In this document: piece after piece, positions 1 through 52,776 of the stretch
How positions within the stretch are numbered: position 1 is the first letter of the stretch
How the letters are laid out: every line of letters starts with the position of its first letter
Assembly (NCBI GenBank): GCA_016196625.1
Contig: JACPXH010000017.1
Location: 1 to 52,776 of the forward strand
Length of the DNA stretch: 52,776 nt
DNA from: Candidatus Parcubacteria bacterium
Lineage (GTDB): Bacteria; Patescibacteriota; Minisyncoccia; JACPXH01
Direction of reading: 5' to 3'
Made by a program: the position numbers and the translations under genes
Notes under the pieces: model-generated
What the model saw: only the letters and a program-made list of their open reading frames with translations
What the model was told of the DNA's origin: nothing
The model's database searches: none

Positions 1-1
1 T

Positions 2-139
2 ACCCCAAGCGCGCGAGCTCTCCGCGGGATCTGAGGCCGAGCGGGCACGGTGCCGAGCGGAGCGAGGCGAGCGAGGCCGAGGGCCAGCGAAAATCCTCGC
101 TGGGGATTTTCGCGAAGCGGGAGTTCGCGCGCTTGGGGT
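2..139. repeat. Long nested-hairpin intergenic element (copy A of 3)
   Basis: Perfect 15-bp outer inverted repeat ACCCCAAGCGCGCGA (2-16) / TCGCGCGCTTGGGGT (125-139). Inner 10-bp hairpin GCGAAAATCC (87-96) / GGATTTTCGC (104-113). 14-mer AGGCCGAGCGGGCA (34-47) recurs at 9786-9799. GAGCGAG-type blocks as in copies B and C. Confidence 0.55.
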
Positions 140-188
140 GAGACCGTAGTGCTTTTTCCTAAACAATGCACGTAAATCTTACATAGGC

Positions 189-2495
189 ATGGTCGATACG
201 CAATTGACGGCGCAAAGAACTGGCGTGTCTCCCGCGGGCCAGCGCGGGCGAATTTTACTTTGGTTGCTGTGGATACTCTTTGCCGGCATGCTGGCCACAC
301 CGCTCTACGTCAACTCAAAGTTCTTTTTCCCATTCATCACTTCAAAAGCCCTGGCCTTTCGGCTCCTCGTTGAGGCGGCGGTGGTGCTCTATATACTTTT
401 GGCCCTCCGCGTCCCTGATGTTCGGCCGCGGCTCACGCTGGTGCACTGGGCGGTGCTTGGGTATTGGGGCGTTCAAGTGCTCGCGAGTCTCCTCGGGGTA
501 AACCTCTACCGGAGTTTCTGGGGCAATGCCGAACGCAGCGAGGGGCTCCTCGCGCTAAGCCATTTGGTGGCCTACTTTTTTATATTGAGTTTTACGCTGC
601 GGTCGTGGCGCGACTGGCGCAGACTTATGTTGGTTTCGCTGGGTGTGTCGGTGCTCACCGGCATCTACGGCTTGGCGCAACTCACCGGCCAGGAGACACT
701 TTTTGGTTTCATTCGTATTCTCGGGTCCGGCCGCATTGCCTCCACCATTGGTAACGCGAGCTTCTTTGCCGGGTATTTGTTGCTTCACGTGCTGCTGGCA
801 GCGGTCGTGTTTGCGCGCGAAGCGAACTGGGGCTGGAAAGTTGCCGTGGCTGGGGCCGGTCTCTTTGATCTGCTCATCTTGTTTGCCACGGAGACACGCG
901 GGGCCGTCTTGGGGCTGGTGGTGGGACTCGCGGTAGTGGGCGCGTGGCTGGTTATTTCAGTACCGTCACGGAAAGTTCGCCTGTCCCTGTCGGCAGCAGC
1001 TTTAGTGTTCGTGCTGGCTGCGGTTTTTGTGTTTGTAAACCGTGAGGCTGACTGGGTAGAGGCGAATGGCACGCTCCGGCGGCTCGCCACCATTTCAGCC
1101 GCGGACATTACCACGCAGTCCCGCCTGGCGGCCTGGCGAGCTTCGTGGGCGGCGTGGCGGGAGCGGTTTTTCCTCGGGTGGGGCTATGAAAATTACAACG
1201 TAGCCTTCAACAAGCACTTCCCCGGGGTCATCTACCGCGACGAAGGGTCGCAGGTGTGGTTTGATCGGGCGCACAACATAGTTTTTGACGTTGGTGTTAC
1301 GAGTGGGCTCGTGGGGTTGGCGGCATACGCAAGCATTTTTGCGGCGGCGTTCACGGTTCTGCGCCGTTGGGGACGGCAGACGCCACGGGGGCGAATTCTC
1401 GGCATCGTTCTCGTCGGTGGCCTTACGGCGTACGTGTTCCAGAACCTGTTTGTGTTTGATACTTTGGGCACTTACCTTTTGTTTTTTGCGCTTCTGGCCC
1501 TTGTGGCAAGTGGCGGGCACGAGTCAGCAGCTCAAGAAAACACACCGGCCAAAGTTTATTCCGTGGGCACGACCGGGGTGGCTACGGCGGTGGTGGCGGT
1601 TGGCATGGTGGTGGCGGCTTACTTTTTTAACCTCCGGCCGGCTCTGGCCAACCGCGCCGTGGCCGAAGCCGGAGTGATCGCGCGTTCCGGTGATTTAACC
1701 GAGGCGGTCTCGGCGATCGAACGATCGCTGGACCTCGGCACCTACATGCGTTTTGAAGCCCGACAGAAGTTCGCCGAACTCGTCCAGAGCGCCCAACGCA
1801 GCCCCGACCTCCCCCGCGATACGAAACTTACCCTGTTTCAACGAGCAGAAGACGAACTCAAGCGCAGCGTGGCTGAAGAGCCACAAGACGTGTTCCACTT
1901 GGTGTATCTGCTCACGCTGTATAACTCGAGCGATGAGGTTGACCCGGCCGCGCTCGATCGGCTTGCGCAAGTGTTTGAGGGGGCCGTTCAGCTTTCTCCG
2001 GGCCGGGCCGCACTCTATTACGAATTGGGTCAGGCCAAGATGAGTCAACGCAAGTTCGACGAGGGGATTGCGGCGTTTCGCCGAGCCGTGGAGTTGGCGC
2101 CCAACGTGATGGAGGCGCACTGGAATTTTGGCGCAGCACTCACGGTGGCCGGCCGCGACGCCGAGGGGCAGGTTGAATTTCAAAAAGCAGCCGAGCTCGG
2201 GCTCAATTTAAATTCTCTGCGGCACTTGAAGCGCATCGTGCGCGTCTATAACGCCCGGCGCGATTTTGCGAATTTGGCGAAGACCTACGAGGCGATTGTC
2301 GTGTTGGAGCCGTCAGCCCAGACGTACGCGTCGCTGGCCGCAACGTACATGGAATTGGGAGAGAAAGACAAAGCGATTGCGGCGGTCAATCATGCGGTTG
2401 AACTCGACGGCAGTTTCGGCCCGGAAGCCGAAGCATTTCTTGAATCGCTCCAAAAGATAAAAAATACGCCCGGTCAAAGGCAGGGGTTGCGATGA
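189..2495 (+). CDS. O-antigen ligase-like (Wzy_C-type) polytopic membrane protein with C-terminal TPR repeats
   Basis: 768-aa ORF. N-terminal about 480 aa are multi-TM with ligase/polymerase-like segments (ETRGAVLGLVVG, FDRAHNIVFDVGVTSGLVGL). C-terminal about 280 aa are soluble with TPR-like repeats (e.g. AALYYELGQAKMSQRKFDEGIAAFRRAVELAPN, YASLAATYMELGEKDKAIAAVNHAVELD). Confidence 0.75.
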   Translation: MVDTQLTAQRTGVSPAGQRGRILLWLLWILFAGMLATPLYVNSKFFFPFITSKALAFRLLVEAAVVLYILLALRVPDVRPRLTLVHWAVLGYWGVQVLASLLGVNLYRSFWGNAERSEGLLALSHLVAYFFILSFTLRSWRDWRRLMLVSLGVSVLTGIYGLAQLTGQETLFGFIRILGSGRIASTIGNASFFAGYLLLHVLLAAVVFAREANWGWKVAVAGAGLFDLLILFATETRGAVLGLVVGLAVVGAWLVISVPSRKVRLSLSAAALVFVLAAVFVFVNREADWVEANGTLRRLATISAADITTQSRLAAWRASWAAWRERFFLGWGYENYNVAFNKHFPGVIYRDEGSQVWFDRAHNIVFDVGVTSGLVGLAAYASIFAAAFTVLRRWGRQTPRGRILGIVLVGGLTAYVFQNLFVFDTLGTYLLFFALLALVASGGHESAAQENTPAKVYSVGTTGVATAVVAVGMVVAAYFFNLRPALANRAVAEAGVIARSGDLTEAVSAIERSLDLGTYMRFEARQKFAELVQSAQRSPDLPRDTKLTLFQRAEDELKRSVAEEPQDVFHLVYLLTLYNSSDEVDPAALDRLAQVFEGAVQLSPGRAALYYELGQAKMSQRKFDEGIAAFRRAVELAPNVMEAHWNFGAALTVAGRDAEGQVEFQKAAELGLNLNSLRHLKRIVRVYNARRDFANLAKTYEAIVVLEPSAQTYASLAATYMELGEKDKAIAAVNHAVELDGSFGPEAEAFLESLQKIKNTPGQRQGLR

Positions 2496-2499
2496 CGTA

Positions 2500-2527
2500 T
2501 CATCTCGCGGCGGTCGCCGCAAGATGA
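2500..2527. terminator. GC-rich hairpin between convergent genes (putative bidirectional terminator)
   Basis: TCATCTCGCGGCG-GT-CGCCGCAAGATGA: 13-bp stem with one C/A mismatch, lying exactly between stop 2495 (+) and stop 2534 (-). No clear T-tract. Confidence 0.45.
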
Positions 2528-2533
2528 CGCGTA

Positions 2534-3685
2534 TCAACCGCGGTACACCGCCGTCGTTTCCCGTACCATTCGCTCGAGGGTGAAGTCGCGGCGGACTATT
2601 TCTTGGGTGCGCTTGGCCGTTGCGGCGGTTTCGGCCGGGTGCGCGAGGGCGTGGGCGATGGCGCCTGCGAGCGCAGCCGGGTTCGCTGTCGGCACGAGTG
2701 GGCCGCCGTCGGGCGAGAGCATCTCCGGGATGCCGCCTACGCGAGTTGCAACGATCGGCACTTCGGCGGCCATGGCTTCGAGGATAACGTAGGGCCAGCC
2801 TTCTTTGACTGATGGCAGTACGAACAAGTCGAACGCCTTGAGGTATTGGGTGGCGTTAGGGAGGGCGCCTGCGAGGATAACCGTGTCCGCGAGTTTATTT
2901 CGTTCGATGAGCGATTCGAGATGCGGGCGTTGGCTGCCGTCGCCGATGATTACGCCTGCGATGTCGGGATGAGTACGGCGAACCTCGAAGAGCGCGGCCA
3001 ATAGGTACGGGAGGCCTTTGGTGGGGTAGAAATTGGCGATCGTGCCGATGGTGCGCTCGGGCAATGCGTGGCCGACTTTTTGTTCGAGTGCTCCGCGCGC
3101 GGCGGTGCGATCCAAGAATTCTAGAGTGCCGATGCCGTTTGGGATGTGCACGATGCGTTCCGGCCGAGCGAGGCGCTCTCCAATCGCGCTTTCGCGGTCA
3201 GCGTTTGAGACCGTGATGATGGCGTCGCGGAACGGACGCGCGAGCTGTTCGAGCAGGCGGTAAAACATTTTTTGCCAATGCGGCAATGGTTCGTGGAACA
3301 CGAGTCCGTGAGCAGTGAACACCGTTTTGGGCACCCGCGTCATTTTGGCGGCGAGCCCGCCGAGGATGCCTACTTTTGAGCTGTTCAGATGTACTACATC
3401 CGGCCGCTCTGTGCGCAAAAGCGCAAAAAGTTCAAAAAATCCGGCACTGTCGCGTAGGGGATTGATGGCGCGACCAACCGACGCAAGTACATGTGTTCGT
3501 ATGCCTCGTTTACGCGCGCGGGCGATAAGATCGTCTCCGACTTGAACAGTAGCATCCTCGCCGCAGGCAATTGCTGTCTCGTACTGGTCTTTTGGCAGAT
3601 TGGACGCCAAATCCAAGACGTAGCGTTGCGCCCCGCCAAACTCGGATTGGGTGACGACGTAGAGGACTTTTGTTCTATTCGGCAT
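2534..3685 (-). CDS. GT4-family (GT-B fold) glycosyltransferase
   Basis: 383-aa ORF. N-terminus KVLYVVTQSEFGGAQRYVLDL. C-terminal E-x7-E motif EGWPYVILEAMAAEVPIVATRVGGIPE, typical of retaining GT4 enzymes. Confidence 0.85.
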   Translation of the reverse strand: MPNRTKVLYVVTQSEFGGAQRYVLDLASNLPKDQYETAIACGEDATVQVGDDLIARARKRGIRTHVLASVGRAINPLRDSAGFFELFALLRTERPDVVHLNSSKVGILGGLAAKMTRVPKTVFTAHGLVFHEPLPHWQKMFYRLLEQLARPFRDAIITVSNADRESAIGERLARPERIVHIPNGIGTLEFLDRTAARGALEQKVGHALPERTIGTIANFYPTKGLPYLLAALFEVRRTHPDIAGVIIGDGSQRPHLESLIERNKLADTVILAGALPNATQYLKAFDLFVLPSVKEGWPYVILEAMAAEVPIVATRVGGIPEMLSPDGGPLVPTANPAALAGAIAHALAHPAETAATAKRTQEIVRRDFTLERMVRETTAVYRG

Positions 3686-3695
3686 GAGCGCTCAC

Positions 3696-3723
3696 ACTGT
3701 AGCACCACTTGACGAAAAGTCAA
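3696..3723 (-). promoter_or_regulatory. Sigma70-like promoter for the minus-strand GT4 gene
   Basis: On the minus strand: TTGACT (3723-3718), 16-nt spacer, TACAGT (3701-3696), then 10 nt to ATG at 3685. This implies a very short or absent leader. Confidence 0.4.
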
Positions 3724-3791
3724 TAATTTGATAGGGGTGTATTGGGTGCGTTCTTTGCAGTTACGGTGATCGTAAAATGGGAGGGTGTTTC

Positions 3792-4412
3792 ATGGTGAAT
3801 GAGCCCTTGACGATCGGGGTAGCAATCCAGCCGGATGTACTCACATCCCATTGGGCCGTTTCAGCGAGCATGGAATTGGGGCGGCGGCTACCGCTTCGAT
3901 TCACGCTCGGGTTTGAGCGGTACCCGCCCCATATAACGCTCTACCAGGCAAGTTTCCGGTTGGACCCGGGGTCGCTTGGGTCGCACCTTCAGAAAATCGA
4001 ATGGTGGCCGGCATACTCAGTTGCCGTATCTGGTTTGGAGATTTTTGCGGAGTCCTTCATCTTCGCAGATCTTCAGTCGTCGCCAGAACTCATGGCGATG
4101 CATCAATCGGTGGTTTGTGCACTTGCGCCGCATCGCGCGCAAGACGAAGCGCCAGCAGCCCGGCAGAGCCTGACGGGGCTCTCCATCCGCGAAACGGAAA
4201 ACATAAAGCAGTTTGGTTATCCATTCTGCGGGGATGCGTTCTGGCCTCATATTACGCTCGGTCGGACGGTATCCCGAGTCGGGCGCGGGGAACTGGACGC
4301 GATCCTCGCTGGTTGCCCCCCGCCTCGTGAGACGACTTTCCAACGGCTCATGCTGTACGTTGGTGGACCCGATGGGCAGTGCGACCGCATCGTTGCCAAA
4401 AGGGAATTCTGA
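3792..4412 (+). CDS. 2H phosphoesterase superfamily protein (LigT / cyclic phosphodiesterase-like)
   Basis: Two H-x-T-x motifs (PPHITLYQ and WPHITLGR) about 100 aa apart. Start placed at ATG 3792, preceded by GGGAGGG. ATG 3777 is an alternative start. Confidence 0.6.
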   Translation: MVNEPLTIGVAIQPDVLTSHWAVSASMELGRRLPLRFTLGFERYPPHITLYQASFRLDPGSLGSHLQKIEWWPAYSVAVSGLEIFAESFIFADLQSSPELMAMHQSVVCALAPHRAQDEAPAARQSLTGLSIRETENIKQFGYPFCGDAFWPHITLGRTVSRVGRGELDAILAGCPPPRETTFQRLMLYVGGPDGQCDRIVAKREF

Positions 4413-4432
4413 ACAGAGAGGAGGTGAGAAAG

Positions 4433-5014
4433 ATGCGGGTGATTCGTAGGGGCATGGAAGAGATCGCCGTGATCGACCCGCGGAAGAAGTATGGTGAGTC
4501 TGGGCAGTACGTGTCTTACGAATGCACCAAGAAGGACTCGAAACTCAACATCGTCAGGATCCTCGCGGCCGCCAGGGCAGAACGCATGGAAATCCGGTAC
4601 TACTACCGGAAGATGACGAGCATGGCCGGTGAGTCAGTGCCGGTCAAGGTCATCATCACCGAGATCCCGCCCGGGCACGTGCAGCCCTTCCACACACACC
4701 TTCTCATCCATGAGGTCACGCATGTGGATGAAGGCGAACTCATCGCCATCGAAAGCGCGGATCTCACCGAGGAGGACTGGGCGCTGATCGTGACACAAGG
4801 CGAGGTCCTTAATCCAGGCGACACCGTGCTCGAGGAGCCCGGAGTGCGGCATACCGTGATGAACCGCGACCCAGAGCGGTACTGTATCATCACGACGGTA
4901 CAAGCTGATCGTACGATCTCGTCCGAGCAGTTCAAGTCGGACTGGGTTCGGGAGGAGCCGCAAGCGAAGGAGGCAGGAGAAGTTCCGGTGGTTCGGGCCC
5001 GAGAAACGGTCTAG
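4433..5014 (+). CDS. Metal-binding cupin domain protein
   Basis: Cupin motif 1 is GHVQPFHTHLLIHEVTHVDEG (G-x5-H-x-H-x4-E-x6-G). Motif 2 is GDTVLEEPGVRHTVMN. Start ATG 4433 is preceded by GAGAGGAGGTGA. The ORF-track start 4379 overlaps the upstream gene. Confidence 0.7.
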   Translation: MRVIRRGMEEIAVIDPRKKYGESGQYVSYECTKKDSKLNIVRILAAARAERMEIRYYYRKMTSMAGESVPVKVIITEIPPGHVQPFHTHLLIHEVTHVDEGELIAIESADLTEEDWALIVTQGEVLNPGDTVLEEPGVRHTVMNRDPERYCIITTVQADRTISSEQFKSDWVREEPQAKEAGEVPVVRARETV

Positions 5015-5105
5015 CGGAGGGAGGTTTTCAGGAGGCGCAGTCCGCGTGATGCGGGCTGCGCTTTTCCCTTTTCGTGGTCTCGCGAATTGAATGATGACGT
5101 GATGA

Positions 5106-5135
5106 TTGACTTTTTGGCTTTCAGATGTCTACAAT
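5106..5135 (+). promoter_or_regulatory. Sigma70-like promoter heading the long + strand gene array (leaderless-type)
   Basis: TTGACT (5106-5111), 18-nt spacer, TACAAT (5130-5135), then 8 nt to ATG 5144. No Shine-Dalgarno sequence fits in between. Confidence 0.5.
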
Positions 5136-5143
5136 AGTTGAGC

Positions 5144-7321
5144 ATGGTGGTTGATGAAAAACGAAAGCCAAAGCGCATTTTAGTAACCGGCGGAGCCGGT
5201 TTTATTGGGTCAAATCTATGCGAATACCTCGTGGGTCGAGGAAATTTTGTGATTTGTCTGGACAACTTTTTTACGGGTTCCCGGCGTAACATTGAACAGT
5301 TGCTCGACTCACCTCGATTCCGCCTTTTCGAATACGATATTGTCAAACCCTTTGACATCTCCGGCCCCATTGACGAGATATACCATCTGGCTTGTCCGGC
5401 AGCCCCGCTCCACTACCAGTTCGATCCGGTCGAAACCATGCGGATCAACGTGGTTGGAACCTTCAACGTGCTCGAACTCGCGCGCGCCAAACGCGCCAAG
5501 GTACTCTTCGCTTCCACCTCCGAAATCTACGGCAATCCCACGGTCCACCCGCAGCCGGAAACGTACGCGGGCAATGTGAACCCCACTTCACGCCGGTCCT
5601 GCTATACCGAGGGCAAGCGCGCGGCTGAAACGCTAGTCATGGATTATCACCGTGAGTATGGCGTGCCTGTGCGCATTGTGCGAATTTTCAACACGTACGG
5701 TCCGCGCATGTCGCTCACCGACGGTCGGGCCGTACCGAATTTCTTTGTACAGTCTCAACGCAACGAGGCGCTGACCGTTTGGGGGGACGGCACGCAGACG
5801 CGCAGTTTCATGTACATTTCGGATTTACTGAAGGGTTTGGTAACACTGATGGAGCAGGAGGAACTGTTGGGGCCGGTCAACATTGGCAACCCCGACGAAT
5901 ATACGATTCTGCAGTTTATTGATGAGATCCGTGCGGCCGTGGGTTCTACCAGCGAAGTGAAATTCGTCCGCCCCTTGCCCGAAGGCGACCCGGAGCGGCG
6001 CAAGCCGGATATCACTTTGGCGAAAGAGAAACTTGGTTGGGAACCGGAGGTCTCGCTCAAAGACGGGCTCGCACGCACCATTCCCTACGTGCGCGAACAC
6101 CTGGGACGTATGCGCCGCGTGCTCATTTTTTCGGTCGCGTACTTTCCCTTTGTGGGCGGGGCAGAGGTGGCGGTTAAAGAAATCACGAGCCGCATCCCGG
6201 ATTGGCACTTTGACTTACTCACTGTTGATCTCGCTGGCAACTTGCCCCGGGTTGAGCAGATGGGTAACGTGACAATTCACCGGCTGCGCATGGGTGGCCT
6301 CGCGCGGCTCTTTGCGGGTTCTCACCGGGGCAAACGCGCGCTCAAATACTTCTATCCCGTCTTCGCGCTTTTCAAAGCGCACCGGCTCCACCGGCACAAT
6401 CCCTACCAGGCGGTTCACGCCATCATGGCGAATTACGCCGGTTTCGCCGCGCTCTTTTTCAAGTGGCTGCACCCGATTATTCCCTTCCTGCTGACCCTGC
6501 AGGAAGGCGATCCCATCGACTACATCAAGCGCCGCGTGCGGCTGTTTGTCGTGACCCCATTGCTGTTTAGACAGATTTTTCTTAAGGCAAGTTACGTGCA
6601 GTCCATCTCCAAGTACCTCGCCAAGTTCGCGCAAGGCATGGGCTATCGCGGTCCGATCGAGGTAATTCCAAACGGCGTTGATGTGGCGCATTTCATGAGG
6701 GAGGTTCAGGCGGCAGATCTTAAGGCGCTCCGTGAGAAACTGGGGCTGAAACCCGAGGATACCGTTGTGATCACCACTTCCCGCCTTGTGCTCAAAAACG
6801 GGGTGGACGACCTCATTAAAGGCGTGGCGCAGGTACGTCGCCCCGTGAGCGCCGAGGCTCGGCAAAGCCGGCCGGTCAAGCTCCTAATTTTGGGAACGGG
6901 ACAGGACGAGCCAATGTTGCGAGCGCTTGCCAAAGACCTGGGAGTGCAGGATCAAGTTTTGTTCTTGGGTCAGATTGTCCACGCAGAGCTGCCGAACTAT
7001 TTAAAAATTTCAGATATCTTCTGTCGTCCGTCGCTGTCTGAGGGGTTGGGCAATTCGTTCCTTGAGGCCATGGCCGCCGGTGTGCCCATTATCGGAACAC
7101 CTGTTGGTGGGATTGTGGATTTCTTGGAGGATCGCACAACCGGGTTATTGTGCGAGGTGCGCAGCCCCGCAAGCATTGCGAAAGCCATCGAGACGTATCT
7201 AGCGAATGACGAGCTGCGCCGCGCGATTATTGAAAAAGGCCGGGCACTGGTCGTGAGCCACTACGACTGGGTCCAGATTGCACAGCGCATGCATACCATC
7301 TACGAACGGCTGCTCGCGTAG
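5144..7321 (+). CDS. Fusion protein: UDP-glucuronate decarboxylase (UXS-type extended SDR) :: GT4 glycosyltransferase
   Basis: N-terminal about 322 aa carry RILVTGGAGFIGSNL, the UXS signature LDNFFTG, and YTEGKRAAE (YxxxK). From the in-frame ATG 6110 (MRRVLIFSVAYFPFVGGAEV) a 403-aa GT4 domain follows, with SEGLGNSFLEAMAAGVPIIGTPVGG. No stop codon lies between the two halves. Confidence 0.85.
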   Translation: MVVDEKRKPKRILVTGGAGFIGSNLCEYLVGRGNFVICLDNFFTGSRRNIEQLLDSPRFRLFEYDIVKPFDISGPIDEIYHLACPAAPLHYQFDPVETMRINVVGTFNVLELARAKRAKVLFASTSEIYGNPTVHPQPETYAGNVNPTSRRSCYTEGKRAAETLVMDYHREYGVPVRIVRIFNTYGPRMSLTDGRAVPNFFVQSQRNEALTVWGDGTQTRSFMYISDLLKGLVTLMEQEELLGPVNIGNPDEYTILQFIDEIRAAVGSTSEVKFVRPLPEGDPERRKPDITLAKEKLGWEPEVSLKDGLARTIPYVREHLGRMRRVLIFSVAYFPFVGGAEVAVKEITSRIPDWHFDLLTVDLAGNLPRVEQMGNVTIHRLRMGGLARLFAGSHRGKRALKYFYPVFALFKAHRLHRHNPYQAVHAIMANYAGFAALFFKWLHPIIPFLLTLQEGDPIDYIKRRVRLFVVTPLLFRQIFLKASYVQSISKYLAKFAQGMGYRGPIEVIPNGVDVAHFMREVQAADLKALREKLGLKPEDTVVITTSRLVLKNGVDDLIKGVAQVRRPVSAEARQSRPVKLLILGTGQDEPMLRALAKDLGVQDQVLFLGQIVHAELPNYLKISDIFCRPSLSEGLGNSFLEAMAAGVPIIGTPVGGIVDFLEDRTTGLLCEVRSPASIAKAIETYLANDELRRAIIEKGRALVVSHYDWVQIAQRMHTIYERLLA

Positions 7322-7323
7322 CT

Positions 7324-8487
7324 ATGCGCATCCTCATCGCCGCTGAAATTTTTCCGCCCGATATCGGCGGGCCGGCGAGCTACTCGGAGGCACTCGCCGA
7401 GGCGTTGCAGGCGAGGGGGTTTGAGGTTGCCGTCGTCTGCTACAGCGACCGTCCCGACGGTCCGGCCCAGCCCTTTCCGGTGCACCGCATTGTCCGCGGC
7501 GGCAAGTTCCGGCACTACCGCGCCTACGCGAAGGCTCTGGGTCGCGCTGCGGCAGGTGCTCAAGTTATTTACGCTCAGGGGCCGATTGGCTCGGGCCTAC
7601 CCGCTTGGTGGGTTAGCCGAAAGACCGGCGTGCCGTATGTCGTCAAAGTGGTGGGGGATTACGCGTGGGAGGCGTACCAGAACACGGGCGAAACCGCTCA
7701 GCGGGGCGGTCTCCACGGCATTGACGAGTTCCAGCGCCGGAGTGTAGGCGGTTTACGGGTAAGGCTGCTTCGCTTCTTTGAGCGGCTGGTCGCGCGTAGC
7801 GCGAGCCGCGTCATCGTGCCGAGCCACTACCTTGCCCGTATCGTTGCGGGCTGGGGAGTCGAGCCGGAGCGAATTTCGTTGGTTTATAATGGGTTTGAGG
7901 CGCCGGCTGTTCCCGAGCGCGGCGTCGCACGCCGTGAGCTTGGGGTTTCTGGGCAGATGGTTATTTCGGTGGGGCGGCTTGTGCCGTGGAAAGGGTTCGA
8001 CGTGCTCCTGACGGCACTGGCGCAGCTCGCCGGGGTTCAGCTGATTATCATTGGCGACGGGTCTGACCGTACGCGGCTCGAACGGATCGCGGATGAGCGC
8101 GGCGTTGCCGAGCGCGTCCGGTTTGTCGGTCGGTTGCCCCGCGAGCGCGTGCTCGCGCGCCTCGCGGCAGCGGATGTATTCGCGTTGCTCTCCGCATATG
8201 AGGGATTGCCGCACACGGTGCTTGAGGCTATGTCTGCGAGGACGCCGGTTATCGTCTCCGCAGCCGGCGGCAACCGTGAGGTCGTGGAAGACGGCGTGAA
8301 TGGTCTAGTGGTTGAGCCGACACCTGCGGCCGCGGCAGAGGCGATTTCCCGGCTCTTGGCCGACCCCGCGTTGCGCGAACGGCTGGCCGCAAACGCGTTT
8401 GCGGGTCTAGAGCGGTTTTCGTTTGAGCGGATGATTGAGGAAACGGTTGGTGTCTTGGAAAAAGTTCAAATGTCAAAGCCCAAATGA
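7324..8487 (+). CDS. GT4-family glycosyltransferase
   Basis: 387 aa. MRILIAAEIFPPDIGGPASY N-terminus. YEGLPHTVLEAMSARTPVIVSAAGGNREVV E-x7-E motif. Confidence 0.85.
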   Translation: MRILIAAEIFPPDIGGPASYSEALAEALQARGFEVAVVCYSDRPDGPAQPFPVHRIVRGGKFRHYRAYAKALGRAAAGAQVIYAQGPIGSGLPAWWVSRKTGVPYVVKVVGDYAWEAYQNTGETAQRGGLHGIDEFQRRSVGGLRVRLLRFFERLVARSASRVIVPSHYLARIVAGWGVEPERISLVYNGFEAPAVPERGVARRELGVSGQMVISVGRLVPWKGFDVLLTALAQLAGVQLIIIGDGSDRTRLERIADERGVAERVRFVGRLPRERVLARLAAADVFALLSAYEGLPHTVLEAMSARTPVIVSAAGGNREVVEDGVNGLVVEPTPAAAAEAISRLLADPALRERLAANAFAGLERFSFERMIEETVGVLEKVQMSKPK

Positions 8488-8575
8488 CAAATCAAACCCA
8501 AAGCTCAAATGTCAAAGTGTTTTGGACTTTGGATTTTGACATTGATTTGGCATTTGGATTTTGTCATTAGTCATT
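8466..8575. repeat. AT-rich imperfect palindromic spacer element
   Basis: 13-nt direct repeat TCAAATGTCAAAG (8466-8478, 8505-8517). 15/16 inverted repeat CCAAATGACAAATCAA (8480-8495) / TTGATTTGGCATTTGG (8542-8557). Ends with GTCATTAGTCATT (8563-8575), also present at 15937-15949. Overlaps the last codons of the upstream CDS. Confidence 0.5.
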
Positions 8576-8582
8576 CCCGCTC

Positions 8583-9728
8583 ATGCGCGTTCTCATGATC
8601 AGTTTAGATCGCGGCCTTCTCGGCGCCCCCGGTGCCGGGGATGTCTTGGCGCGGCACGTCAAATACGGCGAGCGCGTGAACAAGTTCGATATTATCGTTT
8701 TTTCCCCGCGTGGCTTCGTGCCGAAAAACGCAAGCCAGAAAGTGGATATATGGCCCACGAATTCGCGTTTGCGCTTAAGCCGCATTTCTGACGCGTGGCG
8801 AATTGGTTGCGCCATCAGCGAGCGTCACCGGCCGGATTTGATTGTGGCGCAAGATCCGTTATTTACTGGTCTGGTCGGGTTGTGGCTGAAGCGACGGTTC
8901 GCAGTGCCGCTGGTGGTGGATCTGCACGGCGATTTCTGGGGGAACGTGAAGTATTGGCGTGAATCCCCGGTCTATTTTTTCTGCCGGCCGATTATCTCAT
9001 ATGTGGTAAAGCGCGCCGACGGCCTGCGGCCGATTTCTGCGGGTATTGCCGGGGCGCTGCGGCGTTCCGGAATTCCAGACGAACGCTTGGCAGTGATTCC
9101 CACGCCGGTGGCGCTTGACCGGTTTGCCAAGCCGGAGGCGACGGCAATCGAGCGCATTCGAAAGCGCTGGGCTGGGATACCAATCGTGATTTTCGTGGGA
9201 CGCCTCGTGAAAATTAAAAACGTGCCCATGTTGCTTGAGGCTTTCGCGGCGGTGCGTCGTACCCATCGCGCCGCCCTCGTTATGGTCGGCGACGGCCCCG
9301 AACGCGCCGCGCTCGAACGCCGGGCAGCGCGGCTGGGCGTCGCGGCTCAAGTTTCGTTCCTCGGCCGACTCTCTCAGGACGAACTCGCGGCGCTGTACGG
9401 GGCCGCTGCGGTAACGGTGCTCGTTTCCTACGCCGAGAGCTTGGGCAAAGTGTTGATTGAAGCGGGGATGGCCGGCTCGCCCGTCATTGCGACCGCCACG
9501 ACCGGTGCGCAGGATATCGTTTCGGACGGCGAGTCGGGCTGGCTTGTGCCGGTGGGGGACACCGCGGCACTTACCGAACGACTTGCCTGGACGCTCGATC
9601 ATCCAGCGGAGGCGGCTGCGGTCGGCGAGCGGGCGCCGGCAGTGCTGCGTCAAAAGTTCGATCCGGAGACTGTTATCAATAGCATGATCGCGTTTTGGCA
9701 GCGGGTTGTCTCTCAAAAATCCTTATGA
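8583..9728 (+). CDS. GT4-family glycosyltransferase
   Basis: 381 aa. MRVLMISLDRGLLG N-terminus. AESLGKVLIEAGMAGSPVIATATTGAQDIV motif. Confidence 0.85.
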   Translation: MRVLMISLDRGLLGAPGAGDVLARHVKYGERVNKFDIIVFSPRGFVPKNASQKVDIWPTNSRLRLSRISDAWRIGCAISERHRPDLIVAQDPLFTGLVGLWLKRRFAVPLVVDLHGDFWGNVKYWRESPVYFFCRPIISYVVKRADGLRPISAGIAGALRRSGIPDERLAVIPTPVALDRFAKPEATAIERIRKRWAGIPIVIFVGRLVKIKNVPMLLEAFAAVRRTHRAALVMVGDGPERAALERRAARLGVAAQVSFLGRLSQDELAALYGAAAVTVLVSYAESLGKVLIEAGMAGSPVIATATTGAQDIVSDGESGWLVPVGDTAALTERLAWTLDHPAEAAAVGERAPAVLRQKFDPETVINSMIAFWQRVVSQKSL

Positions 9729-9750
9729 ATGGTCGTCTTTCTACGAGAGA

Positions 9751-9917
9751 TCGTTCCGAGAGCCCGGTCGAGACCGGCGTCGCGCAGGCCGAGCGGGCAT
9801 GGCGCCCACCTACATTTTGCTTCACAAAATGTAGGTGGGCGAGTGAGGTCGAGCGAGAGTGCGGCGGTCTCGCTGGGACCGCCGACACGTCCGGACGAGG
9901 CAGGGCTCTCGGAACGA
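9751..9917 (+). repeat. Long nested-hairpin intergenic element (copy B of 3)
   Basis: Perfect 15-bp outer inverted repeat 9751-9765 / 9903-9917 (TCGTTCCGAGAGCCC / GGGCTCTCGGAACGA). Perfect 16-bp central hairpin GCCCACCTACATTTTG (9804-9819), loop CTTCA, CAAAATGTAGGTGGGC (9825-9840). Shares sequence blocks with copies A and C. Confidence 0.65.
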
Positions 9918-9930
9918 CGACCAAACATAC

Positions 9931-10995
9931 ATGAAACTCCTCATGATTACCCGCAAAATTGACCCCGCCGATCCTCGCGCCAGCTTTACCATCGGTTGGG
10001 TTGAGGCCCTCGCGGCGCGCGTGGAGCAGCTCAATGTCATCTGCCAGGAGCGCGGCGCTTGGACCGCGCCCGCGAATGTGCGCGTGTATTCGCTCGGCAA
10101 GGAAATTGGTGCTGGGAAGCTTAGACAACTTTGGCGTCTTCTCCGATTCTGCCAGAGCCTTACCCGCGAGGTGGACGGCGTGTTCTGCCACCAAAACCCC
10201 ATTTACACGATTCTGGTCGCACCGTGGGCGAAACTTCGGCACAAGCGCCTCATTGCGTGGTACACCCATAAATCGGTGGATCTCAAAATGCGCCTCATGC
10301 ACCGGTTTGCTGATGGCGTGCTTACTGCTTCGCCCGAGAGTTTCAGGCTGCAGAGCAAGAAAGTGTGGATTGTCGGCCACGGCATTGATACCGAAATATT
10401 CACGCCGGCGCTTTCGCGGGACGACTCCTCGCGCAGCGGGCGTTTCCGTCTCATTGCGGTCGGCCGTCTTTCACCGGTCAAACGCTATGAGGTTGTAATT
10501 GCGGCACTTGCCGTGCTCCCGGCAGAGGATCGCGCCGGGCTCACGTTTACCATTGTGGGCGATCCCGGCCTGTCGGAACAGCGCAGCTATCGCGATAAGC
10601 TCCGGCGGCTTGCCCGCGAACGGCAGGTGGAATCAATGGTGCAGTTCTTGGGTGGGGTCCCGCACGAAAAGATCTGGGCGACCTACCAAGAAGCCGATGC
10701 GTTTGTGCATACATCTGAGACCGGCAGCATTGATAAGGTGGTGTTGGAGGCCATGGCGTGCGGTTTGCCAGTGGTGAGCTCCTCCGAGGCATTTCGGGCC
10801 ATGCTCGCGCCTTGGAGGCAACTCTTGGTGTTTGAGCCAGCGAGTGCCTACGAGTTGGCAGAGCGCGTGAGCCAGTTGCGTCGGCTTACGCCAACGGAAC
10901 GGCGCGAGCTGGGCAGCCGTCTGCGTGAAATTGTGGTTCGCCAACACAACCTCGCAACATTAGCAGTTCGCATTTTGAAAGCGTTTTCAGTATGA
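9931..10995 (+). CDS. GT4-family glycosyltransferase
   Basis: Start moved to ATG 9931 (MKLLMITRKIDPADP) because ORF-track start 9859 lies inside the palindromic element. C-terminal ETGSIDKVVLEAMACGLPVVSS motif. Confidence 0.8.
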   Translation: MKLLMITRKIDPADPRASFTIGWVEALAARVEQLNVICQERGAWTAPANVRVYSLGKEIGAGKLRQLWRLLRFCQSLTREVDGVFCHQNPIYTILVAPWAKLRHKRLIAWYTHKSVDLKMRLMHRFADGVLTASPESFRLQSKKVWIVGHGIDTEIFTPALSRDDSSRSGRFRLIAVGRLSPVKRYEVVIAALAVLPAEDRAGLTFTIVGDPGLSEQRSYRDKLRRLARERQVESMVQFLGGVPHEKIWATYQEADAFVHTSETGSIDKVVLEAMACGLPVVSSSEAFRAMLAPWRQLLVFEPASAYELAERVSQLRRLTPTERRELGSRLREIVVRQHNLATLAVRILKAFSV

Positions 10996-12059
10996 CTCGT
11001 CAGCCGACCATCTGTACGTTTGGTATCTTTAATCCCGGCTACTCGCGTAGCCGCATGATGCGACTTGGCCTCGAGAGCTTTGGTTGCCGCGTGGTGATCG
11101 TTCAAGACAGAACGCCCGGCTGGCGCAAATACGTCAATCTGCGACGTAAGCTCAAAACGGCTGCCAATCAGTTCGACGTGCTCCTCGTTTGTTTCCCCGG
11201 TCAGACCGCGATGGTGTTGGCGCGCCTGACCAGCTTGAAGCCCGTCATCTTCGATGCGTTTACGTCGCTCTATGATTCCGACGTATACGATCGAGCGGTG
11301 GTGGCGCCATTCGGTTGGGGAGCGCTCTGGCGGTTCTGCCTGGACTTTCTTTCTTTGCACCTCGCTGATTTCGTGCTCGTCGACACGGAAGCGCAACGGC
11401 GGTACTATGTTCGCACCTTCAAGCTCAAGCCCGAACGGATCGGCGTGGTGCCGGTGGGATCGGTGGAAGGCATCATGCAGCCCCAGCCTCTGGCGAACCG
11501 TCAGCCCGGTGAGCCAGTCCTCGTGCACTTCCACGGGAATTTTATTCCGCTTCAAGGAGTGGCGGTAATTCTTGGCGCGGCTCGGCTGCTTAACACCGAG
11601 CCCATTCGCTTTCAGATCATTGGTCGCGGGCAGCAGTATGACCAGATGCGAGTTCAAGCCCGGGCCTCGCAGCTTACGAACGTGAGTTTTCTCGAGCCGG
11701 TACCGTATGAGGAACTTCCTCGGTGGATGGCGCAGGCTGACATTTGTTTGGGGATTTTTGGCGCCACTCCCAAGTCAAGCCGGGTGGTGCCAAACAAAGC
11801 CTTTGAGGCTTTGGCTTGCCGCCGGCCGCTCATCACCCAAGATTCGCCGGCCAGTCGCGAGATTCTTGTGTCCGGCGTGCATGCGCTGCTTATACCCGCC
11901 AATGATCCGGCCGCGCTCGCCGCAGCCATCCGGCAGCTGGCGGCCGATCCGGCACTGCGGGAGCGTTTGGCCGCAGCTGGCCATGAGTTATTTTGTCGGG
12001 AGTTGACGACCGTTCGAATTGGCGAGCGCCTGAAGCCGTTCGTTGAGCGCTTCCTATGA
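10992..12059 (+). CDS. GT-B fold glycosyltransferase (GT1/GT4-like)
   Basis: 355 aa. ATGA overlap with the upstream stop. C-terminal VPNKAFEALACRRPLITQDSPASREILVSGVHALLIP resembles the donor-binding half of GT-B enzymes. The N-terminal half is less diagnostic. Confidence 0.7.
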   Translation: MTRQPTICTFGIFNPGYSRSRMMRLGLESFGCRVVIVQDRTPGWRKYVNLRRKLKTAANQFDVLLVCFPGQTAMVLARLTSLKPVIFDAFTSLYDSDVYDRAVVAPFGWGALWRFCLDFLSLHLADFVLVDTEAQRRYYVRTFKLKPERIGVVPVGSVEGIMQPQPLANRQPGEPVLVHFHGNFIPLQGVAVILGAARLLNTEPIRFQIIGRGQQYDQMRVQARASQLTNVSFLEPVPYEELPRWMAQADICLGIFGATPKSSRVVPNKAFEALACRRPLITQDSPASREILVSGVHALLIPANDPAALAAAIRQLAADPALRERLAAAGHELFCRELTTVRIGERLKPFVERFL

Positions 12060-13696
12060 CCAGAGAACGCATTTCGCGGGTACTGATCGCGATTCTGATC
12101 GGAGCCTTCCTGCTTCGGGTGGTCGGCTTGCAGTATGGGTTGCCGTACCGGCTCGTGGGCGACGAAGAGTCGTACGTGGGCGGAGCGCTCAAGATGTTGG
12201 AACTCAAGACGTTTATCCCGGCCTTCGCCGGGCCCGGTTTTGAGCCGTTCTACTTGCCGCCGGTCATGTACTACGCGCTCCTGCCGGTGTTTCTGGCGGT
12301 GCTCGGCGTGCAGTACCTTACCTCTGGCGCCGGCAGCCTGGCGGTATTGCGCGATTCTATAGCGCTCGATCCCACGTGGATATGGCTTTCGGCAAGAGTC
12401 ATGTCCGTGTTCATGGGCACGGTGAGTGTGTGGCTCGTTTATATAATCGGTCGCGATCTCATCTCGTCCCGCGCCGGACTTTTTGCCGCGGCGCTCTTGG
12501 CAACGAGTTTCATGGCCAGCAGTATTTCGCACTTTGCGCGCCACTGGGTGCCAGCGCTCTTGGTGGTGTTGCTGGCGCTTTGGGCAAGCAGCCGGTTGCT
12601 CACCGCTTCCCCAGGGCATAGCCGACGATGGTATCTTTGGATTGGGGTTTTCGCCGGTCTCGGTTTTGGCGTGAATTACGTTCCAATGCTTGCGCTCCTG
12701 TTGCTTTTTGCCGCGCATCTGCTAAAACACGGCGGCACCCTCTGGACGAAACTTCGTTCGCGAACGCTCTGGGCGGCCGTTGGCATTGCCGCGGCTATAG
12801 GTGTCGCCATCGTGCTGCTCCATCCGAACGCGTTCTTTCGGATTTTAGTGGGTGAAGCGGGCTCGTTCTCTGTTCATAAATCTGCGTCGGCCTTCGCCGG
12901 AGGGTTACGCTATTATGGCCAGGCCCTCATCGTCTATGAGCCGGCGCTGGTTATCTTCGGTCTCCTTGGTTTTGGTTACCTCTTCTTTGCTCGGCGCCGC
13001 ATTTTTTGGTTCTTGGCGCCCTTCATGCTTGTCTATCTTGCTGCGCTTTACCTTTTCTTCCACGATGAAGTGCGCTATGTGTTGCTACTTGTGCCGTTTC
13101 TGGCGCTTGCCGGCGCTGCTGTCCTTGATTGGTTTTGGAGTCGATCGCCGACGTTCGCGTTTACGCTCGTGGTGGCAGCGCTCGCTTTTTCCGGAGTCAC
13201 TGCTGCACGCCTCGATTTTTTACTGCTGCAAGACGACACCAGGTTGCTGGCCAAGGCATTCGTGGAAAACAACATACCTGTTGGTGCGGCAATTTTGACC
13301 ACCGTGCGCGAGGTCCGACTTACCCCGACCCGAGCAAGTTTGGAGGCCCAAGCGCTGCTAGATCCCGCATCGCTGCGCGCCCCGGAGCGAGCGCTGTTGA
13401 GGCGCCCTGAAGACACTTGGCCCACCCCCCGTTTTGCCACGTTCAACGCCCACTTTGTCGCCCCGGAACAGCGGCCGGCATTCGAGGCGTCTCAATTTCA
13501 GTATGTGCTTTTGCAGTACCGCACGCCCGCCGACCTAGCCGAAGCATTTAAAGCCTTGCGTGAGCGTTCCGAGCTGGTGAAAAGCTTTATCGGTTCGCCC
13601 GATGTACTTGGCAACGACATCACTTCGCCCGCAACTCTCTTTTCGCTCAAGCGTCTGGGGCCAACCATGGAGTTGCGTGTTCTGAAAGCGCTATGA
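12056..13696 (+). CDS. GT-C fold membrane glycosyltransferase (PMT/ArnT-like)
   Basis: 546 aa, polytopic. The first loop carries the acidic motif LVGDEESYVGGALKM after TM1, as in ArnT/PMT-type enzymes. Soluble C-terminal about 150 aa. ATGA overlap at both ends. Confidence 0.65.
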   Translation: MTRERISRVLIAILIGAFLLRVVGLQYGLPYRLVGDEESYVGGALKMLELKTFIPAFAGPGFEPFYLPPVMYYALLPVFLAVLGVQYLTSGAGSLAVLRDSIALDPTWIWLSARVMSVFMGTVSVWLVYIIGRDLISSRAGLFAAALLATSFMASSISHFARHWVPALLVVLLALWASSRLLTASPGHSRRWYLWIGVFAGLGFGVNYVPMLALLLLFAAHLLKHGGTLWTKLRSRTLWAAVGIAAAIGVAIVLLHPNAFFRILVGEAGSFSVHKSASAFAGGLRYYGQALIVYEPALVIFGLLGFGYLFFARRRIFWFLAPFMLVYLAALYLFFHDEVRYVLLLVPFLALAGAAVLDWFWSRSPTFAFTLVVAALAFSGVTAARLDFLLLQDDTRLLAKAFVENNIPVGAAILTTVREVRLTPTRASLEAQALLDPASLRAPERALLRRPEDTWPTPRFATFNAHFVAPEQRPAFEASQFQYVLLQYRTPADLAEAFKALRERSELVKSFIGSPDVLGNDITSPATLFSLKRLGPTMELRVLKAL

Positions 13697-14847
13697 AAAT
13701 GCTCTACATCGCGAACGCTCGGATTCCCACGGAAAAAGCCCACGGGATCCAGATTATGAAGACGGCCGAAGCGTTTGCCGCGGCGGGCGTTGGAGTTGAG
13801 CTCGTGCTCCCGCGTCGGCACAACCGCTTCAAGGGGTTGGACCCTTTTGCGTATTACGGGCTCAACCGCCGGTTCCCGATCCGTTTCCTTCCGTCGCTCG
13901 ATGTAACCCGGCTGCGACTGTTCGGGCATCCGGCGTTCGTGCTCCAACAGATCAGTTTTTCGTTCATCGTTGCCGTCTGGCTCTTGGGGCAGCGCGCGGA
14001 CGTATACTACTTTCGAGATCTCCTGGCTGCGTCTTGGTTCAGCCGGCTTTGCCGGCGCGGTGCGGTTGGTGTCGAGATCCATAGTGTTTCCCCTCGGCGC
14101 GCGCGGTTCTACCGAGCACTCAGCTTCCGGGTTGGGCGGCTGGTCGCCATTTCGCACGGGGTGCAAGACGCCCTTCTGGTCTGCGGGGTCGCGGCCGAAA
14201 AGATTACGGTGGCGCCAGACGGCGTTGATCTTGCTTCTTTCGAGCGGACGCTGAACCGCGCCGAAGCGCGGACGATGCTGAATTTGCCGGCTCACGCACA
14301 CCTCGTCGTCTATGCCGGCAACCTGTTTCCGTGGAAAGGGGTGGATACCCTTATCGAAGCGACACCCGACCTGCCGGAAGGTACCGAGGTTATCTTCGTG
14401 GGTGGTTCGCCCGACCAGCTTGCGCGCGCGCGCCGCTTCGTGCAGAGCCGCGCGATCGATCACGTGCAGTTCGTGGGCCACCAACTGCCCACCGATGTGC
14501 CACAGTACCTGGCCGCAGCTGACGTGCTCGTGCTGCCTACGAGCGCCCGAGAACCGATCGGCGCCCGCTTTACGTCTCCGCTCAAGCTCTTCGAATACAT
14601 GGCTGTCGGGCGGCCCATCGTGGCATCCGACGTGCCATCGAGCCGCGAGGTGCTTACTGGAGAGACCGCAATTTTTGTCCGGGCTGATAGCCCCAGCAGT
14701 CTGGCCGAAGGCATCGGGCGAGCCTTGCGCGACCCAGAGTTTTCTGCCAAGATTTCTAAGAAAGCGCATGAAGTTGTCAAGTCGTATAGCTGGGCAAACC
14801 GCGTTCGATTCATCCTTGCTTCGTTCGATAATGAGGCAACGAGATAA
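13693..14847 (+). CDS. GT4-family glycosyltransferase
   Basis: 384 aa. MKMLYIANARIPTEKAHGIQIMK N-terminus. C-terminal SPLKLFEYMAVGRPIVASDVPSSREVL. Confidence 0.85.
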   Translation: MKMLYIANARIPTEKAHGIQIMKTAEAFAAAGVGVELVLPRRHNRFKGLDPFAYYGLNRRFPIRFLPSLDVTRLRLFGHPAFVLQQISFSFIVAVWLLGQRADVYYFRDLLAASWFSRLCRRGAVGVEIHSVSPRRARFYRALSFRVGRLVAISHGVQDALLVCGVAAEKITVAPDGVDLASFERTLNRAEARTMLNLPAHAHLVVYAGNLFPWKGVDTLIEATPDLPEGTEVIFVGGSPDQLARARRFVQSRAIDHVQFVGHQLPTDVPQYLAAADVLVLPTSAREPIGARFTSPLKLFEYMAVGRPIVASDVPSSREVLTGETAIFVRADSPSSLAEGIGRALRDPEFSAKISKKAHEVVKSYSWANRVRFILASFDNEATR

Positions 14848-14861
14848 CTAGCCAACCATCA

Positions 14862-15803
14862 ATGAAGTTTTCCATCGTCATCCCGGTTTACAACGAAGCA
14901 GAAAACCTCCGGCCGCTCGCTGAGGCGCTCGCGAGAGTACTCAATTCCCTGACATCCGATTGGGAGTGCTTTTTCGTGGATGACGGATCGCTCGATCAAA
15001 GTTACGCGGAGCTGCGCGAGCTCGCGCATAGCGAAGTGCGTTTCAAGGCGGTTCGGTTGCAGCGCAACTACGGTCAGACCGCAGCGATCGCGGCTGGCGT
15101 TGAGCGGGCGCGCGGCGAAATTATCATCCTCATGGACGCAGATCTGCAGAACGATCCGGAAGATATTCCGCGAATGCTGCAAAAACTTGATGAGGGTTTT
15201 GATATTGTTTCTGGCTGGCGGCGTAAGCGCCACGACGAGTTTTTCAAGCGACTCTTGCCGTCGTGGCTTGCGAATGCGCTCATTTCTCGGGTTACGGGCG
15301 TCAAACTTCACGATTATGGCTGTACGCTTAAGGCCTATCGGGCGGAGTTTTTGAAGGGCATTGAGCTTTACGGCGAGATGCACCGGTTCTTGCCGGCCTA
15401 CGGTGCGAGCTTGGGCGCGCGCATCGCCGAAATCGAAGTGCGCCACCATCCGCGCCGGCATGGTGTATCAAAGTACGGATTGGGGCGCACCCTCCTCGTT
15501 CTCGTGGACCTCTTGGTGTTTCGTTTCATCACGCAATATGCCACCAAACCTATGCACTTTTTTGGTCGAGCTGCCACCTGGATGGCGGGGCTTGGCACCG
15601 CAACTGCGCTACTCGCCGTCTACTTCAAGGTGACGGGAGAAAAAGATTTTGTGGAAACGCCCCTGCCGCTCCTTACCGCATTCTTTCTGCTCGTCGGGCT
15701 GCAGTTTCTCCTCATGGGTCTTTTGGCAGAAGTCATCACCCGCACCTGGCACGAGTCGCAAGGAAAGCAGATTTATCGGATCCGGGAGACAATGAATATC
15801 TGA
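14862..15803 (+). CDS. GT2 polyprenyl-phosphate glycosyltransferase (GtrB/ArnC/Dpm1-like)
   Basis: FSIVIPVYNEAENL, FVDDGSLDQS and MDADLQNDP (DxD) motifs. Two C-terminal TM helices (LLVLVDLLVFRFI; LLTAFFLLVGLQFLLMGLLAEVI), typical of lipid-phosphate sugar synthases. Confidence 0.85.
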   Translation: MKFSIVIPVYNEAENLRPLAEALARVLNSLTSDWECFFVDDGSLDQSYAELRELAHSEVRFKAVRLQRNYGQTAAIAAGVERARGEIIILMDADLQNDPEDIPRMLQKLDEGFDIVSGWRRKRHDEFFKRLLPSWLANALISRVTGVKLHDYGCTLKAYRAEFLKGIELYGEMHRFLPAYGASLGARIAEIEVRHHPRRHGVSKYGLGRTLLVLVDLLVFRFITQYATKPMHFFGRAATWMAGLGTATALLAVYFKVTGEKDFVETPLPLLTAFFLLVGLQFLLMGLLAEVITRTWHESQGKQIYRIRETMNI

Positions 15804-15856
15804 ACTCCTTTTGTCCCGCGAGAATAAATGAGGCCACAGAGATTCCTGTCAATGTC

Positions 15857-15949
15857 TAATGCCTAATTTCTAATATCGAAGCGAATTTCGATTTTTTGAT
15901 GTCGTGTCATTTGCCGTCATCGTTTATTAGAAATTAGTCATTAGTCATT
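15857..15949. repeat. AT-rich palindromic spacer element
   Basis: 17/18 inverted repeat TAATGCCTAATTTCTAAT (15857-15874) / ATTAGAAATTAGTCATTA (15926-15943). It encloses a small hairpin. GTCATTAGTCATT (15937-15949) is shared with 8563-8575. Confidence 0.5.
15875..15897 (+). terminator. Weak intrinsic-terminator-like hairpin plus T-tract
   Basis: ATCGAA-GCGAAT-TTCGAT (6-bp stem) followed by TTTTT, 72 nt after the GT2 stop codon. The stem is short and AT-rich. Confidence 0.3.
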
Positions 15950-15965
15950 AGAAATTCCAACTGAT

Positions 15966-17837
15966 ATGTGCGGTATTGCTGGTTACGTTGGCAAAGGCGA
16001 CCGGGAAACTCTGAAGCGGATGACGGATGCCATCCGCTACCGCGGCCCTGATGACGAGGGTTTTTTTGTCCATGAAAACGTGGGGTTGGGCGTCCGCCGG
16101 CTTTCGATCATTGATGTGGCCGGCGGCCATCAGCCGATTGGCACGGAAGACGGTCATATCCAGGTTGTTTTTAACGGCGAAATTTATAATTTTCAGGAGT
16201 TGCGTCGCGAGCTGGAAGCTTGCGGACATCGGTTCGCAACCAGATCGGACACCGAAGTTATCGCGCACGGGTACGAGCAGTGGGGGACTGATTGTTTTGC
16301 TAAGTTGAATGGTATGTTTGGGCTTGCGATCTGGGACGGGCGAACAAGCAAGCTTGTGTTAGCCCGCGATCGGATGGGCAAAAAACCGCTCTATTGGACT
16401 CGACAGGGAAGCACATTGGTATTTGGTTCGGAATTGAAGTCTGTGCTGCAGCATCCGGTGGTGCCGCGCGAGCTCGACCGCGAGGCATTCTCCCAGTGCC
16501 TGACGTTTGAATACGTCCCGACACCCAAGTCCATTTTCAAAAATATCTCAAAACTCGAGCCCGCAAGCTTTTTGGTTTGGGACGGTCAGGAAGTCAGCGT
16601 GAGATCGTACTGGCAGCTTGCGTTCGGGCGCGAGCGAGTCGGCTCGGAAGCCGAGAATCGTGAGCGGCTGCACGAGCTCTTGAAAGCGGCAGTTGAGCGG
16701 CGGCTCATCTCTGACGTGCCCTTGGGCATATTTTTGTCTGGCGGGATTGATTCGAGCACCGTGGCCTATTTTGCCCAGCATTCTGGGCAGCGGCAGAAAA
16801 CATTCTCGATTGGGTTTGGCGATCCGTCTTTTGACGAATCAAGCGAAGCGCGGCGCGTGGCCAAAGCGCTCGGCACTGAGCATCACGAAAAACAGTTTGG
16901 CGTTCGTGAGCTGCTCGACACGTTGCCGCAGGTTGCCGAGTTGCTCGATGAACCATTTGCTGATCCGTCCATTCTGCCGACGTATCTGCTTTCAAAGTTT
17001 GCTCGCGAGCGCGTAACCGTAGCGCTCGGCGGAGACGGGGGAGACGAACTCTTTCTGGGGTATCCCACGTTCCAGGCCCATACGATTGCGGCGTGGTATT
17101 TAAGGTTGCCGAAGGTGGTCCGGGAGTATCTGATTGAGCCGATCATTCGGCTGCTGCCGGTTTCAGACCGCAACATCAGCCTCGATTTTAAGTTGAAGCG
17201 TTTTATCCGCGCAGTGGGGCAGGGAACGGTGCAGCGTGACGCGCTCTGGTTGGGTGCATTGAGCGACGCCGAGAAACAAACGCTGCTCACTCCCGATTTT
17301 CGCGCCGCAGCCCGACCCGAAATTACCTACGAGCAGACGCGGCAGTACCTCGACGATGTCCGCGATTGCAAGCCGCTCGAGCAGCTTGCATACGTCTATT
17401 TGCGCACGTACCTCATGGACGATATTCTGGTGAAAGTGGATCGCGCGAGCATGATGGCGTCGTTGGAGGTGCGCGCGCCGTTCCTCGACTACACCGTGGT
17501 TGATTTTGTGAACAGCCTGCCGGTTCAACAGAAGCTCAAAGGGTTCCAGACGAAGTACCTCTTGAAAAGGCTTATGCGCGATAAGCTCCCGGACGGCGTT
17601 GCGGATCGGCCGAAAAAGGGCTTTGGCATTCCGGTCGCGAAATGGCTTCGACAAGAGCTCAGGCCCCTTGTGCGCGAGTTGCTTTCACCCGAGGCGCTCA
17701 AACAGCAGGGAATTTTTGAACCAGCCGAGGTTTCCCGTCTCATCGACGAGCACAACCGACGCGCTCATGACCATCGCAAGGCGCTGTGGACGCTACTTAT
17801 GTTTCAGTTATGGTGGCGAGAGTGGCTAGAAAAGTGA
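15966..17837 (+). CDS. asnB: Asparagine synthase family (glutamine-hydrolysing) amidotransferase
   Basis: 623 aa. N-terminal MCGIAGY (Ntn Cys2). PP-loop FLSGGIDSSTVAYFA. Length and layout are typical of AsnB-type enzymes found in glycan loci. Confidence 0.9.
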   Translation: MCGIAGYVGKGDRETLKRMTDAIRYRGPDDEGFFVHENVGLGVRRLSIIDVAGGHQPIGTEDGHIQVVFNGEIYNFQELRRELEACGHRFATRSDTEVIAHGYEQWGTDCFAKLNGMFGLAIWDGRTSKLVLARDRMGKKPLYWTRQGSTLVFGSELKSVLQHPVVPRELDREAFSQCLTFEYVPTPKSIFKNISKLEPASFLVWDGQEVSVRSYWQLAFGRERVGSEAENRERLHELLKAAVERRLISDVPLGIFLSGGIDSSTVAYFAQHSGQRQKTFSIGFGDPSFDESSEARRVAKALGTEHHEKQFGVRELLDTLPQVAELLDEPFADPSILPTYLLSKFARERVTVALGGDGGDELFLGYPTFQAHTIAAWYLRLPKVVREYLIEPIIRLLPVSDRNISLDFKLKRFIRAVGQGTVQRDALWLGALSDAEKQTLLTPDFRAAARPEITYEQTRQYLDDVRDCKPLEQLAYVYLRTYLMDDILVKVDRASMMASLEVRAPFLDYTVVDFVNSLPVQQKLKGFQTKYLLKRLMRDKLPDGVADRPKKGFGIPVAKWLRQELRPLVRELLSPEALKQQGIFEPAEVSRLIDEHNRRAHDHRKALWTLLMFQLWWREWLEK

Positions 17838-17863
17838 CGTTAGTGTTCTCTCATTCATCGAAA

Positions 17864-18012
17864 GACCGGCCGCCGTTGTTCCCGAAGCGACATCCGCAGC
17901 CGGCGGGCATGGTCCGAGCACTCAACGTCTTGAGTGCTCGGCCGCCGGCGAGGACAGAGTGAGCGAGTCGCTGGAAGAGCGAACGATCGCTGAGGGAGCG
18001 CGGCGGTCGGTC
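17864..18012 (+). repeat. Long nested-hairpin intergenic element (copy C of 3)
   Basis: 12-bp outer stem 17864-17875 / 18001-18012 containing one G-T (G-U) pair. 7-bp stem 17899-17905 / 17943-17949. Perfect 12-bp central hairpin CCGAGCACTCAA-CGTC-TTGAGTGCTCGG (17914-17941). GCGGGCATGG (17903-17912) is shared with copy B. Confidence 0.6.
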
Positions 18013-18039
18013 ACATGCCATACTCATCAGTTTACGACC

Positions 18040-18708
18040 ATGTCTCTCTGGCAAAAACTCGGCCTCACGAACAAAATGACCCGCGAGCGCCTCGCGCGGT
18101 TTGTGGCACGGTATGCGAGTGAACAAGAAACGCTTGATATTGGCTGCGGCGGCGCGCCCTATGCCAAATATTTTCCGCACCGGATCGGTTTTGACCACGC
18201 AGCCGGCCCGGGCGTGGATGTCGTTGGCGATGCGCATGCGCTGCTATTTCCGGATAACTATTTTGAGCGGATTCTCTGCACCGAAGTGCTCGAACATCTC
18301 ATTGATCCGCCCAAGGCCGTTGCCGAGATGCGCCGTGTGCTCAAGCCCGGGGGTCTGCTCATTCTCACGACGCGCTTTGTCTTTCCGATCCACGACGCGC
18401 CGCACGATTACTGGCGATTTACGCGCTTTGGCCTTGAACATCTTTTTCGTGATTGGGAGATCGTTGAACTGGTTGAAGAGGCCGGGTCGCTGGGAACGCT
18501 GGCGGTGCTTGCGCAGCGGCTGGGTTTGCAGGTACAGTTTTATGGTGGACGTCTGACGAAGCTTTTCATTCTGGCGGGAGCGAGGTTGTTGCAGGGATTT
18601 TCTTGGCTCGTTCGCGTCGAGTACGGCGACGTTACGCACGCCGAGCAGGCAAAGCACCCTGTTTTGGTCTCCGGCTACTACCTCGCCGCACGCCGTCGGA
18701 ACAGTTGA
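18040..18708 (+). CDS. Class I SAM-dependent methyltransferase
   Basis: SAM motif I is TLDIGCGGAPY. Downstream ILCTEVLEHL and LKPGGLLILTT. Start moved from GTG 17959 to ATG 18040 because the extension lies within hairpin element C. Confidence 0.75.
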   Translation: MSLWQKLGLTNKMTRERLARFVARYASEQETLDIGCGGAPYAKYFPHRIGFDHAAGPGVDVVGDAHALLFPDNYFERILCTEVLEHLIDPPKAVAEMRRVLKPGGLLILTTRFVFPIHDAPHDYWRFTRFGLEHLFRDWEIVELVEEAGSLGTLAVLAQRLGLQVQFYGGRLTKLFILAGARLLQGFSWLVRVEYGDVTHAEQAKHPVLVSGYYLAARRRNS

Positions 18709-18787
18709 CTAACGTTATCCGTTCTGGTATGGTTTTTCATACCGCAAACAGACAGCGTTCAATAACCGCAGAGTAAGGAGGTGCGGG

Positions 18788-19480
18788 ATGGAGTCGGTAG
18801 AGGAGGCGTTGGCCGTAGTGTTGCCTTACCTGCAGGCAACGACGATGCTGTTGAGCGATTGGTCGGTCAAGTCCGTGGACGTACTCTTCTTCCATTCGCG
18901 GGCGTCGCACGATGATGACGGGCTCTTTGAGCTTGCCGGTGAGCTTTACCGGGCTAGTGCGGTTAAGCGCGTTGCCATCAATGGGTCGGATGGCGAGCGG
19001 GAGCCGGGCGGAGCGGCAGGTACGATTTGGCCGGGTAAAGGGTTCTATATTCAGCGTTTGCGCGAACTCGGCGTTGCCGGCTGGCGCGATCCGATTCTGA
19101 CTCGGCCCGCATTCAATACGAAGGATGAGAATAACGCGTTCCTCGAGATTGCTCGCGCTGAAGGGTGGCGGAGCGTAGGGGTGCTCACTCAGCCGCACCA
19201 GCTGCTTCGGGCAATGCTCGGTCTCGTCAAGTCCATGGACGAGCAGGGTTGCGGTATGCGGGTGTATGCCGTGGCTCCGCGGGGCACGCCTTGGTGGAAA
19301 GAGGTGTACGGTCCGCAGAGCGAGAAGCTTCTGCCGCGGTTTGATCATATCTGGGAGGAGTTGCGGCGGATCCCGATCTACCAAGCCAAGGGCGACCTTG
19401 CGACCTTTGCGGAGTTCTTTCAGTACCTCCGGTGGCGGGATTGCTGGCCCAGGCCCGATTTCAGTGGAATCGCGCCCTGA
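18788..19480 (+). CDS. Hypothetical protein, possible DUF218 (YdcF/ElyC-like) fold
   Basis: 230 aa. Strong RBS AAGGAGGTG 5 nt upstream of the ATG. The segment TRPAFNTKDENNAFLEIARAEGWRSVGVLTQPHQLLRAML resembles the conserved DUF218 core. Family assignment is tentative. Confidence 0.45.
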   Translation: MESVEEALAVVLPYLQATTMLLSDWSVKSVDVLFFHSRASHDDDGLFELAGELYRASAVKRVAINGSDGEREPGGAAGTIWPGKGFYIQRLRELGVAGWRDPILTRPAFNTKDENNAFLEIARAEGWRSVGVLTQPHQLLRAMLGLVKSMDEQGCGMRVYAVAPRGTPWWKEVYGPQSEKLLPRFDHIWEELRRIPIYQAKGDLATFAEFFQYLRWRDCWPRPDFSGIAP

Positions 19481-19491
19481 CGCGTTCAGTG

Positions 19492-19536
19492 GGGCCGGCA
19501 TCGCTTTGCGATGCCGGCCCTCTTTCGTTGCTTTCG
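19492..19536 (+). terminator. Rho-independent terminator
   Basis: 12-13-bp perfect GC-rich stem GGGCCGGCATCG(C)-TTT-(G)CGATGCCGGCCC (19492-19520). It is followed by the T-rich tail TCTTTCGTTGCTTTCG, 12 nt after stop 19480. Confidence 0.65.
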
Positions 19537-19602
19537 TACGCGTGGTAGAGTGAAATTGCCTCTAGGCGATCGTGCGTGGGGCCTTTTTGTAGCCAGTGAC
19601 GT

Positions 19603-20661
19603 ATGCCGCAGCGAAAATACCAAACCGTACTCATCACCGGCGGGTCAGGATTCATCGGCTCAAACTTTGTCCGATACGCCTACCACGCGCACCCGGATTG
19701 GCGTATCGTCAACCTCGACTTGCTGACCTACGCCGGCAATCCGGAAAACCTGCGAGACATCGAAGCGTTCGAGGATGACAAACCCGCCGCTCAACGCCGG
19801 TATACGTTCGTCAGGGGCGACGTGTGTGGCGTGGCGCTTCTCTATGAACTGTTCGGTCAGCATCACTTCGATCTGGTCGTACACTTTGCGGCTGAATCGC
19901 ACGTTGATCGTGCCATCTTCAGCGACGTGGATTTCGTACGTACGAACATCGAGGGTACACGTGCGCTCATCGAGGCCACTCGCAAGAATGGTGGGACTCG
20001 TTTTGTGTATATCTCAACCGATGAGGTGTATGGTTCAATTCCGGACGGTTACGCTACCGAGGATACTCCATTTCGACCTTCCAACCCCTACGCGGCTTCG
20101 AAAGCCGGAGCAGACTTACTCGTGCAGTCCTATATGAAAACGCATAGCCTGCCGGCTGTAATCGTCCGAGGTTCCAACAACTACGGCCCTTACCAGTACC
20201 CTGAAAAGCTGATTCCCATCGCCATCACCAACCTGATCGAGGACAAGAAAATTCCTGTCCACGGCACGGGCGAACAGAGCCGGAGTTGGTTACACGTGGA
20301 CGATTTTTGTCGCGCGGTTGATATCGCTGTTCACGCGGCACTTGACTATGGCATCTACAATGTGGCCGGCGAGGAACGGACAAATCTTGAAGTGCTCGAA
20401 TTGCTCGCCCGCCACCTTGGCAAGAATTTGCGCGACCACCGCGAGCACATCAATGATCGGCCCGGCGGAGATTTTCGGTATGCGTCTGACGCAAGCCGCA
20501 TCGAACAGGAGTTGGGTTGGTCGCGGCGGTATGCCTTCGAAGAGGGTATCCAACAGGTGGTGCGGTGGTACACGGATAACCAACCGTGGTGGCAGCCCAT
20601 CCGGTTGAAAAAGGGATTTGTTGAGCACTATGAGCGTCAGTCCAACGGCCAGTGGTGTTGA
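19603..20661 (+). CDS. rfbB: dTDP-glucose 4,6-dehydratase
   Basis: 352 aa. VLITGGSGFIGSNFVRY; LTYAGNPENL; YISTDEVYG; YAASKAGADLL (YxxxK). Full-length resemblance to RmlB/RfbB. Confidence 0.9.
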   Translation: MPQRKYQTVLITGGSGFIGSNFVRYAYHAHPDWRIVNLDLLTYAGNPENLRDIEAFEDDKPAAQRRYTFVRGDVCGVALLYELFGQHHFDLVVHFAAESHVDRAIFSDVDFVRTNIEGTRALIEATRKNGGTRFVYISTDEVYGSIPDGYATEDTPFRPSNPYAASKAGADLLVQSYMKTHSLPAVIVRGSNNYGPYQYPEKLIPIAITNLIEDKKIPVHGTGEQSRSWLHVDDFCRAVDIAVHAALDYGIYNVAGEERTNLEVLELLARHLGKNLRDHREHINDRPGGDFRYASDASRIEQELGWSRRYAFEEGIQQVVRWYTDNQPWWQPIRLKKGFVEHYERQSNGQWC

Positions 20662-21910
20662 GGCGGGTGCGTGCGTGGCGCGCACAAACTGTCGAATCTG
20701 CGGCAGCCGTCAATTCGAGCCGTTCCTTGATTTGGGCGAGCAACCGCTCGCGAATGCGCTACTCACCCGCGACGCGCTCGACTCCCCCGAGCCTCGATAC
20801 CCGCTTCAGTCGCAGGTATGCACCGATTGCGGCCTCGTGCAACTCCGGCACGTGGTTGACCCGCGGATTCTGTTTGCCGATTATCCCTACTTTTCGTCCG
20901 GCGTGCCAACAGCGGCGCACTTTGCCGATTACGCCCAAGAGCTGGTGAGCCGTTTTCTTCCTGTCCCGGGTGCGTTCGTCTGCGAGATTGCAAGCAACGA
21001 CGGCCACCTGTTGCGTCTTCTCCGGCAAGCTGGTGCGCGCGTACTCGGCGTGGACCCGGCTCGCAACGTTGCCGCCGTTGCCAACAAACGCGGCGTGCCC
21101 ACCATTGTCGATTTCTTCTCCTCCAAACTCGCCGCCGATATCCGGCGCACCCACGGCCCGGCCCAGCTCGTCATCGCTAACAACGTCGTTGCCCACATTG
21201 ACGATCACCGAGACCTTGTACGGGGCATCGCCAATCTGCTGGCCGATGACGGAGTGTTTGTGATGGAAGCGCCACACCTTTCCGATATGTTCGAGCGGCT
21301 TACGTTTGATACCATCTACCATGAGCATCTCTCATCGCTCGCCGTGCGCCCCCTTACGCGGCTCTTCGGTCAATTCGGGTTCGAGATTTTTGACGTGAAG
21401 CTCCTGCCCGTCCAGGGAGTTTCGTTGCGCGCGTACGTCGCGCGCCGTGGTCGTCGCCGCATGCAGCCGGCGGTGTCCGGATGTCTTGCCCGCGAGGCGG
21501 CACTCGGCCTTGACCGGATGACGTCGTACGCCGCTCTTGCCCGGCGCATTGGAGCGCTCAAGGCCGACGTGGTCTCTACCGTCCGACAGCTCAAGGCCCG
21601 CGGCAAACGGATCGCCGGTTACGGCGCAGGTGCGAAGGGGAATACCATTTTGCTCTATTACGGTCTCGGCCGCGACGAGTTTGATTACGCCACGGACGAG
21701 CAGTCTTCCAAGATTGGTAAATTCATGCCGGGCACGCGGCTGCCCATCGTGGACATCGTTTGGTCGCGTCAACATCCGCCGGATTACTATTTTTTGCTTG
21801 CGTGGAACTATAAAGATGTGATTTTGCGCAAAGAACAGGAGTTCGTGGATCGAGGCGGCAAATTCATCATGCCGATCGGTGATGAACGGATTATTCCTAA
21901 AGAAGTCTAA
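20630..21910 (+). CDS. NDP-hexose C-methyltransferase-like enzyme (TylCIII-type: Zn-ribbon + SAM MTase + C-terminal domain)
   Basis: N-terminal four-Cys pattern CRICGS ... CTDCGLVQL. SAM-binding core VCEIASNDGHLL. Long C-terminal domain. Start is uncertain: ATG 20630 overlaps rfbB by 32 nt, and GTG 20675 lies just after the rfbB stop. Confidence 0.7.
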   Translation: MSVSPTASGVEAGACVARTNCRICGSRQFEPFLDLGEQPLANALLTRDALDSPEPRYPLQSQVCTDCGLVQLRHVVDPRILFADYPYFSSGVPTAAHFADYAQELVSRFLPVPGAFVCEIASNDGHLLRLLRQAGARVLGVDPARNVAAVANKRGVPTIVDFFSSKLAADIRRTHGPAQLVIANNVVAHIDDHRDLVRGIANLLADDGVFVMEAPHLSDMFERLTFDTIYHEHLSSLAVRPLTRLFGQFGFEIFDVKLLPVQGVSLRAYVARRGRRRMQPAVSGCLAREAALGLDRMTSYAALARRIGALKADVVSTVRQLKARGKRIAGYGAGAKGNTILLYYGLGRDEFDYATDEQSSKIGKFMPGTRLPIVDIVWSRQHPPDYYFLLAWNYKDVILRKEQEFVDRGGKFIMPIGDERIIPKEV

Positions 21911-21914
21911 CCCC

Positions 21915-22301
21915 ATGTCGATTAAGGTGTTTCGAAATATCTCGCCGGAGTTCGTTGACGAACGGGGTGGCATCACGCGCCTCCTCGACGAGCAAGGCGC
22001 GGCGATCCGGAGCGTCTTATACATTACCTCGAAAGCCGGCACCATCCGTTCGAACCATTACCATAAGCGCGATACCCACTACTGTTATCTGTTGACCGGT
22101 AAAGCCGAGTGGCACGAAAAGCCAGTTGAGGGCGGCGCACACGAAACCGAGGTGCTCGGAGCGGGGGATATGGTCTATACGCCGGCCATGGTCATCCACG
22201 CGGTTAAGTTTCTCGAAGATACGACCTTCCTAGCCTTCGCGACCGAGCCGCGCAACCAAGCAGATTACGAAGCCGACACCGTGCGCGTTCAGCTCATCTA
22301 G
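21915..22301 (+). CDS. Small cupin, WxcM/FdtA-like (sugar ketoisomerase/epimerase-type)
   Basis: 128 aa from ATG 21915. SNHYHKRDTHYCYLLTGKAEW and VIHAVKF form cupin His clusters. Sits inside the deoxysugar cassette. Exact activity is not assignable. Confidence 0.55.
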   Translation: MSIKVFRNISPEFVDERGGITRLLDEQGAAIRSVLYITSKAGTIRSNHYHKRDTHYCYLLTGKAEWHEKPVEGGAHETEVLGAGDMVYTPAMVIHAVKFLEDTTFLAFATEPRNQADYEADTVRVQLI

Positions 22302-22305
22302 GAGT

Positions 22306-23262
22306 ATGGAGCGAGTGCGGTGTGCGGTCATCGGGGTTGGGCACTTCGGTCGGCACTACGTCCGGCTCCTTTCGGATTTCCACGGCTTAGAACTTGCGGC
22401 AGTGGTGAGCCGTTCGGCAGAAACATTAGCTGAACTCCCGAACCTCCCCGTATCGGTACAGCGTACGGCCAATGTGGGTGCCGTGTTTTCCGATTCGGCG
22501 ATTGATGCGGTCATCATTGCAACACCCACGCCGACGCATGCTGCGTTTGCTGCGGCTGCACTCCAGGCCGGCAAACATGTGCTCGTTGAAAAACCCATGA
22601 CCGCGAACCTACGCGAGGCCGAGGAGTTGGCCGAAGCTGTGCGCGTTTCGGGCCGTGTGTTCATGGTCGGGCACCAGTACTTGTACAATGACCACATTAA
22701 GGCGCTCAAGGAGGCGATCAAGGCAGGCGAGCTTGGACGCGTGCGTGCGGTCTTCGCCGAGCACTTCTACCATGGTCCGATCCGGCAGGGAGTTGGATGC
22801 TTTTGGGAGACGGCGGTCCACGAAACCGCTATCCTCGATTACTTGTTTGGGCTTGATGCTGTGACCGACGTGGCAGCTCGGTCGTTCGATCTGACCAGCA
22901 ATGGATTCGACGATTGGACCACGGCTACCATTTCATTCGCTGATGGGCCGACGGCCACGATCATCACCTCGTGGTATGCTCCCGAGAAGGCGCGTCGGCT
23001 CATCGTAGTCGGAGAAGCGGGAAGCGCCAGCTTCGCCGAGGAGCTTACGATTTTCACCGAACCCCCCGGCGCGTTGCGCGATCGGTATGGTCCCGCGCCG
23101 GCAGAGTGCGTGCGCCGACCGGTCGAAGCGGCGCGCGAACCGCTGGTAAGCCAGCTCGAACATTTTCTCACGTGCATCCGCATCGGCGCCGAACCGCGCA
23201 CGGGCATCGAGCACGGGCTGCGGGTCATTCAGCTTCTTGATCGAGTCGAACGTGCTCGGTAG
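22306..23262 (+). CDS. Gfo/Idh/MocA-family NAD(P)-dependent oxidoreductase
   Basis: N-terminal Rossmann VRCAVIGVGHFGRHY. Family motif HVLVEKPMTANLREAEEL. AGGAG lies upstream of ATG 22306. Confidence 0.8.
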   Translation: MERVRCAVIGVGHFGRHYVRLLSDFHGLELAAVVSRSAETLAELPNLPVSVQRTANVGAVFSDSAIDAVIIATPTPTHAAFAAAALQAGKHVLVEKPMTANLREAEELAEAVRVSGRVFMVGHQYLYNDHIKALKEAIKAGELGRVRAVFAEHFYHGPIRQGVGCFWETAVHETAILDYLFGLDAVTDVAARSFDLTSNGFDDWTTATISFADGPTATIITSWYAPEKARRLIVVGEAGSASFAEELTIFTEPPGALRDRYGPAPAECVRRPVEAAREPLVSQLEHFLTCIRIGAEPRTGIEHGLRVIQLLDRVERAR

Positions 23263-23272
23263 CATATCACCC

Positions 23273-24016
23273 ATGGAACTTTCGATTGTCATTCCGGCAT
23301 ACAACGAGGAGAAACGGCTTCCCCGGACGCTCGAACGAATCTTCTCGTACCTCGGTACGCACTATCGCGGCGCGTATGAAGTGGTCGTGGTTGATGATGG
23401 AAGCCAGGATCGGACGAGCGAGGTGGTCGGGCAGCTTGCCGCATCTTACCCGCAGCTTCGACTCATCACCTTCGAGCGTAACCGAGGACGGGGCGTGGTG
23501 GTGCGAGATGGCATCTTTGCCGCGCGGGGCGAGTTTGTGTTGGAGGCAGATGCGGACGGGAGTGTTGGCGAAGAGGCGATCGTGCGCTTCCTTGATTACT
23601 TCCGAACGCACCGCGACGTAGATATGCTTACCGGCAGCCGCACCATTCAAGGCGCAAGAGTCATCGTCCCCCAGCCGTGGCTGCGGGTCGCACTCGGTTG
23701 GGCGTTTATCTTGCTTACACGGATCATGTTTGGTTGGCCTCTCTATGACAGGATCAACGGATTCAAGATGTTTCCGCGTAACGTTGCTCGCGATATCTTT
23801 AGCTTCACGCGAGAGTCGAGTTTCTTTGGCGAGGCCGAGGTCGTGTACGTGGCCGAGCGGCGCGGTTGGCGGGTCAAGGAATTGCCGGTCGACTGGTCAG
23901 ACAACCGCGATTCGCGTATCCGGCCCCTGCGTGAGTCGTGGCGGTCGTTCTGGGGGATGTTTCGGGTTTTGTGGCGCGATTGGCATGGGGTGTATACGTC
24001 TAATCAAACAAGATGA
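23273..24016 (+). CDS. GT2 glycosyltransferase (dolichyl/polyprenyl-phosphate beta-glucosyltransferase-like)
   Basis: MELSIVIPAYNEEKRLPRTLE, VVVVDDGSQDRT and EADADGS motifs. Start ATG 23273; ORF-track start 23237 is a TTG overlapping the upstream gene. Confidence 0.8.
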   Translation: MELSIVIPAYNEEKRLPRTLERIFSYLGTHYRGAYEVVVVDDGSQDRTSEVVGQLAASYPQLRLITFERNRGRGVVVRDGIFAARGEFVLEADADGSVGEEAIVRFLDYFRTHRDVDMLTGSRTIQGARVIVPQPWLRVALGWAFILLTRIMFGWPLYDRINGFKMFPRNVARDIFSFTRESSFFGEAEVVYVAERRGWRVKELPVDWSDNRDSRIRPLRESWRSFWGMFRVLWRDWHGVYTSNQTR

Positions 24017-24771
24017 AAGCGTTCATCACCGGCATTTCTTCAGGTGTGGGTCGGGAACTTACGCGGCAACTCATCCACGCCGGCCACGAGGTGTTCGGCG
24101 TGGCGCGCCGCGCTGATCGGCTCGCGGAGTTACAGCGCGAGCTCGGTACGGATCGTCTCCATACGGCGGTCTGCGACGTGGCAAACCCAGCTGATATAGC
24201 TTGCGTCCACGATGAGCTCAAGCGTGCGGGGTTTCTCCCCGATGTGGTCGTGCTCAACGCTGCCATTGAACGCGATGACGTCTGGCCGACGTATCGGCAC
24301 GACATCACGCGCAAGACGTTTGAGACGAACGTATCGGGTGCGCTGGCGTGGGTTTCGTGTTTCCTTGATCAGTTTCTCCAGCGTGGGTCGGGGCAGTTCA
24401 TCGCGGTTTCGTCCATCTTTGCGTTCCGGCCCAACGAAACGAGCATCTCTTCCGCCGCGAGCAAGGCCGCGCTCGCCGTAGCGTTCCGGGGGTTCCAGCT
24501 TCGGTATCAGCACGCCCCGGTTCGATTCTCCGTCGTGTATTTTGGGCCGATTGCAACCGGCATCAACCCGCGGTTCGCGCCTGAGCCGCCCCGAGGCCTG
24601 CGGGCACTCTTCATTGCGTCGCCGCGCGCTGCCGCTAGAGCGATCGTCCGAACCATGACGTCCCGACGTAACCGTGTGTATTTTCCATGGTTCCCGACGG
24701 CCCTCATGCGTTTCACCTGGTGGTTGCCGGATTGGCTGTTCGCCGCACTCACGCGACCGTTCCGGCGCTAG
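24013..24771 (+). CDS. Short-chain dehydrogenase/reductase with non-canonical active site
   Basis: MKAFITGISSGVGRELT (TGxxxGxG). The catalytic region reads VSSIFAFRPNETSISSAASKAAL, so Ser occupies the position of the catalytic Tyr (S-x3-K instead of Y-x3-K). ATGA overlap upstream. Confidence 0.75.
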   Translation: MKAFITGISSGVGRELTRQLIHAGHEVFGVARRADRLAELQRELGTDRLHTAVCDVANPADIACVHDELKRAGFLPDVVVLNAAIERDDVWPTYRHDITRKTFETNVSGALAWVSCFLDQFLQRGSGQFIAVSSIFAFRPNETSISSAASKAALAVAFRGFQLRYQHAPVRFSVVYFGPIATGINPRFAPEPPRGLRALFIASPRAAARAIVRTMTSRRNRVYFPWFPTALMRFTWWLPDWLFAALTRPFRR

Positions 24772-24815
24772 GGGATGTTGCGACCGGGTGGCATTCATGT
24801 AAGATTCACAGCAGT

Positions 24816-25559
24816 ATGCAAGATCAAGCTTACGACAAGACCTACGAGCTAGAGAACCGATACTGGTGGCACGTGGGACGCCGTTACGTCTTCCGAAAAG
24901 TGCTCGAGCGGTTCTTTTCGCCCCGGACCGGGGCGAAAATCGTGGACATTGGCTGCGGCACCGGTGGGAACTTCCCCATGCTGGGTGGTTTCGGGACGGT
25001 GCTTGGCCTCGACATTTCCGAGAAGGCTCTCGCCTTCTGTCGCCAGAAGGGGTTCACGAACGTGGCGCTCATGCGGGGAGTATACGATACGGGGCTCGAC
25101 GTCGGGTCTGTGGATTTGGTTACCATGTTTGACGTGCTCGAACATTTTGATGATGATGTGCGGGCGCTTGCGGAGATCAACCGGATCTTGAAGCCGGGTG
25201 GCTATACGCTGATAAGCGTGCCGGCTTTCAAGACGCTCTGGAGTGAATTGGACGAAGCGTTGTACCACCGCCGGCGTTACAAACGACGGGAGCTTGAGAT
25301 GAGGTTGGAAAAAACTGGCTTTGAAATTGTCAAGTCGAGCTACCTGTTCTTTTTCGTTTTCCCACTGGTATTTATGTACCGGGTCGTGGGTCAATTTCAA
25401 GAGCGGCGTTCCTATCCTCAATTTACGTACGTGGAGTTCCCGAAATTCATTGGTGCGTTCCTGGCGTGGCTTTCTAAGGTGGAAGCGAGCATTCTTGGTG
25501 CGGGCGGCCGGTTGCCCGTTGGTTCAACGGTGGTATGCTTCGCGCGCAAGAAGATATGA
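24816..25559 (+). CDS. Class I SAM-dependent methyltransferase (paralog of 48298..49035)
   Basis: From ATG 24816: YELENRYWWHVGRR, IVDIGCGTGGN, FDVLEHFDDD, LKPGGYTLISVP. Hydrophobic C-terminal tail. Confidence 0.75.
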   Translation: MQDQAYDKTYELENRYWWHVGRRYVFRKVLERFFSPRTGAKIVDIGCGTGGNFPMLGGFGTVLGLDISEKALAFCRQKGFTNVALMRGVYDTGLDVGSVDLVTMFDVLEHFDDDVRALAEINRILKPGGYTLISVPAFKTLWSELDEALYHRRRYKRRELEMRLEKTGFEIVKSSYLFFFVFPLVFMYRVVGQFQERRSYPQFTYVEFPKFIGAFLAWLSKVEASILGAGGRLPVGSTVVCFARKKI

Positions 25560-26284
25560 GTAATCGACCAGAGCTTTCGGTGGTGGCATTGTGCTATCGA
25601 GCCGAAGACCTTGCTCGCGAGTTTGTGGCGCAAATTGTCCGTGAGCTCGAGGAAGCAAAAATCGATTACGAACTAGTGTTGGTCGCCAACTACTGGCCCG
25701 GCTCGAACGACCGCACCCCCGAGATTGTGAAAACCATCGCGGCTGCAAACCCGAGGTGCCGCGTGGTGGCAAAAGCCAAAGAGGGAATGATGGGGTGGGA
25801 TATGCGCTCCGGGCTTGATGAGGCCACGGGCGAGCACATTTGTGTCATTGACGGGGACGGTCAGATGCCGTCTTCGGATATCGTCAAAGTCTACCGGTTG
25901 CTGCAGCTTGGGCATTACGATCTCGTGAAAACCTTCCGAGCGCAGCGCTTCGACGGGCCATATCGGCGAGTCATCTCAGCGGTGTACAACTGGTTTTTCA
26001 GGTTGCTATTTAGGCCGAAAGCTAAGTTTCGCGATGTCAACTCGAAACCGAAAGTTATGACTCGCGTTGCCTTCGATCGGATGCGCCTCGAATCGAGCGA
26101 TTGGTTCACCGATGCGGAGATCATGATCGAAGCGCTACGGATAAACCTGAAGATCGGGGAAGTTTCGACAACTTTCTTCAAAAATGAACGGCGGGCATCG
26201 TTCGTGTCACCGTCGGCCATCCTCGAATTCTTGCGCAACCTTCTCTACTACCGGTTCAAGCGCCGACCGTCGGATCATGGGTAG
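25556..26284 (+). CDS. GT2 glycosyltransferase (polyprenyl-phosphate sugar synthase-like, CsbB/GtrB-type core)
   Basis: ATGA overlap with the upstream stop. LSVVALCYRAED, VIDGDGQ (DxD), RVISAVYNWFFRLLF. No C-terminal TM helices are visible. Confidence 0.75.
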   Translation: MSNRPELSVVALCYRAEDLAREFVAQIVRELEEAKIDYELVLVANYWPGSNDRTPEIVKTIAAANPRCRVVAKAKEGMMGWDMRSGLDEATGEHICVIDGDGQMPSSDIVKVYRLLQLGHYDLVKTFRAQRFDGPYRRVISAVYNWFFRLLFRPKAKFRDVNSKPKVMTRVAFDRMRLESSDWFTDAEIMIEALRINLKIGEVSTTFFKNERRASFVSPSAILEFLRNLLYYRFKRRPSDHG

Positions 26285-28676
26285 GGAGGCACGCATCCGG
26301 ATCGCGGTTGCGGCCGCACTGGTGTTACCGGCACTCATCGTTTTCTGGCCGGTTCTTTCGGGCAGAGCAGGATTCGCTGACGGCGACGTGTTCCTCCAGT
26401 ATTACCCGCTCTACGAGGTGTTCCGTGAAGCTCTGCTCGCCGGTCAGTCGTGGCTGTGGGTGTCTGGTGTGATGACTGGTTTCCCGCTTGCCGCGAGCGT
26501 GGTGGGCGGCCTGCTCTCACCCGTGAACCTGGCGCTCTTTCGGTTCTTCGACGTGCTTAACGCGTACCACGTCGTGACAGTTGCAAACATCCTCGCGGCG
26601 GGAGCGGCGACGTACTGGCTTAGCCGTCGGCTCGGGCTTGGTCGAGCTGCGGCTCTCATCGCCGGCGTCACTCTGCCGTGGTCAGTGGCGTATGTTTCGT
26701 TTGCCTCCAATATCACCGTTTCGAACGGCTACTGGCTTTTGCTCGTGCTGTTTTCGGCGATCCTTATTATGCACGAGGCGGAGTCGCGCGGTCGGTTTTT
26801 GCTCGGGTTTGGCGTGGCCACGGTCGCGGCGGCACTAGGGTTTTTCGGCGCACACCCGCAGTGGGTAGCGCAGGGGATCGCGGTCGGGTTCGCGTGGGTA
26901 CTATACCTTTCGTGGCAGCGGCGATCTGTGCGTACCGCTCTCTGGTTTATCGGAGCGGTTGCGCTTGGCGCAGCGCTGGCACTTCCGCAGCTGCTGTTTT
27001 CTGTTCGATACCTGCCGTTCTCGTCGCGCGAAAGCGGATTAAACCTGGCCGAAGCGTTCAGTGGCGGATTCACGCTGCTCGATCCGATCGCGTATATTGT
27101 CCCGGGGCTCAATGTGCCGTATCTCATGGCTAACCCGGGAATCGCGTATGTGGGCGCGCTGCCATTCTTTTTATTCTTGTTTTCGTTTGCAGCGCCAACA
27201 TCTCCACCGTTGCGGTTCTTCCGTTGGGTCTTTGCTCTTACGTTTCTTGCATTGTTCCAATACTCGCCGGTATTTCTAGCGTTGAACGCTATCCCGGGCC
27301 TCAGTTTCTTTCGTGGGCCGAGCCGTTGGCTCTACGTTTCTAACGTAGCACTTGCCGTACTCGCCGCGTACGGGTTCGCATTCCTTGTCTCGCCAGAAGG
27401 CCGCGACCGATTGAGTAGATCGATCCGGTGGATCATGCGGGGAGTAATGGTGTTTGGGATAGCATTTCTCTTCTGGAACGTTGCGAGTATCGCTTTTAAA
27501 CTTGAGGGGCGCACGTACGACGCGCTCACGCGGTACTTCGACACCACGATCTATCCACGCACGACGAAACTTCCCCTTGAGCACTACCACGCCGTGATTC
27601 GCCGCGCTGTCGAGGCGGTCTGGGACGGAACGACGTTTCCTCACGTTGTGTTCTCGGTTTCGTTCCTGTCTCTCATTGCCGCCGCAACGCTCCTAGCGTG
27701 GTGGGTGCGACGGGAACGTTCGCCGCGGGGATTCGGCATGCTTGCGGTTTCGTTGGTCCTCGCAAACCTTATTCCGCTCGCCACAGCAAAACTTTCGTTC
27801 GTGCCCTCGGAGATTATCCGCCAGACGCCGGCCATGGTGCGTAGAGTCCGTGTAGATGCCGGCGCCGAACCCTTCCGCGTCTGGACGTTTTTTCCAGGAG
27901 TAACCGTCTTTACGAAGCTCGATACCCCATTCGGCTACGAACCCGCGGAAAATGTTAGTTTTCAACGCGAGCTCATCGCACCCAATATCGGGCTCTCATA
28001 CGGCGTGGATACGCTCGATAACTACGATAACTTTATGGATCGGCGTAGTTCTCGCGTGCTCGGCCATCTCGGGAGCGATCGGGCAACCTACGGCGAGTTG
28101 CTCGTTCGGGAGAAGCTCTCTCTCGAAGAGAAGCGTGCGCTGTTCCTCGAACGACTTCCCATACTCTCCCGATTCAATGTGCGGTACATCGTAAGCGCCT
28201 TCCCCCTAGAACACCCTCAACTCCGCGCAGTCAGCCGCATGCGCGCCACGCGTCATGAGATCGAACTCATGCTCTACGAAAACTCGGCAGTTTGGCCGCG
28301 CTACTACCTCGCGGGGCGCGTTCGGACTGTTCCGCCTGCGGATGAAAAGATAGAATGGGAACAATTTCTCCGGCACGTCGCGGCAGATCCCGATGGCGAT
28401 CTCATCGCCTGCGAGCAGTGTTCTGCGGTTCAGGTGGGGAAGCGTGAGGCAGTACCGGTTGTTTCATCGAGCGGTTCCACCTATACTTTTGTGGTGGAGA
28501 CGGATGCGCCGCGCTGGTTCGTGTTTGGGCAAAATATGCTCCCTGGCTGGCGTGTTACGATTGACGGCAAGTTAGTCCCCACATACCGCGCAAACTTTCT
28601 AAATCAGGCTGTTGTTGTGCCCGTTGGCCGGCACGAAATAATGTTCGAGTTTAATCCATTTCGTTTTGAACTTTGA
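26277..28676 (+). CDS. YfhO-like GT-C membrane glycosyltransferase
   Basis: 799 aa from ATG 26277, overlapping the GT2 stop by 8 nt. N-terminal FADGDVFLQYYPLYEVFREALLAGQSWLWVSGVMTGFPL. Many TM segments. C-terminal beta-rich end GWRVTIDGKLVPTYRANFLNQAVVVPVGRHEIMFEF, as in YfhO-type proteins. Confidence 0.6.
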   Translation: MGREARIRIAVAAALVLPALIVFWPVLSGRAGFADGDVFLQYYPLYEVFREALLAGQSWLWVSGVMTGFPLAASVVGGLLSPVNLALFRFFDVLNAYHVVTVANILAAGAATYWLSRRLGLGRAAALIAGVTLPWSVAYVSFASNITVSNGYWLLLVLFSAILIMHEAESRGRFLLGFGVATVAAALGFFGAHPQWVAQGIAVGFAWVLYLSWQRRSVRTALWFIGAVALGAALALPQLLFSVRYLPFSSRESGLNLAEAFSGGFTLLDPIAYIVPGLNVPYLMANPGIAYVGALPFFLFLFSFAAPTSPPLRFFRWVFALTFLALFQYSPVFLALNAIPGLSFFRGPSRWLYVSNVALAVLAAYGFAFLVSPEGRDRLSRSIRWIMRGVMVFGIAFLFWNVASIAFKLEGRTYDALTRYFDTTIYPRTTKLPLEHYHAVIRRAVEAVWDGTTFPHVVFSVSFLSLIAAATLLAWWVRRERSPRGFGMLAVSLVLANLIPLATAKLSFVPSEIIRQTPAMVRRVRVDAGAEPFRVWTFFPGVTVFTKLDTPFGYEPAENVSFQRELIAPNIGLSYGVDTLDNYDNFMDRRSSRVLGHLGSDRATYGELLVREKLSLEEKRALFLERLPILSRFNVRYIVSAFPLEHPQLRAVSRMRATRHEIELMLYENSAVWPRYYLAGRVRTVPPADEKIEWEQFLRHVAADPDGDLIACEQCSAVQVGKREAVPVVSSSGSTYTFVVETDAPRWFVFGQNMLPGWRVTIDGKLVPTYRANFLNQAVVVPVGRHEIMFEFNPFRFEL

Positions 28677-28829
28677 GCTTTGCGCTTTGAGTTTTCCTTA
28701 TGCACATCCTCGATAACGTTATCGTTTGGCGCGGGTTCCGGTGGTGCCTCTATGCCGCTAACGTATGCGTGGCCACTACGAACCGGTAGCGTCGCTCCAG
28801 ACGCGCGATATCTACCGGCACACCGGTCC

Positions 28830-30908
28830 ATGAACCGTATCCGGTTATTCTTTGTTGACGTGTTCTCCCAGCCGCGCTTCGGTTGGTTCCTTGCCGTGAG
28901 TGCGGTCGCGTATTTCGTGGGCGTTCGTCTCGGGCAGGACGTCGTGTACCGAATGTCGCTCCGGTCATTCCCGGATCTCTTCGCAAGCCACGGCAACCTC
29001 ATTCAGCCAGAGCCCCTGGAAGCGCCGCTGTACCTGGCGGGCTATCTTCTTATTCCCCTTGGTGCCCTCGGTCTTTGGTTTATCGCTAGCCAGTGGCGCC
29101 GGCTGATCGCGGTGGTTGCGACCATTGGGGGAGTCGTCATGTTGTGGTTCGTATATCCTGCACTGTGGCATGTGGTGGGGCGCGTTGGTGAGATGGGTGT
29201 CATGGCGGTCCAGTACGCTGCGACGCACGACCTCGTCCAGGTACTCTGGCTCGCAACAACGAAACGTATCGTGGTTACGGGTGCTATACTCGGCATCTCG
29301 ACGGTCGCGTTTGTTTGGCTCTTTGCCTCTGGGCGTCGGCCGTTCCTGGCGTGGATCCGGCAGCACCGCGACGCGCTCTCGTCTCGCTGGGCGCAGACTC
29401 TGTTTCTACTCGCCGTCGCCATCGTCGTCTTCCACCCGAATTTTCCCTTTGATCCGCACCATTACAATTATTTTCTCGGGCCGGTGAATGACATTCTTCA
29501 CGGCAAGCCGATTCTTTATGAAACGTACGCCCTCTACGGGCTCCTCGATGTGTATGCGCTTGCGGCGATCTTCCGATGGCTCTTGCCGTTGAGCTACCCG
29601 GCGGCCGTCCTCGTGGTGACAGGGCTCTTCGCCGCATTCTTCGCGGGGATGTATTTCTTTATTCGCCGTTGGCTCGGCTCGCACCTGATGGCGGTCATCG
29701 GCGTCTCGGCGCTCGTGGCGACACTCTATCTATTCCAAACAAGCCCGACGCGTTCATCGCTGTTTTTTCCGGCGATGAGCCCGCTCCGTTACGGTTGGTA
29801 CCTCCCAATTCTTTTCCTCATTCATCGTTACGGCGTCACGCGGAGCGCCAAAGCATGGTGGGGGGCGATTGTGCTCGCGGCGATCGCGCTCTTTTGGACG
29901 ATTGACGCTGGCGCATACGTTGCCGCTGCGACGCTCATCACGCTTGGCATCGCGGAGGTTTTGCAGAGAGCGCCGGCACGCGGCGCTGTTCTCCGGACGG
30001 CGGCAGCGGTTGCGTTCCGGCTTGGGGCAGTATTCGTTCTTGTTGTCGGCGCGGTCGTAGCGACCATCACCGCGGCGAACGCGGCCGTCTTCGGCGCACT
30101 GCCCGACTGGAGCCTTTTTACAAAGGAGTTCCTAGATTTTGTAGGCGGCGTGGTGATGAACCCTCTGCCGGCGGTGGGGGTGTTCGTGTTCCTCGTACTT
30201 GGATACGTCGTCGCGTGGCTTGCGGTCGCCGACGAGGCGCGCCGCGGCCGAAATCCTGATCTCGCGCTCGTCTTCCTCCTTGCGTATGGCGCCTTCCAGT
30301 TCCTCTACTATATCGGCAACTCGTCCTGGCAGACTCTCTATCTTGTCACGGGGCCGTTCTTCCTCATCTTACTTTATGTGTTTTACCGTGCTACCCTGGC
30401 AGACCCCTTCGGTCCGCCGTGGGCCGAGCGGTTGCTTGTCGCGTCAGGATACGCCGTGGCGGTCTTCGCCGCGCTACTTCTTGTGGCAAAGCTCCCCGTT
30501 GAGTTTGCGGGTCGCAACTATGCCCAGATTAGCGAGAGCTTTCAGAGTTACGGCGTCCGGGAACTTTCGGTGGCAGATGAGTATACCGATGGGCGAGAGA
30601 TTCGCCGGGCGTATCCGAATTTTGAGCGGCTAGCTGTCATTTCGACCCGCGACACTCCACTCCTTATTGCGGCCGGCCGGCCGAATGCCTTCGCGACGTA
30701 CTACCTGCGCGATGTGCTTTTTAAATCGCAGGTACGCGGGTTTATCGCCCAGGCACGCCGCGACCTGACGCCGGTTATCTTTGTCGGTACGGGGAGCCGG
30801 CGAAACGACCAAGTTGAACTTTTCCTCAAAGGCGTGCGCGAACGCTACGCGCGTGCGCAATCCCTACGGACGGTTGACATGTACGTTCTGCGAGACGGAT
30901 CTTTCTGA
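28830..30908 (+). CDS. Large polytopic membrane protein, unassigned family (paralog 1 of 3)
   Basis: 692 aa from ATG 28830, chosen by alignment with paralog 2. Conserved blocks shared with 32059..34011 and 34100..35872: VLWLATTKR, HPNFPFDPHHYNYFLGPVNDILHGKPILYETYALYGLLDVY, LPVEFAGRNY, and C-terminal NDQVE...LRTVDMYVLR. Confidence 0.7.
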   Translation: MNRIRLFFVDVFSQPRFGWFLAVSAVAYFVGVRLGQDVVYRMSLRSFPDLFASHGNLIQPEPLEAPLYLAGYLLIPLGALGLWFIASQWRRLIAVVATIGGVVMLWFVYPALWHVVGRVGEMGVMAVQYAATHDLVQVLWLATTKRIVVTGAILGISTVAFVWLFASGRRPFLAWIRQHRDALSSRWAQTLFLLAVAIVVFHPNFPFDPHHYNYFLGPVNDILHGKPILYETYALYGLLDVYALAAIFRWLLPLSYPAAVLVVTGLFAAFFAGMYFFIRRWLGSHLMAVIGVSALVATLYLFQTSPTRSSLFFPAMSPLRYGWYLPILFLIHRYGVTRSAKAWWGAIVLAAIALFWTIDAGAYVAAATLITLGIAEVLQRAPARGAVLRTAAAVAFRLGAVFVLVVGAVVATITAANAAVFGALPDWSLFTKEFLDFVGGVVMNPLPAVGVFVFLVLGYVVAWLAVADEARRGRNPDLALVFLLAYGAFQFLYYIGNSSWQTLYLVTGPFFLILLYVFYRATLADPFGPPWAERLLVASGYAVAVFAALLLVAKLPVEFAGRNYAQISESFQSYGVRELSVADEYTDGREIRRAYPNFERLAVISTRDTPLLIAAGRPNAFATYYLRDVLFKSQVRGFIAQARRDLTPVIFVGTGSRRNDQVELFLKGVRERYARAQSLRTVDMYVLRDGSF

Positions 30909-30972
30909 GCCGCAAGCCCAAGGTTGTAACCGTTGAGATCGCAAAGCGTAGTAGTCGTGGCGATAAAAATCC

Positions 30973-31596
30973 TCATGGCCGAACGATTTTTATGTACAAA
31001 AAATGCCAAAGTTTTATAAACTTATTCGGACTAGGAAAAATTCTCATTTCGGTAACTGGATAATTTTTAAAAACTTTTTCTGTTTGTTCTCGGGTCCGGA
31101 TATGTTTGCCCTGGTCAAACTTGGTCAAAAGCTTGGTGGTCCACCGGTCATCAGGCCTGTGGATGATATCGAAGAAGTGCAGTGCCCCGCCGGGTTTCAG
31201 AGCCACTAAAAGTTTGTCGAGGATACTCTTAAATTCTTCATCGGAGAGATGGTGACTGGTGCTGGCAAATAGCGCGTGATCAAAAAAATTACGCTTGTAC
31301 TCTTGTCGTAAAACATCAACGCATGCAAAGTGGACATGAGGATAATTTTTGAATTTCTGTTTGGCTGCCGTTATCGCTTCGCCGTCAATGTCCACGCCGT
31401 AATATTCAAAATTCAAAAATCCCGGAGTGGTGTTGCCGTAGGAACAACCAAAGTCGAGCAAGGTTCCGGATTTTCCCTCAAACACCGATGTATACAGGGC
31501 TACCTTGTACTGGTTTGCCCCGAGGAAATTGTGTACAAAATTGAGGACAAAAGGGATATTAATGATCTTCTTCATGATGCGATTTTTCAGGGCCAT
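30973..31596 (-). CDS. Class I SAM-dependent methyltransferase (low-G+C insert)
   Basis: 207 aa. LLDFGCSYGNTTP (motif I), YYGVDIDGEA, LKPGGALHFFD. Markedly AT-rich codon usage. Confidence 0.75.
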   Translation of the reverse strand: MALKNRIMKKIINIPFVLNFVHNFLGANQYKVALYTSVFEGKSGTLLDFGCSYGNTTPGFLNFEYYGVDIDGEAITAAKQKFKNYPHVHFACVDVLRQEYKRNFFDHALFASTSHHLSDEEFKSILDKLLVALKPGGALHFFDIIHRPDDRWTTKLLTKFDQGKHIRTREQTEKVFKNYPVTEMRIFPSPNKFIKLWHFLYIKIVRP

Positions 31597-31602
31597 CTGG
31601 AA

Positions 31603-31631
31603 ATTATACCCTAGTTAATCGCATTATGCAA
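31603..31631 (-). promoter_or_regulatory. Sigma70-like promoter giving a leaderless methyltransferase mRNA
   Basis: Minus strand: TTGCAT (31631-31626), 17-nt spacer, consensus TATAAT (31608-31603), then 6 nt (TTCCAG) to ATG at 31596. No room for an RBS. Confidence 0.5.
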
Positions 31632-32058
31632 ACGCGGCAAGCCAACACGGTAAAGAAAATGTCTTGAAACCAACCAAACTGTTACTTAACGTAACTGCCC
31701 CAAGGGCGTCGTTGCCAGAAAACGGCTAATCGTGATCTTCCCCGGCCATCAGATGTATGAGGCCGCGGATTTTTGTGGCCGCTATCTCGAAGCCCTCCCA
31801 CCCATTTCTTCGCTCGGCGCAAGTTCCCGAACGCGCACTTCCGCTGCCCACATACCGGGGACCAAAGCGATTTTTCACGGAGGATTGGGGTAGTTATTCC
31901 AGCCAGGTAATGAAGCGATGTTTTTAGCATTGACAGGTAGAGTTCTTGGAGTACGCTGGGAATATTCTCAAGAGTTGCCTGCCATGATCAAATCGAGAGT
32001 GGAAACCTCTAGCGGCCGTCCGGCTCAGGCAACCTGTGCGACACTTTTGCATGCAGCA

Positions 32059-34011
32059 ATGAAAAACTTTTTGGACTATATAAAAAATCTTGATTTCAGA
32101 AAATATCTGGTTTTTTTGATTCCTGCCGTTTTGATTTATTTCTTCGCCTCCAATGTTTTCCAGAGCCGCCTGACGATTACCAACTTTGATATGCTTGATG
32201 CGTACCCCGGGTACCCGATTCTGCCTGAACCGTATGAGATTCCTTTGTATTTATTAAGTTTTATCGCGGTTCCATTGTTGACGCTGGTTTTTTACCGCTT
32301 GTGGAGTTATCCAGCTATACGGTTTGCTGTTGGCCTCTTGGTCGGCGCGGGTGCAGTGGCCCTGTTGGTAAAGATTGCCCAGATGCACTGGCCGAGTGTC
32401 GCTACAGCTTTCGACTATTTGGCGACGCGCCGCACCAGCCACGTCCTATGGCTGGTGACCACGAAACGCCTGTACGCGGTGAGGCTGGCAATGGCCACCA
32501 GCGTGGCGGCCTTGATCTTTTTTTATTGGAAGCCGTTGCAATTCCGTTGGCTGACCAGCCGCGAAAATCCTCGGCTGAAAACATTACTCTTCCTGCTGCT
32601 GGTGATGCTCGGGGTCGTTGTGTTTGATCCGAATTTTACTTCGCAGGAGGGTTTCACGAATTTCGTGCTGAGCCCGGCGCATGAAATGCTGAACGGCAAA
32701 CCCCTGCTGTATGATACTACCTCGGTGTATGGCGTGTTGAGCGTCTACCTGACTGCGTTTTTGATCAAATTTTTTCTTCCGCTGTCCTATAAATCCATGT
32801 CCTTGATTATCATGGTAGCGTATTTTGGTTTTTACTTCTTGCTGTATAAAGCGCTGAAAATTTGGACGCAATCGTCTGTCTTTTCGCTGTTGGGCACATG
32901 GCTTGCGGTCGTGGTCGGGTATTTTTTGCTCGTGTCTCCCTATATAGCAGCCACGAGTTATATCGGTCAAACCGCATACCGGCAAGGTTTTTACCTAATT
33001 ATATTTTATTTTTTGGTGCGCTGGTGGCAAACACATTCCCGAGCGACTCGGGAGCTGATCTTTCTTTTTTCTGCCCTTGGTTTGTTTTGGAATATCGATA
33101 CCGGTGTGTACATTGCGATTGCCACTTTTGCCTCGCTTGCCTATGTGCTGCTCACGGAAAGATCCACTCGTTCGGCACGCTCACCCGACAGTACTTTTCA
33201 GAAATTTAAAAAAGTTTTTTCCCTCGGCGTGCATCAATTCCTTTATATTTTTGGGGTATTCGCCGTTATTTCTCTGGTCAACTATTTGATGTATCATTCG
33301 TGGCCCAACTGGCTGTTGGAGATTGCCGACATTTCCACGTTTAACACCGGGTACGGTAAAATTCTCATGCCTCAATTTGGCATTTTTGAAATCTACCTGT
33401 TTGTTTACTTGGGGTTTCTGGCGTGGATCGTCTGGAAATTCGTGAGAAAAGAGGTCGTGCCGTTGCCCGTGGTATTCCTGACGACCTATGGAATTTTTTC
33501 CTTTATTTATTATGTCGGCAACTCTGCCTGGAGTTATCTCAACTTTATTTCTATTCCCATGCTCATGTTGCTGCTTTACTTCTTTTATCAATTTTTCCGC
33601 GAACAATCTGATTTTCTTCCGCGGCGTTTGATGGCAGCCGGATTGGGCGCATTGCTGTTTTTTGCTTCGATCGTAACGATGGTCAAAATCCCGGTGGTGT
33701 TTGCGAATCGGAACTATGCCGACATCAGCTTGACCAGTATTGATGCCGCAGACGAGCCGTTGTACCAGGACGCAATCTATTTACGGGGACACTTTCCCGA
33801 CACGCGCTTGGCGGTTTTGCACGAAACCGACGGCAAGCTCCTCGTGATGGCTGATAAAATCAACTATTTTTACCTGCAGTCCGGACACCAGCGGCTGTAT
33901 AGCTTATATGATAATTTTCTCATGATTTATCGGCGCCATACCCAAGGTATTAGCCTATTTTGTTGTCATTCGTTTTTTCCAGGATTGGCTGTATCGGAGT
34001 CTCGGCGTTGA
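32059..34011 (+). CDS. Large polytopic membrane protein, unassigned family (paralog 2; divergent, C-terminally truncated)
   Basis: 650 aa from ATG 32059; alternative starts at 31984 and 31918. Aligns with paralogs 1 and 3 but has DPNFTSQEGFTNFVLSPAHEMLNGKPLLYDT in place of the DPHHY(N/H)YFLG block. Lacks the terminal NDQVE...TVD(V/M)Y module. Confidence 0.65.
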   Translation: MKNFLDYIKNLDFRKYLVFLIPAVLIYFFASNVFQSRLTITNFDMLDAYPGYPILPEPYEIPLYLLSFIAVPLLTLVFYRLWSYPAIRFAVGLLVGAGAVALLVKIAQMHWPSVATAFDYLATRRTSHVLWLVTTKRLYAVRLAMATSVAALIFFYWKPLQFRWLTSRENPRLKTLLFLLLVMLGVVVFDPNFTSQEGFTNFVLSPAHEMLNGKPLLYDTTSVYGVLSVYLTAFLIKFFLPLSYKSMSLIIMVAYFGFYFLLYKALKIWTQSSVFSLLGTWLAVVVGYFLLVSPYIAATSYIGQTAYRQGFYLIIFYFLVRWWQTHSRATRELIFLFSALGLFWNIDTGVYIAIATFASLAYVLLTERSTRSARSPDSTFQKFKKVFSLGVHQFLYIFGVFAVISLVNYLMYHSWPNWLLEIADISTFNTGYGKILMPQFGIFEIYLFVYLGFLAWIVWKFVRKEVVPLPVVFLTTYGIFSFIYYVGNSAWSYLNFISIPMLMLLLYFFYQFFREQSDFLPRRLMAAGLGALLFFASIVTMVKIPVVFANRNYADISLTSIDAADEPLYQDAIYLRGHFPDTRLAVLHETDGKLLVMADKINYFYLQSGHQRLYSLYDNFLMIYRRHTQGISLFCCHSFFPGLAVSESRR

Positions 34012-34099
34012 CCAGCGGCCCGGCGGGCTGTTTGAGAGCTTCGGACCGTTCTTCCGCGGCGAGCCGTATGAAATTTTTCTTTACCTGCTCGGTTATTTC
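33908..34099 (+). other. Interrupted 5' segment of paralog 3 (ATG 33908, in-frame TGA 33923-33925, then 58 homologous codons without a start codon)
   Basis: In the frame of 34100..35872: ATG ATA ATT TTC TCA TGA, then FIGAIPKVLAYFVVIRFFQDWLYRSL...EPYEIFLYLLGYFVVP. This aligns with the N-terminal helix/loop of paralogs 1 and 2. It overlaps the tail of 32059..34011 in another frame. Confidence 0.5.
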
Positions 34100-35872
34100 G
34101 TGGTTCCGATGGCGGCATACGGTTTACTCCCCCTGATGAGAAAACTGCGGCGGCATTTTTTTATTCCTTTGGGTGCGGCGGCTGCGCTCGTTGCGGCGTC
34201 GTGGCTTTCGCAGAAGCAATATTTTACGCGGGTGGCAGACCTTGTGTCTGCGCCAGGCATCGCGCACCCGCTGTCACTGATTTCCACCCAGCGCATGGTT
34301 GTGGCCCACCTGGCACTGATTCTAGCGGTCGTGGCTGCAGCAGTTTATTACTGTTTCGACCGGAGCGATTTGGGTGTGCTCTACCGCGGGAGCGTCGAAC
34401 GGTTTTTCAATAAATTTTGGCCGTTCGGACTCATACTTTTAGCGTTTTTACTGTACCACCCTGGGTTACCCCTCGACCCGCATCATTATCATTATTTTCT
34501 GGGTGCGGTAAATGATATTTATCAGGGGAAGGGATTGCTGTATGAAACCTCCCACCTCTACGGGCTTTTTGACGTGTATTTTTTGGCCCTGCTGTTCAAA
34601 GTCATTCCGTTTTCTTACCCGATGTTTGCGGCGGTGATCACCGCGGCTTATTTTTTGTTTTTTTGTGGCATTTTTGTTTTCCTGCGTCGATGGCTAAACT
34701 CCTATACACTCTCGACTTTGGGGGTGAGTATTATCGTCCCGATGCTTTATTTCATTCGCACCAGCGATACTCAATCAGCCTTGTTCTTGCCCGCCTTGAG
34801 TCCATTGCGGTGGGGGTTGTACCTGCCCGTCCTGTTTTCTGTTTTGGCGTACGCCAGAAGTGGTAAGAGGAAATTTGCACATTTGGCCATGGTAATTTCT
34901 GCTGCTGCCGTTTTTTGGAATTTTGACACAGGCATATTTTTGAGCTTGGCGACCTTGGCAACTTTCATGTACCAGGAGCTTAATCCCGGCTGGAATATCC
35001 GGGAGGCCGGCAAGATTCTACTCCATTTTTTCCTTTATGGCCTATCGCTTTTTGCCCTCACTAGTCTCATCAACCGGGGGGTCTATGGATCCTGGCCGCA
35101 CTGGTCACTGTTTTTGCGCGAGAGCAAAGACTTCGTCTTGGGTGCCGCGATGCACCCGCTCCCGCCGTTAGGCTTGTATCAGATCATTTTCTATACTTAT
35201 CTGCTCTCCTTGGCCGTGATTTTTTATAAGCTTGTCGGTCGAAAGACCGTTGATCTGCCTTTGGTTTTTCTTTCCGTCTACGGAGTTTTTTCTATGGTTC
35301 ATTACATTGGCGAATCCACCGGGCAGATTTTTTCCGCCGTGACCGCGCCTTTTGTTTTGATCATTTTGTACGCTGTAGATAACTTTTGGAAAGAAAATTA
35401 TCAGCCTGCGTATGAGCGATTGGTGGCCACGGGTTTGGCCTGCTTGGTTTTTATGGCAGCGTTTTTAGCAATTTTTAAATTGCCGGTAGAATTCAGCACC
35501 CGGCACTATACCCAGGCCGGAGAAAGTCTGTTCAACGTAAGGGCCGAAGAGCTTGATACGTATTATGATGCGAAATATTTACAGGCACATTATCAGCAAA
35601 AGCGCTTGCCGATAATTTCCCTCAACGACACAAAACTTTTGACATACTCAAAAAAAGCTAATTATTTTGATTTCTACTATATTTTTACGATCTATTTTCG
35701 TTCCCAGATGCAGAAATATATTGACCAGGCCAGAAGCGAAAAACCGGCTATGCTCATAGTCGGTAGGAATAACTATCGAAACGACCAGGTGGAGTACTTC
35801 TCTGCTGGCGTGCAGGACTTATATGCTGTCAGTGAGTCGCTGAAAACCGTGGATGTTTATACCTTGCGTTAG
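34100..35872 (+). CDS. Large polytopic membrane protein, unassigned family (paralog 3; N-terminus possibly disrupted)
   Basis: 590 aa from GTG 34100, the first usable start. HPGLPLDPHHYHYFLGAVNDIYQGKGLLYETSHLYGLFDVY, LPVEFSTRHY, NDQVEYFSAGVQDLYAVSESLKTVDVYTLR match paralog 1 at about 45-50% identity in the segments I aligned by eye. Confidence 0.7.
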   Translation: MVPMAAYGLLPLMRKLRRHFFIPLGAAAALVAASWLSQKQYFTRVADLVSAPGIAHPLSLISTQRMVVAHLALILAVVAAAVYYCFDRSDLGVLYRGSVERFFNKFWPFGLILLAFLLYHPGLPLDPHHYHYFLGAVNDIYQGKGLLYETSHLYGLFDVYFLALLFKVIPFSYPMFAAVITAAYFLFFCGIFVFLRRWLNSYTLSTLGVSIIVPMLYFIRTSDTQSALFLPALSPLRWGLYLPVLFSVLAYARSGKRKFAHLAMVISAAAVFWNFDTGIFLSLATLATFMYQELNPGWNIREAGKILLHFFLYGLSLFALTSLINRGVYGSWPHWSLFLRESKDFVLGAAMHPLPPLGLYQIIFYTYLLSLAVIFYKLVGRKTVDLPLVFLSVYGVFSMVHYIGESTGQIFSAVTAPFVLIILYAVDNFWKENYQPAYERLVATGLACLVFMAAFLAIFKLPVEFSTRHYTQAGESLFNVRAEELDTYYDAKYLQAHYQQKRLPIISLNDTKLLTYSKKANYFDFYYIFTIYFRSQMQKYIDQARSEKPAMLIVGRNNYRNDQVEYFSAGVQDLYAVSESLKTVDVYTLR

Positions 35873-36039
35873 CGGTTTTTGCCGGCTGATGGCATCCAGA
35901 CGGTGTATCACATAAGGACAGACGCCGAGGCTAGATTCTCGGATGGGATGAGGTTAATGGTTGCGCGCCGGCGTTTCACCTCGGCCGCTACCAATTTCGC
36001 TACCTTAGGATCAGTTTTGTTAATGTGGCGAAGTTGCAT

Positions 36040-37251
36040 TCATTTGTCGCGCAAATAGGCGTCGAATACGGAAATCATGTAATCAAGGTGTGCCTCGGTC
36101 AATCCATGATGGCAGCCGATGAGGAAGGATCGTTCAAGTATCATATCCGCGCCCGTGAGTGGCCCGGCGATTCGTTTGCGAATGCGCCGATACGCGGGGT
36201 GGCGCAGGATGTTGCCCGAGAATAGCAGACGCGTTTGGATGTTGTGTTGTTCAAGATAGGCGAGCAGATGGCGGCGTTCAATGGGTGATGTTTCTCGAAT
36301 GGTGAGCGGGAAGGCGAGCCAGTACGCATGCGAGCCAGGACTCGTTTTAGGCAAAATGAAGTGCTGTTCGTAGCGGCGGAAGAATTCGAGGAGCCGCGCA
36401 AAATTGTGTTCGCGGACCTTGTTAAAACGCGCGAGCTTCTCGAGTTGTACGAGCCCAAAGGCGGCCTGCATCTCCACTCCCTTGAAGTTGTAGCCGATGG
36501 CAACGAACGTGAAGCGACCGTCAAAAGAAACGTTACCTATCCGAAAACCAAAACGCTGTCGAATGTTCCGGTCGTCCTTTTCTGGTAGTGCCCGGCCCCA
36601 GCCCGTGAGTACCCTCGCTTCGTTGAGTTGCGCGGCGTTATCGGTCAGGACCATTCCGCCTCCGCCGCCGCTCGTCATGTGATGTCCGGCGTAGAAGCTC
36701 GTCGTCGTGATGTCTGACCATTGGCCGGTGGGTTTACCTCGGAAGGTGTTGCCGATCGTATCGCAGCTATCTTCGATCAAGATGAGGTGGTGTTTGTCGC
36801 AGATGGCGCGTAGCCGCACCATGTCGTTCAAATTCCCCAAGAGGTGGGAGACCATGATCGCCCGCGTGCGCTTTGAGATTGCGGCCTCGATCTGATCGAG
36901 GTTTGCTTGGTAGGTGCCGACGTGTGAGTCCACAAATACGGGCATGTGGCCGTGTTGGATGATGGGGCTAAGGGTAGTGGGAAATGTGCAGGCTTGCGTG
37001 ATGATCTCGGAGCCCTTTGGGAGATTCGCAATTTCAACCGCAAAGAAATTTGCCGATGAGCCCGAATTTAAAAAGAGCGCGTGGCGTTTGCCGAACCGCG
37101 TAGCTACCTTTTTCTCGAAGGCGGCAGTGTATTCGCCCGGCCCCAGCCATCCGGCTTTGAGGCACTTGACCACCGCCGCTATCTCTTCTCGGCCGTAGAC
37201 GGCCTTCGCATAGAGGATCCGTCCCAAGCCGCGTTTTGATTTGATTTTCAT
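36040..37251 (-). CDS. RfbH/E1 (DdhC)-like PMP-dependent NDP-4-keto-6-deoxyhexose 3-dehydratase, DegT family
   Basis: LNSGSSANFFAV. The active-site region SFYAGHHMTSGGGGG has His where DegT aminotransferases have the Schiff-base Lys, as in E1/ColD. The WGR... region lacks the C-x-C-x7-C cysteines. Start taken at ATG 37251; ORF-track TTG 37266 is the alternative. Confidence 0.75.
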   Translation of the reverse strand: MKIKSKRGLGRILYAKAVYGREEIAAVVKCLKAGWLGPGEYTAAFEKKVATRFGKRHALFLNSGSSANFFAVEIANLPKGSEIITQACTFPTTLSPIIQHGHMPVFVDSHVGTYQANLDQIEAAISKRTRAIMVSHLLGNLNDMVRLRAICDKHHLILIEDSCDTIGNTFRGKPTGQWSDITTTSFYAGHHMTSGGGGGMVLTDNAAQLNEARVLTGWGRALPEKDDRNIRQRFGFRIGNVSFDGRFTFVAIGYNFKGVEMQAAFGLVQLEKLARFNKVREHNFARLLEFFRRYEQHFILPKTSPGSHAYWLAFPLTIRETSPIERRHLLAYLEQHNIQTRLLFSGNILRHPAYRRIRKRIAGPLTGADMILERSFLIGCHHGLTEAHLDYMISVFDAYLRDK

Positions 37252-37343
37252 GTGGAGTCGTGTCAAGATTCCCGTACCTGCAAGTATACCCCGCGAGAAA
37301 GCCTTGGAGTACCCTCGGGGCGTTGTGCGGCGAATCTATCTCA

Positions 37344-38438
37344 ATGACCTATCCAAATCGTAGTATGGGAGTCCTCGATCCCATCGTAGAGGAAGACATC
37401 CGCTGCATTCTCGCCTCATCCGGAGATCTGGTGCGGGAGTTGTCAGGATCCTCAATTCTCATCGCCGGGGCGAACGGTTTTTTGGGCTCCTATCTGGTGG
37501 ATACGATCGTCGCGGCGAACCAGCGTTTGATGCCCTCAACACCGGCAACGGTGATTGCGCTGAGTCGTACGTCGCCAGAAAAGATTACGGGTTTTCGCCA
37601 TCTTTTGCAAGATCCTCACGTAACATTCATCACGGGAGACATCACCCAGCCGGTTGCGTTGCCGTCACGCGTTGATTACGTTGTCCACGCGGCTTCGAAA
37701 GCTTCACCGAAAGCGTGGGCAGCGCATCCGATTGAGACCGCTGACGCGAATACAGTAGGGACGCGGCGGCTCCTCGAGCTGGCGTATGCGAACCGTGCGA
37801 AGGGACTTCTATTCATTAGCTCTGCTCAAGTGTATGGCGATGCGGGAGCAGCGTTCGATCTCATCCCAGAGGACTTTGGCGGTACGGTAAGTCCACTCAA
37901 CCTTCGGGCTGCGTACCATGAGGCGAAGCGCTTCGGAGAGACGCTCTGCTACCTTTTTCATCACGTCCATCACGTACCGGCGAAAATCGCGAGGCCGTTT
38001 TCGGTCTACGGCCCGCGTCTTTCATTGAACGATGGCAAGATCGTACCCGAGTTCATGCGCCGCGGTTTTGCCGGAGAAGATCTTCCGGTGTTTGGGGAGG
38101 GAGGAGCGGTCCATGCGTTTAGCTACGTGACGGATGCGATTGACGGGCTTTTGCGGGTGTTGCTGCATGGAGCGCCGGGCGAGGCGTATAACATTGGCAG
38201 TAACGAAGAGATTACGGTTCGAGACTTGGCACAACTATTCGCAGAGCTCTTTCCGGGAGTCGTCATCAAGAGCGTTCCTGCTGGGCCAGCCCCTCGCGAG
38301 CCGAGATTAGTTCCCGATCTCGGCAAGATCCAGAAACTCGGTTACCACCCCTGTATTTCCTTGCGAGAGGGCTTAACCAGATTCAAAGAGTGGCATCGTT
38401 TATACGGCGGCGAGTTGCTGAAAGGGGACGACACCTAG
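37344..38438 (+). CDS. NAD-dependent epimerase/dehydratase (extended SDR)
   Basis: From ATG 37344: ILIAGANGFLGSYLVDTI (GxxGxxG), VVHAASKASP, YHEAKRFGETL (YxxxK). About 45-aa N-terminal extension before the Rossmann motif. Confidence 0.75.
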   Translation: MTYPNRSMGVLDPIVEEDIRCILASSGDLVRELSGSSILIAGANGFLGSYLVDTIVAANQRLMPSTPATVIALSRTSPEKITGFRHLLQDPHVTFITGDITQPVALPSRVDYVVHAASKASPKAWAAHPIETADANTVGTRRLLELAYANRAKGLLFISSAQVYGDAGAAFDLIPEDFGGTVSPLNLRAAYHEAKRFGETLCYLFHHVHHVPAKIARPFSVYGPRLSLNDGKIVPEFMRRGFAGEDLPVFGEGGAVHAFSYVTDAIDGLLRVLLHGAPGEAYNIGSNEEITVRDLAQLFAELFPGVVIKSVPAGPAPREPRLVPDLGKIQKLGYHPCISLREGLTRFKEWHRLYGGELLKGDDT

Positions 38439-38456
38439 CTTGCATCAATTACTGCC

Positions 38457-39353
38457 ATGCAGAAACAAAAAATACTGATCACCGGAGGGTCGGGGATGCT
38501 TGGTTCTGCATTCACGGAGTTCCTTCGTGGGGAAAACTATAGTGTTAGGCCTCTCGCGCATACCGATCTCGACGTGCGAGACCGGGCGCGGGTGTTCGAG
38601 GAAGCGGCATTCGCGCCGGATGTGGTGATCCATACCGCAGGGATTGTCAACGCTGACTACTGCGAAGAACACAGAGACGAGTGTTTCGCCAGTCACGTCG
38701 GCGGCACCGAAAACATTATTGAACTGTGCCGCAGAACCGGTGCTCAGCTTCTCTACCCCCAAACATTTCTCATTTTTGACGGCACCGAAGTACCCGCCAC
38801 CGAAGAGACTTCTCCTCGTCCGCTTTCAGTGTACGGCGAGGCAAAGTGGCGCGCAGAGCAAATGGTGCGTGAGCGTCTGCCGGAGGCACTTATTGTGCGT
38901 ATGGGGGGGTTCTTCGGCGGCTACGAAAAAGACAAGAATTTCGTAGGCAAGTTTGCGTATCTCCTCAAGAAAAGTGTTGCGCAAGGCCAGAAATCTCTGC
39001 AAGGCATCGAGCGCGTATGGCAGCCGACATTTACGGAAGAACTCGCGCGCAATTGCACGCAGCTTATAGAACAGCACGCCACGGGCGTTTACCATATGGC
39101 AAGTCATGGGTCGGCCTCTTTCTTTGATGTCGCCCGGGCCATGGTTGAAATTTTTGGTCTTGAGAAACGCATCGAAATCGAAAAAGTTCCTTCTCATTAC
39201 TTTGAAGAAAAATGCCGGCGGCCGGAAAACGGCACGATGGAGAACAAATGCCTTCAAGCAGAAGGCCGTGACCAGATGTCCCATTGGCGGCTAGCGCTGG
39301 AGGAGTATCTCCGGCGTCCTTACTTTCAGAATTTGTTTGCCGGACTCGTATGA
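38457..39353 (+). CDS. RmlD-like NDP-4-keto-sugar reductase (dTDP-4-dehydrorhamnose reductase family)
   Basis: 298 aa. KILITGGSGMLGSAF, DVVIHTAG, YGEAKWRAEQMV (YxxxK). Size and layout match RmlD-type reductases. Confidence 0.75.
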   Translation: MQKQKILITGGSGMLGSAFTEFLRGENYSVRPLAHTDLDVRDRARVFEEAAFAPDVVIHTAGIVNADYCEEHRDECFASHVGGTENIIELCRRTGAQLLYPQTFLIFDGTEVPATEETSPRPLSVYGEAKWRAEQMVRERLPEALIVRMGGFFGGYEKDKNFVGKFAYLLKKSVAQGQKSLQGIERVWQPTFTEELARNCTQLIEQHATGVYHMASHGSASFFDVARAMVEIFGLEKRIEIEKVPSHYFEEKCRRPENGTMENKCLQAEGRDQMSHWRLALEEYLRRPYFQNLFAGLV

Positions 39354-40393
39354 CGAAGTATTTATTTTTGGAGCCATTTGAGAAAGAAGGTCTTTCTCTG
39401 AAAAATCGTCTGGTCATGACGGCCATGACCCGGGAGTTTGCCGATGAAAACCATTGCCCCACAGACGAAATGCGCGCGTATTATGAGCGGCGTGCCGCTC
39501 ACGGCATAGGCCTCATTCTTTCCGAGGGCACCATTGTTCATCCGAGCGGGGACGGGTATCCTACGGTGCCGTATATGTATACGGACGAGCACGTAGCAGA
39601 GTGGAGCAAAGTCGTTGCCGCGGTGCAGGCGCACGGCGCAAAAATGTTCTGCCAGCTCTGGCACTGTGGTCGCATCTCGCACCCGGATTATTTGAATGGT
39701 GCTCTGCCGGTGTCGTCATCAGCAATCGCGCCAGAGGGCAATCATAGCCGGCTGAAAAAACCTTTTGTTACGCCGCGGGCGCTCGAAACGCAAGAAATTC
39801 CGGAGATTGTAGAGATGTTTGTCCGAGCTGCCCAACAGGCGCTGAGCGCCGGATTTGACGGCGTGGAAATACACGCTGGCCACGGGTATCTCATCGATCA
39901 ATTCTTTGACAGCCGCGTCAATCACCGTACCGATCAATATGGCGGCTCGGTTGAAAATCGGTGCCGGTTTGCGCTCATGATACTAAAAAGAGTTCTCGAA
40001 GTTGCAGGGCCCACGCGAACAAGCGCGCGCATTTCCCCGTCGCGCGAGATGAATGGCCTCTACGAGTGGCCTGATCTTGAAGCCATGCTGGATTATTTAA
40101 TTCCTGAACTAGATGCGGCGGGTGTGCGGATATTGGACGTGAGCTGTGCTCGGAGCGATTACGCACAGACCTCGGGCAGGATGGTGCGGCTTATCAGGCC
40201 TAGGTGGCCGCACATACTCATGGCCGGCGCAAGTTTGTCTCCCGAAACGGCCGACAAAGAAATCAGGGATGGCGTGATTGATCTCGTTACCTATGGCCGA
40301 TATATTCTGGCCAACCCCGATTTCATCGAGAAAATCACGCGCGGGGAACATTTGATCCCGTACGATAGCGAGATGTTGAAGACGATGTATTAG
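39350..40393 (+). CDS. Old Yellow Enzyme family NAD(P)H:flavin oxidoreductase
   Basis: ATGA overlap with the upstream stop. LKNRLVMTAMTR, QLWHCGR, GFDGVEIHAGHGYLIDQFFDSRVNHRTDQYGGSVENRCRF: canonical OYE/NemA-type blocks. Confidence 0.8.
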   Translation: MTKYLFLEPFEKEGLSLKNRLVMTAMTREFADENHCPTDEMRAYYERRAAHGIGLILSEGTIVHPSGDGYPTVPYMYTDEHVAEWSKVVAAVQAHGAKMFCQLWHCGRISHPDYLNGALPVSSSAIAPEGNHSRLKKPFVTPRALETQEIPEIVEMFVRAAQQALSAGFDGVEIHAGHGYLIDQFFDSRVNHRTDQYGGSVENRCRFALMILKRVLEVAGPTRTSARISPSREMNGLYEWPDLEAMLDYLIPELDAAGVRILDVSCARSDYAQTSGRMVRLIRPRWPHILMAGASLSPETADKEIRDGVIDLVTYGRYILANPDFIEKITRGEHLIPYDSEMLKTMY

Positions 40394-40430
40394 ATCGCGT
40401 GCCCTACTCGCAGTCTAAGTCGAGAAGAGG

Positions 40431-40455
40431 CGCCCCCGCGCGATGCGCGGGGGCG
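40431..40455. terminator. GC-rich hairpin between convergent genes
   Basis: CGCCCCCGCGC-GAT-GCGCGGGGGCG: 11-bp perfect stem between stop 40393 (+) and stop 40479 (-). On the minus strand it is followed by CCTCTTCTCG. Confidence 0.55.
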
Positions 40456-40478
40456 TCAGTCGGAAAGAAAGAGCGTTC

Positions 40479-42104
40479 CTAGTCAACCGGAGCGAGCATT
40501 GGCTCCGGTAGCAAGTCTGAGTTATACACCACTTGGTCGTAGAGGTGGTGACGTGTGGTGGTGCTCAAGGTACGAAGCGTGAGGTCGTCTTGGGCGAAGA
40601 AGCGCTTCGCGAGCTTCTCGCCGCGGGGGAGCTGTGCAAAGTATGGCCATAGCGCCTCGAAGGTTTCGGCTCGATGGGCGCTCAATTCCCCAAGCGCTGC
40701 CCGCAACGCCGCTTTGCGCGTAGTGCGCTCGACGGTTTCCCCAAGTGCGGCCAGATGTTCGATGGTCATCCGTCCGAGGGCAGCGAAGCTGAAGTCGCCC
40801 GTCCGCAGATACCGCTCCGCCAGCTCATCTCCGCGCGGCACATGGCCAAAGAAGTTGAAGAGCGCCTGGAGCACCACGGTTTGATCGCGGTAGCGCTCGT
40901 TCTCTTCGTGGCTGAATGGTCGGCGCGCAGGGTTTGGCTTGGTGGGGTCGGTTTGGTAGCGGTCGTTCCAGTAGAACGTGAGCACGCTCCGATCAAAGAA
41001 GGTCTCGGAGAGGTCGTCGTTATTGCCTCCGTAGTAGCCCCACCGGACCGCAAGCTCTCCCAGCGTAGTGCCGCGGTAAGGGGCGAAGATGGAACTCCAC
41101 GCCATATCGGGCCTGATCGCGACGTTGAGCCGCAGTGTCGCAAGGTTCAAGTCGAGATCGCTCGTCGGGAGCGCCATGATCTGTTCAGTGCGCAGGCGCA
41201 ACCCCGCCGCCTTAATCTTGGCGCATCCCTCGACGATCTCATCGTTCGTCATGCCGTCGCGGTCCAGGATGTGCTTGCGCACCCACGGGTCGGCCGATTC
41301 GATGGCGGTCGTAAGCCCGCAGCAACCTCCTTCCTTGAACAGCTTGAGCCGGCGCGGGTCGCGCGTGAGCTCGAGTCGGATTTGGGCGTGCCACGGAATT
41401 CGAACCCGATCTCGGTACTGGCGGACGAACTCTTCCAGCCAGGGGATGTTGAAGCCGAACACGTCGTCCTGAAAGAAGATGAGACGGGTCGGCCAGCGCC
41501 GGCGGATTTCTTCGAGCTCGGCGATGACGGCTTCAACCGGTCGGGCAACCAACTTGAAGCCGCCATAGAGCTGTAAGAACTGCACGTTGTAGCAGTACGT
41601 GCAGCCCCATGGGCAACCTAGCGCCGTGATCGAGTTTTTGATGGGGTTGTCTCGGTGCCGCGGGTATTCGTCGTAGAAGGTCGCTCGGTCCGGACAGGGG
41701 AATCCCTCCCGAAGGAGTTTCTCGTCGAAGAATACCCCAGTGGATGCCGTCCCTCCCAAGATGTGCCGGAACCCCGTGAACCCCTCCCCCCGGACTACGT
41801 GCCGGGCGTATTGGGCGGCGTCTTCGGCAAAGTAGGTGGCGTGCGGTCCGCCCATGGCCGTCGTAATACCCATGGCGTTGAGGCGCTTCATCGCTTCGTA
41901 GACGGGTTTGTGCGCGCCGCTATAGACGTTGAAGCCAACCAGGTCCGGCCGGAATTCTTCAACGCGTTCAAACAGCGGCCGGAAGTCAAAATCTCTGACC
42001 AGCACGATGCGGGTCTGATGGCCGAGCTTTTTGGCGAGCCCGGCCAGGTAGATGAGTCCTAGGGGTTCGATGATCGAGTAGGCGGCCGCGAGCAATATGC
42101 GCAT
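40479..42104 (-). CDS. B12-binding-domain radical SAM enzyme (class B rSAM)
   Basis: 541 aa. N-terminal Rossmann-like B12-binding-type domain (MRILLAAAYSIIEPLGLIYLAG...DLVGFNVYSG). Radical SAM motif CPWGCTYC (CxxxCxxC). Long C-terminal extension. Confidence 0.8.
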   Translation of the reverse strand: MRILLAAAYSIIEPLGLIYLAGLAKKLGHQTRIVLVRDFDFRPLFERVEEFRPDLVGFNVYSGAHKPVYEAMKRLNAMGITTAMGGPHATYFAEDAAQYARHVVRGEGFTGFRHILGGTASTGVFFDEKLLREGFPCPDRATFYDEYPRHRDNPIKNSITALGCPWGCTYCYNVQFLQLYGGFKLVARPVEAVIAELEEIRRRWPTRLIFFQDDVFGFNIPWLEEFVRQYRDRVRIPWHAQIRLELTRDPRRLKLFKEGGCCGLTTAIESADPWVRKHILDRDGMTNDEIVEGCAKIKAAGLRLRTEQIMALPTSDLDLNLATLRLNVAIRPDMAWSSIFAPYRGTTLGELAVRWGYYGGNNDDLSETFFDRSVLTFYWNDRYQTDPTKPNPARRPFSHEENERYRDQTVVLQALFNFFGHVPRGDELAERYLRTGDFSFAALGRMTIEHLAALGETVERTTRKAALRAALGELSAHRAETFEALWPYFAQLPRGEKLAKRFFAQDDLTLRTLSTTTRHHLYDQVVYNSDLLPEPMLAPVD

Positions 42105-42433
42105 GGCTCCTCCCCCAGAGGCGTTGTGTCAAGGTACCGTTGCTCTCACCATGTCAAGAGCACTCTAATTATAGCGTGTCCAGAGCATCTCTGTTTTCAC
42201 TCTGTGGATAACTTTTGATTCCTGGTGCTACTTTCTTTCGCTGGGCATCTCTACTTTTGTAGGGGCAGATCGCAAACTCTGCCGGGGTTTACCCCGTTGG
42301 AGATTTATATAGTACTGCAATGGGTTACGAACACATCTCGCGTCTTACGTTCATGCCACCAAGATCGTCTCGTTTCCCATCTCTAACGGGGTTTACAGGA
42401 ACTGCGCGGTCTTTTATGATAGGAGGCAATACG

Positions 42434-43801
42434 ATGCGTATTCTCGTGCTCAACCCCGCTATTTACGCGGGCAAAACAAATATCATGACGGTACGCGACC
42501 GTCAGCCGTTGGACATGGCGTATATTGCCGCACTCCTTCGTGCGGATCACGAGGTGCGATTGTTGGACGCGAACATTTTTGGGTACGACGTGGACCGCAC
42601 CCTTGAGGAGATCGAGGCGTTTCGCCCGGATGCTTTCGTGCTTACCTCGACGCCCGTCAACCGATGGGAATGCCCGAATTCGCACATTGATTCGGTGTAT
42701 GAATTGATCAACCGGGCCAGAATTGAAAACACGATTTTGACCGGCTCGCACGGGTCGGTGACGCCCGAGTGGATGCTGCGAAAATGCAACGTGAAGTATG
42801 TGGTTCGTGGGGAACCGGAGATGATCGTGAAAAACCTTGTGGAGACGATTGCCGCGGGCGGCGACCCCAAGACCGTCAAGGGGATTTCGTTTCGAGAAGG
42901 TGAAGGGTTCCGCCACACCGAAGACGCCCCACGCGTGGAAAATCTCGACGCGATGCCAATGCCGGCATACGATCTTTTGCCGATGGAGCGGTACCGCTAC
43001 TCGTTCAGCGATCTCCCGCAACCCTTTTCAATTATGTTGACCAGCCGCGGCTGCCCCTACCACTGCACGTTCTGCCTCAAGGTCATGTCGAAAGACAAAT
43101 TTATTTGGCGTTCGACCAAATCCGTCATTGATGAGATTCAGTATCTGCAGCAGAATTTCGGCGTGCGATCGGTTTACTTTCAAGACTGGGAGTTTGTGAT
43201 CAATAAACCCCGCGTCCACGAACTGTGCGATGCTCTCATTCGTGAGGGGATCAAGGTCCGGTGGGGGTGCAACGTGCGCGCAAACGATTTTTTCTTCAAA
43301 GACCTGATCAAGAAAATGGCGGATGCCGGCTGCGTGCGGGTGAATATCGGGTTTGAGTCCGGCAGCCAGAAGGTTTTGAACTCGATAAAGAAAGCCATTC
43401 GGATTCAGGACTTGGAAACCGCGATCGAATTTACGCGCGCGCTCGGCATTAAACTCGGCATGTACGCCCTAATCAACGCGCCCGGGGAAACGAAAGAGAC
43501 GATTCGCGAGACTATGGCGTTTTTGGCCAAGCACCACATTGACGCGATGAATTTTAACCTTACAATTCCATATCTCGGCACCGAGATGCATGAACGCTTG
43601 AAACAACTCAAGCCGCAGGCCGAAGTCAATTGGGATAATGTGGAAGATTATGCGGGGTTGGTGGACACCGAGCTTTCGCCCGTGGCCGCGCGCTTCTGGC
43701 AGCGGCATGCCAAGTTTCAGATTCGGTTCGGTAAGCTCTATCCGTTGAACCCGGCCTTTTGGCAGCACGCCGTAAAAATGGTGGCGAAACGTTTAGCGTA
43801 G
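42434..43801 (+). CDS. B12-binding-domain radical SAM enzyme (class B rSAM)
   Basis: 455 aa from ATG 42434, with AGGAGG 7 nt upstream. MRILVLNPAIYAG...AFVLTSTP N-terminal domain. CPYHCTFC (CxxxCxxC). GCVRVNIGFESGSQKVL. Confidence 0.8.
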   Translation: MRILVLNPAIYAGKTNIMTVRDRQPLDMAYIAALLRADHEVRLLDANIFGYDVDRTLEEIEAFRPDAFVLTSTPVNRWECPNSHIDSVYELINRARIENTILTGSHGSVTPEWMLRKCNVKYVVRGEPEMIVKNLVETIAAGGDPKTVKGISFREGEGFRHTEDAPRVENLDAMPMPAYDLLPMERYRYSFSDLPQPFSIMLTSRGCPYHCTFCLKVMSKDKFIWRSTKSVIDEIQYLQQNFGVRSVYFQDWEFVINKPRVHELCDALIREGIKVRWGCNVRANDFFFKDLIKKMADAGCVRVNIGFESGSQKVLNSIKKAIRIQDLETAIEFTRALGIKLGMYALINAPGETKETIRETMAFLAKHHIDAMNFNLTIPYLGTEMHERLKQLKPQAEVNWDNVEDYAGLVDTELSPVAARFWQRHAKFQIRFGKLYPLNPAFWQHAVKMVAKRLA

Positions 43802-43885
43802 GATGTGATGCGTTTTCGAATGGAGAGGGCTCGTCGATAGTGTTAGGGTATTATCTTGCTGCCTACTCAACTTCCGCCGTGTCTT

Positions 43886-44779
43886 ATGAGAAAGCAATCG
43901 GTTAGCCGCCGCGGCCCTGCGGCGAATATCGTCGCGCTCGGCGCGGATCATAATGGCGTCAAGCTTAAAACCGAAATCAAAGCGCTCTTAGCGTCACTCG
44001 GTTATCAATGTGTGGACGCGGGATCTTATAGTGAAACCGAGAAGGTTGACTATGCTGATTACGCTCGTACGGTTGGCCAGCTCGTGAATTCTGGTGAGGC
44101 GTCCCGCGGAGTGCTGGTGTGCGGAACCGGAGTGGGCATGAGCATGGTAGCCAACCGGTTCCCGAACGTGCGCGTAGCGCTCGCGCGCAGCCCCGAGGTG
44201 GCACGCAAGGGTCGAGAGCACAACGATGCGAATGTGCTGTGCCTCGGTGCGTGGGTGAATCCCGTGCGGACCAACCTTGCCATCGTGCGGGCGTGGTTTG
44301 GCGAACGCTTCGGCGAAGACCGTCACATCCGGCGCGTGGCCAAGTTCACCGAACCGCGACGCGAGAAAGTGGTGTTCACAAACGGGATTTTCGATCTTTT
44401 GCACTCGGGGCACGTTCACCTCCTGAAGTGCGCGAAAGCTCTGGGCGGCAAACTTATCGTGGGGATCAACTCGGATCGCTCCACGCGCATCCTTAAGGGC
44501 CCAACGCGGCCGGTCTGTGGCGAACAGGATCGCAAGAAGCTCATCGAGTCGCTTGGCTTCGTAGATCAAGCGATCATATTCGATGACACCGCCACCCTTC
44601 CGCTCATCAAACAAATCAAGCCGGATGTGGTGGTCAAAGGCGGGGAGTGGACCGCGGCGGAGGTGCGCCGACGCGATAAGATTCCACCCGAGATCGAGGT
44701 GAGGGTCTTCCCGCTGCTCGCTGGTTACTCAACGACGAACATGGTAAAGACCATCACCGGTCGAAACCGCGCCGCATGA
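43886..44779 (+). CDS. Fusion protein: RpiB/LacAB-type sugar-phosphate isomerase :: HldC/RfaE-domain-II-like nucleotidyltransferase
   Basis: N-terminal half: IVALGADHNGVKLK, VLVCGTGVGMSMVANRF (RpiB Cys motif). C-terminal half: VVFTNGIFDLLHSGHVHLL (HxGH), GINSDRSTRILKGPTRPV, PDVVVKGGEW, as in heptose-1-phosphate adenylyltransferases. TTG 43856 is an alternative start. Confidence 0.75.
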   Translation: MRKQSVSRRGPAANIVALGADHNGVKLKTEIKALLASLGYQCVDAGSYSETEKVDYADYARTVGQLVNSGEASRGVLVCGTGVGMSMVANRFPNVRVALARSPEVARKGREHNDANVLCLGAWVNPVRTNLAIVRAWFGERFGEDRHIRRVAKFTEPRREKVVFTNGIFDLLHSGHVHLLKCAKALGGKLIVGINSDRSTRILKGPTRPVCGEQDRKKLIESLGFVDQAIIFDDTATLPLIKQIKPDVVVKGGEWTAAEVRRRDKIPPEIEVRVFPLLAGYSTTNMVKTITGRNRAA

Positions 44780-45018
44780 ATATCCTGCGCCGGGTCATCG
44801 CCGCGTTCCCGCTTTGAAGCACTGTGCCCAAACGCTGATTGATTTTTACCCAACGCACCAGAAGGCCATCGTCTCCTGCTGGTGGATGAATGGTTGGTGT
44901 GTAGGCCTTCGGTGCGGGGTTCCGCCCCGCCACCGAAATACGAGGTGCCGCCGACTCCCGTCGGCGGGGCTCCACCAAATCGTAGCAAGTACACTTCATT
45001 TTATTTGCAGAAGAGCAA

Positions 45019-45042
45019 CCGCCGCGGCAAACGCCGCGGCGG
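45019..45042 (-). terminator. GC-rich hairpin downstream of the minus-strand Nudix-like gene
   Basis: CCGCCGCGGC-AAAC-GCCGCGGCGG: 10-bp perfect stem, 20 nt beyond stop 45062. On the minus strand it is followed by TTGCTCTTCTGC. Confidence 0.45.
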
Positions 45043-45061
45043 TGGTGCGCCGAGCCGGGTA

Positions 45062-45670
45062 TTAGTCGAAACATCCCACCGGCTCATCTGAAAGAAGGTA
45101 TCGGAGGAACCACTGTTGGAGGCCCCACGCGGCCATGGTCTCGCACGGCATCTTACTGAACTCGCGCACCGGCACGATCAAACGTTTGATTCGTTCTCCC
45201 TCCTTGCGCAGGCCGAACTCCTCTTGACCCTCGGCCACCGCATCCGGTCGTACCTCTGCGTAAGCAAGGTATGTGCGTTCGGTGAGCAGGCCCGGAGATG
45301 CAGCGAGGTGGCGTCGGTCGTTGAGTATCGCAACAAGATCATTATCGCCGATGTGGACCCCGACTTCCTCCCACGCTCCCTCCACAACGTGCTGCCTAAT
45401 GGTGAGGTGCGGTTTATCGAGCCGCTCACCCGGCACGTCGAGCACTGCACCGTCGGGGTGCTCCGGGCTTATCATGGGCGGACGCGGCTGGGTGATAAGG
45501 ACGACGCTCCCGTCGTATCGGTCGAATCGGGTTCTGTGGGGGTAAGGAACTCGCGCATGGGCGGACACACAAATGAGGAACGCAACTGTTGCCTGATTTG
45601 GCGTTCGCACGATCTCGTACCCTCGTTCGTCGCGTTCAACCCTGACATAACCATCATAGACGATTCCCAT
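45062..45670 (-). CDS. Nudix-fold hydrolase-like protein (ADP-ribose/NDP-sugar pyrophosphatase-like, degenerate Nudix box)
   Basis: 202 aa. RBS AAGGAGG 5 nt upstream of the ATG. LDVPGERLDKPHLTIRQHVVEGAWEEVGV resembles G-x5-E-x7-RE-x2-EE-x-G, but the Arg-Glu pair is not conserved. Assignment is tentative. Confidence 0.45.
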   Translation of the reverse strand: MGIVYDGYVRVERDERGYEIVRTPNQATVAFLICVSAHARVPYPHRTRFDRYDGSVVLITQPRPPMISPEHPDGAVLDVPGERLDKPHLTIRQHVVEGAWEEVGVHIGDNDLVAILNDRRHLAASPGLLTERTYLAYAEVRPDAVAEGQEEFGLRKEGERIKRLIVPVREFSKMPCETMAAWGLQQWFLRYLLSDEPVGCFD

Positions 45671-45725
45671 GGCTCCCTCCTTGGGCGTTTGTCTGGCGAA
45701 CTGCCCGGTGGACTCTCCGGATTGC

Positions 45726-45755
45726 CTTATAACATATGCGTTTGTGGCATGTCAA
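45726..45755 (-). promoter_or_regulatory. Near-consensus sigma70 promoter with extended -10 for the Nudix-like gene
   Basis: Minus strand: TTGACA (45755-45750), 18-nt spacer ending in TGT, TATAAG (45731-45726). About 50-nt leader to the AAGGAGG RBS and ATG 45670. Confidence 0.55.
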
Positions 45756-45812
45756 GATCGGTTTTTCGCACCCTTCATTTTATCAATGACTCGTGGTACG
45801 GTACGCTCTGCT

Positions 45813-46961
45813 ATGTTTGAACGGTTGCAGCTTTTTATCTTGACTCTACTCGCGTATCTGCTGCTGCCGTTTTCGCGCGTGCGCAGCCGACCCACGGCCA
45901 AGGGGCGGCCTAGTATCTTAATTGTGCAAACCGGTAAGATCGGGGATCTTGTGTGCACCACCCCCGTCTTCCGGGCAATCAAGAAGACTTGGCCCGAAGC
46001 GGATCTCGGCGTTGCGGTAACGAGTCTCGTAGCTCCCTTACTTGCGGGCAACCCCTACGTTGATGTGGTGTTTGCGCTGAACGGCAAGCCCGGGCTCGCG
46101 GGCAAATTCAGGCTCATCCGCGAGATCCGGCGGCACGGGTACCACTGGGTGCTCGTCCTCACCCCGGCTGCGATCGGCGTCATCATCGGCGTGCTTGCAG
46201 GCATCCCAAATCGGGCGCTCACCGTGATCCCCCAGTTGTCGCGTCACACCCGCTCGGCGCTCATTTTTGCGAACCGTTATGTGCCTTATGAGTTGCGCGC
46301 GGCTGGGGCAGAGCACTACTGTCGGATGGTAAACCTTGTGGGTTCGGTGGACTGTCGTGAGCCGCGGGAGCTCTTTCCCGATGCGGCGGCGCGCGCAAAA
46401 GCCGAGCAGTTTCTCGCCGCGCACGGGATCGGAGCGGATGTGTTCGTCGTTGGCATCTCCGTGGCGGCGGGGAAGTTTAACAAGGAATGGCCAGCCGAAC
46501 GCTTTGGGGCATTGGCAGACCGGTTCATCGAACAGTACGGCGCGAGAATCGTATGGGTTGGATCCAGCGGCGACGCAAGCACCATTGCCGAGGCCGAAGC
46601 GGCCATGCGGCGGCGCGATCGGGCGGTCTCATCCGCCGGCGCCTTCACGCTCGCCGAGCTCTCAGCACTGCTTGGGCGCCTTAAGCTGTTTGTTAGCGTA
46701 GACACGGGTCCTCTCTACATGGCCGATGCGATGGGGGTGCCGGTCGTGGACATTGCGGGGCCGGCTGACGTTCGCTCGCAGGCGCCGGCCGGTCGAGCGC
46801 TCGTGATTCAAGCAGACGGCATCCCGCCACTGCTCACGCTTATGGCTGCACCCGACAGTTCGGAGCGCGACCCGGCCATAATAGCCATTACCGTGGATCA
46901 GGTTTGGCGTGAGATTGAGGCTTTCATCAGTCGTGAGGGGCTTGCCTCCGTGCTTCCATGA
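45813..46961 (+). CDS. GT9-family glycosyltransferase (heptosyltransferase-like)
   Basis: From ATG 45813 (45786 is an alternative): SILIVQTGKIGDLVCTTPVFRAIKKTWPEADLGV, FVVGISVAAGKFNKEWPAERF, LFVSVDTGPLYMADAMGVPVV: characteristic WaaC/WaaF-type blocks. Confidence 0.75.
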   Translation: MFERLQLFILTLLAYLLLPFSRVRSRPTAKGRPSILIVQTGKIGDLVCTTPVFRAIKKTWPEADLGVAVTSLVAPLLAGNPYVDVVFALNGKPGLAGKFRLIREIRRHGYHWVLVLTPAAIGVIIGVLAGIPNRALTVIPQLSRHTRSALIFANRYVPYELRAAGAEHYCRMVNLVGSVDCREPRELFPDAAARAKAEQFLAAHGIGADVFVVGISVAAGKFNKEWPAERFGALADRFIEQYGARIVWVGSSGDASTIAEAEAAMRRRDRAVSSAGAFTLAELSALLGRLKLFVSVDTGPLYMADAMGVPVVDIAGPADVRSQAPAGRALVIQADGIPPLLTLMAAPDSSERDPAIIAITVDQVWREIEAFISREGLASVLP

Positions 46962-48295
46962 CGCATTTGCTTGGCCGCACGCGTGAACGCGCGCAGGAGT
47001 TTTTTCATCATCGGTTCGTGCGCGACACCGCCACACTGCAGGCGGGGACGTTCGTCTCGCTCGGCCTTGGGTTTATTTCTTCGGTTGTCTTCGCGCGGGT
47101 GTTGCAACTGGAGGGGTTCGGCGAGTATGCGCTCATCTCTGCGATCGCGGCGGTGGCTTCGATCCCCCTTGACCTCGGCGTGGGGTACGGGACACTCACA
47201 CTCATGGCCGCGGCGCACGCGCGCGGGGATCGCGCTGAGGTGCGGGACATCATCACGTTTTTCGTCAAGGCAACTGCTTTTATTACCCTTGGGCTTGGCC
47301 TACCGGTCATGATGGGGACTTGGGTGTTTACGGCGACTATCTACCACAGTTCTCGCCTTGGACTCCTTGTTGTTCCACTACTCGCCGTGCAGTTACTGAT
47401 GGCTTTTTTTATTCTCATTACGATTGTCTACCAGGTTGAGCGCCGGTTGAAAGCGCTCGTGCTCATAGAGAATAGTAACCGGGTGCTCAGCATGGTGTTT
47501 CCGGTCACTCTCGTGTTTTTGGGGCAGGGGTTGCCGGGGATCGTCGGCGGACAACTTGCCGCAACGATTATTTCGCTCTTCGCAGCAACGTTTCTCTATC
47601 GCGGCGCTCGCGCATCGGATCCGTTGCTCCCCAGTGCTCGCGAAATTTGTTCACACTTCGGCCGGATGCAACTCGGTCGCTACTTCCGTTTCAGTTTTAA
47701 AATCGCCTTTGACAAGAACGTGGCGAACCTTTTTGCCACGCTGCCAGTCGTGTTCTTGGGGCGTTTGGCGCCGGTGTACCTCGCCGGGTACTACAAGCTT
47801 GCGTTTAACTACCTGCAGGTTCCTTTGCGGCTGACCGGGTCGGTGTCGCGGCTTTTGCAGATTCAGCTGCCGGAGTCGTACGTTACGGGTGCGGATACGC
47901 TCATTAGACATTTCCGGAAGGTAACTATCTATTCGGGGCTGTTGTCGTTTTGCCTGGTGGCGGGTGCGCTCATCTTGGCGGGGCCGATCATCGCGTTGGT
48001 CTATGGGACGGCTTATGGCGCAGCCGCGAAGGTTGTCTATGTACTTGCCCCATTTGCAATCGTTTCTGGTTTTTCCGTGGGCATGGGTCCAGTTTTCCGG
48101 GCCATTGATCGAGTGGGGTCGGTGATTGCCATTAACGTGGCCACTCTTGTTGTTGTGACCCCCATCGGCTATTGGCTCGTGCGCACGTTCCATGTCTACG
48201 GGGCGGCAGCCCTCTTGGGGCTCTATACCGCTCTGGCAACCGGCGCTGCCTTTGCGGTGGTCGGTTACCACTTTAAGCGCCTCACCCGCGCCTGA
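46958..48295 (+). CDS. Wzx-like oligo/polysaccharide flippase (MOP/PST superfamily)
   Basis: 445 aa, about 12-14 hydrophobic segments. N-terminal FVRDTATLQAGTFVSLGLGFISSVVFARVL. ATGA overlap upstream. Confidence 0.65.
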   Translation: MTHLLGRTRERAQEFFHHRFVRDTATLQAGTFVSLGLGFISSVVFARVLQLEGFGEYALISAIAAVASIPLDLGVGYGTLTLMAAAHARGDRAEVRDIITFFVKATAFITLGLGLPVMMGTWVFTATIYHSSRLGLLVVPLLAVQLLMAFFILITIVYQVERRLKALVLIENSNRVLSMVFPVTLVFLGQGLPGIVGGQLAATIISLFAATFLYRGARASDPLLPSAREICSHFGRMQLGRYFRFSFKIAFDKNVANLFATLPVVFLGRLAPVYLAGYYKLAFNYLQVPLRLTGSVSRLLQIQLPESYVTGADTLIRHFRKVTIYSGLLSFCLVAGALILAGPIIALVYGTAYGAAAKVVYVLAPFAIVSGFSVGMGPVFRAIDRVGSVIAINVATLVVVTPIGYWLVRTFHVYGAAALLGLYTALATGAAFAVVGYHFKRLTRA

Positions 48296-48297
48296 TT

Positions 48298-49035
48298 ATG
48301 CACGTGAGCGAGTACCATAAAATTGCGGCGTTCCAAGCCAAGCACTGGTGGTTCTTCGGCCGAAAACTGTTTTTGCGGCAGTTTCTTATGCAGTACGTTC
48401 CCGGGCGCAACGCGGAAATCTTGGACGTCGGCTGCGGCACCGGAGAGGCCATGCTGTTTGCCGCCCGGCTCGGCTACCATCGCGTCCTCGGCCTCGATAA
48501 TGCCGAGGTGGCCATCTCTTTCTGCCGCCAGCAGGGTCTGTTAGCTGTCGAGCGCTGCGATGCGGCACGGCTGTCCTACGCGGCCGCTTCCTTCGATGCG
48601 GTTTTGTGTCTTGACGTGCTCGAGCATGTCCGAGACGATGCGGCAGTGCTTGCAGAGATTTGGCGGGTGCTCCGGCCGGGCGGGTGTGCGTTCATCACGG
48701 TCCCGGCGTTCCGGTTCCTGTGGTCGCGCCACGACACGGTGCTCCAGCATTTCCGGCGCTACGAGATGGCCGATCTCCTACGGTTTGCCCGCGCGCAACC
48801 CTGGCGGGTTCGCGAACATTCGTACTTCTTTTTCTTTATTTTCCCGCTCGTCGTCGCGTACCGGTGGCTGAAGTGCTTCGATCACCGGCCGCGCACGTCC
48901 GATCTCGACTTTGTGCCCGAACCGTTCAACGCGGCGCTCAAGGCTCTTTCGATCATCGAGATGTGGCTCGTGCGGATATTCGGTCGGCTCCCATTCGGCA
49001 CATCGCTCTACATCGTGCTCGAGAAACTCCCATGA
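48298..49035 (+). CDS. Class I SAM-dependent methyltransferase (paralog of 24816..25559)
   Basis: FQAKHWWFFGRK, ILDVGCGTGEA, LDVLEHVRDD, LRPGGCAFITVP. Same block order and hydrophobic tail as 24816..25559. Confidence 0.75.
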   Translation: MHVSEYHKIAAFQAKHWWFFGRKLFLRQFLMQYVPGRNAEILDVGCGTGEAMLFAARLGYHRVLGLDNAEVAISFCRQQGLLAVERCDAARLSYAAASFDAVLCLDVLEHVRDDAAVLAEIWRVLRPGGCAFITVPAFRFLWSRHDTVLQHFRRYEMADLLRFARAQPWRVREHSYFFFFIFPLVVAYRWLKCFDHRPRTSDLDFVPEPFNAALKALSIIEMWLVRIFGRLPFGTSLYIVLEKLP

Positions 49036-50639
49036 TCGTACGCCCCGCGATTCTACATGCCATCGCAGTTGCGATTGCGATAGTTGCGGCACTATCAGTA
49101 CTTGCCTTTTCGAATCCAAACCGGCTCGCGCACGATCAGATCGTGCATGGTACATTCATCGCGCGACTCGATGATCCCACCGCCTTCCAAGGCGATTATC
49201 TCTTCGGCGACGACCGCATCGAAACCCACAACAACTACTTCTTGTACGGCGCGATGCAATGGTTGCGCGATCGCCTCGGCCACCAGGAACTCATCTATTG
49301 GTACTTCCTGCCAGTGTTTGTTGGAACGTTTACTCTCGGGATGTACGCGCTACTGTGGTACGCGACGCGCCAATGGCTGGCGAGCGTGCTTGGGGCGCTT
49401 ACTGCGAATCTCTACGTGCCCTACATTTTTATGGCGAGTTGGGGGCTTGCCGGACCGTCCGAGGTGGGGTCGCGGGAGGTGTTCACGATGTTCGTGCCAT
49501 TACTCTTTCTTGGGTTCGTGCGCGGCATGCTTGAGCGGCGCGATTGGCTCCTCTTTGCTACATTCGCTGCGGTAGGGATCCTCGGGAACGTGCACCTCAT
49601 TTCGGCATTCAACTTCGCGCTCATCCTAGGACTTACCCTTATCTTTTGGGGCGGCATCACGTGGCAGAATATCCGGCGGATCGCCGTTGGCGGGGCGCTC
49701 GCGCTCGCCGGCGCCGCACCATACCTTCTCGCGTACAATCGGTATCGCCACCTTCTCCCCACGGGACTTGCCGGCGTTGACCCGGCGGCGTACCGAGCGG
49801 TAGTTGCAACTGTCGCAGCTCACACCCTCCCCGCCGGCCACTGGGAGGGACTTTGGCAGTGGGTGGGGCGAGAGTGGTATCTCTTTTGGCCCCTCGTCGC
49901 CATTTTCGTCATTATGCTCTGGCTGCGCCGGCGCGCCGGCGAGGGAGACGGACTCGATCGGTTGAGTATCTGCTTTGTCGGCGCGGTCATCGCGGTAAAT
50001 GCGTTCATCTCGATCAGCCAGTGGGTAAAGTTTTACGGCTTCGGCGCCGCACCATTTTTTCAGATTCCGCGCGGGATGCATTTCCTGTACGTGGTGTTGT
50101 TTCTCTTCGTCGGTATCCTGCTCGCGCAGCTTATTGCATGGATTCGTGCCCGCGTACCGTCTCGGCGTCTCGTTGCCTTAAGCGTCGCGGCAATTGTGCT
50201 GGTTGCGGGATTCGTCGCTCTCCGCGGACCGTGGCTTGCGGGAAGGTACCGTGCCTATATCACCCCGCGATTTTCATACGTGACATGCGACGACGGAGTA
50301 TATGAGGCGGTGCGGAGCTTATCTCATTCCGGTGATGTTCTCTTGGTGGATCCTGATTATTTTTCAGCCGTGCGGCCTTGCACGCGCCGCGCCGTGGTGG
50401 TGCTGCGTCGGGACAACGGCATTGCGTATTCGTTGGGGCCGGATCGGCTTAGCGAGTGGGTGCGTCGGTACGACGAGGTGAAGACAGCGTTTGCTTCGCC
50501 TGAAACACTGCTGGCAGTGGCCAGGCGATACGGCGCGCGGTTTATTTTGAGTCGGACGTGCGCGGCGGTACCGGGGGTCGTGGAGCGGTACCGCCACCCC
50601 GCCAACTTAAATTGTGTTTACCAGATAGGGCCATCATGA
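49032..50639 (+). CDS. Polytopic membrane protein, family unassigned (putative glycan polymerase/transferase by context)
   Basis: 535 aa from ATG 49032, with ATGA overlap to the MTase stop. The ORF-track 5' extension from 48660 overlaps that gene. About 10-12 hydrophobic segments and a soluble C-terminal about 110 aa. Confidence 0.6.
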   Translation: MIVRPAILHAIAVAIAIVAALSVLAFSNPNRLAHDQIVHGTFIARLDDPTAFQGDYLFGDDRIETHNNYFLYGAMQWLRDRLGHQELIYWYFLPVFVGTFTLGMYALLWYATRQWLASVLGALTANLYVPYIFMASWGLAGPSEVGSREVFTMFVPLLFLGFVRGMLERRDWLLFATFAAVGILGNVHLISAFNFALILGLTLIFWGGITWQNIRRIAVGGALALAGAAPYLLAYNRYRHLLPTGLAGVDPAAYRAVVATVAAHTLPAGHWEGLWQWVGREWYLFWPLVAIFVIMLWLRRRAGEGDGLDRLSICFVGAVIAVNAFISISQWVKFYGFGAAPFFQIPRGMHFLYVVLFLFVGILLAQLIAWIRARVPSRRLVALSVAAIVLVAGFVALRGPWLAGRYRAYITPRFSYVTCDDGVYEAVRSLSHSGDVLLVDPDYFSAVRPCTRRAVVVLRRDNGIAYSLGPDRLSEWVRRYDEVKTAFASPETLLAVARRYGARFILSRTCAAVPGVVERYRHPANLNCVYQIGPS

Positions 50640-51895
50640 AAATCGTCATTCTATCCGATGGATTTCTGCCCGCGGCGGTCGGAGGCGCGGAAGTAATTGC
50701 GCATCGCAGCGCTGCTGCGCTCGCTGCAGCTGGCCAGACGGTAACCGTACTCACCACTTCGCCTAACATCCGGACGATTGAGCGCGGGCAGCGCGACGGA
50801 TGTGCGGTCGTGACGATTCCGAGCAACGTTTCGCCGCGCTTGCGGTCATGGCTTGGCGCGTATCATCCTGCGGTAGTACGCGCCGTGGACGAAATTCTGG
50901 CCGTTGACCCGCCCGACGTTGTCCACGCGCATAACCTCCACACCCAGCTTTCGTTTGCAAGTTTGCGGGCGGCAGCGCGTCACGCGCGCCGAGTGTTTCT
51001 CACCGCGCACGATCCGCTTTTGGTCCACTACGACAAGTTCAGCGAAGCCGTAGACCCATCAGATCTGTCCTCGCAGCCGCGGGTGCGCGAGCGCGTTTCG
51101 CTCGTCGATCAGCTCCAGGCCGCGCGCTGGCGCTATAATCCGTTTCGAGGTCCGACCATCCGTTGGACGCTCGCGGGTGTAACGCGGGTATTCGCGGTGA
51201 GCGACGCCCTCGGTCGGATTTTGATTGCGAGCGGTATTGGGCGCGTCTCGACCCTCCACAACGGGATCTCGGTGGCCGCGTTCAGGCCCGACCCGAGTCG
51301 GGTGGCCGAGCTGCGCAAACACCTCGGAGTAGCTGAACGGCCGGTTATCCTGTTTGCGGGCCGTCCTACGCGGGCAAAGGGAATCGAAGTAATCCGGCAA
51401 GCGTTCCAGCGGGTCGAGCACCATCCCACACAGCCGGTGCTCCTTGTTTGCTCTCTCCAGCGTTCGGGCATTACGCGTGAGGGGGCGATTATCCGGGCGA
51501 GTTTTGCGCCCCAGGAGATGTCCTCGGTATATGGACTTTCTTCTTTCGTGGTGGTCCCCTCAATCTACCCTGATCCGTTTCCCACGGTGAACCTTGAAGC
51601 AGGCGCGGCCGGCCGGGCAGTCATTGGTACGTGTTTCGGCGGCACGCCCGAGGTGGTGCTCAACGGAGAAACTGGCATTATCGTGAATCCCTTCAATCGT
51701 GACGCGCTCGTTCAAGCGATGCGTTGGCTCCTAGACCGACCCGAAGAAGCTGCGGCTATGGGCGAACGCGCGCGCTGCCGAATCGCTGAGCACTTCACCC
51801 TGGAGCGCCACTTGGGTCAGCTCCTGGCATGGTACCGCGGTGAGCCCCGTTTACTCCCCGACCTACACGATGGAGCGTCTCTGCCTAGGAGTTAA
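50636..51895 (+). CDS. GT4-family glycosyltransferase
   Basis: From ATG 50636 (ATGA overlap): MKIVILSDGFLPAAVGGAEVIAH. C-terminal YPDPFPTVNLEAGAAGRAVIGTCFGGTPEVV. Confidence 0.85.
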   Translation: MKIVILSDGFLPAAVGGAEVIAHRSAAALAAAGQTVTVLTTSPNIRTIERGQRDGCAVVTIPSNVSPRLRSWLGAYHPAVVRAVDEILAVDPPDVVHAHNLHTQLSFASLRAAARHARRVFLTAHDPLLVHYDKFSEAVDPSDLSSQPRVRERVSLVDQLQAARWRYNPFRGPTIRWTLAGVTRVFAVSDALGRILIASGIGRVSTLHNGISVAAFRPDPSRVAELRKHLGVAERPVILFAGRPTRAKGIEVIRQAFQRVEHHPTQPVLLVCSLQRSGITREGAIIRASFAPQEMSSVYGLSSFVVVPSIYPDPFPTVNLEAGAAGRAVIGTCFGGTPEVVLNGETGIIVNPFNRDALVQAMRWLLDRPEEAAAMGERARCRIAEHFTLERHLGQLLAWYRGEPRLLPDLHDGASLPRS

Positions 51896-51995
51896 TCAAT
51901 GTTAAGTCATCCTCACTACCTTAATTCTCTGGTTTTTTGGAGTAACGGGGCGAGCCGGTTGCGGCCGGCGACAGCTCTCTGGTATCGTAAACCCT

Positions 51996-52776
51996 GTGAT
52001 TCGAATTCTTGTCTTCTACGGAAAAGATCCCTCTGGTATCGTCGAGGCGTACCTGCAGGGTCGCGCGCCCGCGAATTTCCTATACGGTTTTCCGCTCTTC
52101 GAGCGCTTCGGTATTCAGGCAGACATTTTCGTCCCGGCGCATGGCCGAATAAGTCGAGCTGTGATGGGGTTGTTGCGTCGCGTGAGCCGGGAGCTGGGCA
52201 CCCTCGTTTCGATGTGGCGACTTCCGTTCATCATTCGTCGTTACAACGCATTATTCCTCATGAATGCTGACGCGGTGATTGGCGCGGTTTTGCTTCGTGC
52301 TCTCTTTGCCCCGCGCCTGAAAGTTTTTTTCTACAACGATCGTGCCGAAAAAGTAGCGGGCAGACATTGGCTTAAGCGACGGCTTTTTCGGAAATGCGAT
52401 GTTATCATTGCGCAGTCATTGTATCACGCCAAGTTTACCAAGGCGGTTTTTGGCAAGGATAGTCCTGTGGTGTATTTGGGAAGCGATCGCGATTTTTTTC
52501 GGCCTGACGGCACCGCCACAGAGGACTTCGTGCTTTCAGTTGGCGGCGATCCCGGCCGGGATTTTGAAACGTTAATTGCAGCTGTAAGCCGCTTGCCAGA
52601 GATTCAATTTGTGTTTGTGGGGCGTGCTTCAAAAATTCAGGGACTTGCCGTGCCGTCTAATGTAATTGTTCATTATAATGTGCCGCCAGAGGAGCTCCGA
52701 AAACTTTATCGGCGCGCGCGAGTTGTCGTAATTCCGCTCTATCAAGATGATCACGATTACGGTTTCGAGATGCCAG
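51996..52776 (+). CDS. Glycosyltransferase (GT-B/GT4-like), 3'-truncated by the window end
   Basis: Not in the ORF track. My own translation from GTG 51996 gives VIRILVFYGKDPSGIVEAYLQGRAPANFLYGFPLFERFG...VLSVGGDPGRDFETLIAAVSRLPEIQFVFVGRA...ELRKLYRRARVVVIPLYQDDHDYGFEMP, with no stop up to position 52776. Confidence 0.6.
   Translation, partial: MIRILVFYGKDPSGIVEAYLQGRAPANFLYGFPLFERFGIQADIFVPAHGRISRAVMGLLRRVSRELGTLVSMWRLPFIIRRYNALFLMNADAVIGAVLLRALFAPRLKVFFYNDRAEKVAGRHWLKRRLFRKCDVIIAQSLYHAKFTKAVFGKDSPVVYLGSDRDFFRPDGTATEDFVLSVGGDPGRDFETLIAAVSRLPEIQFVFVGRASKIQGLAVPSNVIVHYNVPPEELRKLYRRARVVVIPLYQDDHDYGFEMP

Follow-up and report, generated by a model that had tools for sequence, protein, structure and literature searches.

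A rare, unnamed family of GT-C-fold membrane proteins in ultra-small groundwater bacteria, with a conserved variant that lacks the His-His pair

What do three large, related membrane proteins do in a bacterial glycan locus, and what does it mean that one of them lacks a histidine pair that the other two share? The window, the whole stretch of DNA that we analysed, is a contig of 52,776 nucleotides from Candidatus Parcubacteria bacterium, and the entire 52.8 kb is a glycan locus. The initial annotation had reported three paralogous polytopic reading frames, and the homology is beyond question, with pairwise BLASTP E-values from 5e-115 to 1e-65. All three lie on the forward strand: copy 1 (P1) at 28830..30908, copy 2 (P2) at 32059..34011 and copy 3 (P3) at 33953..35872. 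P1 and P3 are 42% identical over 501 residues (E 5e-115), P1 and P2 31% identical over 613 residues (E 1e-65), and P2 and P3 32% identical (E 4e-66). The common size of about 650–690 residues first given for them does not hold for the assembled reading frames, which encode 692, 650 and 590 residues.

Judged by their sequences, the three copies are not recent duplicates. In the family tree, copy 2 falls in a different clade (B1, without the His-His pair) from copies 1 and 3 (clade A, the His-His type). Moreover, copies 1 and 3 have relatives in other genomes (48–49% identity) that are nearer than they are to each other. The closest relative of P1 is P0006 (48–50% identity); those of P3 are P0186 (87%), P0187 (70%) and the Doudnabacteria protein P0020 (48%). 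P1 has a native base composition (G+C 0.60), and its start agrees with the N-termini of its homologs. Copies 1 and 2 contain VLWLxTTKR, a block read earlier as common to all three, where copy 3 reads PLSLISTQR.

The three proteins represent a rare unnamed family of ultra-small groundwater bacteria. None of them matches Pfam at E≤1 or any NCBIfam model, a Pfam scan of 60 family members at E≤0.01 matched no known membrane-enzyme family, and PDB sequence searches with two family profiles (A1 and A4) returned nothing significant. The original reader could not assign the family to a named one, and had said that a clear profile match to a characterised family would tell against its novelty; Pfam, NCBIfam and PDB sequence searches gave no such match. 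That the proteins are not PMT, YfhO, ArnT or Wzy by sequence is also borne out. YfhO (PF09586), PMT/PMT_2/ArnT (PF02366, PF13231; GT39, GT83) and Wzy/O-antigen ligase (PF04932) and SEDS proteins (GT-C_B class) have no Pfam match in the three paralogs or the 60 members at these thresholds. Profile–profile comparison by hhalign gave a probability of 0.4% against the neighbouring YfhO-like pair, and of 4.3% when the profile of the family (139 sequences) was set against an alignment of 10 sequences of the window's PMT_2 family. STT3/PglB/AglB (PF02516, GT66) matched neither in Pfam nor by PDB sequence search, and the WWDxG motif of that group is absent from the three copies. No WaaL, RodA or Wzy structure is among the 50 Foldseek matches listed.

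The fold tells us more. An AlphaFold2 (AF2) model of copy 1 built with 139 sequences has a pLDDT of 92.4 and a pTM of 0.93. Searched against the PDB with Foldseek, its best 21 matches are all GT-C-fold proteins, each with probability 1.00 and E-values of 2.3e-5 to 4e-3. They include STT3 (2.3e-5), ArnT 5ezm (8.1e-5, TM 0.46), PglB, AglB, DPY19, PIG-U and Pmt4. A shallower model gave the same GT-C result. The resemblance to GT-C transferases suggested at the outset holds at the level of the predicted fold, and the likeness to PMT/ArnT (Foldseek 5ezm, 9i5k) exists at this level only. TM-scores against the solved GT-C enzymes are low (0.25–0.46) and the E-values modest (1e-5 to 1e-3), and the TM-scores of non-GT-C membrane proteins against the same model are about 0.1; the models place the family at a distance from its solved kin. 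Hydropathy and the helices of the AF2 model predict 15 transmembrane (TM) helices; the N-terminus would lie inside the cell, a C-terminal alpha/beta domain outside it. Members of the GT-C superfamily have a polytopic domain of 8–16 TM helices, a cytoplasmic N-terminus and three-dimensional similarity to solved enzymes, and by prediction the family shows all of these, the last by Foldseek at the TM-scores given above. Our verdict is a new sequence family within a known enzyme class.

We can orient this fold in the membrane. Across the 139 sequences the density of lysine and arginine alternates between loops, with 0.16–0.31 per residue inside and 0–0.12 outside. By this pattern every conserved block is predicted to lie on the outer side, as is the C-terminal domain; among these blocks is the DPHHY loop, whose location the initial annotation had asked for. 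In P1 (forward strand), the PEPLEAPLY block (29007..29033) closes the first outward loop. The outward loop following TM5 (29430..29540) holds the His-His block FHPNFPFDPHHY (29430–29465), followed by NDILHGKPILYETYALYG, and carries D221, G225, K226, Y236 and G237. The C-terminal alpha/beta soluble domain (30489..30908), delimited from AF2 secondary structure and topology parity, extends about 130 residues beyond the last TM helix and is predicted to be extracytoplasmic.

Is the histidine pair the heart of the enzyme? Aligned positions agree with the first description: P3 carries the corresponding block YHPGLPLDPHHY at 34454–34489, and in P2 the clade A block FHPNFPxDPHHY is replaced by FDPNFTSQEGFT (32623..32658, forward strand). 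The further proposal, that DPHHY is a key catalytic or metal site and that copy 2 has lost it, stands only in part. The pair is invariant in clade A (17/17 sequences), the clade that holds copies 1 and 3, and nowhere else. Across the family, the first position is His in 59 of 139 members (42%) and the second in 90 (65%), while 26 have Asp there and 13 have Asn; position 211, which lies in the block, is His, Asp or Asn in 93%. Other outward residues are more conserved than the pair: E64, N220-D221, G225-K226, Y236-G237, R320 and D359. Y236 and G237 are present in 139/139 members, G225 in 137/139 and R320 in 134/139; position 359 is acidic in 135/139, 226 basic in 132/139, 221 acidic in 123/139 and 64 acidic in 115 of 126 aligned members. 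GT-C enzymes have a conserved acidic residue, catalytic or metal-binding, in an outer loop close to their first TM helices, and basic residues for the phosphate of the donor. Five of the residues listed here (E64, D221, D359, K226 and R320), predicted outside and 83–97% conserved by class, may line the active site, to judge from conservation and topology.

Copy 2 also looks damaged at its C-terminus, and here the assembly appears to be responsible. The contig is short of 208 nt at 33952..33953, comprising the 3′ end of copy 2, an ATGA overlap and about 23 first codons of copy 3. A related strain, 88–90% identical, has these 208 nt in its contig L015: window positions 31939–33952 align with L015 1185–3174, and 33955–35875 with L015 3385–5311. 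Logan contigs from the strain of the window itself (runs X2 and X3) diverge from the window exactly at 33952|33953. On both sides the diverging ends agree with the L015 segment and read in frame as ortholog-like sequence. Since contigs of both the strain itself and its relative contain the 208 nt, their absence from the window is probably an assembly fault. The intact genes would encode 671 (copy 2) and 663 residues (copy 3) and overlap by ATGA. Copy 2 is homologous to its orthologs as far as 33952; beyond it, the final 19 codons and stop of the assembled gene are out-of-frame copy-3 sequence, a product of the gap. Copy 3 as assembled lacks a start codon and half of TM1, and its frame is open upstream to 33926 with no canonical start. 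The start proposed before, GTG at 34100, lies downstream of the EPYEIFLYLLGY block (34058–34084) that the same reader had called shared.

Is copy 2 then a dead pseudo-enzyme or a decaying pseudogene, having lost its His-His metal site and, in this contig, its C-terminus? Some observations favour this. P2 lacks both histidines and the FQTSPTRS loop, its assembled reading frame ends out of frame, and its dN/dS against L015 (0.29) is somewhat above those of P3 (0.22) and the neighbouring methyltransferase (0.15). However, a ratio of 0.29 points to purifying selection, and the truncation is found neither in the same-strain Logan contigs nor in L015. The protein also retains E64, E221, G225-K226, Y236-G237, R320, W356 and D359; all near-universal residues are kept, with conservative changes at two (N220 to His, D221 to Glu). 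Moreover, its substitution is common to an orthologous subclade with five distinct sequences (EGFT, ENYI, ENYF, EGNS and EGNT) spread over several genomes, and FDPNFTSQEGFT recurs identically in the ortholog of a related genome (L016). The subclade-wide substitution, its recurrence and purifying selection together point to a clade trait rather than a private loss, and we consider a dead or decaying gene unlikely. On the evidence of these comparisons, the copy without the His-His pair is a conserved, selected variant. Most likely it is an active enzyme that differs in donor, acceptor or linkage, or else it serves the translationally coupled clade A enzyme as an obligate partner; by analogy with EmbA-EmbB-like pairs, such a partner could possibly be non-catalytic.

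The surrounding genes suggest what the family may do. Copies 2 and 3 belong to a cassette that opens with a SAM-dependent methyltransferase on the reverse strand (30973..31596; Pfam methyltransferase domains; G+C 0.43). The same order, methyltransferase, copy 2, copy 3, with the ATGA overlap, is found in L015 and L016, and the cassette has a G+C of 0.43–0.48 against 0.57–0.60 in flanking genes. Upstream on the forward strand lies a small GT2 glycosyltransferase (25535..26284; Pfam Glycos_transf_2), identified also by synteny and 72–85% identical in related loci. Among NCBIfam models it comes nearest to PgfS, AglJ and ArnC, with scores far below every curated cut-off, and its weak PDB sequence matches are ArnC, GtrB and DPMS. 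It is a candidate polyprenyl-phosphate-sugar synthase that might supply the donor. Next, directly upstream of copy 1, comes an 830-residue YfhO-like polytopic protein (26184..28676, forward strand), of which PF09586 covers the last 40 residues only, below cut-off, and which has a weak NCBIfam match to PgfM2.

This arrangement recurs. The YfhO-like protein is syntenic, at 31–50% identity, in five related loci (L001, L006, L009, L010 and L011). In L001/L008, L009 and L011 the family genes come after methyltransferase, GT2 and YfhO-like genes; L006 and L010 have the methyltransferase and YfhO-like genes, with no GT2 orthologue detected. Of the five independent related loci for which flanking sequence is available, three have the GT2 as a conserved neighbour. 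Most of these related Patescibacteria loci hold two or three family copies; L006 holds one. No GtrA-type flippase was recognised next to the family genes. To judge by the module that precedes the family genes, their likeliest function is to glycosylate a glycan or protein of the cell surface in a reaction that depends on a polyprenyl-phosphate sugar.

We propose the following mechanism. On the inner side of the membrane, the small GT2 would charge polyprenyl phosphate with a sugar. Once the lipid-linked sugar had been flipped across, each family member would pass the sugar on, at the outer face, to a glycan or glycoprotein of the cell surface. The outward loops that bear the near-universal residues would make up the active site: E64, D221 and D359 would be its acidic residues, serving as base or metal ligands, K226 and R320 would bind phosphate, and Y236-G237 would also belong to it. 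His211 may be a clade-dependent extra ligand rather than a core catalytic residue; clade B1 has replaced the His-His pair and the FQTSPTRS loop and keeps the core residues. Copies 2 and 3 and the methyltransferase were probably gained horizontally as a low-G+C cassette. Taken jointly, an unnamed GT-C-fold family that transfers sugars at the outer face, a selected variant in copy 2 and assembly bases missing at the junction form a reading that we hold to be reasonably probable.

Could the proteins instead act like oligosaccharyltransferases or ligases, transferring en bloc a Wzx-flipped, polyprenyl-diphosphate-linked oligosaccharide to protein or cell wall, rather than single monophosphate-carried sugars? 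The best Foldseek matches are indeed the oligosaccharyltransferases STT3, PglB and AglB, which share the plan of a polytopic domain and an outward C-terminal soluble domain, and the contig encodes a Wzx-type flippase (46958–48295) and a Wzy_C/TPR protein (189–2495). However, the STT3 Pfam match is missing, the C-terminal domain has no WWDxG-type motif, and the monophosphate-donor users ArnT, DPY19 and Pmt4 score as well. The conserved neighbour in three of the five loci is a PgfS/ArnC-like GT2, not Wzx, and two or three copies per locus suit stepwise sugar addition more than one ligation. We find en-bloc transfer improbable. That the fold serves no glycosyltransferase at all, being instead a scaffold or substrate-presenting subunit (as is PIG-U of GPI transamidase), a transporter of lipid-linked intermediates or another membrane enzyme, is very doubtful: the non-catalytic PIG-U is among the matches (7wld_U, 8imx_U), no sequence link to catalytic GT-C families exists and no flippase was recognised for the predicted lipid-linked sugar, but the near-invariant outward E64, D221, D359, K226 and R320 are typical of a catalytic site for phosphate-linked donors, and the lipid-sugar-synthase-like GT2 is closely linked in three of the five loci.

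How does the proposed outer-face sugar transfer by this family compare with known systems? The pairing of a small GT2 with large GT-C-fold proteins recalls the three-component systems of polyprenyl-phosphate GT2, flippase and GT-C enzyme (CsbB/GtcA/YfhO, GtrB/GtrA/Gtr*, ArnC/ArnT and PgfS/PgfM1/PgfM2), as do the active side predicted outside the membrane and the YfhO-like protein within the operon. Unlike in those systems, two or three members of distinct clades accompany one GT2, a GtrA-type flippase was not recognised, and the family has no detectable sequence similarity to YfhO, PMT_2/ArnT or the Pfam GT-C families. ArnT takes its sugar from a polyprenyl-monophosphate donor; acidic and basic residues lie on its outer side, together with a metal site that contains His. 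ArnT (GT83; 5ezm) gave the highest target-normalised TM-score of the high-confidence search (0.46; E 8.1e-5). Compared with ArnT/PMT_2, our family has 15 predicted TM helices and a C-terminal alpha/beta domain, a profile–profile probability of 4% against the window's PMT_2 family, and different motifs (PEPxE, (H)PNFPxDxHHY, GKxLLYxT..YG, WNxDxG and YYxGxSxWQ).

With E-values of 2.3e-5 to 4e-4, STT3/PglB/AglB are the best Foldseek matches, and they likewise follow the polytopic domain with an outward soluble one. In contrast to them, the family has neither PF02516 nor WWDxG, the domain at its C-terminus counts about 130 residues, far fewer than theirs, and the genes around it suggest a monophosphate-sugar donor. 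The mycobacterial Emb genes are tandem paralogs encoding GT-C enzymes of about 15 TM helices, with outward soluble domains and a polyprenyl-phosphate sugar donor. Our tandem paralogs, with their roughly 15 predicted TM helices and predicted outward soluble domain, resemble EmbC/EmbA/EmbB and AftA (GT53, GT85). They are much smaller than the Emb proteins (about 670–690 against about 1,100 residues), without Emb periplasmic carbohydrate-binding domains and with no sequence similarity to Emb or AftA proteins. In the Foldseek searches, AftA (8if8_B) is the second-best match of the first model (TM 0.42–0.46), and EmbA and EmbB were matched at Foldseek probabilities of 0.87–0.99.

The contig encodes three homologous polytopic membrane proteins, all on the plus strand: P1 (28830–30908, 692 aa), P2 (32059–34011, 650 aa in the deposited assembly) and P3 (start listed as GTG 34100, 590 aa). 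Their relationship, proposed in the initial annotation, is borne out by pairwise BLASTP: P1 shares 42% identity with P3 over 501 aa (E 5e-115) and 31% with P2 over 613 aa (E 1e-65), and P2 and P3 are 32% identical (E 4e-66). The motif change ascribed to P2 is equally real. At the aligned His-His site, FHPNFPFDPHHY in P1 and YHPGLPLDPHHY in P3 are replaced by FDPNFTSQEGFT in P2. Pfam and NCBIfam scans of the three proteins at E up to 1 return zero matches.

An exhaustive HMMER search of 1.84 billion representatives recovers 467 family clusters at E≤1e-3 (representatives at 50% identity), 199 at E≤1e-10 and 30 at E≤1e-30. All named members are labelled 'hypothetical protein' and come from MAGs of Parcubacteria, Doudnabacteria, Uhrbacteria and other Patescibacteria, mostly from groundwater; the cluster records of distant members say only 'hypothetical protein', and those for copies 2 and 3 are equally uninformative. 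The window's own genome (818 kb, 25 contigs, 94% complete) holds three copies only, and the family occurs in 2 of 300 other, evenly sampled Patescibacteria genomes (about 1%). A Pfam scan of 60 members matched no known membrane-enzyme family; the only stray matches are accessory domains (CBM96, Laminin_G_3) in single members. Neither of two family profiles (A1 and A4) had a significant match among PDB sequences, and we found no description of the family in the literature on GT-C classification, GT-C in Patescibacteria or YfhO in CPR.

The suggestion that these proteins resemble GT-C enzymes holds at the level of fold, but it finds no support in sequence profiles. AlphaFold2 gave a model with pLDDT 75 and pTM 0.73 from 12 sequences, and one with pLDDT 92.4 and pTM 0.93 from 139 sequences. 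In Foldseek searches of the PDB, the top 13 matches of the first model and the top 21 of the second are all GT-C-fold proteins. Human STT3A (8pn9_A, E 2.3e-5) is the best match of the second model; ArnT (5ezm) is matched at E 8.1e-5 with TM 0.38/0.46, and PglB, AglB, yeast OST, DPY19, PIG-U and Pmt4 at E 2.0e-4 to 4.1e-3 with probability 1.00. ALG9 and EmbA appear lower in the list, and AftA (8if8_B, TM 0.42/0.46) is the second match of the first model. For unrelated membrane proteins such as CLC and pyrophosphatases, TM is ∼0.1 and probability below 0.45. To judge from these models, the GT-C assignment is consistent but distant, because TM stays below 0.5. With hhalign, the probability of a relationship is 0.4% for the neighbouring YfhO-like protein and 4.3% for the PMT_2 family of the window, and none of the profile comparisons run links the proteins to a known GT-C family at the sequence level.

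The whole contig is a glycan-biosynthesis locus, with many GT4 genes, a Wzy_C/TPR protein, Wzx, sugar-nucleotide tailoring enzymes and two B12/radical-SAM enzymes. Directly 5′ of P1 lie an SDR gene, a methyltransferase (MT) gene, a small GT2 gene (25535–26284) and a YfhO-like gene (26184–28676). This gene order, again with family genes after it, is present at the related loci L001/L008, L009 and L011, with 72–85% identity for the GT2 and 36–50% for the YfhO-like protein. Two further loci, L006 and L010, have the MT and YfhO-like genes (the latter 38% and 31% identical) ahead of the family genes, and no orthologue of the window's GT2 was detected in either. There are three family copies in L001 and the window, two in L009, L010 and L011, and one in L006. 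Among named families, the GT2 matches the polyprenyl-phosphate glycosyltransferases PgfS, AglJ and ArnC best, in each case with a score under the curated cut-off; among PDB sequences it weakly matches ArnC, GtrB and DPMS. The 830-aa YfhO-like protein is a divergent, poorly annotated membrane protein: PF09586 covers only its last 40 residues, below the gathering score, its match to PgfM2 is weak, and it is 31–50% identical across all related loci.

A second donor-synthase/GT-C module (12056–15803) comprises a PMT_2 (GT-C) protein (12056–13696), a GT4 (13693–14847) and a full-length ArnC/PgfS-like GT2 (14862–15803; E 2.7e-62 to the ArnC model, below cut-off). Relatives encode the PMT_2 protein as a fusion with a GT4 domain (P0193, 942 aa; P0194, 923 aa). 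The 659-aa ORF at 48660–50639 has no Pfam or NCBIfam match; homologues with 35–40% identity lie a few kb from family genes in L009 and L011, and its product is possibly another component of the same glycan system.

We propose that P1–P3 are probably GT-C transferases that depend on polyprenyl-phosphate sugars and work on the outer side of the membrane. Homology, fold similarity, synteny and selection are shown, and the conserved residues are predicted to face outward; the donor, the acceptor, the roles of single residues and a flipping step are inferred. The GT2 would make the lipid-linked donor, the paralogs would each transfer the sugar to their own position or acceptor on a surface glycan or glycoprotein, and the C-terminal domain would assist acceptor binding. 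Oligosaccharyltransferases (STT3, PglB, AglB) are among the best Foldseek matches, and the family could instead consist of OST-like en-bloc transferases with a diphosphate-linked glycan as donor; the GT2 upstream of P1 has polyprenyl-phosphate enzymes as its best named matches, and we consider this alternative unlikely.

A maximum-likelihood tree of 41 members has four clades. Clade A (17 rows, support 99) carries FHPNFPxDxHHY, FQTSPTRS and YYxGESTWQ and includes P1 and P3; clade B (12 rows, support 98) includes P2; clade C has EHHY or EGHY; and clade D has LDHY and has lost the PEPxE block. P1 groups with the homologues P0006 and P0007, and P3 with Doudnabacteria proteins; on this sequence evidence, P1 and P3 did not arise by recent duplication but are old paralogs or xenologs. 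Two adjacent members, of clades C and A, lie on the contig L004 (NYZO01000094.1), whose title is 'archaeon isolate ARS54', and the tree nests them among sequences from Patescibacteria; this means either gene transfer or a mislabelled or contaminated MAG.

The His-His block, described in the initial annotation as lost from copy 2, is indeed absent from P2, but the absence is a trait of the whole subclade B1 (P2, P0036, P0031, P0032 and a protein of L007) and not a private loss. Its members have no His at H210 and H211 (P1 numbering), with EGFT, ENYI, ENYF, EGNS or EGNT there, and LLxxDPYIT where clade A has FQTSPTRS. B1 retains E64, (H/N/S)220-(E/D)221, G225-K/R226, Y236-G237 and R320, and also W356, D/E359, P425-W427 and YYxGxSAW. 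Relative to the strain represented by L015, a Logan contig from another run with 88–90% DNA identity to the window (dS ∼0.28), dN/dS is 0.29 for P2, 0.22 for P3 and 0.15 for the methyltransferase. The clade-wide motif and the ratio for P2 therefore indicate that copy 2 is a selected gene in a conserved orthogroup, and that its His-His 'loss' is a clade character. A private pseudogene is rejected on clade conservation and dN/dS. That copy 2, which has no His-His pair, is a dead partner subunit seems improbable, as its subclade keeps the other conserved residues.

The genes look decayed where copies 2 and 3 meet, most likely owing to a flaw in the deposited assembly. The P3 frame stays open 5′ of GTG 34100, back to 33926, a stretch that contains the EPYEIFLYLLGY block and has no canonical start. 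Homology of P2 to its orthologs stops at ...RRHTQGI, ending at 33952, and that of P3 begins with AYFVV..., starting at 33953. L015 has the same gene order (P1 end, MT on the minus strand, copy 2, copy 3), and its copies 2 and 3 are intact, at 671 and 663 aa with an ATGA overlap; 208 nt of L015 are missing from the window, precisely between 33952 and 33953. Logan contigs 100% identical to the window, from groundwater runs with the window's strain (X2 and X3), depart from it right at this point, coming from either side, and their divergent letters are those of the L015 segment. They translate in frame as ...TQGI-IEQIEKGKPE on the copy 2 side and as YYYSLAGATL-AYFVV on the copy 3 side. With the 208 nt in place, copy 2 regains its C-terminus, copy 3 its N-terminus, and the two their ATGA stop/start overlap; none of the Logan contigs searched bridges the window's junction. 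We therefore attribute the truncations to faulty assembly or, at the very most, to a minority variant rather than gene decay; this is likely but not proven, because depth is low (3–6x) and contigs drop rare variants. An alternative start of copy 3, or a frameshift joining copies 2 and 3, is rejected: homology of both genes breaks at 33952|33953, and Logan contigs and L015 contain the 208 nt.

The minus-strand methyltransferase gene (30973–31596), copy 2 and copy 3 form a cassette spanning 30973–35872 in the window, 450–5308 in L015 and 3807–8660 in L016, where the flanks differ (NusA and RNase HII are nearby). Its G+C content is 0.43–0.48, compared with 0.57–0.60 for the flanking genes. Because it recurs in L015 and, with other flanks, in L016, the cassette looks like a unit acquired or moving horizontally. 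Copies 2 and 3, with their ATGA overlap, are carried together in it. More widely, in most related loci with sufficient flanking sequence a clade-A gene is accompanied by one or more genes from clades B, C or D: this is so in L001, L004, L007, L009, L010, L011, L015, L016 and the window, and such pairs are often adjacent or overlapping; in L006 the clade-A copy is alone within 22 kb. This co-occurrence hints at paired function. A clade-A enzyme and a partner of clade B, C or D might even form an obligate hetero-oligomeric, Patescibacteria-specific machine for outer-face glycan assembly, comparable to EmbA–EmbB and Pmt1–Pmt2, with the His-less clade-B subunit as a specialised partner, either acceptor-handling or metal-independent, though we regard this as rather doubtful.

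For the transferases proposed here, 15 TM helices are predicted from the AlphaFold2 model and from hydropathy. Across 139 sequences, K+R density per residue is 0.16–0.31 in loops assigned as cytoplasmic and 0–0.12 in the others; because of this alternation, the predicted topology fits N-in, C-out. The 201–255 loop (with two juxtamembrane helices), loops 304–323, 355–359, 422–450 and 495–500, and the C-terminal alpha/beta domain are predicted to lie outside, and all conserved blocks fall within the predicted outward loops. Y236 and G237 are present in 139 of 139 members, G225 in 137 and R320 in 134; D359 is acidic in 135, K226 basic in 132 and D221 acidic in 123, and E64 is acidic in 115 of 126 aligned members. 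The DPHHY motif, earlier seen as a possible catalytic or metal site, fares unevenly across homologues. H211 (His 90, Asp 26, Asn 13 of 139) is by these counts a moderately conserved polar, ligand-type position, and H210 (His in 59 of 139) is clade-specific. The predicted outward site, with its conserved acids and bases, looks like a GT-C active site, and single conserved residues may have catalytic roles; that the GT-C scaffold serves a non-catalytic role or some other function is very unlikely. For the transferase proposal, the GT-C-fold label singles out E64, D221, K226, R320, D359 and H210/H211 for mutation, and the His-His and His-less clades offer a natural contrast for donor or metal dependence.

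Patescibacteria (CPR) are uncultivated, ultra-small and dependent on host-cell contact, and to our knowledge their surface chemistry is essentially unknown. The family would be a further unannotated part of their extracytoplasmic glycosylation machinery, and if a member were characterized, CAZy would presumably gain a new GT family. We propose that it works like the three-component systems CsbB/GtcA/YfhO, GtrB/GtrA/Gtr*, ArnC/ArnT and Pgf, and its tandem genes are arranged similarly to embCAB. However, it falls outside all the sequence families of those systems and is assigned to none of them, since every profile test was negative. The sequence family is new and unnamed, but its fold class, GT-C, is known, and the kind of system is not new.

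Follow-up and report, generated by a model that had tools for sequence, protein, structure and literature searches.

The window analysed here, a stretch of 52,776 nt, carries three tandem paralogs, recognised as such in a first-pass annotation and 30–40% identical: copy 1 (28830–30908), copy 2 (32059–34011) and copy 3 (GTG 34100 to 35872). Since the boundary between copies 2 and 3 looks damaged, the locus raises the question of whether this damage reflects gene decay, a fault of assembly or sequencing, or a recoding signal. Our analysis indicates that one recent 208-bp deletion has probably removed the overlapping stop/start junction of these two tandem paralogous genes, and that the damage amounts to commonplace gene decay of recent date, or possibly to a fault of assembly, and does not signal recoding. 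The features concerned are as follows.

28830–30908, plus strand: copy 1, intact paralog of 692 aa, from ATG 28830 (ORF open from 28680)
30973–31596, minus strand: class I SAM methyltransferase, 207 aa
32059–33951, plus strand: genuine coding sequence of copy 2, 631 codons from ATG 32059, orthologous to L001 1305–3174
33908–33925, plus strand: ATG...TGA mini-frame, copy 2 codons (L YD NF LM I) read out of frame
33952..33953, plus strand: deletion junction, placed by alignment with L001, L015 and L002
33952–34011, plus strand: aberrant tail of copy 2, 19 codons (SLFCCHSFFPGLAVSESRR) and TGA, consisting of copy 3 N-terminal coding sequence in the wrong frame
33953–34099, plus strand: orphan remnant of copy 3, 49 codons (147 nt) in the copy 3 frame, without ATG, GTG or TTG
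34100–35872, plus strand: what is left of the copy 3 reading frame, open for 590 codons from GTG 34100

The junction of copies 2 and 3 in related contigs

When set against orthologous loci, a comparison that the first-pass annotation had proposed, the window was found to lack 208 nt between positions 33952 and 33953 that are present in the related contigs L001, L015 and L002 (DNA alignment and blastn). All three are collinear with the window at 78–90% nucleotide identity, with a sole break at about 33952|33953–33955, and each carries the extra 208 nt (L001 3175–3382, L015 2477–2684, L002 6521–6728) within two complete genes; the flanks match base for base as far as the junction. In these contigs, and in the more distant L016, copies 2 and 3 are complete and share a 4-nt ATGA overlap. 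The deleted segment spans this overlap, so that copy 2 has lost its last 48 codons together with its stop, and copy 3 its first 22 codons, including the start.

Because the deleted segment encodes modules conserved across the family, the intact state can be taken as ancestral. The N-terminal module lost from copy 3 is M..L...K..DYYYSL. The 48 ortholog residues that copy 2 lacks hold the C-terminal module P..IF(I/V)...SL.T(L/V)(H/D).Y (alignment A5), the absence of which had been correctly noted at first pass, and correspond to half a helix and to the strand-helix-hairpin that closes a C-terminal alpha/beta domain. This is the pattern of a deletion-derived pseudogene pair, in which relatives hold the intact ancestral state and the affected genes have lost a start, a stop and conserved domains. 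A deletion fusing the two genes had been among the explanations first offered and was correct in substance, as the three collinear relatives reveal a clean 208-nt loss; its breakpoint, put at ~33.87 kb, lay ~80 nt too far upstream of 33952|33953.

No microhomology, repeat or shared k-mer was found at the deletion ends, the nearest 7–9 nt repeats lying off the breakpoints. The search for a junction-specific sequence feature yielded none, and a promoter and terminator scan of 33600–34400 returned nothing relevant on the plus strand. Replication slippage between repeats was ruled out, as no repeat coincides with either breakpoint, and phase variation was ruled out because the deletion ends carry no repeats.

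The lack of repeats at the deletion ends also makes an assembly error unlikely. Under this alternative, the junction would have come about through a fault of assembly or sequencing, or because the assembler fixed a deletion variant present in a minority, and the real genome would keep the 208 nt and two intact genes. This would suit the finding that both genes are otherwise flawless and purifying-looking on the window's branch. It would also suit the failure to find an independent contig with this junction: exact look-ups of copy 2, copy 3 (with several starts) and the predicted protein P0001 revealed no other contig carrying it, and scans of metagenome contigs with the protein P0002 and with a 27-nt conserved DNA pattern beside the junction gave no match. 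Yet there is no repeat or shared k-mer at either end to mislead an assembler, each base of the flanks has its counterpart in three relatives right up to the junction, and a clean 208-nt loss is atypical of homopolymer or indel errors. We therefore regard an artefact as rather unlikely, and a genuine deletion as the probable origin of the junction.

Reading frames across the deletion

Since 208 is not a multiple of three, copy 2 reads from the deletion into 19 wrong-frame codons and stops at 34009–34011; the first start available to copy 3, whose frame is +1 relative to that of copy 2, comes 89 nt downstream. The sequence YLQSGHQRLYSLYDNFLMIYRRHTQGI, which runs up to 33951, truly belongs to copy 2; the L001, L015 and L002 orthologs conserve it, along with an insertion of 10 residues peculiar to copy 2. 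The gene caller placed the start of copy 2 at ATG 31984 (protein P0010). The homology of copy 2 had initially been taken to end at ...KINYF (~33.87 kb), followed by ~45 unrelated codons; the orthologs in all three relatives instead conserve the sequence to 33951, and the foreign part is limited to the final 19 codons.

The positions first assigned to ATG 33908, TGA 33923–33925, TGA 34009–34011 and GTG 34100 are correct, and there is indeed no ATG, GTG or TTG in the copy 3 frame between 33926 and 34099. Two readings built on them have to be abandoned. FIGAIPKVL (33926–33952), proposed as helix 1 of copy 3, arises by chance when copy 2 codons are read out of frame, and TGA 33923–33925, proposed as a nonsense mutation in copy 3, is an out-of-frame triplet in copy 2 that is also found within the intact copy 2 of L001 and L015 (L015 also has the ATG equivalent to 33908). 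Coding homology does extend upstream of GTG 34100 into the family N-terminus, over 147 nt from 33953 and not the 174 nt originally claimed.

These observations bear on the possibility of programmed recoding, in which read-through of TGA 33923–33925 or a +1 frameshift within 33953–34008 would give rise to full-length or fused products, as had been suggested at the outset. The +1 offset of the copy 3 frame and a T6 run in the overlap (CGTTTTTTCC, about 33971–33980) would be compatible with such a mechanism. However, the T6 run simply encodes RFFQDW and recurs in all relatives as ordinary coding sequence, the ATG–TGA mini-frame is out-of-frame copy 2 sequence present in intact relatives, and the relatives encode two separate complete proteins, the arrangement itself not being conserved. 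In addition, TGA is the commonest stop in the window, ending 28 of the 43 ORFs of at least 250 codons, a usage that rules out its reassignment (genetic code 4 or 25), and a fusion would miss the core of copy 2's C-terminal domain as well as half of copy 3's helix 1. Recoding is thus hardly credible, and the deletion remains our preferred reading of the junction.

Predicted fold of the protein family

The genes of copies 2 and 3 encode multi-pass membrane proteins of about 665–710 aa. The family comprises 2120 representatives at 50% identity, and its genomic matches lie mostly in Patescibacteria/CPR MAGs, in tandem arrays; the single named member found carries the annotation 'hypothetical'. No Pfam, NCBIfam or PDB sequence match was obtained for the copy 2/copy 3 family, and a scan of 60 family members identified no Pfam GT-C family (PMT, PMT_2, STT3, ArnT-type).

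A structural model of P0002, an intact 663-aa ortholog to which the remaining frame of copy 3 is 87% identical, was generated using AlphaFold2 from a 60-sequence alignment (pLDDT 93, pTM 0.93), a model built on 8 sequences being poor (pLDDT 61.5) and set aside. The model contains about 13–14 long helices, including helix 1 (residues 11–39) and helix 2 (62–88), between which lie the invariant residues E59, P60 and E62 (alignment A3). All of the top 20 PDB matches returned by Foldseek were GT-C-superfamily folds, including ArnT (the best, E = 3.6e-5), STT3, PglB, DPY19, Pmt4, ALG9, ALG6 and EmbB, as well as the GT-C-like PIGU subunit of GPI transamidase, with probabilities of 0.96–1.0 and modest TM-scores of 0.27–0.45. 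We confidently predict from this model that the family of copies 1, 2 and 3 has a GT-C glycosyltransferase fold.

GT-C glycosyltransferases, such as ArnT, PglB/STT3 and PMT, use lipid-linked sugar donors. Their hallmark is a set of 7–13 TM helices in which TM1 is followed by a small extracytoplasmic element bearing a conserved catalytic acid, and in GT-C structures that have been solved, the Asp put forward as catalytic comes after the first transmembrane helix (PMC11127046). In the P0002 model, the E-P-x-E motif is a candidate for a catalytic role, and its loop would lie on the extracytoplasmic side.

Consequences for copies 2 and 3

The loss of a conserved domain core has probably left copy 2 crippled. 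In copy 3, the orphan remnant (33953–34099) covers the latter half of helix 1, then the first outside loop and its invariant E-P-Y-E, then the opening half of helix 2; near-cognate start codons in its frame are ATT at 33968 and 34073 and CTG at 33989, 34028 and 34085. Beyond GTG 34100, alternative starts are found at ATG 34109 and ATG 34136, the latter being the choice of the gene caller (P0001, 578 aa). When candidate restarts were examined for a Shine-Dalgarno sequence, most genes in the window were found to be without one. Copy 3 would thus be either untranslated or made from GTG 34100, ATG 34109 or ATG 34136, and a product from any of these would be without helix 1, the E-P-x-E loop and most of helix 2. 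Such a protein should be catalytically dead, since it is in this lost loop that the catalytic acid of GT-C enzymes resides.

A real deletion might nevertheless have been followed by rescue of copy 3 as a truncated protein that starts at ATG 34136 or 34109, has lost the hairpin formed by helix 1, loop and helix 2, and serves copy 1 as a scaffold or partner without catalysis of its own. In line with this, the window has specific changes from Leu to Met at 34109 and from Thr to Met at 34136 (ACC to ATG, two changes), a compensated −2/−4 nt indel pair lies just downstream of the deletion and would have remodelled the following segment, and the frame of 578–590 codons is intact, with ATG 34136 picked by the gene caller. 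Removal of the hairpin would also be expected to keep the membrane topology, with MRKLRR as a positive-inside N-terminus. This argument, however, is post hoc and turns on two codons in the most variable region of the family (pLDDT 68–70), where part of the differences are common to L015. Moreover, the invariant E-P-x-E loop would be lost, and an HMM search identified no natural homolog starting at that position: every full-length relative starts at profile position ≤17 or has 45–140 residues before the matched stretch. We consider rescue very unlikely, and simple loss of function through the deletion the better account.

Apart from the deletion, neither copy 2 nor copy 3 contains a further stop or frameshift. 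The dN/dS of copy 3 against L001 is 0.22. Synonymous and nonsynonymous codon changes on the window branch (36:22 in copy 3, 34:23 in copy 2) are in proportions similar to those on the L001 branch (15:9 and 27:12), and the counts for copy 3 are far off the neutral expectation (binomial p = 3e-10). Neither relaxed selection nor secondary lesions following inactivation were seen, and in a positional test for relaxed selection several apparently window-specific changes near the deletion proved common to L015. The lack of other lesions, together with the purifying-looking window branch, implies that the deletion is recent or an artefact; the absence of a relaxed-selection signal fits a very recent deletion, an artefact or a still-useful truncated copy 3 equally well.

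In the sequence of events that we propose, one blunt-ended, repeat-free 208-bp deletion would have taken out the coupled ATGA junction of the tandem paralogs, upon which copy 2 would have lost its C-terminal end and stop, and copy 3 its start and first 22 codons. Copy 1, in which N-terminal helix, EPxE loop and C-terminal module are all retained, may buffer the loss of both. For annotation, this means that 32059–34011 and 33953–35872 are to be described as disrupted genes, rather than as a 578–590-aa protein.

Genomic context and comparison with known systems

Copies 2 and 3 belong to a large cell-surface glycan biosynthesis cluster, with GT2, GT4, PMT_2, Wzy_C, DegT, epimerase and methyltransferase genes as neighbours. 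GT2 genes are located at 23237–24016 and 25535–26284, and the class I SAM methyltransferase gene keeps its place beside copies 2 and 3 in L001, L015 and L002. The affected block has a G+C content of 46–50% versus ~58%. An 830-aa ORF upstream of copy 1, considered as a fourth paralog, is unrelated (hhalign probability 0.3%).

An ATGA overlap is the classic arrangement for termination-reinitiation coupling. Copies 2 and 3 conform to it in four related contigs, whereas in the window the overlap has been deleted. The resulting lesion resembles the boundary-deletion pseudogenes of surface-glycan loci (O-antigen, capsule, EPS), in that one deletion disables two adjacent genes within a lower-G+C block, leaving an intact paralog, with no secondary decay yet. 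It differs from them in having no IS element, repeat or homopolymer at the deletion ends, and hence is not a reversible phase-variation switch, and in its host, which is probably an uncultured CPR-type bacterium as opposed to a well-studied pathogen. The locus, a variable one for surface glycans, would have undergone a single recent loss-of-function deletion (unless the assembly is at fault), and no recoding or other unusual mechanism is needed.

The proteins themselves are best compared with the GT-C enzymes (ArnT/GT83, PglB-STT3/GT66, PMT/GT39, DPY19, ALG6/ALG9, EmbB). They differ from these in lacking detectable sequence similarity to Pfam, NCBIfam or PDB families, in reaching TM-scores of only 0.31–0.43, and in the acidic motif, an E-P-x-E that ends the loop instead of a D-x-D/DE that begins it. 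They are nevertheless alike in that the predicted fold matches only these enzymes, and in being multi-pass proteins with conserved acids in the putative first outside loop after helix 1 and a C-terminal soluble domain; the nearby GT2 genes could, in addition, make a lipid-linked donor. This likeness supplies a function that can be put to the test for a membrane protein common in CPR bacteria, which has neither a Pfam nor an NCBIfam model.

Deletion at the junction of copies 2 and 3

Three tandem paralogous genes in the window code for membrane proteins of ~650-700 aa that share 30-40% identity with one another; a methyltransferase gene on the minus strand separates copy 1 from copy 2, and the frame of copy 3 is +1 relative to that of copy 2.

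Tandem paralogs in the window
28830-30908, copy 1
32059-34011, copy 2
34100-35872, copy 3, as the open frame from GTG 34100

An 830-aa ORF (26184-28676) abuts copy 1 on its upstream side and has no match in Pfam or NCBIfam; it was ruled out as a member of the paralog family (hhalign probability 0.3%).

Using the extended translation of copy 3 as a query, we identified two intact orthologs, P0002 (full-length, 663 aa, 87% identical) and P0003 (70% identical), and reached a further related contig, L015, via its copy 2 ortholog. The contigs of P0002 and P0003, together with L015, are collinear with the window from the methyltransferase gene through copies 2 and 3 (78-90% nucleotide identity). In all three, an ATGA overlap joins the ortholog of copy 2 (671-712 aa) to that of copy 3, and the identical 4-nt overlap is found in the more distant contig L016. 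DNA alignment with the relatives revealed a single discontinuity, between positions 33952 and 33953, at which exactly 208 nt are absent from the window, bearing out the description of this junction as damaged in the first-pass annotation.

Location in related contigs of the 208-nt segment missing from the window (DNA alignment)
L001, 3175-3382
L015, 2477-2684
L002, 6521-6728

The missing segment codes for the final 48 residues of copy 2 with the stop (IEQIETGKPEYIFITNKPNQLISDIERAIQQPYTKDQSLNTLHIYRRK), homologous to the C-terminal module conserved in copies 1 and 3, and for the initial 22 residues of copy 3 (MKSFLEQLKNRDYYYSLVGATL). Since the relatives keep both genes and the lost segment encodes conserved modules, sequence comparison indicates that the intact two-gene form is ancestral and the window's deletion derived.

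This single deletion event accounts for everything previously noted at the junction. ATG 33908, TGA 33923-33925, TGA 34009-34011 and GTG 34100 were all confirmed in the sequence, as was the complete lack of ATG, GTG and TTG codons in the copy 3 frame across 33926-34099. Their interpretation changes. Copy 2 homology, thought to end at ~33.87 kb, runs on to 33951; YLQSGHQRLYSLYDNFLMIYRRHTQGI, conserved in three of three orthologs, had seemed unrelated because copy 2 carries an insertion of 10 residues that is absent from copies 1 and 3. Of the ~45 supposedly unrelated codons at the end of copy 2, this holds only for the final 19 (SLFCCHSFFPGLAVSESRR), which are the N-terminus of copy 3 in the wrong frame, 208 not being divisible by 3. 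FIGAIPKVL, earlier assigned to helix 1 of copy 3, arises by chance when copy 2 codons are read in the other frame, and true copy 3 sequence runs from 33953 on (AYFVVIRFFQDW...). The TGA at 33923-33925, which had been proposed as a nonsense mutation, is not one; the same out-of-frame TGA lies inside the intact copy 2 of L001 and L015, and the ATG upstream of it (equivalent to 33908) is also present in L015. Recoding was rejected, as TGA is the main stop in the window and the arrangement lacks conservation; so was a T6 run in the overlap as a recoding signal, this being ordinary coding sequence in all relatives.

Predicted consequences and age of the deletion

In copy 2, half a helix is lost together with the strand-helix-hairpin that closes the C-terminal alpha/beta domain, elements that match H607-620, E624-628, H635-644 and E648-662 of the P0002 model. 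Copy 3 retains 49 N-terminal codons without a start, and a product begun at GTG 34100, ATG 34109 or ATG 34136 would be missing helix 1, the loop that bears E-P-x-E and the greater part of helix 2. According to the first-pass annotation, homologs that naturally start at the equivalent of 34100 would speak against damage; an HMM search found none, and every full-length relative keeps the N-terminus. The intact copy 1 may cover the lost function.

That copy 3 is truncated yet used is a minor possibility. Just downstream of the deletion lie two window-specific Met codons, at 34109 (Leu to Met) and 34136 (Thr to Met, ACC to ATG), and a short compensated frameshift (~34154-34180; net -2 then -4 nt around a common TATTCCTT) that yields HFFIPLGAAAAL in place of LPLVFLSLVAGAAI, all absent from L001, L015 and L002. 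The argument is, however, post hoc, and these changes fall in the family's most variable region. Almost none of the 24 gene starts inspected in the window has a recognisable Shine-Dalgarno motif which, together with the ATGA overlap in the related contigs' orthologs, suggests that initiation here depends little on such motifs.

No direct or inverted repeats coincide with the breakpoints, which speaks against an origin by replication slippage or reversible phase variation and against repeat-driven mis-assembly. We found no further lesions in copy 2 or copy 3. In comparison with L001, copy 3 has a dN/dS of 0.22, and its orphan 147 nt have one of 0.23. When branch-specific codon changes were polarised with L002 as outgroup, synonymous to nonsynonymous counts were 36:22 (copy 3) and 34:23 (copy 2) on the window branch, and 15:9 and 27:12, respectively, on the L001 branch; the copy 3 counts on the window branch are far from neutral expectation (p = 3e-10). 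The lack of other lesions and these purifying-like counts imply that the deletion is very recent (relative to ~12% divergence), or that it is an artefact, or that the remnants are still selected. An artefactual gap is improbable, as the breakpoints lack repeats that could drive mis-assembly; exact protein look-ups and metagenome contig scans returned no second, independent contig with the same junction. We conclude that the damage at this junction is real and that a single ordinary deletion in this variable glycan locus is its probable cause, with gene decay as the outcome.

Genomic setting

A glycan cluster takes up the whole window and encodes Wzy_C-TPR, GT4, GT2, PMT_2, AsnB-like, methyltransferase, DegT, epimerase and GT9 proteins.

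Further features of the glycan cluster
189-2495, Wzy_C (O-antigen ligase/polymerase-like) protein fused to TPR repeats, a large membrane glycan enzyme
5138-7321, single 727-aa ORF, N-terminal NAD-dependent epimerase/dehydratase (GDP_Man_Dehyd/Epimerase) and C-terminal GT4 glycosyltransferase
12056-13696, PMT_2-type GT-C protein, a large membrane glycan enzyme
39284-40393, Oxidored_FMN gene adjoining the radical SAM pair
40479-42104, minus strand, B12-binding radical SAM protein
42320-43801, plus strand, B12-binding radical SAM protein, divergent from the preceding one

The 727-aa ORF looks like a fused bifunctional enzyme, and the radical SAM pair may serve an unusual sugar modification. The region 31000-36000, with the methyltransferase gene and copies 2 and 3, stands out as a block of lower G+C (46-51%, vs ~58% elsewhere). 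The same three-gene module occurs in L002 in another neighbourhood, flanked by GT2, methyltransferase and NusA genes on one side and by UPF0102 and RNase HII genes on the other. The low G+C and these different surroundings suggest a transferable or rearranged cassette.

A candidate GT-C family

A by-product more useful than the deletion is the uncharacterised, predicted GT-C-fold family to which copies 1-3 belong. None of 60 members has a sequence match in Pfam, NCBIfam or the PDB, and one NCBI member, from Candidatus Parcubacteria bacterium, is named 'hypothetical protein'. An exhaustive HMM search gave 2120 representatives (50% identity level) at E <= 1e-3; named genomic matches are mostly Patescibacteria/CPR MAGs (Saccharibacteria, Doudnabacteria, Parcubacteria, Roizmanbacteria), and members usually occur in tandem arrays of 2-3 copies.

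An AlphaFold2 model of P0002, generated from a 60-sequence alignment, was of high confidence (pLDDT 93, pTM 0.93). The top 20 Foldseek matches in the PDB were exclusively GT-C-superfamily folds (TM-scores 0.27-0.45), among them ArnT (E = 3.6e-5), STT3, PglB, DPY19, Pmt4, ALG9, ALG6 and EmbB, together with the GT-C-like PIGU subunit of GPI transamidase. On the strength of the model, the family is predicted to work as a GT-C-like glycosyltransferase; when tested for membership, it fell within none of the described GT-C sequence families, and we regard it as a candidate new GT-C family. Given the PMT_2-type protein, two or more types of GT-C-like enzyme would thus be present in the locus.

E59, P60 and E62 are invariant in the family and are located in the loop that connects helix 1 (11-39) to helix 2 (62-88); the charges on either side (K/R N-terminally, RKLRR after helix 2) would place this loop outside the cell. 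The catalytic acid proposed for GT-C enzymes of solved structure comes after the first transmembrane helix (PMC11127046); the invariant acids of this family likewise follow helix 1, where they may be catalytic.

Follow-up and report, generated by a model that had tools for sequence, protein, structure and literature searches.

A Cys-less sister of the E1 3-dehydratase and a conserved RmlD-like/Old Yellow Enzyme cassette in a nucleotide-sugar locus of a Parcubacteria genome

The dehydratase gene and the divergent operon

The window (the whole stretch of 52,776 nucleotides analyzed here) carries on its reverse strand, at positions 36040..37251, a gene for a 403-aa protein predicted to be an E1/RfbH-like, pyridoxamine phosphate (PMP)-dependent NDP-4-keto-6-deoxyhexose 3-dehydratase. 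A profile search places the product in PF01041 (DegT_DnrJ_EryC1; 280 bits). Among solved structures it comes closest to Yersinia E1 (3bcx; E value of 6e-92, 311 bits, residues 17 to 399), and the match to ColD is weaker (E value of 5.8e-46, 160 bits). The protein scores 397 bits on the NCBIfam RfbH model NF011936, under the cut-off of 423; the Fe-S E1 of locus L017 reaches 659 bits on the same model.

The preliminary description of this locus read the motif SFYAGHHMT, with His in place of the PLP lysine, as an E1/ColD hallmark and also noted an RfbH-like NSGSSAN block, and the alignments bear out both observations. The motif spans residues 185 to 193 (36673-36699), and its first His, His190 (codon at 36682..36684, reverse strand), aligns with the catalytic His220 of E1 at the PLP-lysine position; in 3bb8, the H220K variant of E1, residue 220 is Lys, and His190 occupies the same column. 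The NSGSSAN block lies at residues 62 to 68. E1 (AscC/DdhC/RfbH, the CDP-6-deoxy-L-threo-D-glycero-4-hexulose 3-dehydrase of Yersinia and Salmonella) shares with the window dehydratase its fold, this His, the equivalents of Asp194 and Tyr217, and the SGSSAN and WGR...RF blocks. The two differ in that E1 Phe345 is replaced by Leu and in that the nucleotide is likely dTDP in the window, versus CDP for E1, as well as in the Fe-S ligands and the reductase described below.

Transcribed divergently from the dehydratase gene, beyond an intergenic region at 37252..37343 that may act as a shared control region, are three genes on the forward strand. The first encodes a UXS-like extended short-chain dehydrogenase/reductase (SDR) (PF01370, 144 bits). 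Its open reading frame spans 37260..38438 and is open from a GTG at 37260, but the likely start is the first ATG, at 37344, which gives a 364-aa protein (37344..38438). UDP-glucuronate decarboxylase (2b69) is its best solved relative (E value of 2.5e-47), and a search of the genome for UDP-glucose dehydrogenase (PF03721) found none.

The second gene (38457..39353; PF04321, 187 bits) encodes a predicted NAD(P)H ketoreductase of 298 aa that has the RmlD_sub_bind fold, the GxxGxxG motif, and the Thr/Tyr/Lys pattern of RmlD (dTDP-4-dehydrorhamnose reductase), with GGSGMLG at residue 10 and YGEAK (YxxxK) at residue 126 when aligned with 3sc6. Unlike RmlD, it falls below the equivalog cut-off of TIGR01214 (176.6 versus 224.05 bits) and is paired with an Old Yellow Enzyme (OYE). 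A second gene, closer to RmlD, is found elsewhere in the genome, on C16.

The third gene (39350..40393; PF00724, 248.7 bits) encodes the OYE, a predicted FMN ene-reductase of 347 aa, and its start overlaps the stop of the RmlD-like gene in an ATGA at 39350-39353 that was read directly. The profile covers it nearly end to end (positions 4 to 338 of 342), and SYE4 (4b5n) matches it with an E value of 1.5e-77. The substrate-binding triad H-x-x-H-x-Y is present as HAGHGY (residues 175 to 180; 39872-39889), aligned with HGANGY of SYE4, and the FMN motifs are kept. A full-length FMN TIM barrel, the triad, and the FMN motifs are features that it has in common with classical OYEs (SYE4, NemA, PETN reductase, and OPR3); unlike these, it belongs to a clade of its own, and in nucleotide-sugar operons its translation is coupled to that of an RmlD-like gene. 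The gene content and the ATGA coupling given for this operon in the preliminary description were both confirmed.

Elsewhere in the window, dTDP-glucose 4,6-dehydratase (RmlB) is encoded on the forward strand at 19603..20661 (TIGR01181, 401 bits, above the cut-off of 365). The sole NTP_transferase of the genome lies on contig C14 (C14:6485-7186). Orthologues of the CDP-type cytidylyltransferase and 4,6-dehydratase were sought in the genome and not found, and the window has no genes of the GDP-mannose pathway, a point of difference from ColD.

Loss of the Fe-S site across a clade

E1 binds a [2Fe-2S] cluster through a C-x57-C-x-C-x7-C motif and needs the Fe-S flavoprotein E3 (DdhD/AscD), which combines a ferredoxin with an FNR-like flavoprotein. 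The ligands are Cys193, Cys251, Cys253, and Cys261, and the window dehydratase keeps only the equivalent of Cys193. In the alignment with Yersinia E1, the E1 segment WGRDCYCAPGCDNTCKKRF pairs with WGRALPEKDDRNIRQRF of the window dehydratase (residues 218 to 234; 36550..36600, reverse strand), a loop that replaces the C-x-C-x7-C part, and Cys251, Cys253, and Cys261 give way to Leu222, Glu224, and Ile230. The proposed loss of the Fe-S cysteines is thus upheld, as is the count of five scattered Cys (residues 30, 88, 151, 163, and 380), among which there is no C-x-C in the protein. The retained Cys163 lies in IEDSCD (36760..36777, reverse strand) next to Asp164, the equivalent of E1 Asp194. It is no sign of a cluster here, because ColD, a cluster-free enzyme, also has that Cys, in LEDNCE. 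The absence of an E3-like gene, previously stated for the locus, extends to the full 818-kb assembly, which is 94% complete and in which a search for E3/FNR-like genes (PF00175) gave no match.

The loss is a trait of the whole clade. The columns of Cys251, Cys253, and Cys261 hold Cys in 26/26 members of the Fe-S clade versus 0/43 sampled Cys-less members, and none of the best 120 database homologues of the window dehydratase, mostly from Parcubacteria-type metagenome-assembled genomes (MAGs), has these residues. His190 is kept in all 43 Cys-less and all 26 Fe-S sequences, and Asp164 and Tyr187 are likewise unvaried in both. In the tree, the 43 Cys-less rows, window included, form a clade (SH-aLRT of 99) that is sister to the 26 Fe-S rows containing Yersinia E1 (SH-aLRT of 97). 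ColD sits on a long branch outside this pair, and Lys-type aminotransferases fall outside the Cys-less clade. The preliminary description had regarded a grouping with ColD-type enzymes as evidence against its reading; the window dehydratase groups with E1 instead. From these sequence comparisons, 36040..37251(-) is predicted to encode a PMP-dependent 3-dehydratase of a Cys-less clade sister to the Fe-S E1 enzymes (RfbH/DdhC/AscC).

Among 401 sampled Patescibacteria genomes, 26 carry an E1-type gene, and eight of the carriers, counting the window genome, are Cys-less. An FNR-like gene is present in 12/16 Fe-S carriers versus 2/8 Cys-less carriers (Fisher P = 0.03); in those two genomes it does not adjoin the dehydratase gene, and among the seven other Cys-less carriers of this sample it was not found in five. 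No OYE was found anywhere in the genomes of these seven, and the window genome is the only one of the eight to have the OYE described here. Six homologue loci with Cys-less dehydratases (L001 to L006) also have no OYE nearby, as is the case for most Cys-less members, including the closest relatives of the window dehydratase. The clade-wide Cys loss and the carriers mostly devoid of OYE and FNR-like genes therefore make it most likely, by elimination rather than from particular residues, that the Cys-less clade works without a reductase in the manner of ColD, a His-type 3-dehydratase that has no Fe-S cluster and uses no reductase (PMC8987622).

The RmlD-like/OYE cassette

The window OYE belongs to a monophyletic subfamily (clade of 42, SH-aLRT of 99), in which 26 positions are conserved in a clade-specific way, S231, R232, M234, Y238, and W240 among them. 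In 35 of the 37 informative loci the OYE gene lies directly 3′ of an RmlD-like orthologue (the 42 comprise 35 RmlD-linked members, five without upstream flank, and two others), a linkage seen for 0/20 OYEs outside the clade (P = 2e-13). The steady partner of the OYE is the RmlD-like reductase and not the dehydratase. The cassette is found in Patescibacteria, Bacteroidota, Ignavibacteriota, Verrucomicrobiota, and Pseudomonadota, with one example in a flagellin glycosylation island of the cultured Acidovorax sacchari. In an archaeal MAG locus (L018), the OYE gene directly follows an Fe-S E1 gene and overlaps its end; the 9-kb contig contains neither RmlD-like nor FNR-like genes.

The link to E1-type genes is conserved rather than a chance adjacency; such a gene is found in the fetched flanks of 11/17 OYE-clade loci of at least 12 kb versus 0/17 control OYE loci. 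In the other six large loci, no E1 gene was found within the fetched flanks. By genome search, 5/7 cassette genomes have an E1-type gene, and tblastn located one in the locus of a sixth (L016), against a background of 26/401 in the phylum sample. The E1 partners in OYE-clade loci comprise nine Fe-S, seven Cys-less, and two incomplete proteins, and canonical Fe-S E1 co-occurs with the same OYE subfamily in other phyla. An FNR-like gene adjoins the Fe-S E1 gene in four loci (L014, L017, L070, and L077); it is absent from the flanks in 6/9 typed Fe-S loci and in 7/7 loci with a Cys-less dehydratase. The typical operon order is cytidylyltransferase (TIGR02623, 417 bits), CDP-glucose 4,6-dehydratase (TIGR02622, 502 bits), RfbH (659 bits), FNR-like, SDR, RmlD-like, and OYE, and tight operons combining cytidylyltransferase, 4,6-dehydratase, E1, SDR, RmlD-like, and OYE genes occur in unrelated phyla (L017, L081, L083, L102, and L117). 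The extra SDR varies among loci, and the UXS-like SDR of the window is not orthologous to the others. The dehydratase lies 6 to 13 kb from the cassette in Patescibacteria loci (13 kb in L013). Comparison with L001 suggests that the adjacency in the window may be a recent cassette swap. The RmlD-like/OYE pair is a conserved cassette beside E1-type pathways of both kinds; searches of a paper library turned up no study that connects rfbH, ddhC, or any deoxysugar pathway with an OYE.

Possible roles of the OYE

The preliminary description proposed a cluster-independent 3-deoxy route in which the OYE stands in for E3 and the cluster. The first part is supported by an E1-type enzyme that has neither Fe-S site nor E3; the second is not supported. 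Were the OYE to reduce the 3,4-ene (enamine or enone-like) intermediate of the Cys-less dehydratase and so finish deoxygenation at C3, with NAD(P)H in place of glutamate, one could account for the divergent adjacency of the two in a genome that lacks E3, for the attachment of the OYE subfamily to E1-type loci, and for the seven clade loci in which the OYE occurs with a Cys-less dehydratase and no FNR-like gene is present. However, the OYE is missing from 7/7 other Cys-less carriers and from L001 to L006, and it is not an E3 replacement because the same subfamily accompanies Fe-S E1 with an adjoining FNR-like reductase in four loci. The intermediate is also covalently attached to PMP within the dehydratase, where it would be beyond hydride reach of the buried FMN of a second protein, and by ColD chemistry the C=C bond is gone after hydrolysis (PMC8987622). 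We therefore consider such a replacement unlikely. A general role of the OYE in passing electrons to E1-type enzymes is less likely still; it would then be the FMN counterpart of E3, or of the flavodoxin reductases borrowed by SpnQ, and the RmlD-like protein would simply be the 4-ketoreductase of the pathway. The overlap of OYE and Fe-S E1 genes in L018, on a contig without an FNR-like gene, and the 6/9 typed Fe-S loci without one in their flanks would fit such a role, and OYE-like FMN domains and Fe-S clusters do exchange electrons in FadH-type enzymes. Yet four loci have an FNR-like gene beside E1 in addition to the OYE, the Cys-less partners have no cluster to take electrons, the complete ene-reductase triad is kept, and in 35/37 informative loci it is the ketoreductase gene, not E1, that is coupled to the OYE.

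The cassette might instead act on another sugar or on a non-sugar glycan substituent, the dehydratase being merely a neighbor in hypervariable glycan islands. The six large loci without E1 in their flanks, the 6- to 13-kb distances in Patescibacteria, the resemblance of the window arrangement to a cassette swap relative to L001, and the UXS-like SDR point this way, but the tight operons of unrelated phyla, the 0/17 control loci, and the frequency of E1-type genes in cassette genomes make it improbable. That the E1-like protein is no dehydratase is very unlikely, whether it is taken for a sugar aminotransferase of a His-variant type or for an inactive relic. Its score is slightly under the RfbH equivalog cut-off, and SpnQ has aminotransferase activity without reductase (PMC8987622); against this, His190, Asp164, and Tyr187 are invariant in both clades, Lys-type aminotransferases fall outside the clade, and the clade is large, the sampled genes reading as intact full-length ORFs.

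Proposed pathway

We lean toward a combined reading in which a ColD-like, cluster-free dehydratase is joined by the RmlD-like/OYE cassette as an added step after 3-deoxygenation. ColD (GDP-4-keto-6-deoxy-D-mannose 3-dehydratase; 2gms) is only distantly related to the window dehydratase and is adopted as the mechanistic model for an enzyme that is, like it, His-type and cluster-free. The substrate would probably be dTDP-4-keto-6-deoxyglucose, supplied by RmlA (contig C14) and RmlB. A PMP ketimine would form at C4, His190 would take the C4′ proton, and the 3-OH would depart. Because there is neither cluster nor reductase, the 3,4-ene adduct would be hydrolyzed, as in ColD, to PLP and an enamine, yielding NDP-4-keto-3,6-dideoxyhexose, with PMP regenerated by amino-acid transamination, probably from glutamate.

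In the cassette step, the 2-OH of the 3-deoxy-4-keto sugar may be lost by β-elimination to give a hex-2-en-4-ulose, the activated C=C bond of which would be reduced by the OYE with NAD(P)H, followed by reduction of the 4-keto group by the RmlD-like enzyme. The end product would be a 2,3,6-trideoxy-type sugar or a precursor for C4 branching. We infer that the OYE reduces an enone sugar derived from the 3-deoxy-4-keto product, and assign it an extra step rather than substitution for E3 because it accompanies both kinds of E1, including Fe-S E1 with an FNR-like reductase. SpnQ-type dTDP-4-keto-2,6-dideoxyglucose 3-dehydrases, which act on a 2,3,6-trideoxy sugar route, use dTDP sugars and have no dedicated E3 in their gene cluster (PMC8987622), resemble the window system, for which a dTDP sugar is likewise the probable substrate. 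They differ in retaining the Fe-S motif and borrowing cellular ferredoxin/flavodoxin reductases, and their route deoxygenates C2 first, by a Nudix-type 2,3-dehydratase and a 3-ketoreductase; no such gene is present among the genes annotated in the cassette loci.

More tentatively, the RmlD-like/OYE pair could be an undescribed, horizontally mobile deoxygenation module that proceeds by an NDP-hex-2-en-4-ulose route after E1-type C3 deoxygenation, whether or not the E1-type enzyme has the Fe-S cluster. If so, it would constitute a second, 2,3-dehydratase-independent route to 2,3,6-trideoxyhexoses and their C4-branched derivatives and would provide a dedicated physiological substrate for a classical Old Yellow Enzyme. 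Several bacterial phyla, and perhaps archaea, would use such a route for their surface and flagellin glycans.

The dehydratase and its relatives

The gene at 36040..37251 on the reverse strand encodes a 403-aa protein with the DegT fold (PF01041, 280 bits), whose best solved relative is the Fe-S 3-dehydrase E1 of Yersinia (3bcx; E value, 6e-92; 5.8e-46 for ColD). His190, the first His of SFYAGHHMT, aligns with E1 His220, the position occupied by Lys in the H220K entry 3bb8. In the cluster loop, WGRALPEKDDRNIRQRF lies opposite WGRDCYCAPGCDNTCKKRF of E1, and three of the four Cys ligands are absent, with Cys251 replaced by Leu222, Cys253 by Glu224, and Cys261 by Ile230. The only ligand equivalent kept is Cys163 (E1 Cys193), although this residue is also present in ColD, which has no cluster. 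The protein contains five Cys in total and no C-x-C, and its score against the NCBIfam RfbH model (397 bits) is below the cut-off of 423. This sequence evidence is decisive for the fold and active site. Alignments, profiles, and a search for PF00175 thus bear out the preliminary description of an E1-type His, missing Fe-S Cys residues, divergent SDR, RmlD-like, and Old Yellow Enzyme (OYE) genes, and no E3, the partner reductase of E1.

The loss of ligands extends well beyond this protein. Its 120 best homologues in a collection of 5.8 billion proteins (50 to 63% identity) all lack the Cys ligands, and the nearest come from Parcubacteria-type MAGs. A maximum likelihood tree of 74 sequences was built from Yersinia E1, ColD, PDB entry 9wvy, E1-type genes of 25 other genomes in the phylum, and those from the OYE loci. 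It places an Fe-S clade (26 rows, among them Yersinia E1; SH-aLRT, 97) as sister to a Cys-less clade (43 rows, among them the window's protein; SH-aLRT, 99). The three ligand columns hold Cys in all 26 Fe-S rows and in none of the 43 Cys-less rows, and His190, Asp164, and Tyr187 are invariant across both clades. The Cys-less state is thus a clade trait. The preliminary description had considered that the protein might group with ColD-type enzymes, but ColD falls outside the pair on a long branch, as does 9wvy. Based upon the sister-clade topology and the ligand columns, the window's dehydratase is neither E1 proper nor ColD but belongs to a third lineage, related to E1. Asp194, Tyr217, and Phe345 were reportedly described as E1 signature residues by Smith et al. 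in 2008, which serves here as a lead and not as a test.

Entry 9wvy, a recent deposit titled "putative NDP-4-keto-6-deoxyglucose-3-dehydratase," carries SFYAGHHLT and has no Cys in the cluster loop; a literature search found no publication on it. Since it occupies a long branch of its own, it is a further Fe-S-free lineage besides ColD. Within the Fe-S clade, a subclade from Patescibacteria genomes G104, G183, G228, and G315 (loci L045, L046, L047, and L053) has the spacing C-x-C-x10-C (WGRACWCRGDEKGRYGACNARF) rather than C-x-C-x7-C. Another Fe-S E1, at 7007-8980 of a cassette locus in a MAG labelled Akkermansia muciniphila (L016), reads as a 657-aa frame that is extended at the N terminus and has ~100 aa inserted between the IEDNCD and SFYPPHH blocks.

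Is a reductase required?

Two textbook solutions exist for sugar C3 deoxygenation: the E1/E3 pair relies on Fe-S clusters, and ColD uses glutamate. The window makes up an entire contig of an 818-kb assembly (94% complete), and no match to the FNR/E3-type domain PF00175 was found anywhere in that genome. Of 401 genomes sampled from the phylum, 26 have a gene of the E1 type: 16 are Fe-S (4 of them with the C-x-C-x10-C variant), 8 are Cys-less (including the window's), and 2 are of another kind. An FNR-like gene is present in 12 of the 16 Fe-S carriers versus 2 of the 8 Cys-less carriers (Fisher P = 0.03); it adjoins E1 in three Fe-S carriers and in no Cys-less carrier.

Across the 401 genomes, an OYE of the type described below is found in the window's genome only, the other match being an unrelated long FadH-like protein. 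The surroundings of three close relatives of the window's dehydratase (six contigs, L001 to L006) contain no OYE. The neighbors there are instead ALS-like TPP enzymes and/or split transketolases (yersiniose-like branching genes) and SDRs. The simplest reading is that the Cys-less clade needs no reductase. ColD provides the only reductase-free mechanism described, in which the 3,4-ene adduct is hydrolysed and PMP is then regenerated from glutamate (PMC8987622). Enzymes of the Cys-less clade would follow the same course.

The RmlD-like/OYE cassette

The divergent genes begin ~92 bp from the dehydratase, in the order SDR (37344..38438, with 37344 the likely start), RmlD-like (38457..39353), and OYE (39350..40393), all on the forward strand. 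The OYE ATG and the RmlD-like stop overlap in ATGA. The closest OYE homologues, from Ryanbacteria and Parcubacteria MAGs (63 to 72% identity), have an RmlD-like gene directly before the OYE in all four of their loci. Scans of genome and metagenome collections identified a non-redundant set of 74 OYE loci. The OYE tree contains a clade of 42 (SH-aLRT, 99) of which 35 are RmlD linked, 5 have no upstream flank, and 2 are exceptions, including the archaeal locus L018, in which the OYE directly follows E1 and overlaps its end. Outside the clade, 20 of 20 OYEs are unlinked to an RmlD-like gene (Fisher P = 2e-13). Clade members come from Patescibacteria, Bacteroidota, Ignavibacteriota, Verrucomicrobiota, Pseudomonadota, and an archaeon.

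In loci of at least 12 kb, an E1-type gene is present in 11 of 17 clade loci versus 0 of 17 control OYE loci; in L013 an E1-type gene lies 13 kb away, and L008 breaks off at a DegT gene. The preliminary description proposed that the OYE replaces E3 and the Fe-S cluster for a Cys-less dehydratase, on a route to a 3-deoxy or 3,6-dideoxy sugar. The tie between an Fe-S-free E1-type enzyme and an OYE is real, and the metagenomic loci L081, L083, and L102 pair a Cys-less dehydratase with the gene order of L017, where one operon encodes, in order, glucose-1-phosphate cytidylyltransferase (TIGR02623, 417 bits), CDP-glucose 4,6-dehydratase (TIGR02622, 502 bits), RfbH (659 bits), FNR-like protein, SDR, RmlD-like protein, and OYE. 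However, the E1 partners in OYE-clade loci comprise 9 Fe-S, 7 Cys-less, and 2 incomplete proteins, and in four Fe-S loci (L014, L017, L070, and L077) an FNR-like gene of 227 to 237 aa directly follows E1. Because the cassette also accompanies Fe-S E1, in some cases with an FNR-like gene beside it, the role of E3 substitute is not supported; the OYE has a genuine place in the pathway and is not a replacement peculiar to Cys-less enzymes.

Proposed chemistry of the cassette

The OYE retains the H-x-x-H-x-Y triad and FMN motifs of classical ene-reductases and is set apart by 26 positions conserved specifically in its clade, such as S231, R232, M234, Y238, and W240. The RmlD-like protein retains its NAD(P)-binding and YxxxK motifs. 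Translational coupling of an ene-reductase to a ketoreductase suggests the reaction order enone to ketone to alcohol. No C=C bond should be left after E1 or ColD chemistry, and the only enone reachable from NDP-4-keto-3,6-dideoxyhexose would be a hex-2-en-4-ulose, formed by C3 deprotonation and loss of the 2-OH. In 4,6-dehydratases, the enone is reduced by the NADH generated in the first step; the cassette substrate would already be a ketone, and an external ene-reductase would therefore be needed. Candidates for the 2-OH elimination are the extra SDR, RmlC-like cupins, or the dehydratase itself. The product may be a 2,3,6-trideoxy sugar. Alternatively, it may feed TPP branching enzymes, which are present in cassette loci L014, L070, L075, L089, and L090.

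Cassette loci L014, L089, and L118 also contain a YerE-like TPP enzyme with HMGL-like or HpcH aldolases, a DHQ-synthase-like gene, and short SDRs. This gene content suggests that these three loci make higher-carbon or branched 3,6-dideoxy sugars.

A cultured cassette carrier is Acidovorax sacchari (AP035784.1, ~5.076 to 5.097 Mb), in which a CDP-3,6-dideoxyhexose-type operon encodes a cytidylyltransferase, 4,6-dehydratase, Fe-S E1, RmlC-like protein, SDR, RmlD-like protein, and OYE. The operon is part of a flagellin glycosylation island, with fliC, fliD, and fliS alongside and two flagellin genes adjoining. The island also encodes a Rieske oxygenase, a second DegT protein, a GT41-TPR protein, and acyl-chain proteins (KAS III, ACP, and SDR). 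A literature search found no matchable published structure for the Acidovorax flagellin glycan or for a trideoxyhexose in bacterial glycans.

Probable substrate and locus in the window

The whole window is a glycan biosynthesis locus that encodes numerous transferases of families GT4 and GT2 together with a Wzy-like ligase, a flippase, RmlB (TIGR01181, 401 bits, above cut-off), a sugar C-methyltransferase, and two B12-radical-SAM (B12-rSAM) enzymes. The genome's single NTP-transferase is on another contig (C14), and the genome has no CDP-type enzymes. With RmlB and one NTP-transferase present and CDP-type enzymes absent, the substrate of the dehydratase here is probably dTDP-4-keto-6-deoxyglucose. 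The SDR at 37344-38438 is UXS-like (UDP-glucuronate decarboxylase 2b69; E value, 2.5e-47), which would allow a UDP-4-keto-pentose to be fed to the dehydratase. However, the genome lacks UDP-glucose dehydrogenase. This route was therefore set aside, and the UXS-type fold probably serves a different reaction. The SDRs found in other cassette loci are not orthologues of this one. The window also encodes a paralogue of it (32% identity), as the SDR domain of a GT4 transferase fusion at 5138-7321.

Comparison of window positions 40479-45670 with a related Parcubacteria MAG (L001; GCA_016186535.1, JACPLK010000016.1) shows 91.5% amino acid identity for a 493-aa B12-rSAM protein and 85% for a 202-aa Nudix-like protein; the dehydratases share only 62%. 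L001 carries rmlA/B/C/D-like genes where the window carries rSAM541, OYE, RmlD-like, and SDR genes, a difference that looks like a cassette swap in a hypervariable glycan locus. From 30 to 40 kb, G+C content falls from ~0.58-0.60 to 0.47-0.55; the exception is one bin of 0.60 at 40-42 kb. The window's locus is undergoing reshuffling by cassette exchange.

At 19603-21910, the RmlB gene overlaps the next gene, which encodes a 430-aa TylC3-like sugar C-methyltransferase (PF08421 and PF08484), and the two B12-rSAM genes lie at 40479-43801. Given these methyltransferase and B12-rSAM genes, the locus may make C-methylated deoxysugars.

Implications

The characterised 3-dehydratases named in a 2022 review on nucleotide-sugar dehydratases are E1, ColD, and SpnQ (PMC8987622). 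Since ColD is among them, an Fe-S-free 3-dehydratase is already known as a kind; the Cys-less clade sister to E1 is a new form of it. This large clade is nearer to E1 than to ColD yet cluster free. It occurs commonly among the ultra-small Patescibacteria, the majority of whose sampled genomes have no FNR-like gene. It makes the evolutionary step between the E1 and ColD mechanisms testable.

A literature search found no publication placing an OYE in a deoxysugar pathway, and the clade described here is a dedicated OYE subfamily inside 3,6-dideoxyhexose-type operons of several bacterial phyla. To our knowledge, OYEs are much used in biocatalysis and their natural substrates are mostly unknown; genomic context here predicts one, a nucleotide-sugar enone. 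The cassette of cultured A. sacchari makes this prediction practical to test. If it is true, bacterial surface and flagellar glycans would contain unrecognised trideoxy or branched sugars.

Follow-up and report, generated by a model that had tools for sequence, protein, structure and literature searches.

Bacterial surfaces are built in part from ADP-heptose-type sugars and, to our knowledge, all described routes to these start with the SIS-fold isomerase GmhA. In the two commentaries drawn on here (PMC11461863, PMC11573728), the sugars are described as innate-immune agonists, the HENases of Tang et al. (Science 2024) fall into three types (nucleotidyltransferase (NT) alone, kinase/NT, and isomerase/kinase/NT), and an arginine as fifth motif residue (STTR5) marks the NTP-promiscuous enzymes. 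The motif (F/L)XXGXSTT is given as the C-terminal motif of heptose nucleotidyltransferases in PMC11573728.

The gene studied here lies in a window of 52,776 nucleotides (the whole stretch of DNA that was analyzed) from a Candidatus Parcubacteria bacterium and encodes an RpiB/LacAB-type isomerase domain followed by an NT domain resembling HldC/RfaE domain II (Table 1). With the latter it shares the fold, the HxGH and (F/L)XXGXSTT motifs, and the company of an HldA-like kinase, a GT9 transferase and, in relatives, a HAD phosphatase; HldC/RfaE domain II is also its best NCBIfam and PDB match. In contrast to HldC/RfaE domain II, its fusion partner is an RpiB-fold isomerase rather than a kinase, its score stays below that family's cut-off, no GmhA accompanies it, and in its relatives the cassette also includes a transaldolase, a cupin and an AraD-like epimerase. 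The protein belongs to the same nucleotidyltransferase family as the HENases of Tang et al., as summarized in the commentaries, and carries the same diagnostic C-terminal motif; unlike them, the RpiB/NT didomain is outside the three classes listed there, and its fifth motif residue is Tyr instead of the Arg of STTR5 enzymes.

Another parallel is provided by NT-GmhA (CTP_transf_like + SIS_2) didomain proteins at the metagenome loci L133, L141, L148, L160, L163 and L183. In these, too, a single protein combines the first (isomerase) and the last (NT) activity of a route of the heptose type, and their NT domains are 43–50% identical to the fused NT domain and close to it in the tree; however, their isomerase is of the SIS fold and C-terminal to the NT, whereas here it is of the RpiB fold and N-terminal. 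The fusion noted in the initial annotation is real, but the joining of a first and a last enzyme is not unique to RpiB-NT. Canonical GmhA-HldA-x-HldC clusters with GT9 were found in other Patescibacteria, indicating that heptose-type glycans are used there.

Table 1. Coordinates, strand and supporting matches of the fused gene, its domains and neighboring genes in the window
Feature	Coordinates	Strand	Details
B12-binding radical SAM enzyme (second)	40479..42104	-	PF02310 + PF04055; divergent from the first
B12-binding radical SAM enzyme (first)	42320..43801	+	PF04055 + PF02310; immediately 5' of fusion gene, co-directional
RpiB-HldC fusion gene	43886..44779	+	297 aa + stop, open frame, two Pfam domains
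RpiB/LacAB-type aldose-ketose isomerase domain	43931..44344	+	residues 16-153, PF02502, E 5e-46
HldC/RfaE-domain-II-like NT domain	44354..44755	+	residues 157-290, TIGR02199 142.4 bits
Nudix-like ORF, 202 aa	45062..45670	-	convergent with fusion gene
GT9-family glycosyltransferase	45669..46961	+	PF01075, E 3e-17
Polysaccharide flippase-type membrane protein	46958..48295	+	PF01943 + PF13440

A genuine fusion of two conserved domains

Our analysis confirms that the gene is a real fusion of an RpiB-type isomerase and an HldC-like NT. As had been proposed, a single uninterrupted ORF joins the two: translation of positions 43886-44776 gives 297 residues with zero stops and both Pfam domains, and the RpiB/LacAB domain is complete, its LacAB_rpiB match spanning positions 1-137 of the 138 in the profile. 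All motifs quoted in the initial annotation were located, namely GADHNG (residues 19-24), CGTGVGMS (79-86), FDLLHSGH (169-176), LKGPTRPV (203-210) and VVKGGEW (249-255). The reading frame across the junction was checked with contigs, not raw reads, from two groundwater samples: one contig, from the probable source sample, extends over 44035-44850 and a Logan contig from a second sample over 43800-44590, each spanning the junction with zero differences and zero indels. An alternative TTG start lies upstream at 43856, and a consensus scan of positions 43600-45200 for promoters and terminators found none.

The suggested search for the same domain architecture returned about 145 database proteins with an RpiB + CTP_transf_like fusion. 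Both Pfam domains and an equal linker length are found in the best 120 database homologues (55–88% identical), and 25 more fused clusters lie beyond these, so that the family comprises at least about 145 fused proteins; the catalytic positions of both domains are invariant in the aligned members (24/24). These regularities, like the contigs, support the frame across the junction. A query built from C-terminal halves gave access to fused loci on metagenome and viral contigs, and a scan of genome contigs, saturated by single-domain RpiB matches, gave at least two fused loci. The fusion is rare within the phylum: none of 300 other genomes sampled has it, and among 40 relatives it occurs in the same-genus one only. 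Its carriers are ultra-small groundwater bacteria, metagenome-assembled genomes labelled archaeal, and viral contigs; the viral sources are all IMG/VR contigs, GenBank phage records giving no full-length fused match. Our literature search found no paper on an RpiB-NT fusion, in agreement with the first impression that the architecture had not been described.

The initial annotation had named clustering with TagD as the outcome that would count against an HldC-like second domain. TIGR02199 (rfaE_dom_II) is the best NT-type model, about 90 bits above TagD (TIGR01518, 49.5 bits), although its 142.4 bits remain under the equivalog cut-off of 181.5. PDB comparison gave 5x9q as best match (91 bits, compared to 46 bits for the TagD structure 1coz). 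In our tree, the fused NT domains fall in a monophyletic clade that is sister to kinase-NT (HldE-type) proteins and close to NT-GmhA(SIS), indicating that isomerase plus NT is a recurrent design. Scores, PDB match and tree thus all argue for an HldC-like domain and rule out the TagD reading. Assignment as an FAD synthase, the name that one source gives to a homologue, was likewise rejected (FAD synthetase 16.4 versus 142 bits). CTP_transf_like (PF01467) matches residues 165-257 (E 5e-16); the HxGH motif is represented by LHSGH (172-176), with H173, G175 and H176 invariant in 24 aligned members, and (F/L)XXGXSTT by LLAGYSTT (277-284). Some fused members of this alignment have an insertion before YSTT, and a short-chain dehydrogenase-NT variant nests within the same NT clade.

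Known activities of the RpiB/LacAB family comprise ribose-5-P isomerase B and isomerases of allose-6-P, galactose-6-P and erythrulose-4-P. The fused domain, which is full-length, passes the NCBIfam rpiB model (TIGR01120) narrowly, with 142.4 bits versus a cut-off of 138.65. The catalytic residues D21, H22, C79, T81, H112 and N113 are kept, in alignment with RpiB of E. coli and C. thermocellum; R146, H147 and R150, which bind the phosphate, are retained as well. Three arginines stabilize the phosphate in RpiB (Arg113, Arg137 and Arg141, T. cruzi numbering; PMC4882579). The fused domain has two of these, R146 and R150, and the equivalent of Arg113 is W123. This position is Trp in 116 of 116 fused members versus Arg in 62 of 84 standalone RpiBs; the change is weaker evidence than it appears, because the Arg is absent in 12 of 26 standalone CPR RpiBs, too. 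N23, V25, K53 and K108 are kept in at least 94% of the 116 fused members (N23 in all 116) and in under 15% of the 84 standalone proteins. Unlike other members of its family, the fused domain is thus a second copy with its own conserved residues, joined to an NT. The source genome encodes a separate housekeeping RpiB beside Rpe, which is likelier than the fused domain to be the housekeeping ribose-5-P/ribulose-5-P enzyme as judged from sequence, and the same-genus relative has a second RpiB as well. A housekeeping role of the fused RpiB across the family is ruled out by its rarity (0 of 300 genomes) and by the other RpiB in both carrier genomes.

Both domains are under purifying selection. Pairwise dN/dS of the whole gene against its same-genus orthologue is about 0.08 (RpiB domain 0.085, NT domain 0.054), values for which dS is saturated and which average both lineages. 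The protein keeps all family-invariant residues of the 24-member alignment, and deviates at 4 of 93 conserved columns, which is within the family range and does not make it an outlier in this test for decay.

A stray copy of a conserved cassette

All 17 of the other loci with enough flank, eight viral contigs among them, have the fusion at the head of a conserved cassette. Its core consists of an HldA-like kinase, a PMI-like cupin and a transaldolase, to which an AraD-like epimerase and a small HAD phosphatase are usually added; the phosphatase is found in most cassettes. We define this RpiB-NT family here as an undescribed sugar-building cassette. The kinase, whose best NCBIfam family is rfaE_dom_I, is found no more than two genes downstream of the fusion in all 11 non-viral loci whose sequence continues on that side, and likewise in all 8 viral ones. 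None of the cassettes contains GmhA, and no SIS match was found in any fused locus. Wherever a cassette is long enough to include both, RpiB and transaldolase occur together. All 17 cassettes contain the cupin, which has a weak PF01050/PMI match; it also stands beside kinase + NT in at least seven loci that lack RpiB, transaldolase and GmhA, making it an at least equal candidate for the GmhA substitute in the relatives. The cupin may be the true substitute, with RpiB and transaldolase supplying the precursor.

The fusion gene in the window is the exception, being followed by no cassette genes and standing alone near GT9; a remnant of the cassette was sought downstream and none was found. A weak cupin profile match (21 bits) at 21879-22301 of the window is part of a different deoxysugar module rather than of the cassette family. 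Judged by its sequence, the fusion protein nevertheless belongs to the RpiB-NT clade in our tree, despite the missing cassette, and the gene is a stray, orphan copy of this multi-gene cassette. In the same-genus relative, the cassette is inserted into a backbone that shows synteny with a different contig of the source genome, and around the fusion gene nucleotide homology to this relative ends at the borders of the ORF.

The GT9 enzyme is the likely user of the activated sugar. Its best NCBIfam matches are heptosyltransferases III and II (94.7 and 90.8 bits, both under cut-off), and its true start is probably further downstream, since matches to the family set in at residue ~82. In locus L120, too, a GT9 gene is adjacent to the cassette. 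The flippase-type protein downstream indicates that the locus builds a surface glycan. The convergent 202-aa ORF has no Pfam or NCBIfam match; in the ESM Atlas it comes closest to NUDIX clusters (score 0.95, 170 shared features), which we treat as a lead only. Genes related to the upstream radical SAM enzyme, in the same blast cluster, are located two genes upstream of the fusion at L122:2864-4348 and L124:7130-8608.

Partner genes were also searched for elsewhere in the source genome, which is 94% complete, so that all genome-wide absences are to be read with this qualification. The cupin, transaldolase, AraD-like epimerase and small HAD phosphatase were all absent from it in tblastn and profile HMM searches, and no match to the GmhB-type phosphatase model TIGR01656 was found. 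GmhA was found neither in the source genome nor in the same-genus relative: the best TIGR00441 match in the genome, at 18.6 bits, is a 339-aa PGI/PMI that is also its sole SIS match, and the best SIS_2 scores are 23.4 bits in the source genome and 16.3 in the relative. A kinase resembling rfaE_dom_I, however, is encoded on another contig, unlinked to the fusion (G000:C16:36208-37125; 326.6 bits on TIGR02198 versus a cut-off of 345). It is the single strong HldA-like kinase of the genome, and the relative has the cassette kinase only. As both the TIGR02199 and TIGR02198 scores are under their cut-offs, the sugar need not be D-glycero-D-manno-heptose.

Proposed role in a GmhA-free sugar pathway

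The reading that we prefer, which we hold at somewhat below an even chance, is that the fusion would be a two-domain enzyme of a GmhA-free, ADP-heptose-type NDP-sugar route feeding GT9. Transketolase, which is present in the genome, would supply sedoheptulose-7-P, and the RpiB domain would act earlier in the route of the NT, on a sugar phosphate from the pentose-phosphate pathway, as a specialized aldose-ketose isomerase that converts sedoheptulose-7-P into aldoheptose-7-P. The HldA-like kinase on contig C16 would then form the 1,7-bisphosphate and a putative phosphatase heptose-1-P, so that the NT domain would perform the last step, from sugar 1-phosphate and NTP (probably ATP) to an NDP-heptose, which GT9 would add to a surface glycan. 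Every substrate, the nucleotide used and the role of the RpiB domain as committed isomerase are what we infer here. This reading is favored by the HldC-like NT domain and its place near kinase-NT and NT-GmhA forms, the kinase and phosphatase of the cassettes, the HldA-like kinase and transketolase of this genome, the adjacent GT9, the missing GmhA, the separate housekeeping RpiB, the residues specific to the fused domain and the low dN/dS; the scores under cut-off, the cupin as a rival isomerase and the lack of a phosphatase match in the genome speak against it.

A possible, though doubtful, alternative retains the NT as a heptose-type final enzyme and limits the RpiB domain to supply, namely to the interconversion of ribulose-5-P with ribose-5-P or of a close analogue. 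Together with the cassette transaldolase it would feed carbon into sedoheptulose-7-P, or octulose-8-P made from ribose-5-P, and the PMI-like cupin would act as the family's committed isomerase. In the source genome, which lacks cupin and transaldolase, little use would then be left for the RpiB domain, a passenger that is mostly redundant, with isomerization performed by the SIS-type PGI/PMI or absent. The joint travel of RpiB and transaldolase, of which the cassette copy is the only full one in the same-genus relative, is in line with this, as are the cupin's PMI match and its occurrence with kinase + NT without both, the PGI/PMI of the genome, and an RpiB domain that scores above the equivalog cut-off and keeps all catalytic residues. 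However, both carrier genomes already have a housekeeping RpiB beside Rpe, the fused domain has its own conserved residues near the active site, purifying selection on the RpiB half is about as strong as on the NT half, and the NT-GmhA fusions argue that a fused partner is the pathway isomerase.

It is improbable that the gene is a relic, left when the cassette was lost or broken up and the pathway stopped, and either kept for another or partial function or not yet decayed. The missing cupin, transaldolase, epimerase and small HAD, the homology that stops exactly at the gene borders, and the insertion of the relative's cassette in a syntenic backbone would fit such a history, whereas the intact frame, the low dN/dS, the kept invariant residues with few deviating columns, the position in an intact glycan locus next to GT9, and the kinase partner in the genome argue against it. 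Most enzymes of the NT fold (e.g., TagD, CCT and NMNAT) act on a terminal phosphate, and the NT could in principle nucleotidylate that of the RpiB product, for example ribose-5-P to an ADP- or CDP-ribose-like compound, with no kinase or phosphatase needed between the two domains. The fused activities would then be consecutive, and the NT score under the HldC equivalog cut-off is consistent with this, as is the short-chain dehydrogenase-NT variant in the same clade, which recalls reductase + cytidylyltransferase enzymes such as CDP-ribitol synthase. Nevertheless, we regard this as very unlikely, as the NT resembles HldC much more than TagD or other terminal-phosphate enzymes, nearly all loci with the fusion also have an anomeric-type HldA-like kinase and a phosphatase, and GT9 is next door.

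Going beyond the preferred two-domain route, the RpiB domain could be a new isomerase of sedoheptulose-7-P or octulose-8-P that replaces GmhA non-homologously, making the fusion a fourth class of heptose NT for a novel NDP-heptose or -octose, which we consider unlikely in this full form. The C2 stereochemistry of known RpiB/LacAB reactions would, by our own reasoning, lead to a gluco- or galacto-configured higher sugar, not a manno-configured one. If true, a novel NDP-sugar would occur at the cell surface in CPR bacteria and DPANN archaea, and also in cells infected with cassette-carrying phages. Because it keeps only fusion, kinase and GT9, this genome is a useful natural case that could show whether the RpiB domain alone starts the pathway. 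As far as can be judged from sequence, the stray copy of an undescribed cassette may point to a new surface-sugar route, and a family with a different isomerase fold in a GmhA-free cassette would point to an undescribed synthesis of activated seven- or eight-carbon sugars.

The RpiB-HldC fusion and its domains

The initial annotation had read one ORF as joining a complete RpiB domain to an HldC-like nucleotidyltransferase (NT), and both halves of this reading held up. Translation of positions 43886-44776 gives 297 residues with zero stops, and both Pfam domains were found (see table). The RpiB half scores narrowly over the cut-off of the NCBIfam rpiB equivalog (142.4 bits, cut-off 138.65), matches the RpiB structures 3he8 and 1nn4 in a PDB sequence search, and aligns at all catalytic residues with the E. 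coli and C. thermocellum enzymes. For the NT half, the best NCBIfam model is rfaE_dom_II, below its cut-off (142.4 bits, cut-off 181.5), versus only 49.5 bits for TagD; its top PDB match is the 'putative cytidylyltransferase' 5x9q (91 bits), which we take to be Burkholderia HldC, with ethanolamine-phosphate cytidylyltransferase and TagD ranking lower.

The reading frame across the domain junction is secure. The junction, where a frameshift or stop had been considered, is spanned without an indel by independently assembled contigs (contigs, not reads) of two groundwater samples. Both domains are present in all of the best 120 database homologues (55-88% identical), and a junction-centred search added 25 more fused clusters. 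Public annotations of these proteins read 'ribose 5-phosphate isomerase B', 'rfaE ... nucleotidyltransferase domain', 'FAD synthase' or 'hypothetical'. The 171-aa protein P0121, encoded on a Parcubacteria contig of 84 kb, carries an NT-only annotation and is 81% identical to the fusion over 171 aa. Its start falls within the final RpiB helix (MNPVRKNLAVVRAWFGE...); either the RpiB half is frameshifted or truncated, or the gene was miscalled.

Comparison of 116 fused with 84 standalone RpiBs, selecting residues kept in at least 90% of fused and less than 15% of standalone members, revealed fused-specific positions N23, V25, P47 (a serine in the window protein), K53, K108, W123, N130, G143 and E144, with N23 and W123 invariant (116/116). 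W123 replaces Arg113 (T. cruzi numbering), which together with two further arginines stabilises the phosphate (PMC4882579). The replacement suggests an altered substrate, but less strongly than it would if that arginine were not also missing from 12 of 26 standalone CPR RpiBs.

Features of the fusion, its surroundings and the cassette found in relatives
Feature	Position	Strand	Assignment
Fusion ORF	43886-44779	+	RpiB-HldC
Possible alternative start of fusion	43856		TTG
LacAB_rpiB domain, complete	fusion residues 16-153		Pfam, E 5e-46
CTP_transf_like domain	fusion residues 165-257		Pfam, E 5e-16
Nudix-like ORF	45062-45670	-	language-model similarity only, score 0.95
GT9 ORF	45669-46961	+	
Deoxysugar module	19603-23262		dTDP-glucose 4,6-dehydratase, 401 bits, over its cut-off
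ORF in deoxysugar module	20618-21910		430 aa; C-methyltransferase by eye only
Cupin in deoxysugar module	21879-22301		140 aa, ketoisomerase type
HldA-like kinase of this genome (G000)	G000:C16:36208-37125 (locus L003:1471-2445)		near-canonical; 326.6 bits, cut-off 345
Short-chain dehydrogenase-NT	L130:194-1333		
Cassette kinase			PfkB; best NCBIfam heptose-7-P kinase rfaE_dom_I, 163-175 bits vs ribokinase 56-72
Cassette epimerase			class II aldolase fold; AraD L-ribulose-5-P 4-epimerase subfamily, 266.7, cut-off 257 passed
Cassette cupin			single or double; type II PMI-like, weak match
Cassette transaldolase			small, transaldolase/Fsa type
Cassette phosphatase			HAD, 103-120 aa, DIDGT motif

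Relatives of the NT domain and occurrence of the fusion

NT domains 43-50% identical to that of the fusion occur standalone and as kinase-NT (HldE-type), NT-SIS_2, short-chain dehydrogenase-NT, RpiB-NT-NT and NT-RpiB-NT. In a FastTree phylogeny of 123 NT domains, with placement from topology alone, the RpiB-linked domains form one clade, sister to short kinase-NT proteins and near the NT-SIS group, and distant from the HldC genes of canonical Patescibacteria clusters. The dehydrogenase-NT proteins (also P0147 and P0151) are nested inside this clade, and therefore the N-terminal partner of the lineage is exchangeable. NT fused to a GmhA-type isomerase was found in six loci (L133, L141, L148, L160, L163, L183) as CTP_transf_like + SIS_2 proteins of 332-342 aa, and in P0158 and P0159 (the latter 291 aa); like the fusion, these combine the first and last heptose-pathway enzyme in one chain.

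The C-terminal motif of the fusion, LLAGYSTT, matches (F/L)XXGXSTT, but with Tyr at the position that is Arg in the NTP-promiscuous 'STTR5' enzymes (PMC11573728). Among longer members, P0006 and P0008 are RpiB-NT-NT and P0009 is NT-RpiB-NT. In P0009 the motif of the additional N-terminal NT is FLEGRSTT, the STTR5 form known from NTP-promiscuous enzymes. In some lineages a second nucleotidyl transfer or a second nucleotide may come into play.

In keeping with the initial annotation, which did not recognise the architecture as described, full-text literature searches returned no description of the RpiB-NT fusion or of its cassette. One paper reports annotated ADP-heptose genes in Paceibacteria. 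Two commentaries on Tang et al. 2024 (PMC11461863, PMC11573728) list only three heptose nucleotidyltransferase architectures, NT-GmhA not among them.

None of 300 other species representatives sampled from the phylum has the fused form, a tally that takes in one unpublished genome (G154); every RpiB in them is standalone and 33-45% identical. Of 40 closer relatives, the congener G301 alone carries the fusion (79% identity). Both fusion-bearing genomes additionally encode a standalone RpiB, adjoining ribulose-phosphate 3-epimerase and GAPDH in G000, and the fusion is an accessory, not a housekeeping gene. The closest named homologues are labelled Parcubacteria, Kaiserbacteria, Doudnabacteria and Staskawiczbacteria, and the sequencing runs containing the fusion are groundwater metagenomes. 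Among the matches listed from species-representative genome contigs, only two loci are fused, in MAGs labelled Woesearchaeota (L008, a DPANN archaeon) and Acidobacteria (L009, a 3.5-kb contig); either the cassette crosses domains or these contigs are mis-binned. Canonical GmhA-HldA-x-HldC clusters, one followed by three GT9 genes, are present in the phylum, and GmhA-like genes occur in 31 of 301 sampled genomes.

A conserved cassette in relatives and an orphan fusion in the window

Clustering of neighbour genes in fused loci from genome contigs, metagenome contigs, G301 and IMG/VR viral contigs, the last confirmed to carry cassette copies, revealed a conserved gene set immediately 3' of the fusion. 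The kinase follows in 11/11 non-viral loci with any downstream sequence and in 8/8 viral loci. All 17 loci long enough to show them have both cupin and transaldolase, and most loci have the AraD-like gene. The small HAD forms one fused protein with the cupin in G301, and in L008 a Cof-type HAD takes its place; the cassette of locus L119 includes a second, standalone NT gene. No SIS/GmhA gene was detected in any genomic, metagenomic or viral fused locus examined. Since a B12-radical-SAM enzyme and GT2/GT4 genes lie 5' of the cassette in two loci and a GT9 adjoins it in another, the cassette is embedded in glycan loci, a setting which argues against a catabolic role.

What the window contributes is the orphan configuration. 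The contig, from an 818-kb genome (94% complete), is over its whole 52.8 kb one long surface-glycan locus, with a dTDP-glucose dehydratase, several GT2/GT4, an ArnC-like polyprenyl-phosphate transferase, methyltransferases, two B12-radical-SAM enzymes, GT9, a flippase and large membrane proteins, and no cassette-like gene 3' of the fusion. Genome-wide tblastn and profile HMMs (14-19 cassette proteins) detected no cassette-family cupin, transaldolase, AraD-like protein or small HAD; the only match to the cassette cupin profile, a weak one at 21 bits, is the cupin of the separate deoxysugar module, which also encodes a Gfo/Idh/MocA oxidoreductase. The G301 cassette lies inserted into a backbone syntenic with another G000 contig (C14), and the nucleotide homology that both genomes share at the fusion (75.5%) ends exactly at the ORF borders.

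The HldA-like kinase of G000, flanked by tsaD and a YedY/MsrP-like gene and distant from all glycan loci, is absent from G301, which has the cassette kinase only; thus, each genome has exactly one such kinase. Each also has one GT9, in G000 890 bp 3' of the fusion. As called, this ORF overlaps the Nudix-like ORF head to head by 2 nt, but no GT9 family match starts before residue ~82, and an internal Met near residue 49 precedes a hydrophobic stretch. Its true start is probably ~120-145 nt further downstream, which would leave a short divergent control region. The Nudix-like ORF has no Pfam or NCBIfam match.

Role of the fused isomerase

The NT half very likely catalyses the final step of a heptose-type NDP-sugar route feeding the adjoining GT9. 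For the RpiB half, we tentatively favour, at a little short of an even chance, a role as the committed pathway isomerase in G000, because NT-GmhA fusions set a precedent, residues of the active-site region are conserved specifically in the fused domain, a housekeeping RpiB is encoded separately, and G000 keeps fusion, kinase and GT9 without cupin or GmhA. A transketolase is present, so that sedoheptulose-7-P can be made, and the sole SIS protein is a bifunctional PGI/PMI. A doubtful but still serious alternative is that the RpiB half belongs to a precursor-supply module: in GmhA-free loci kinase and NT are accompanied more constantly by the cupin, which occurs there without RpiB or transaldolase, and RpiB co-varies with transaldolase, as expected of such a module.

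That the fusion is a leftover in G000 seems improbable, as dN/dS against G301 is low (0.085 and 0.054 for the RpiB and NT halves, respectively, with dS saturated) and the 4 of 93 conserved columns that deviate are inside the family range; by these measures the gene is not decaying. Least probable of all would be direct nucleotidylation of the RpiB product by the NT. The sugar of the route may be a heptose, an octose or another, and by analogy with the stereochemistry of known RpiB/LacAB reactions, together with the AraD-like epimerase, it may have a non-manno configuration.
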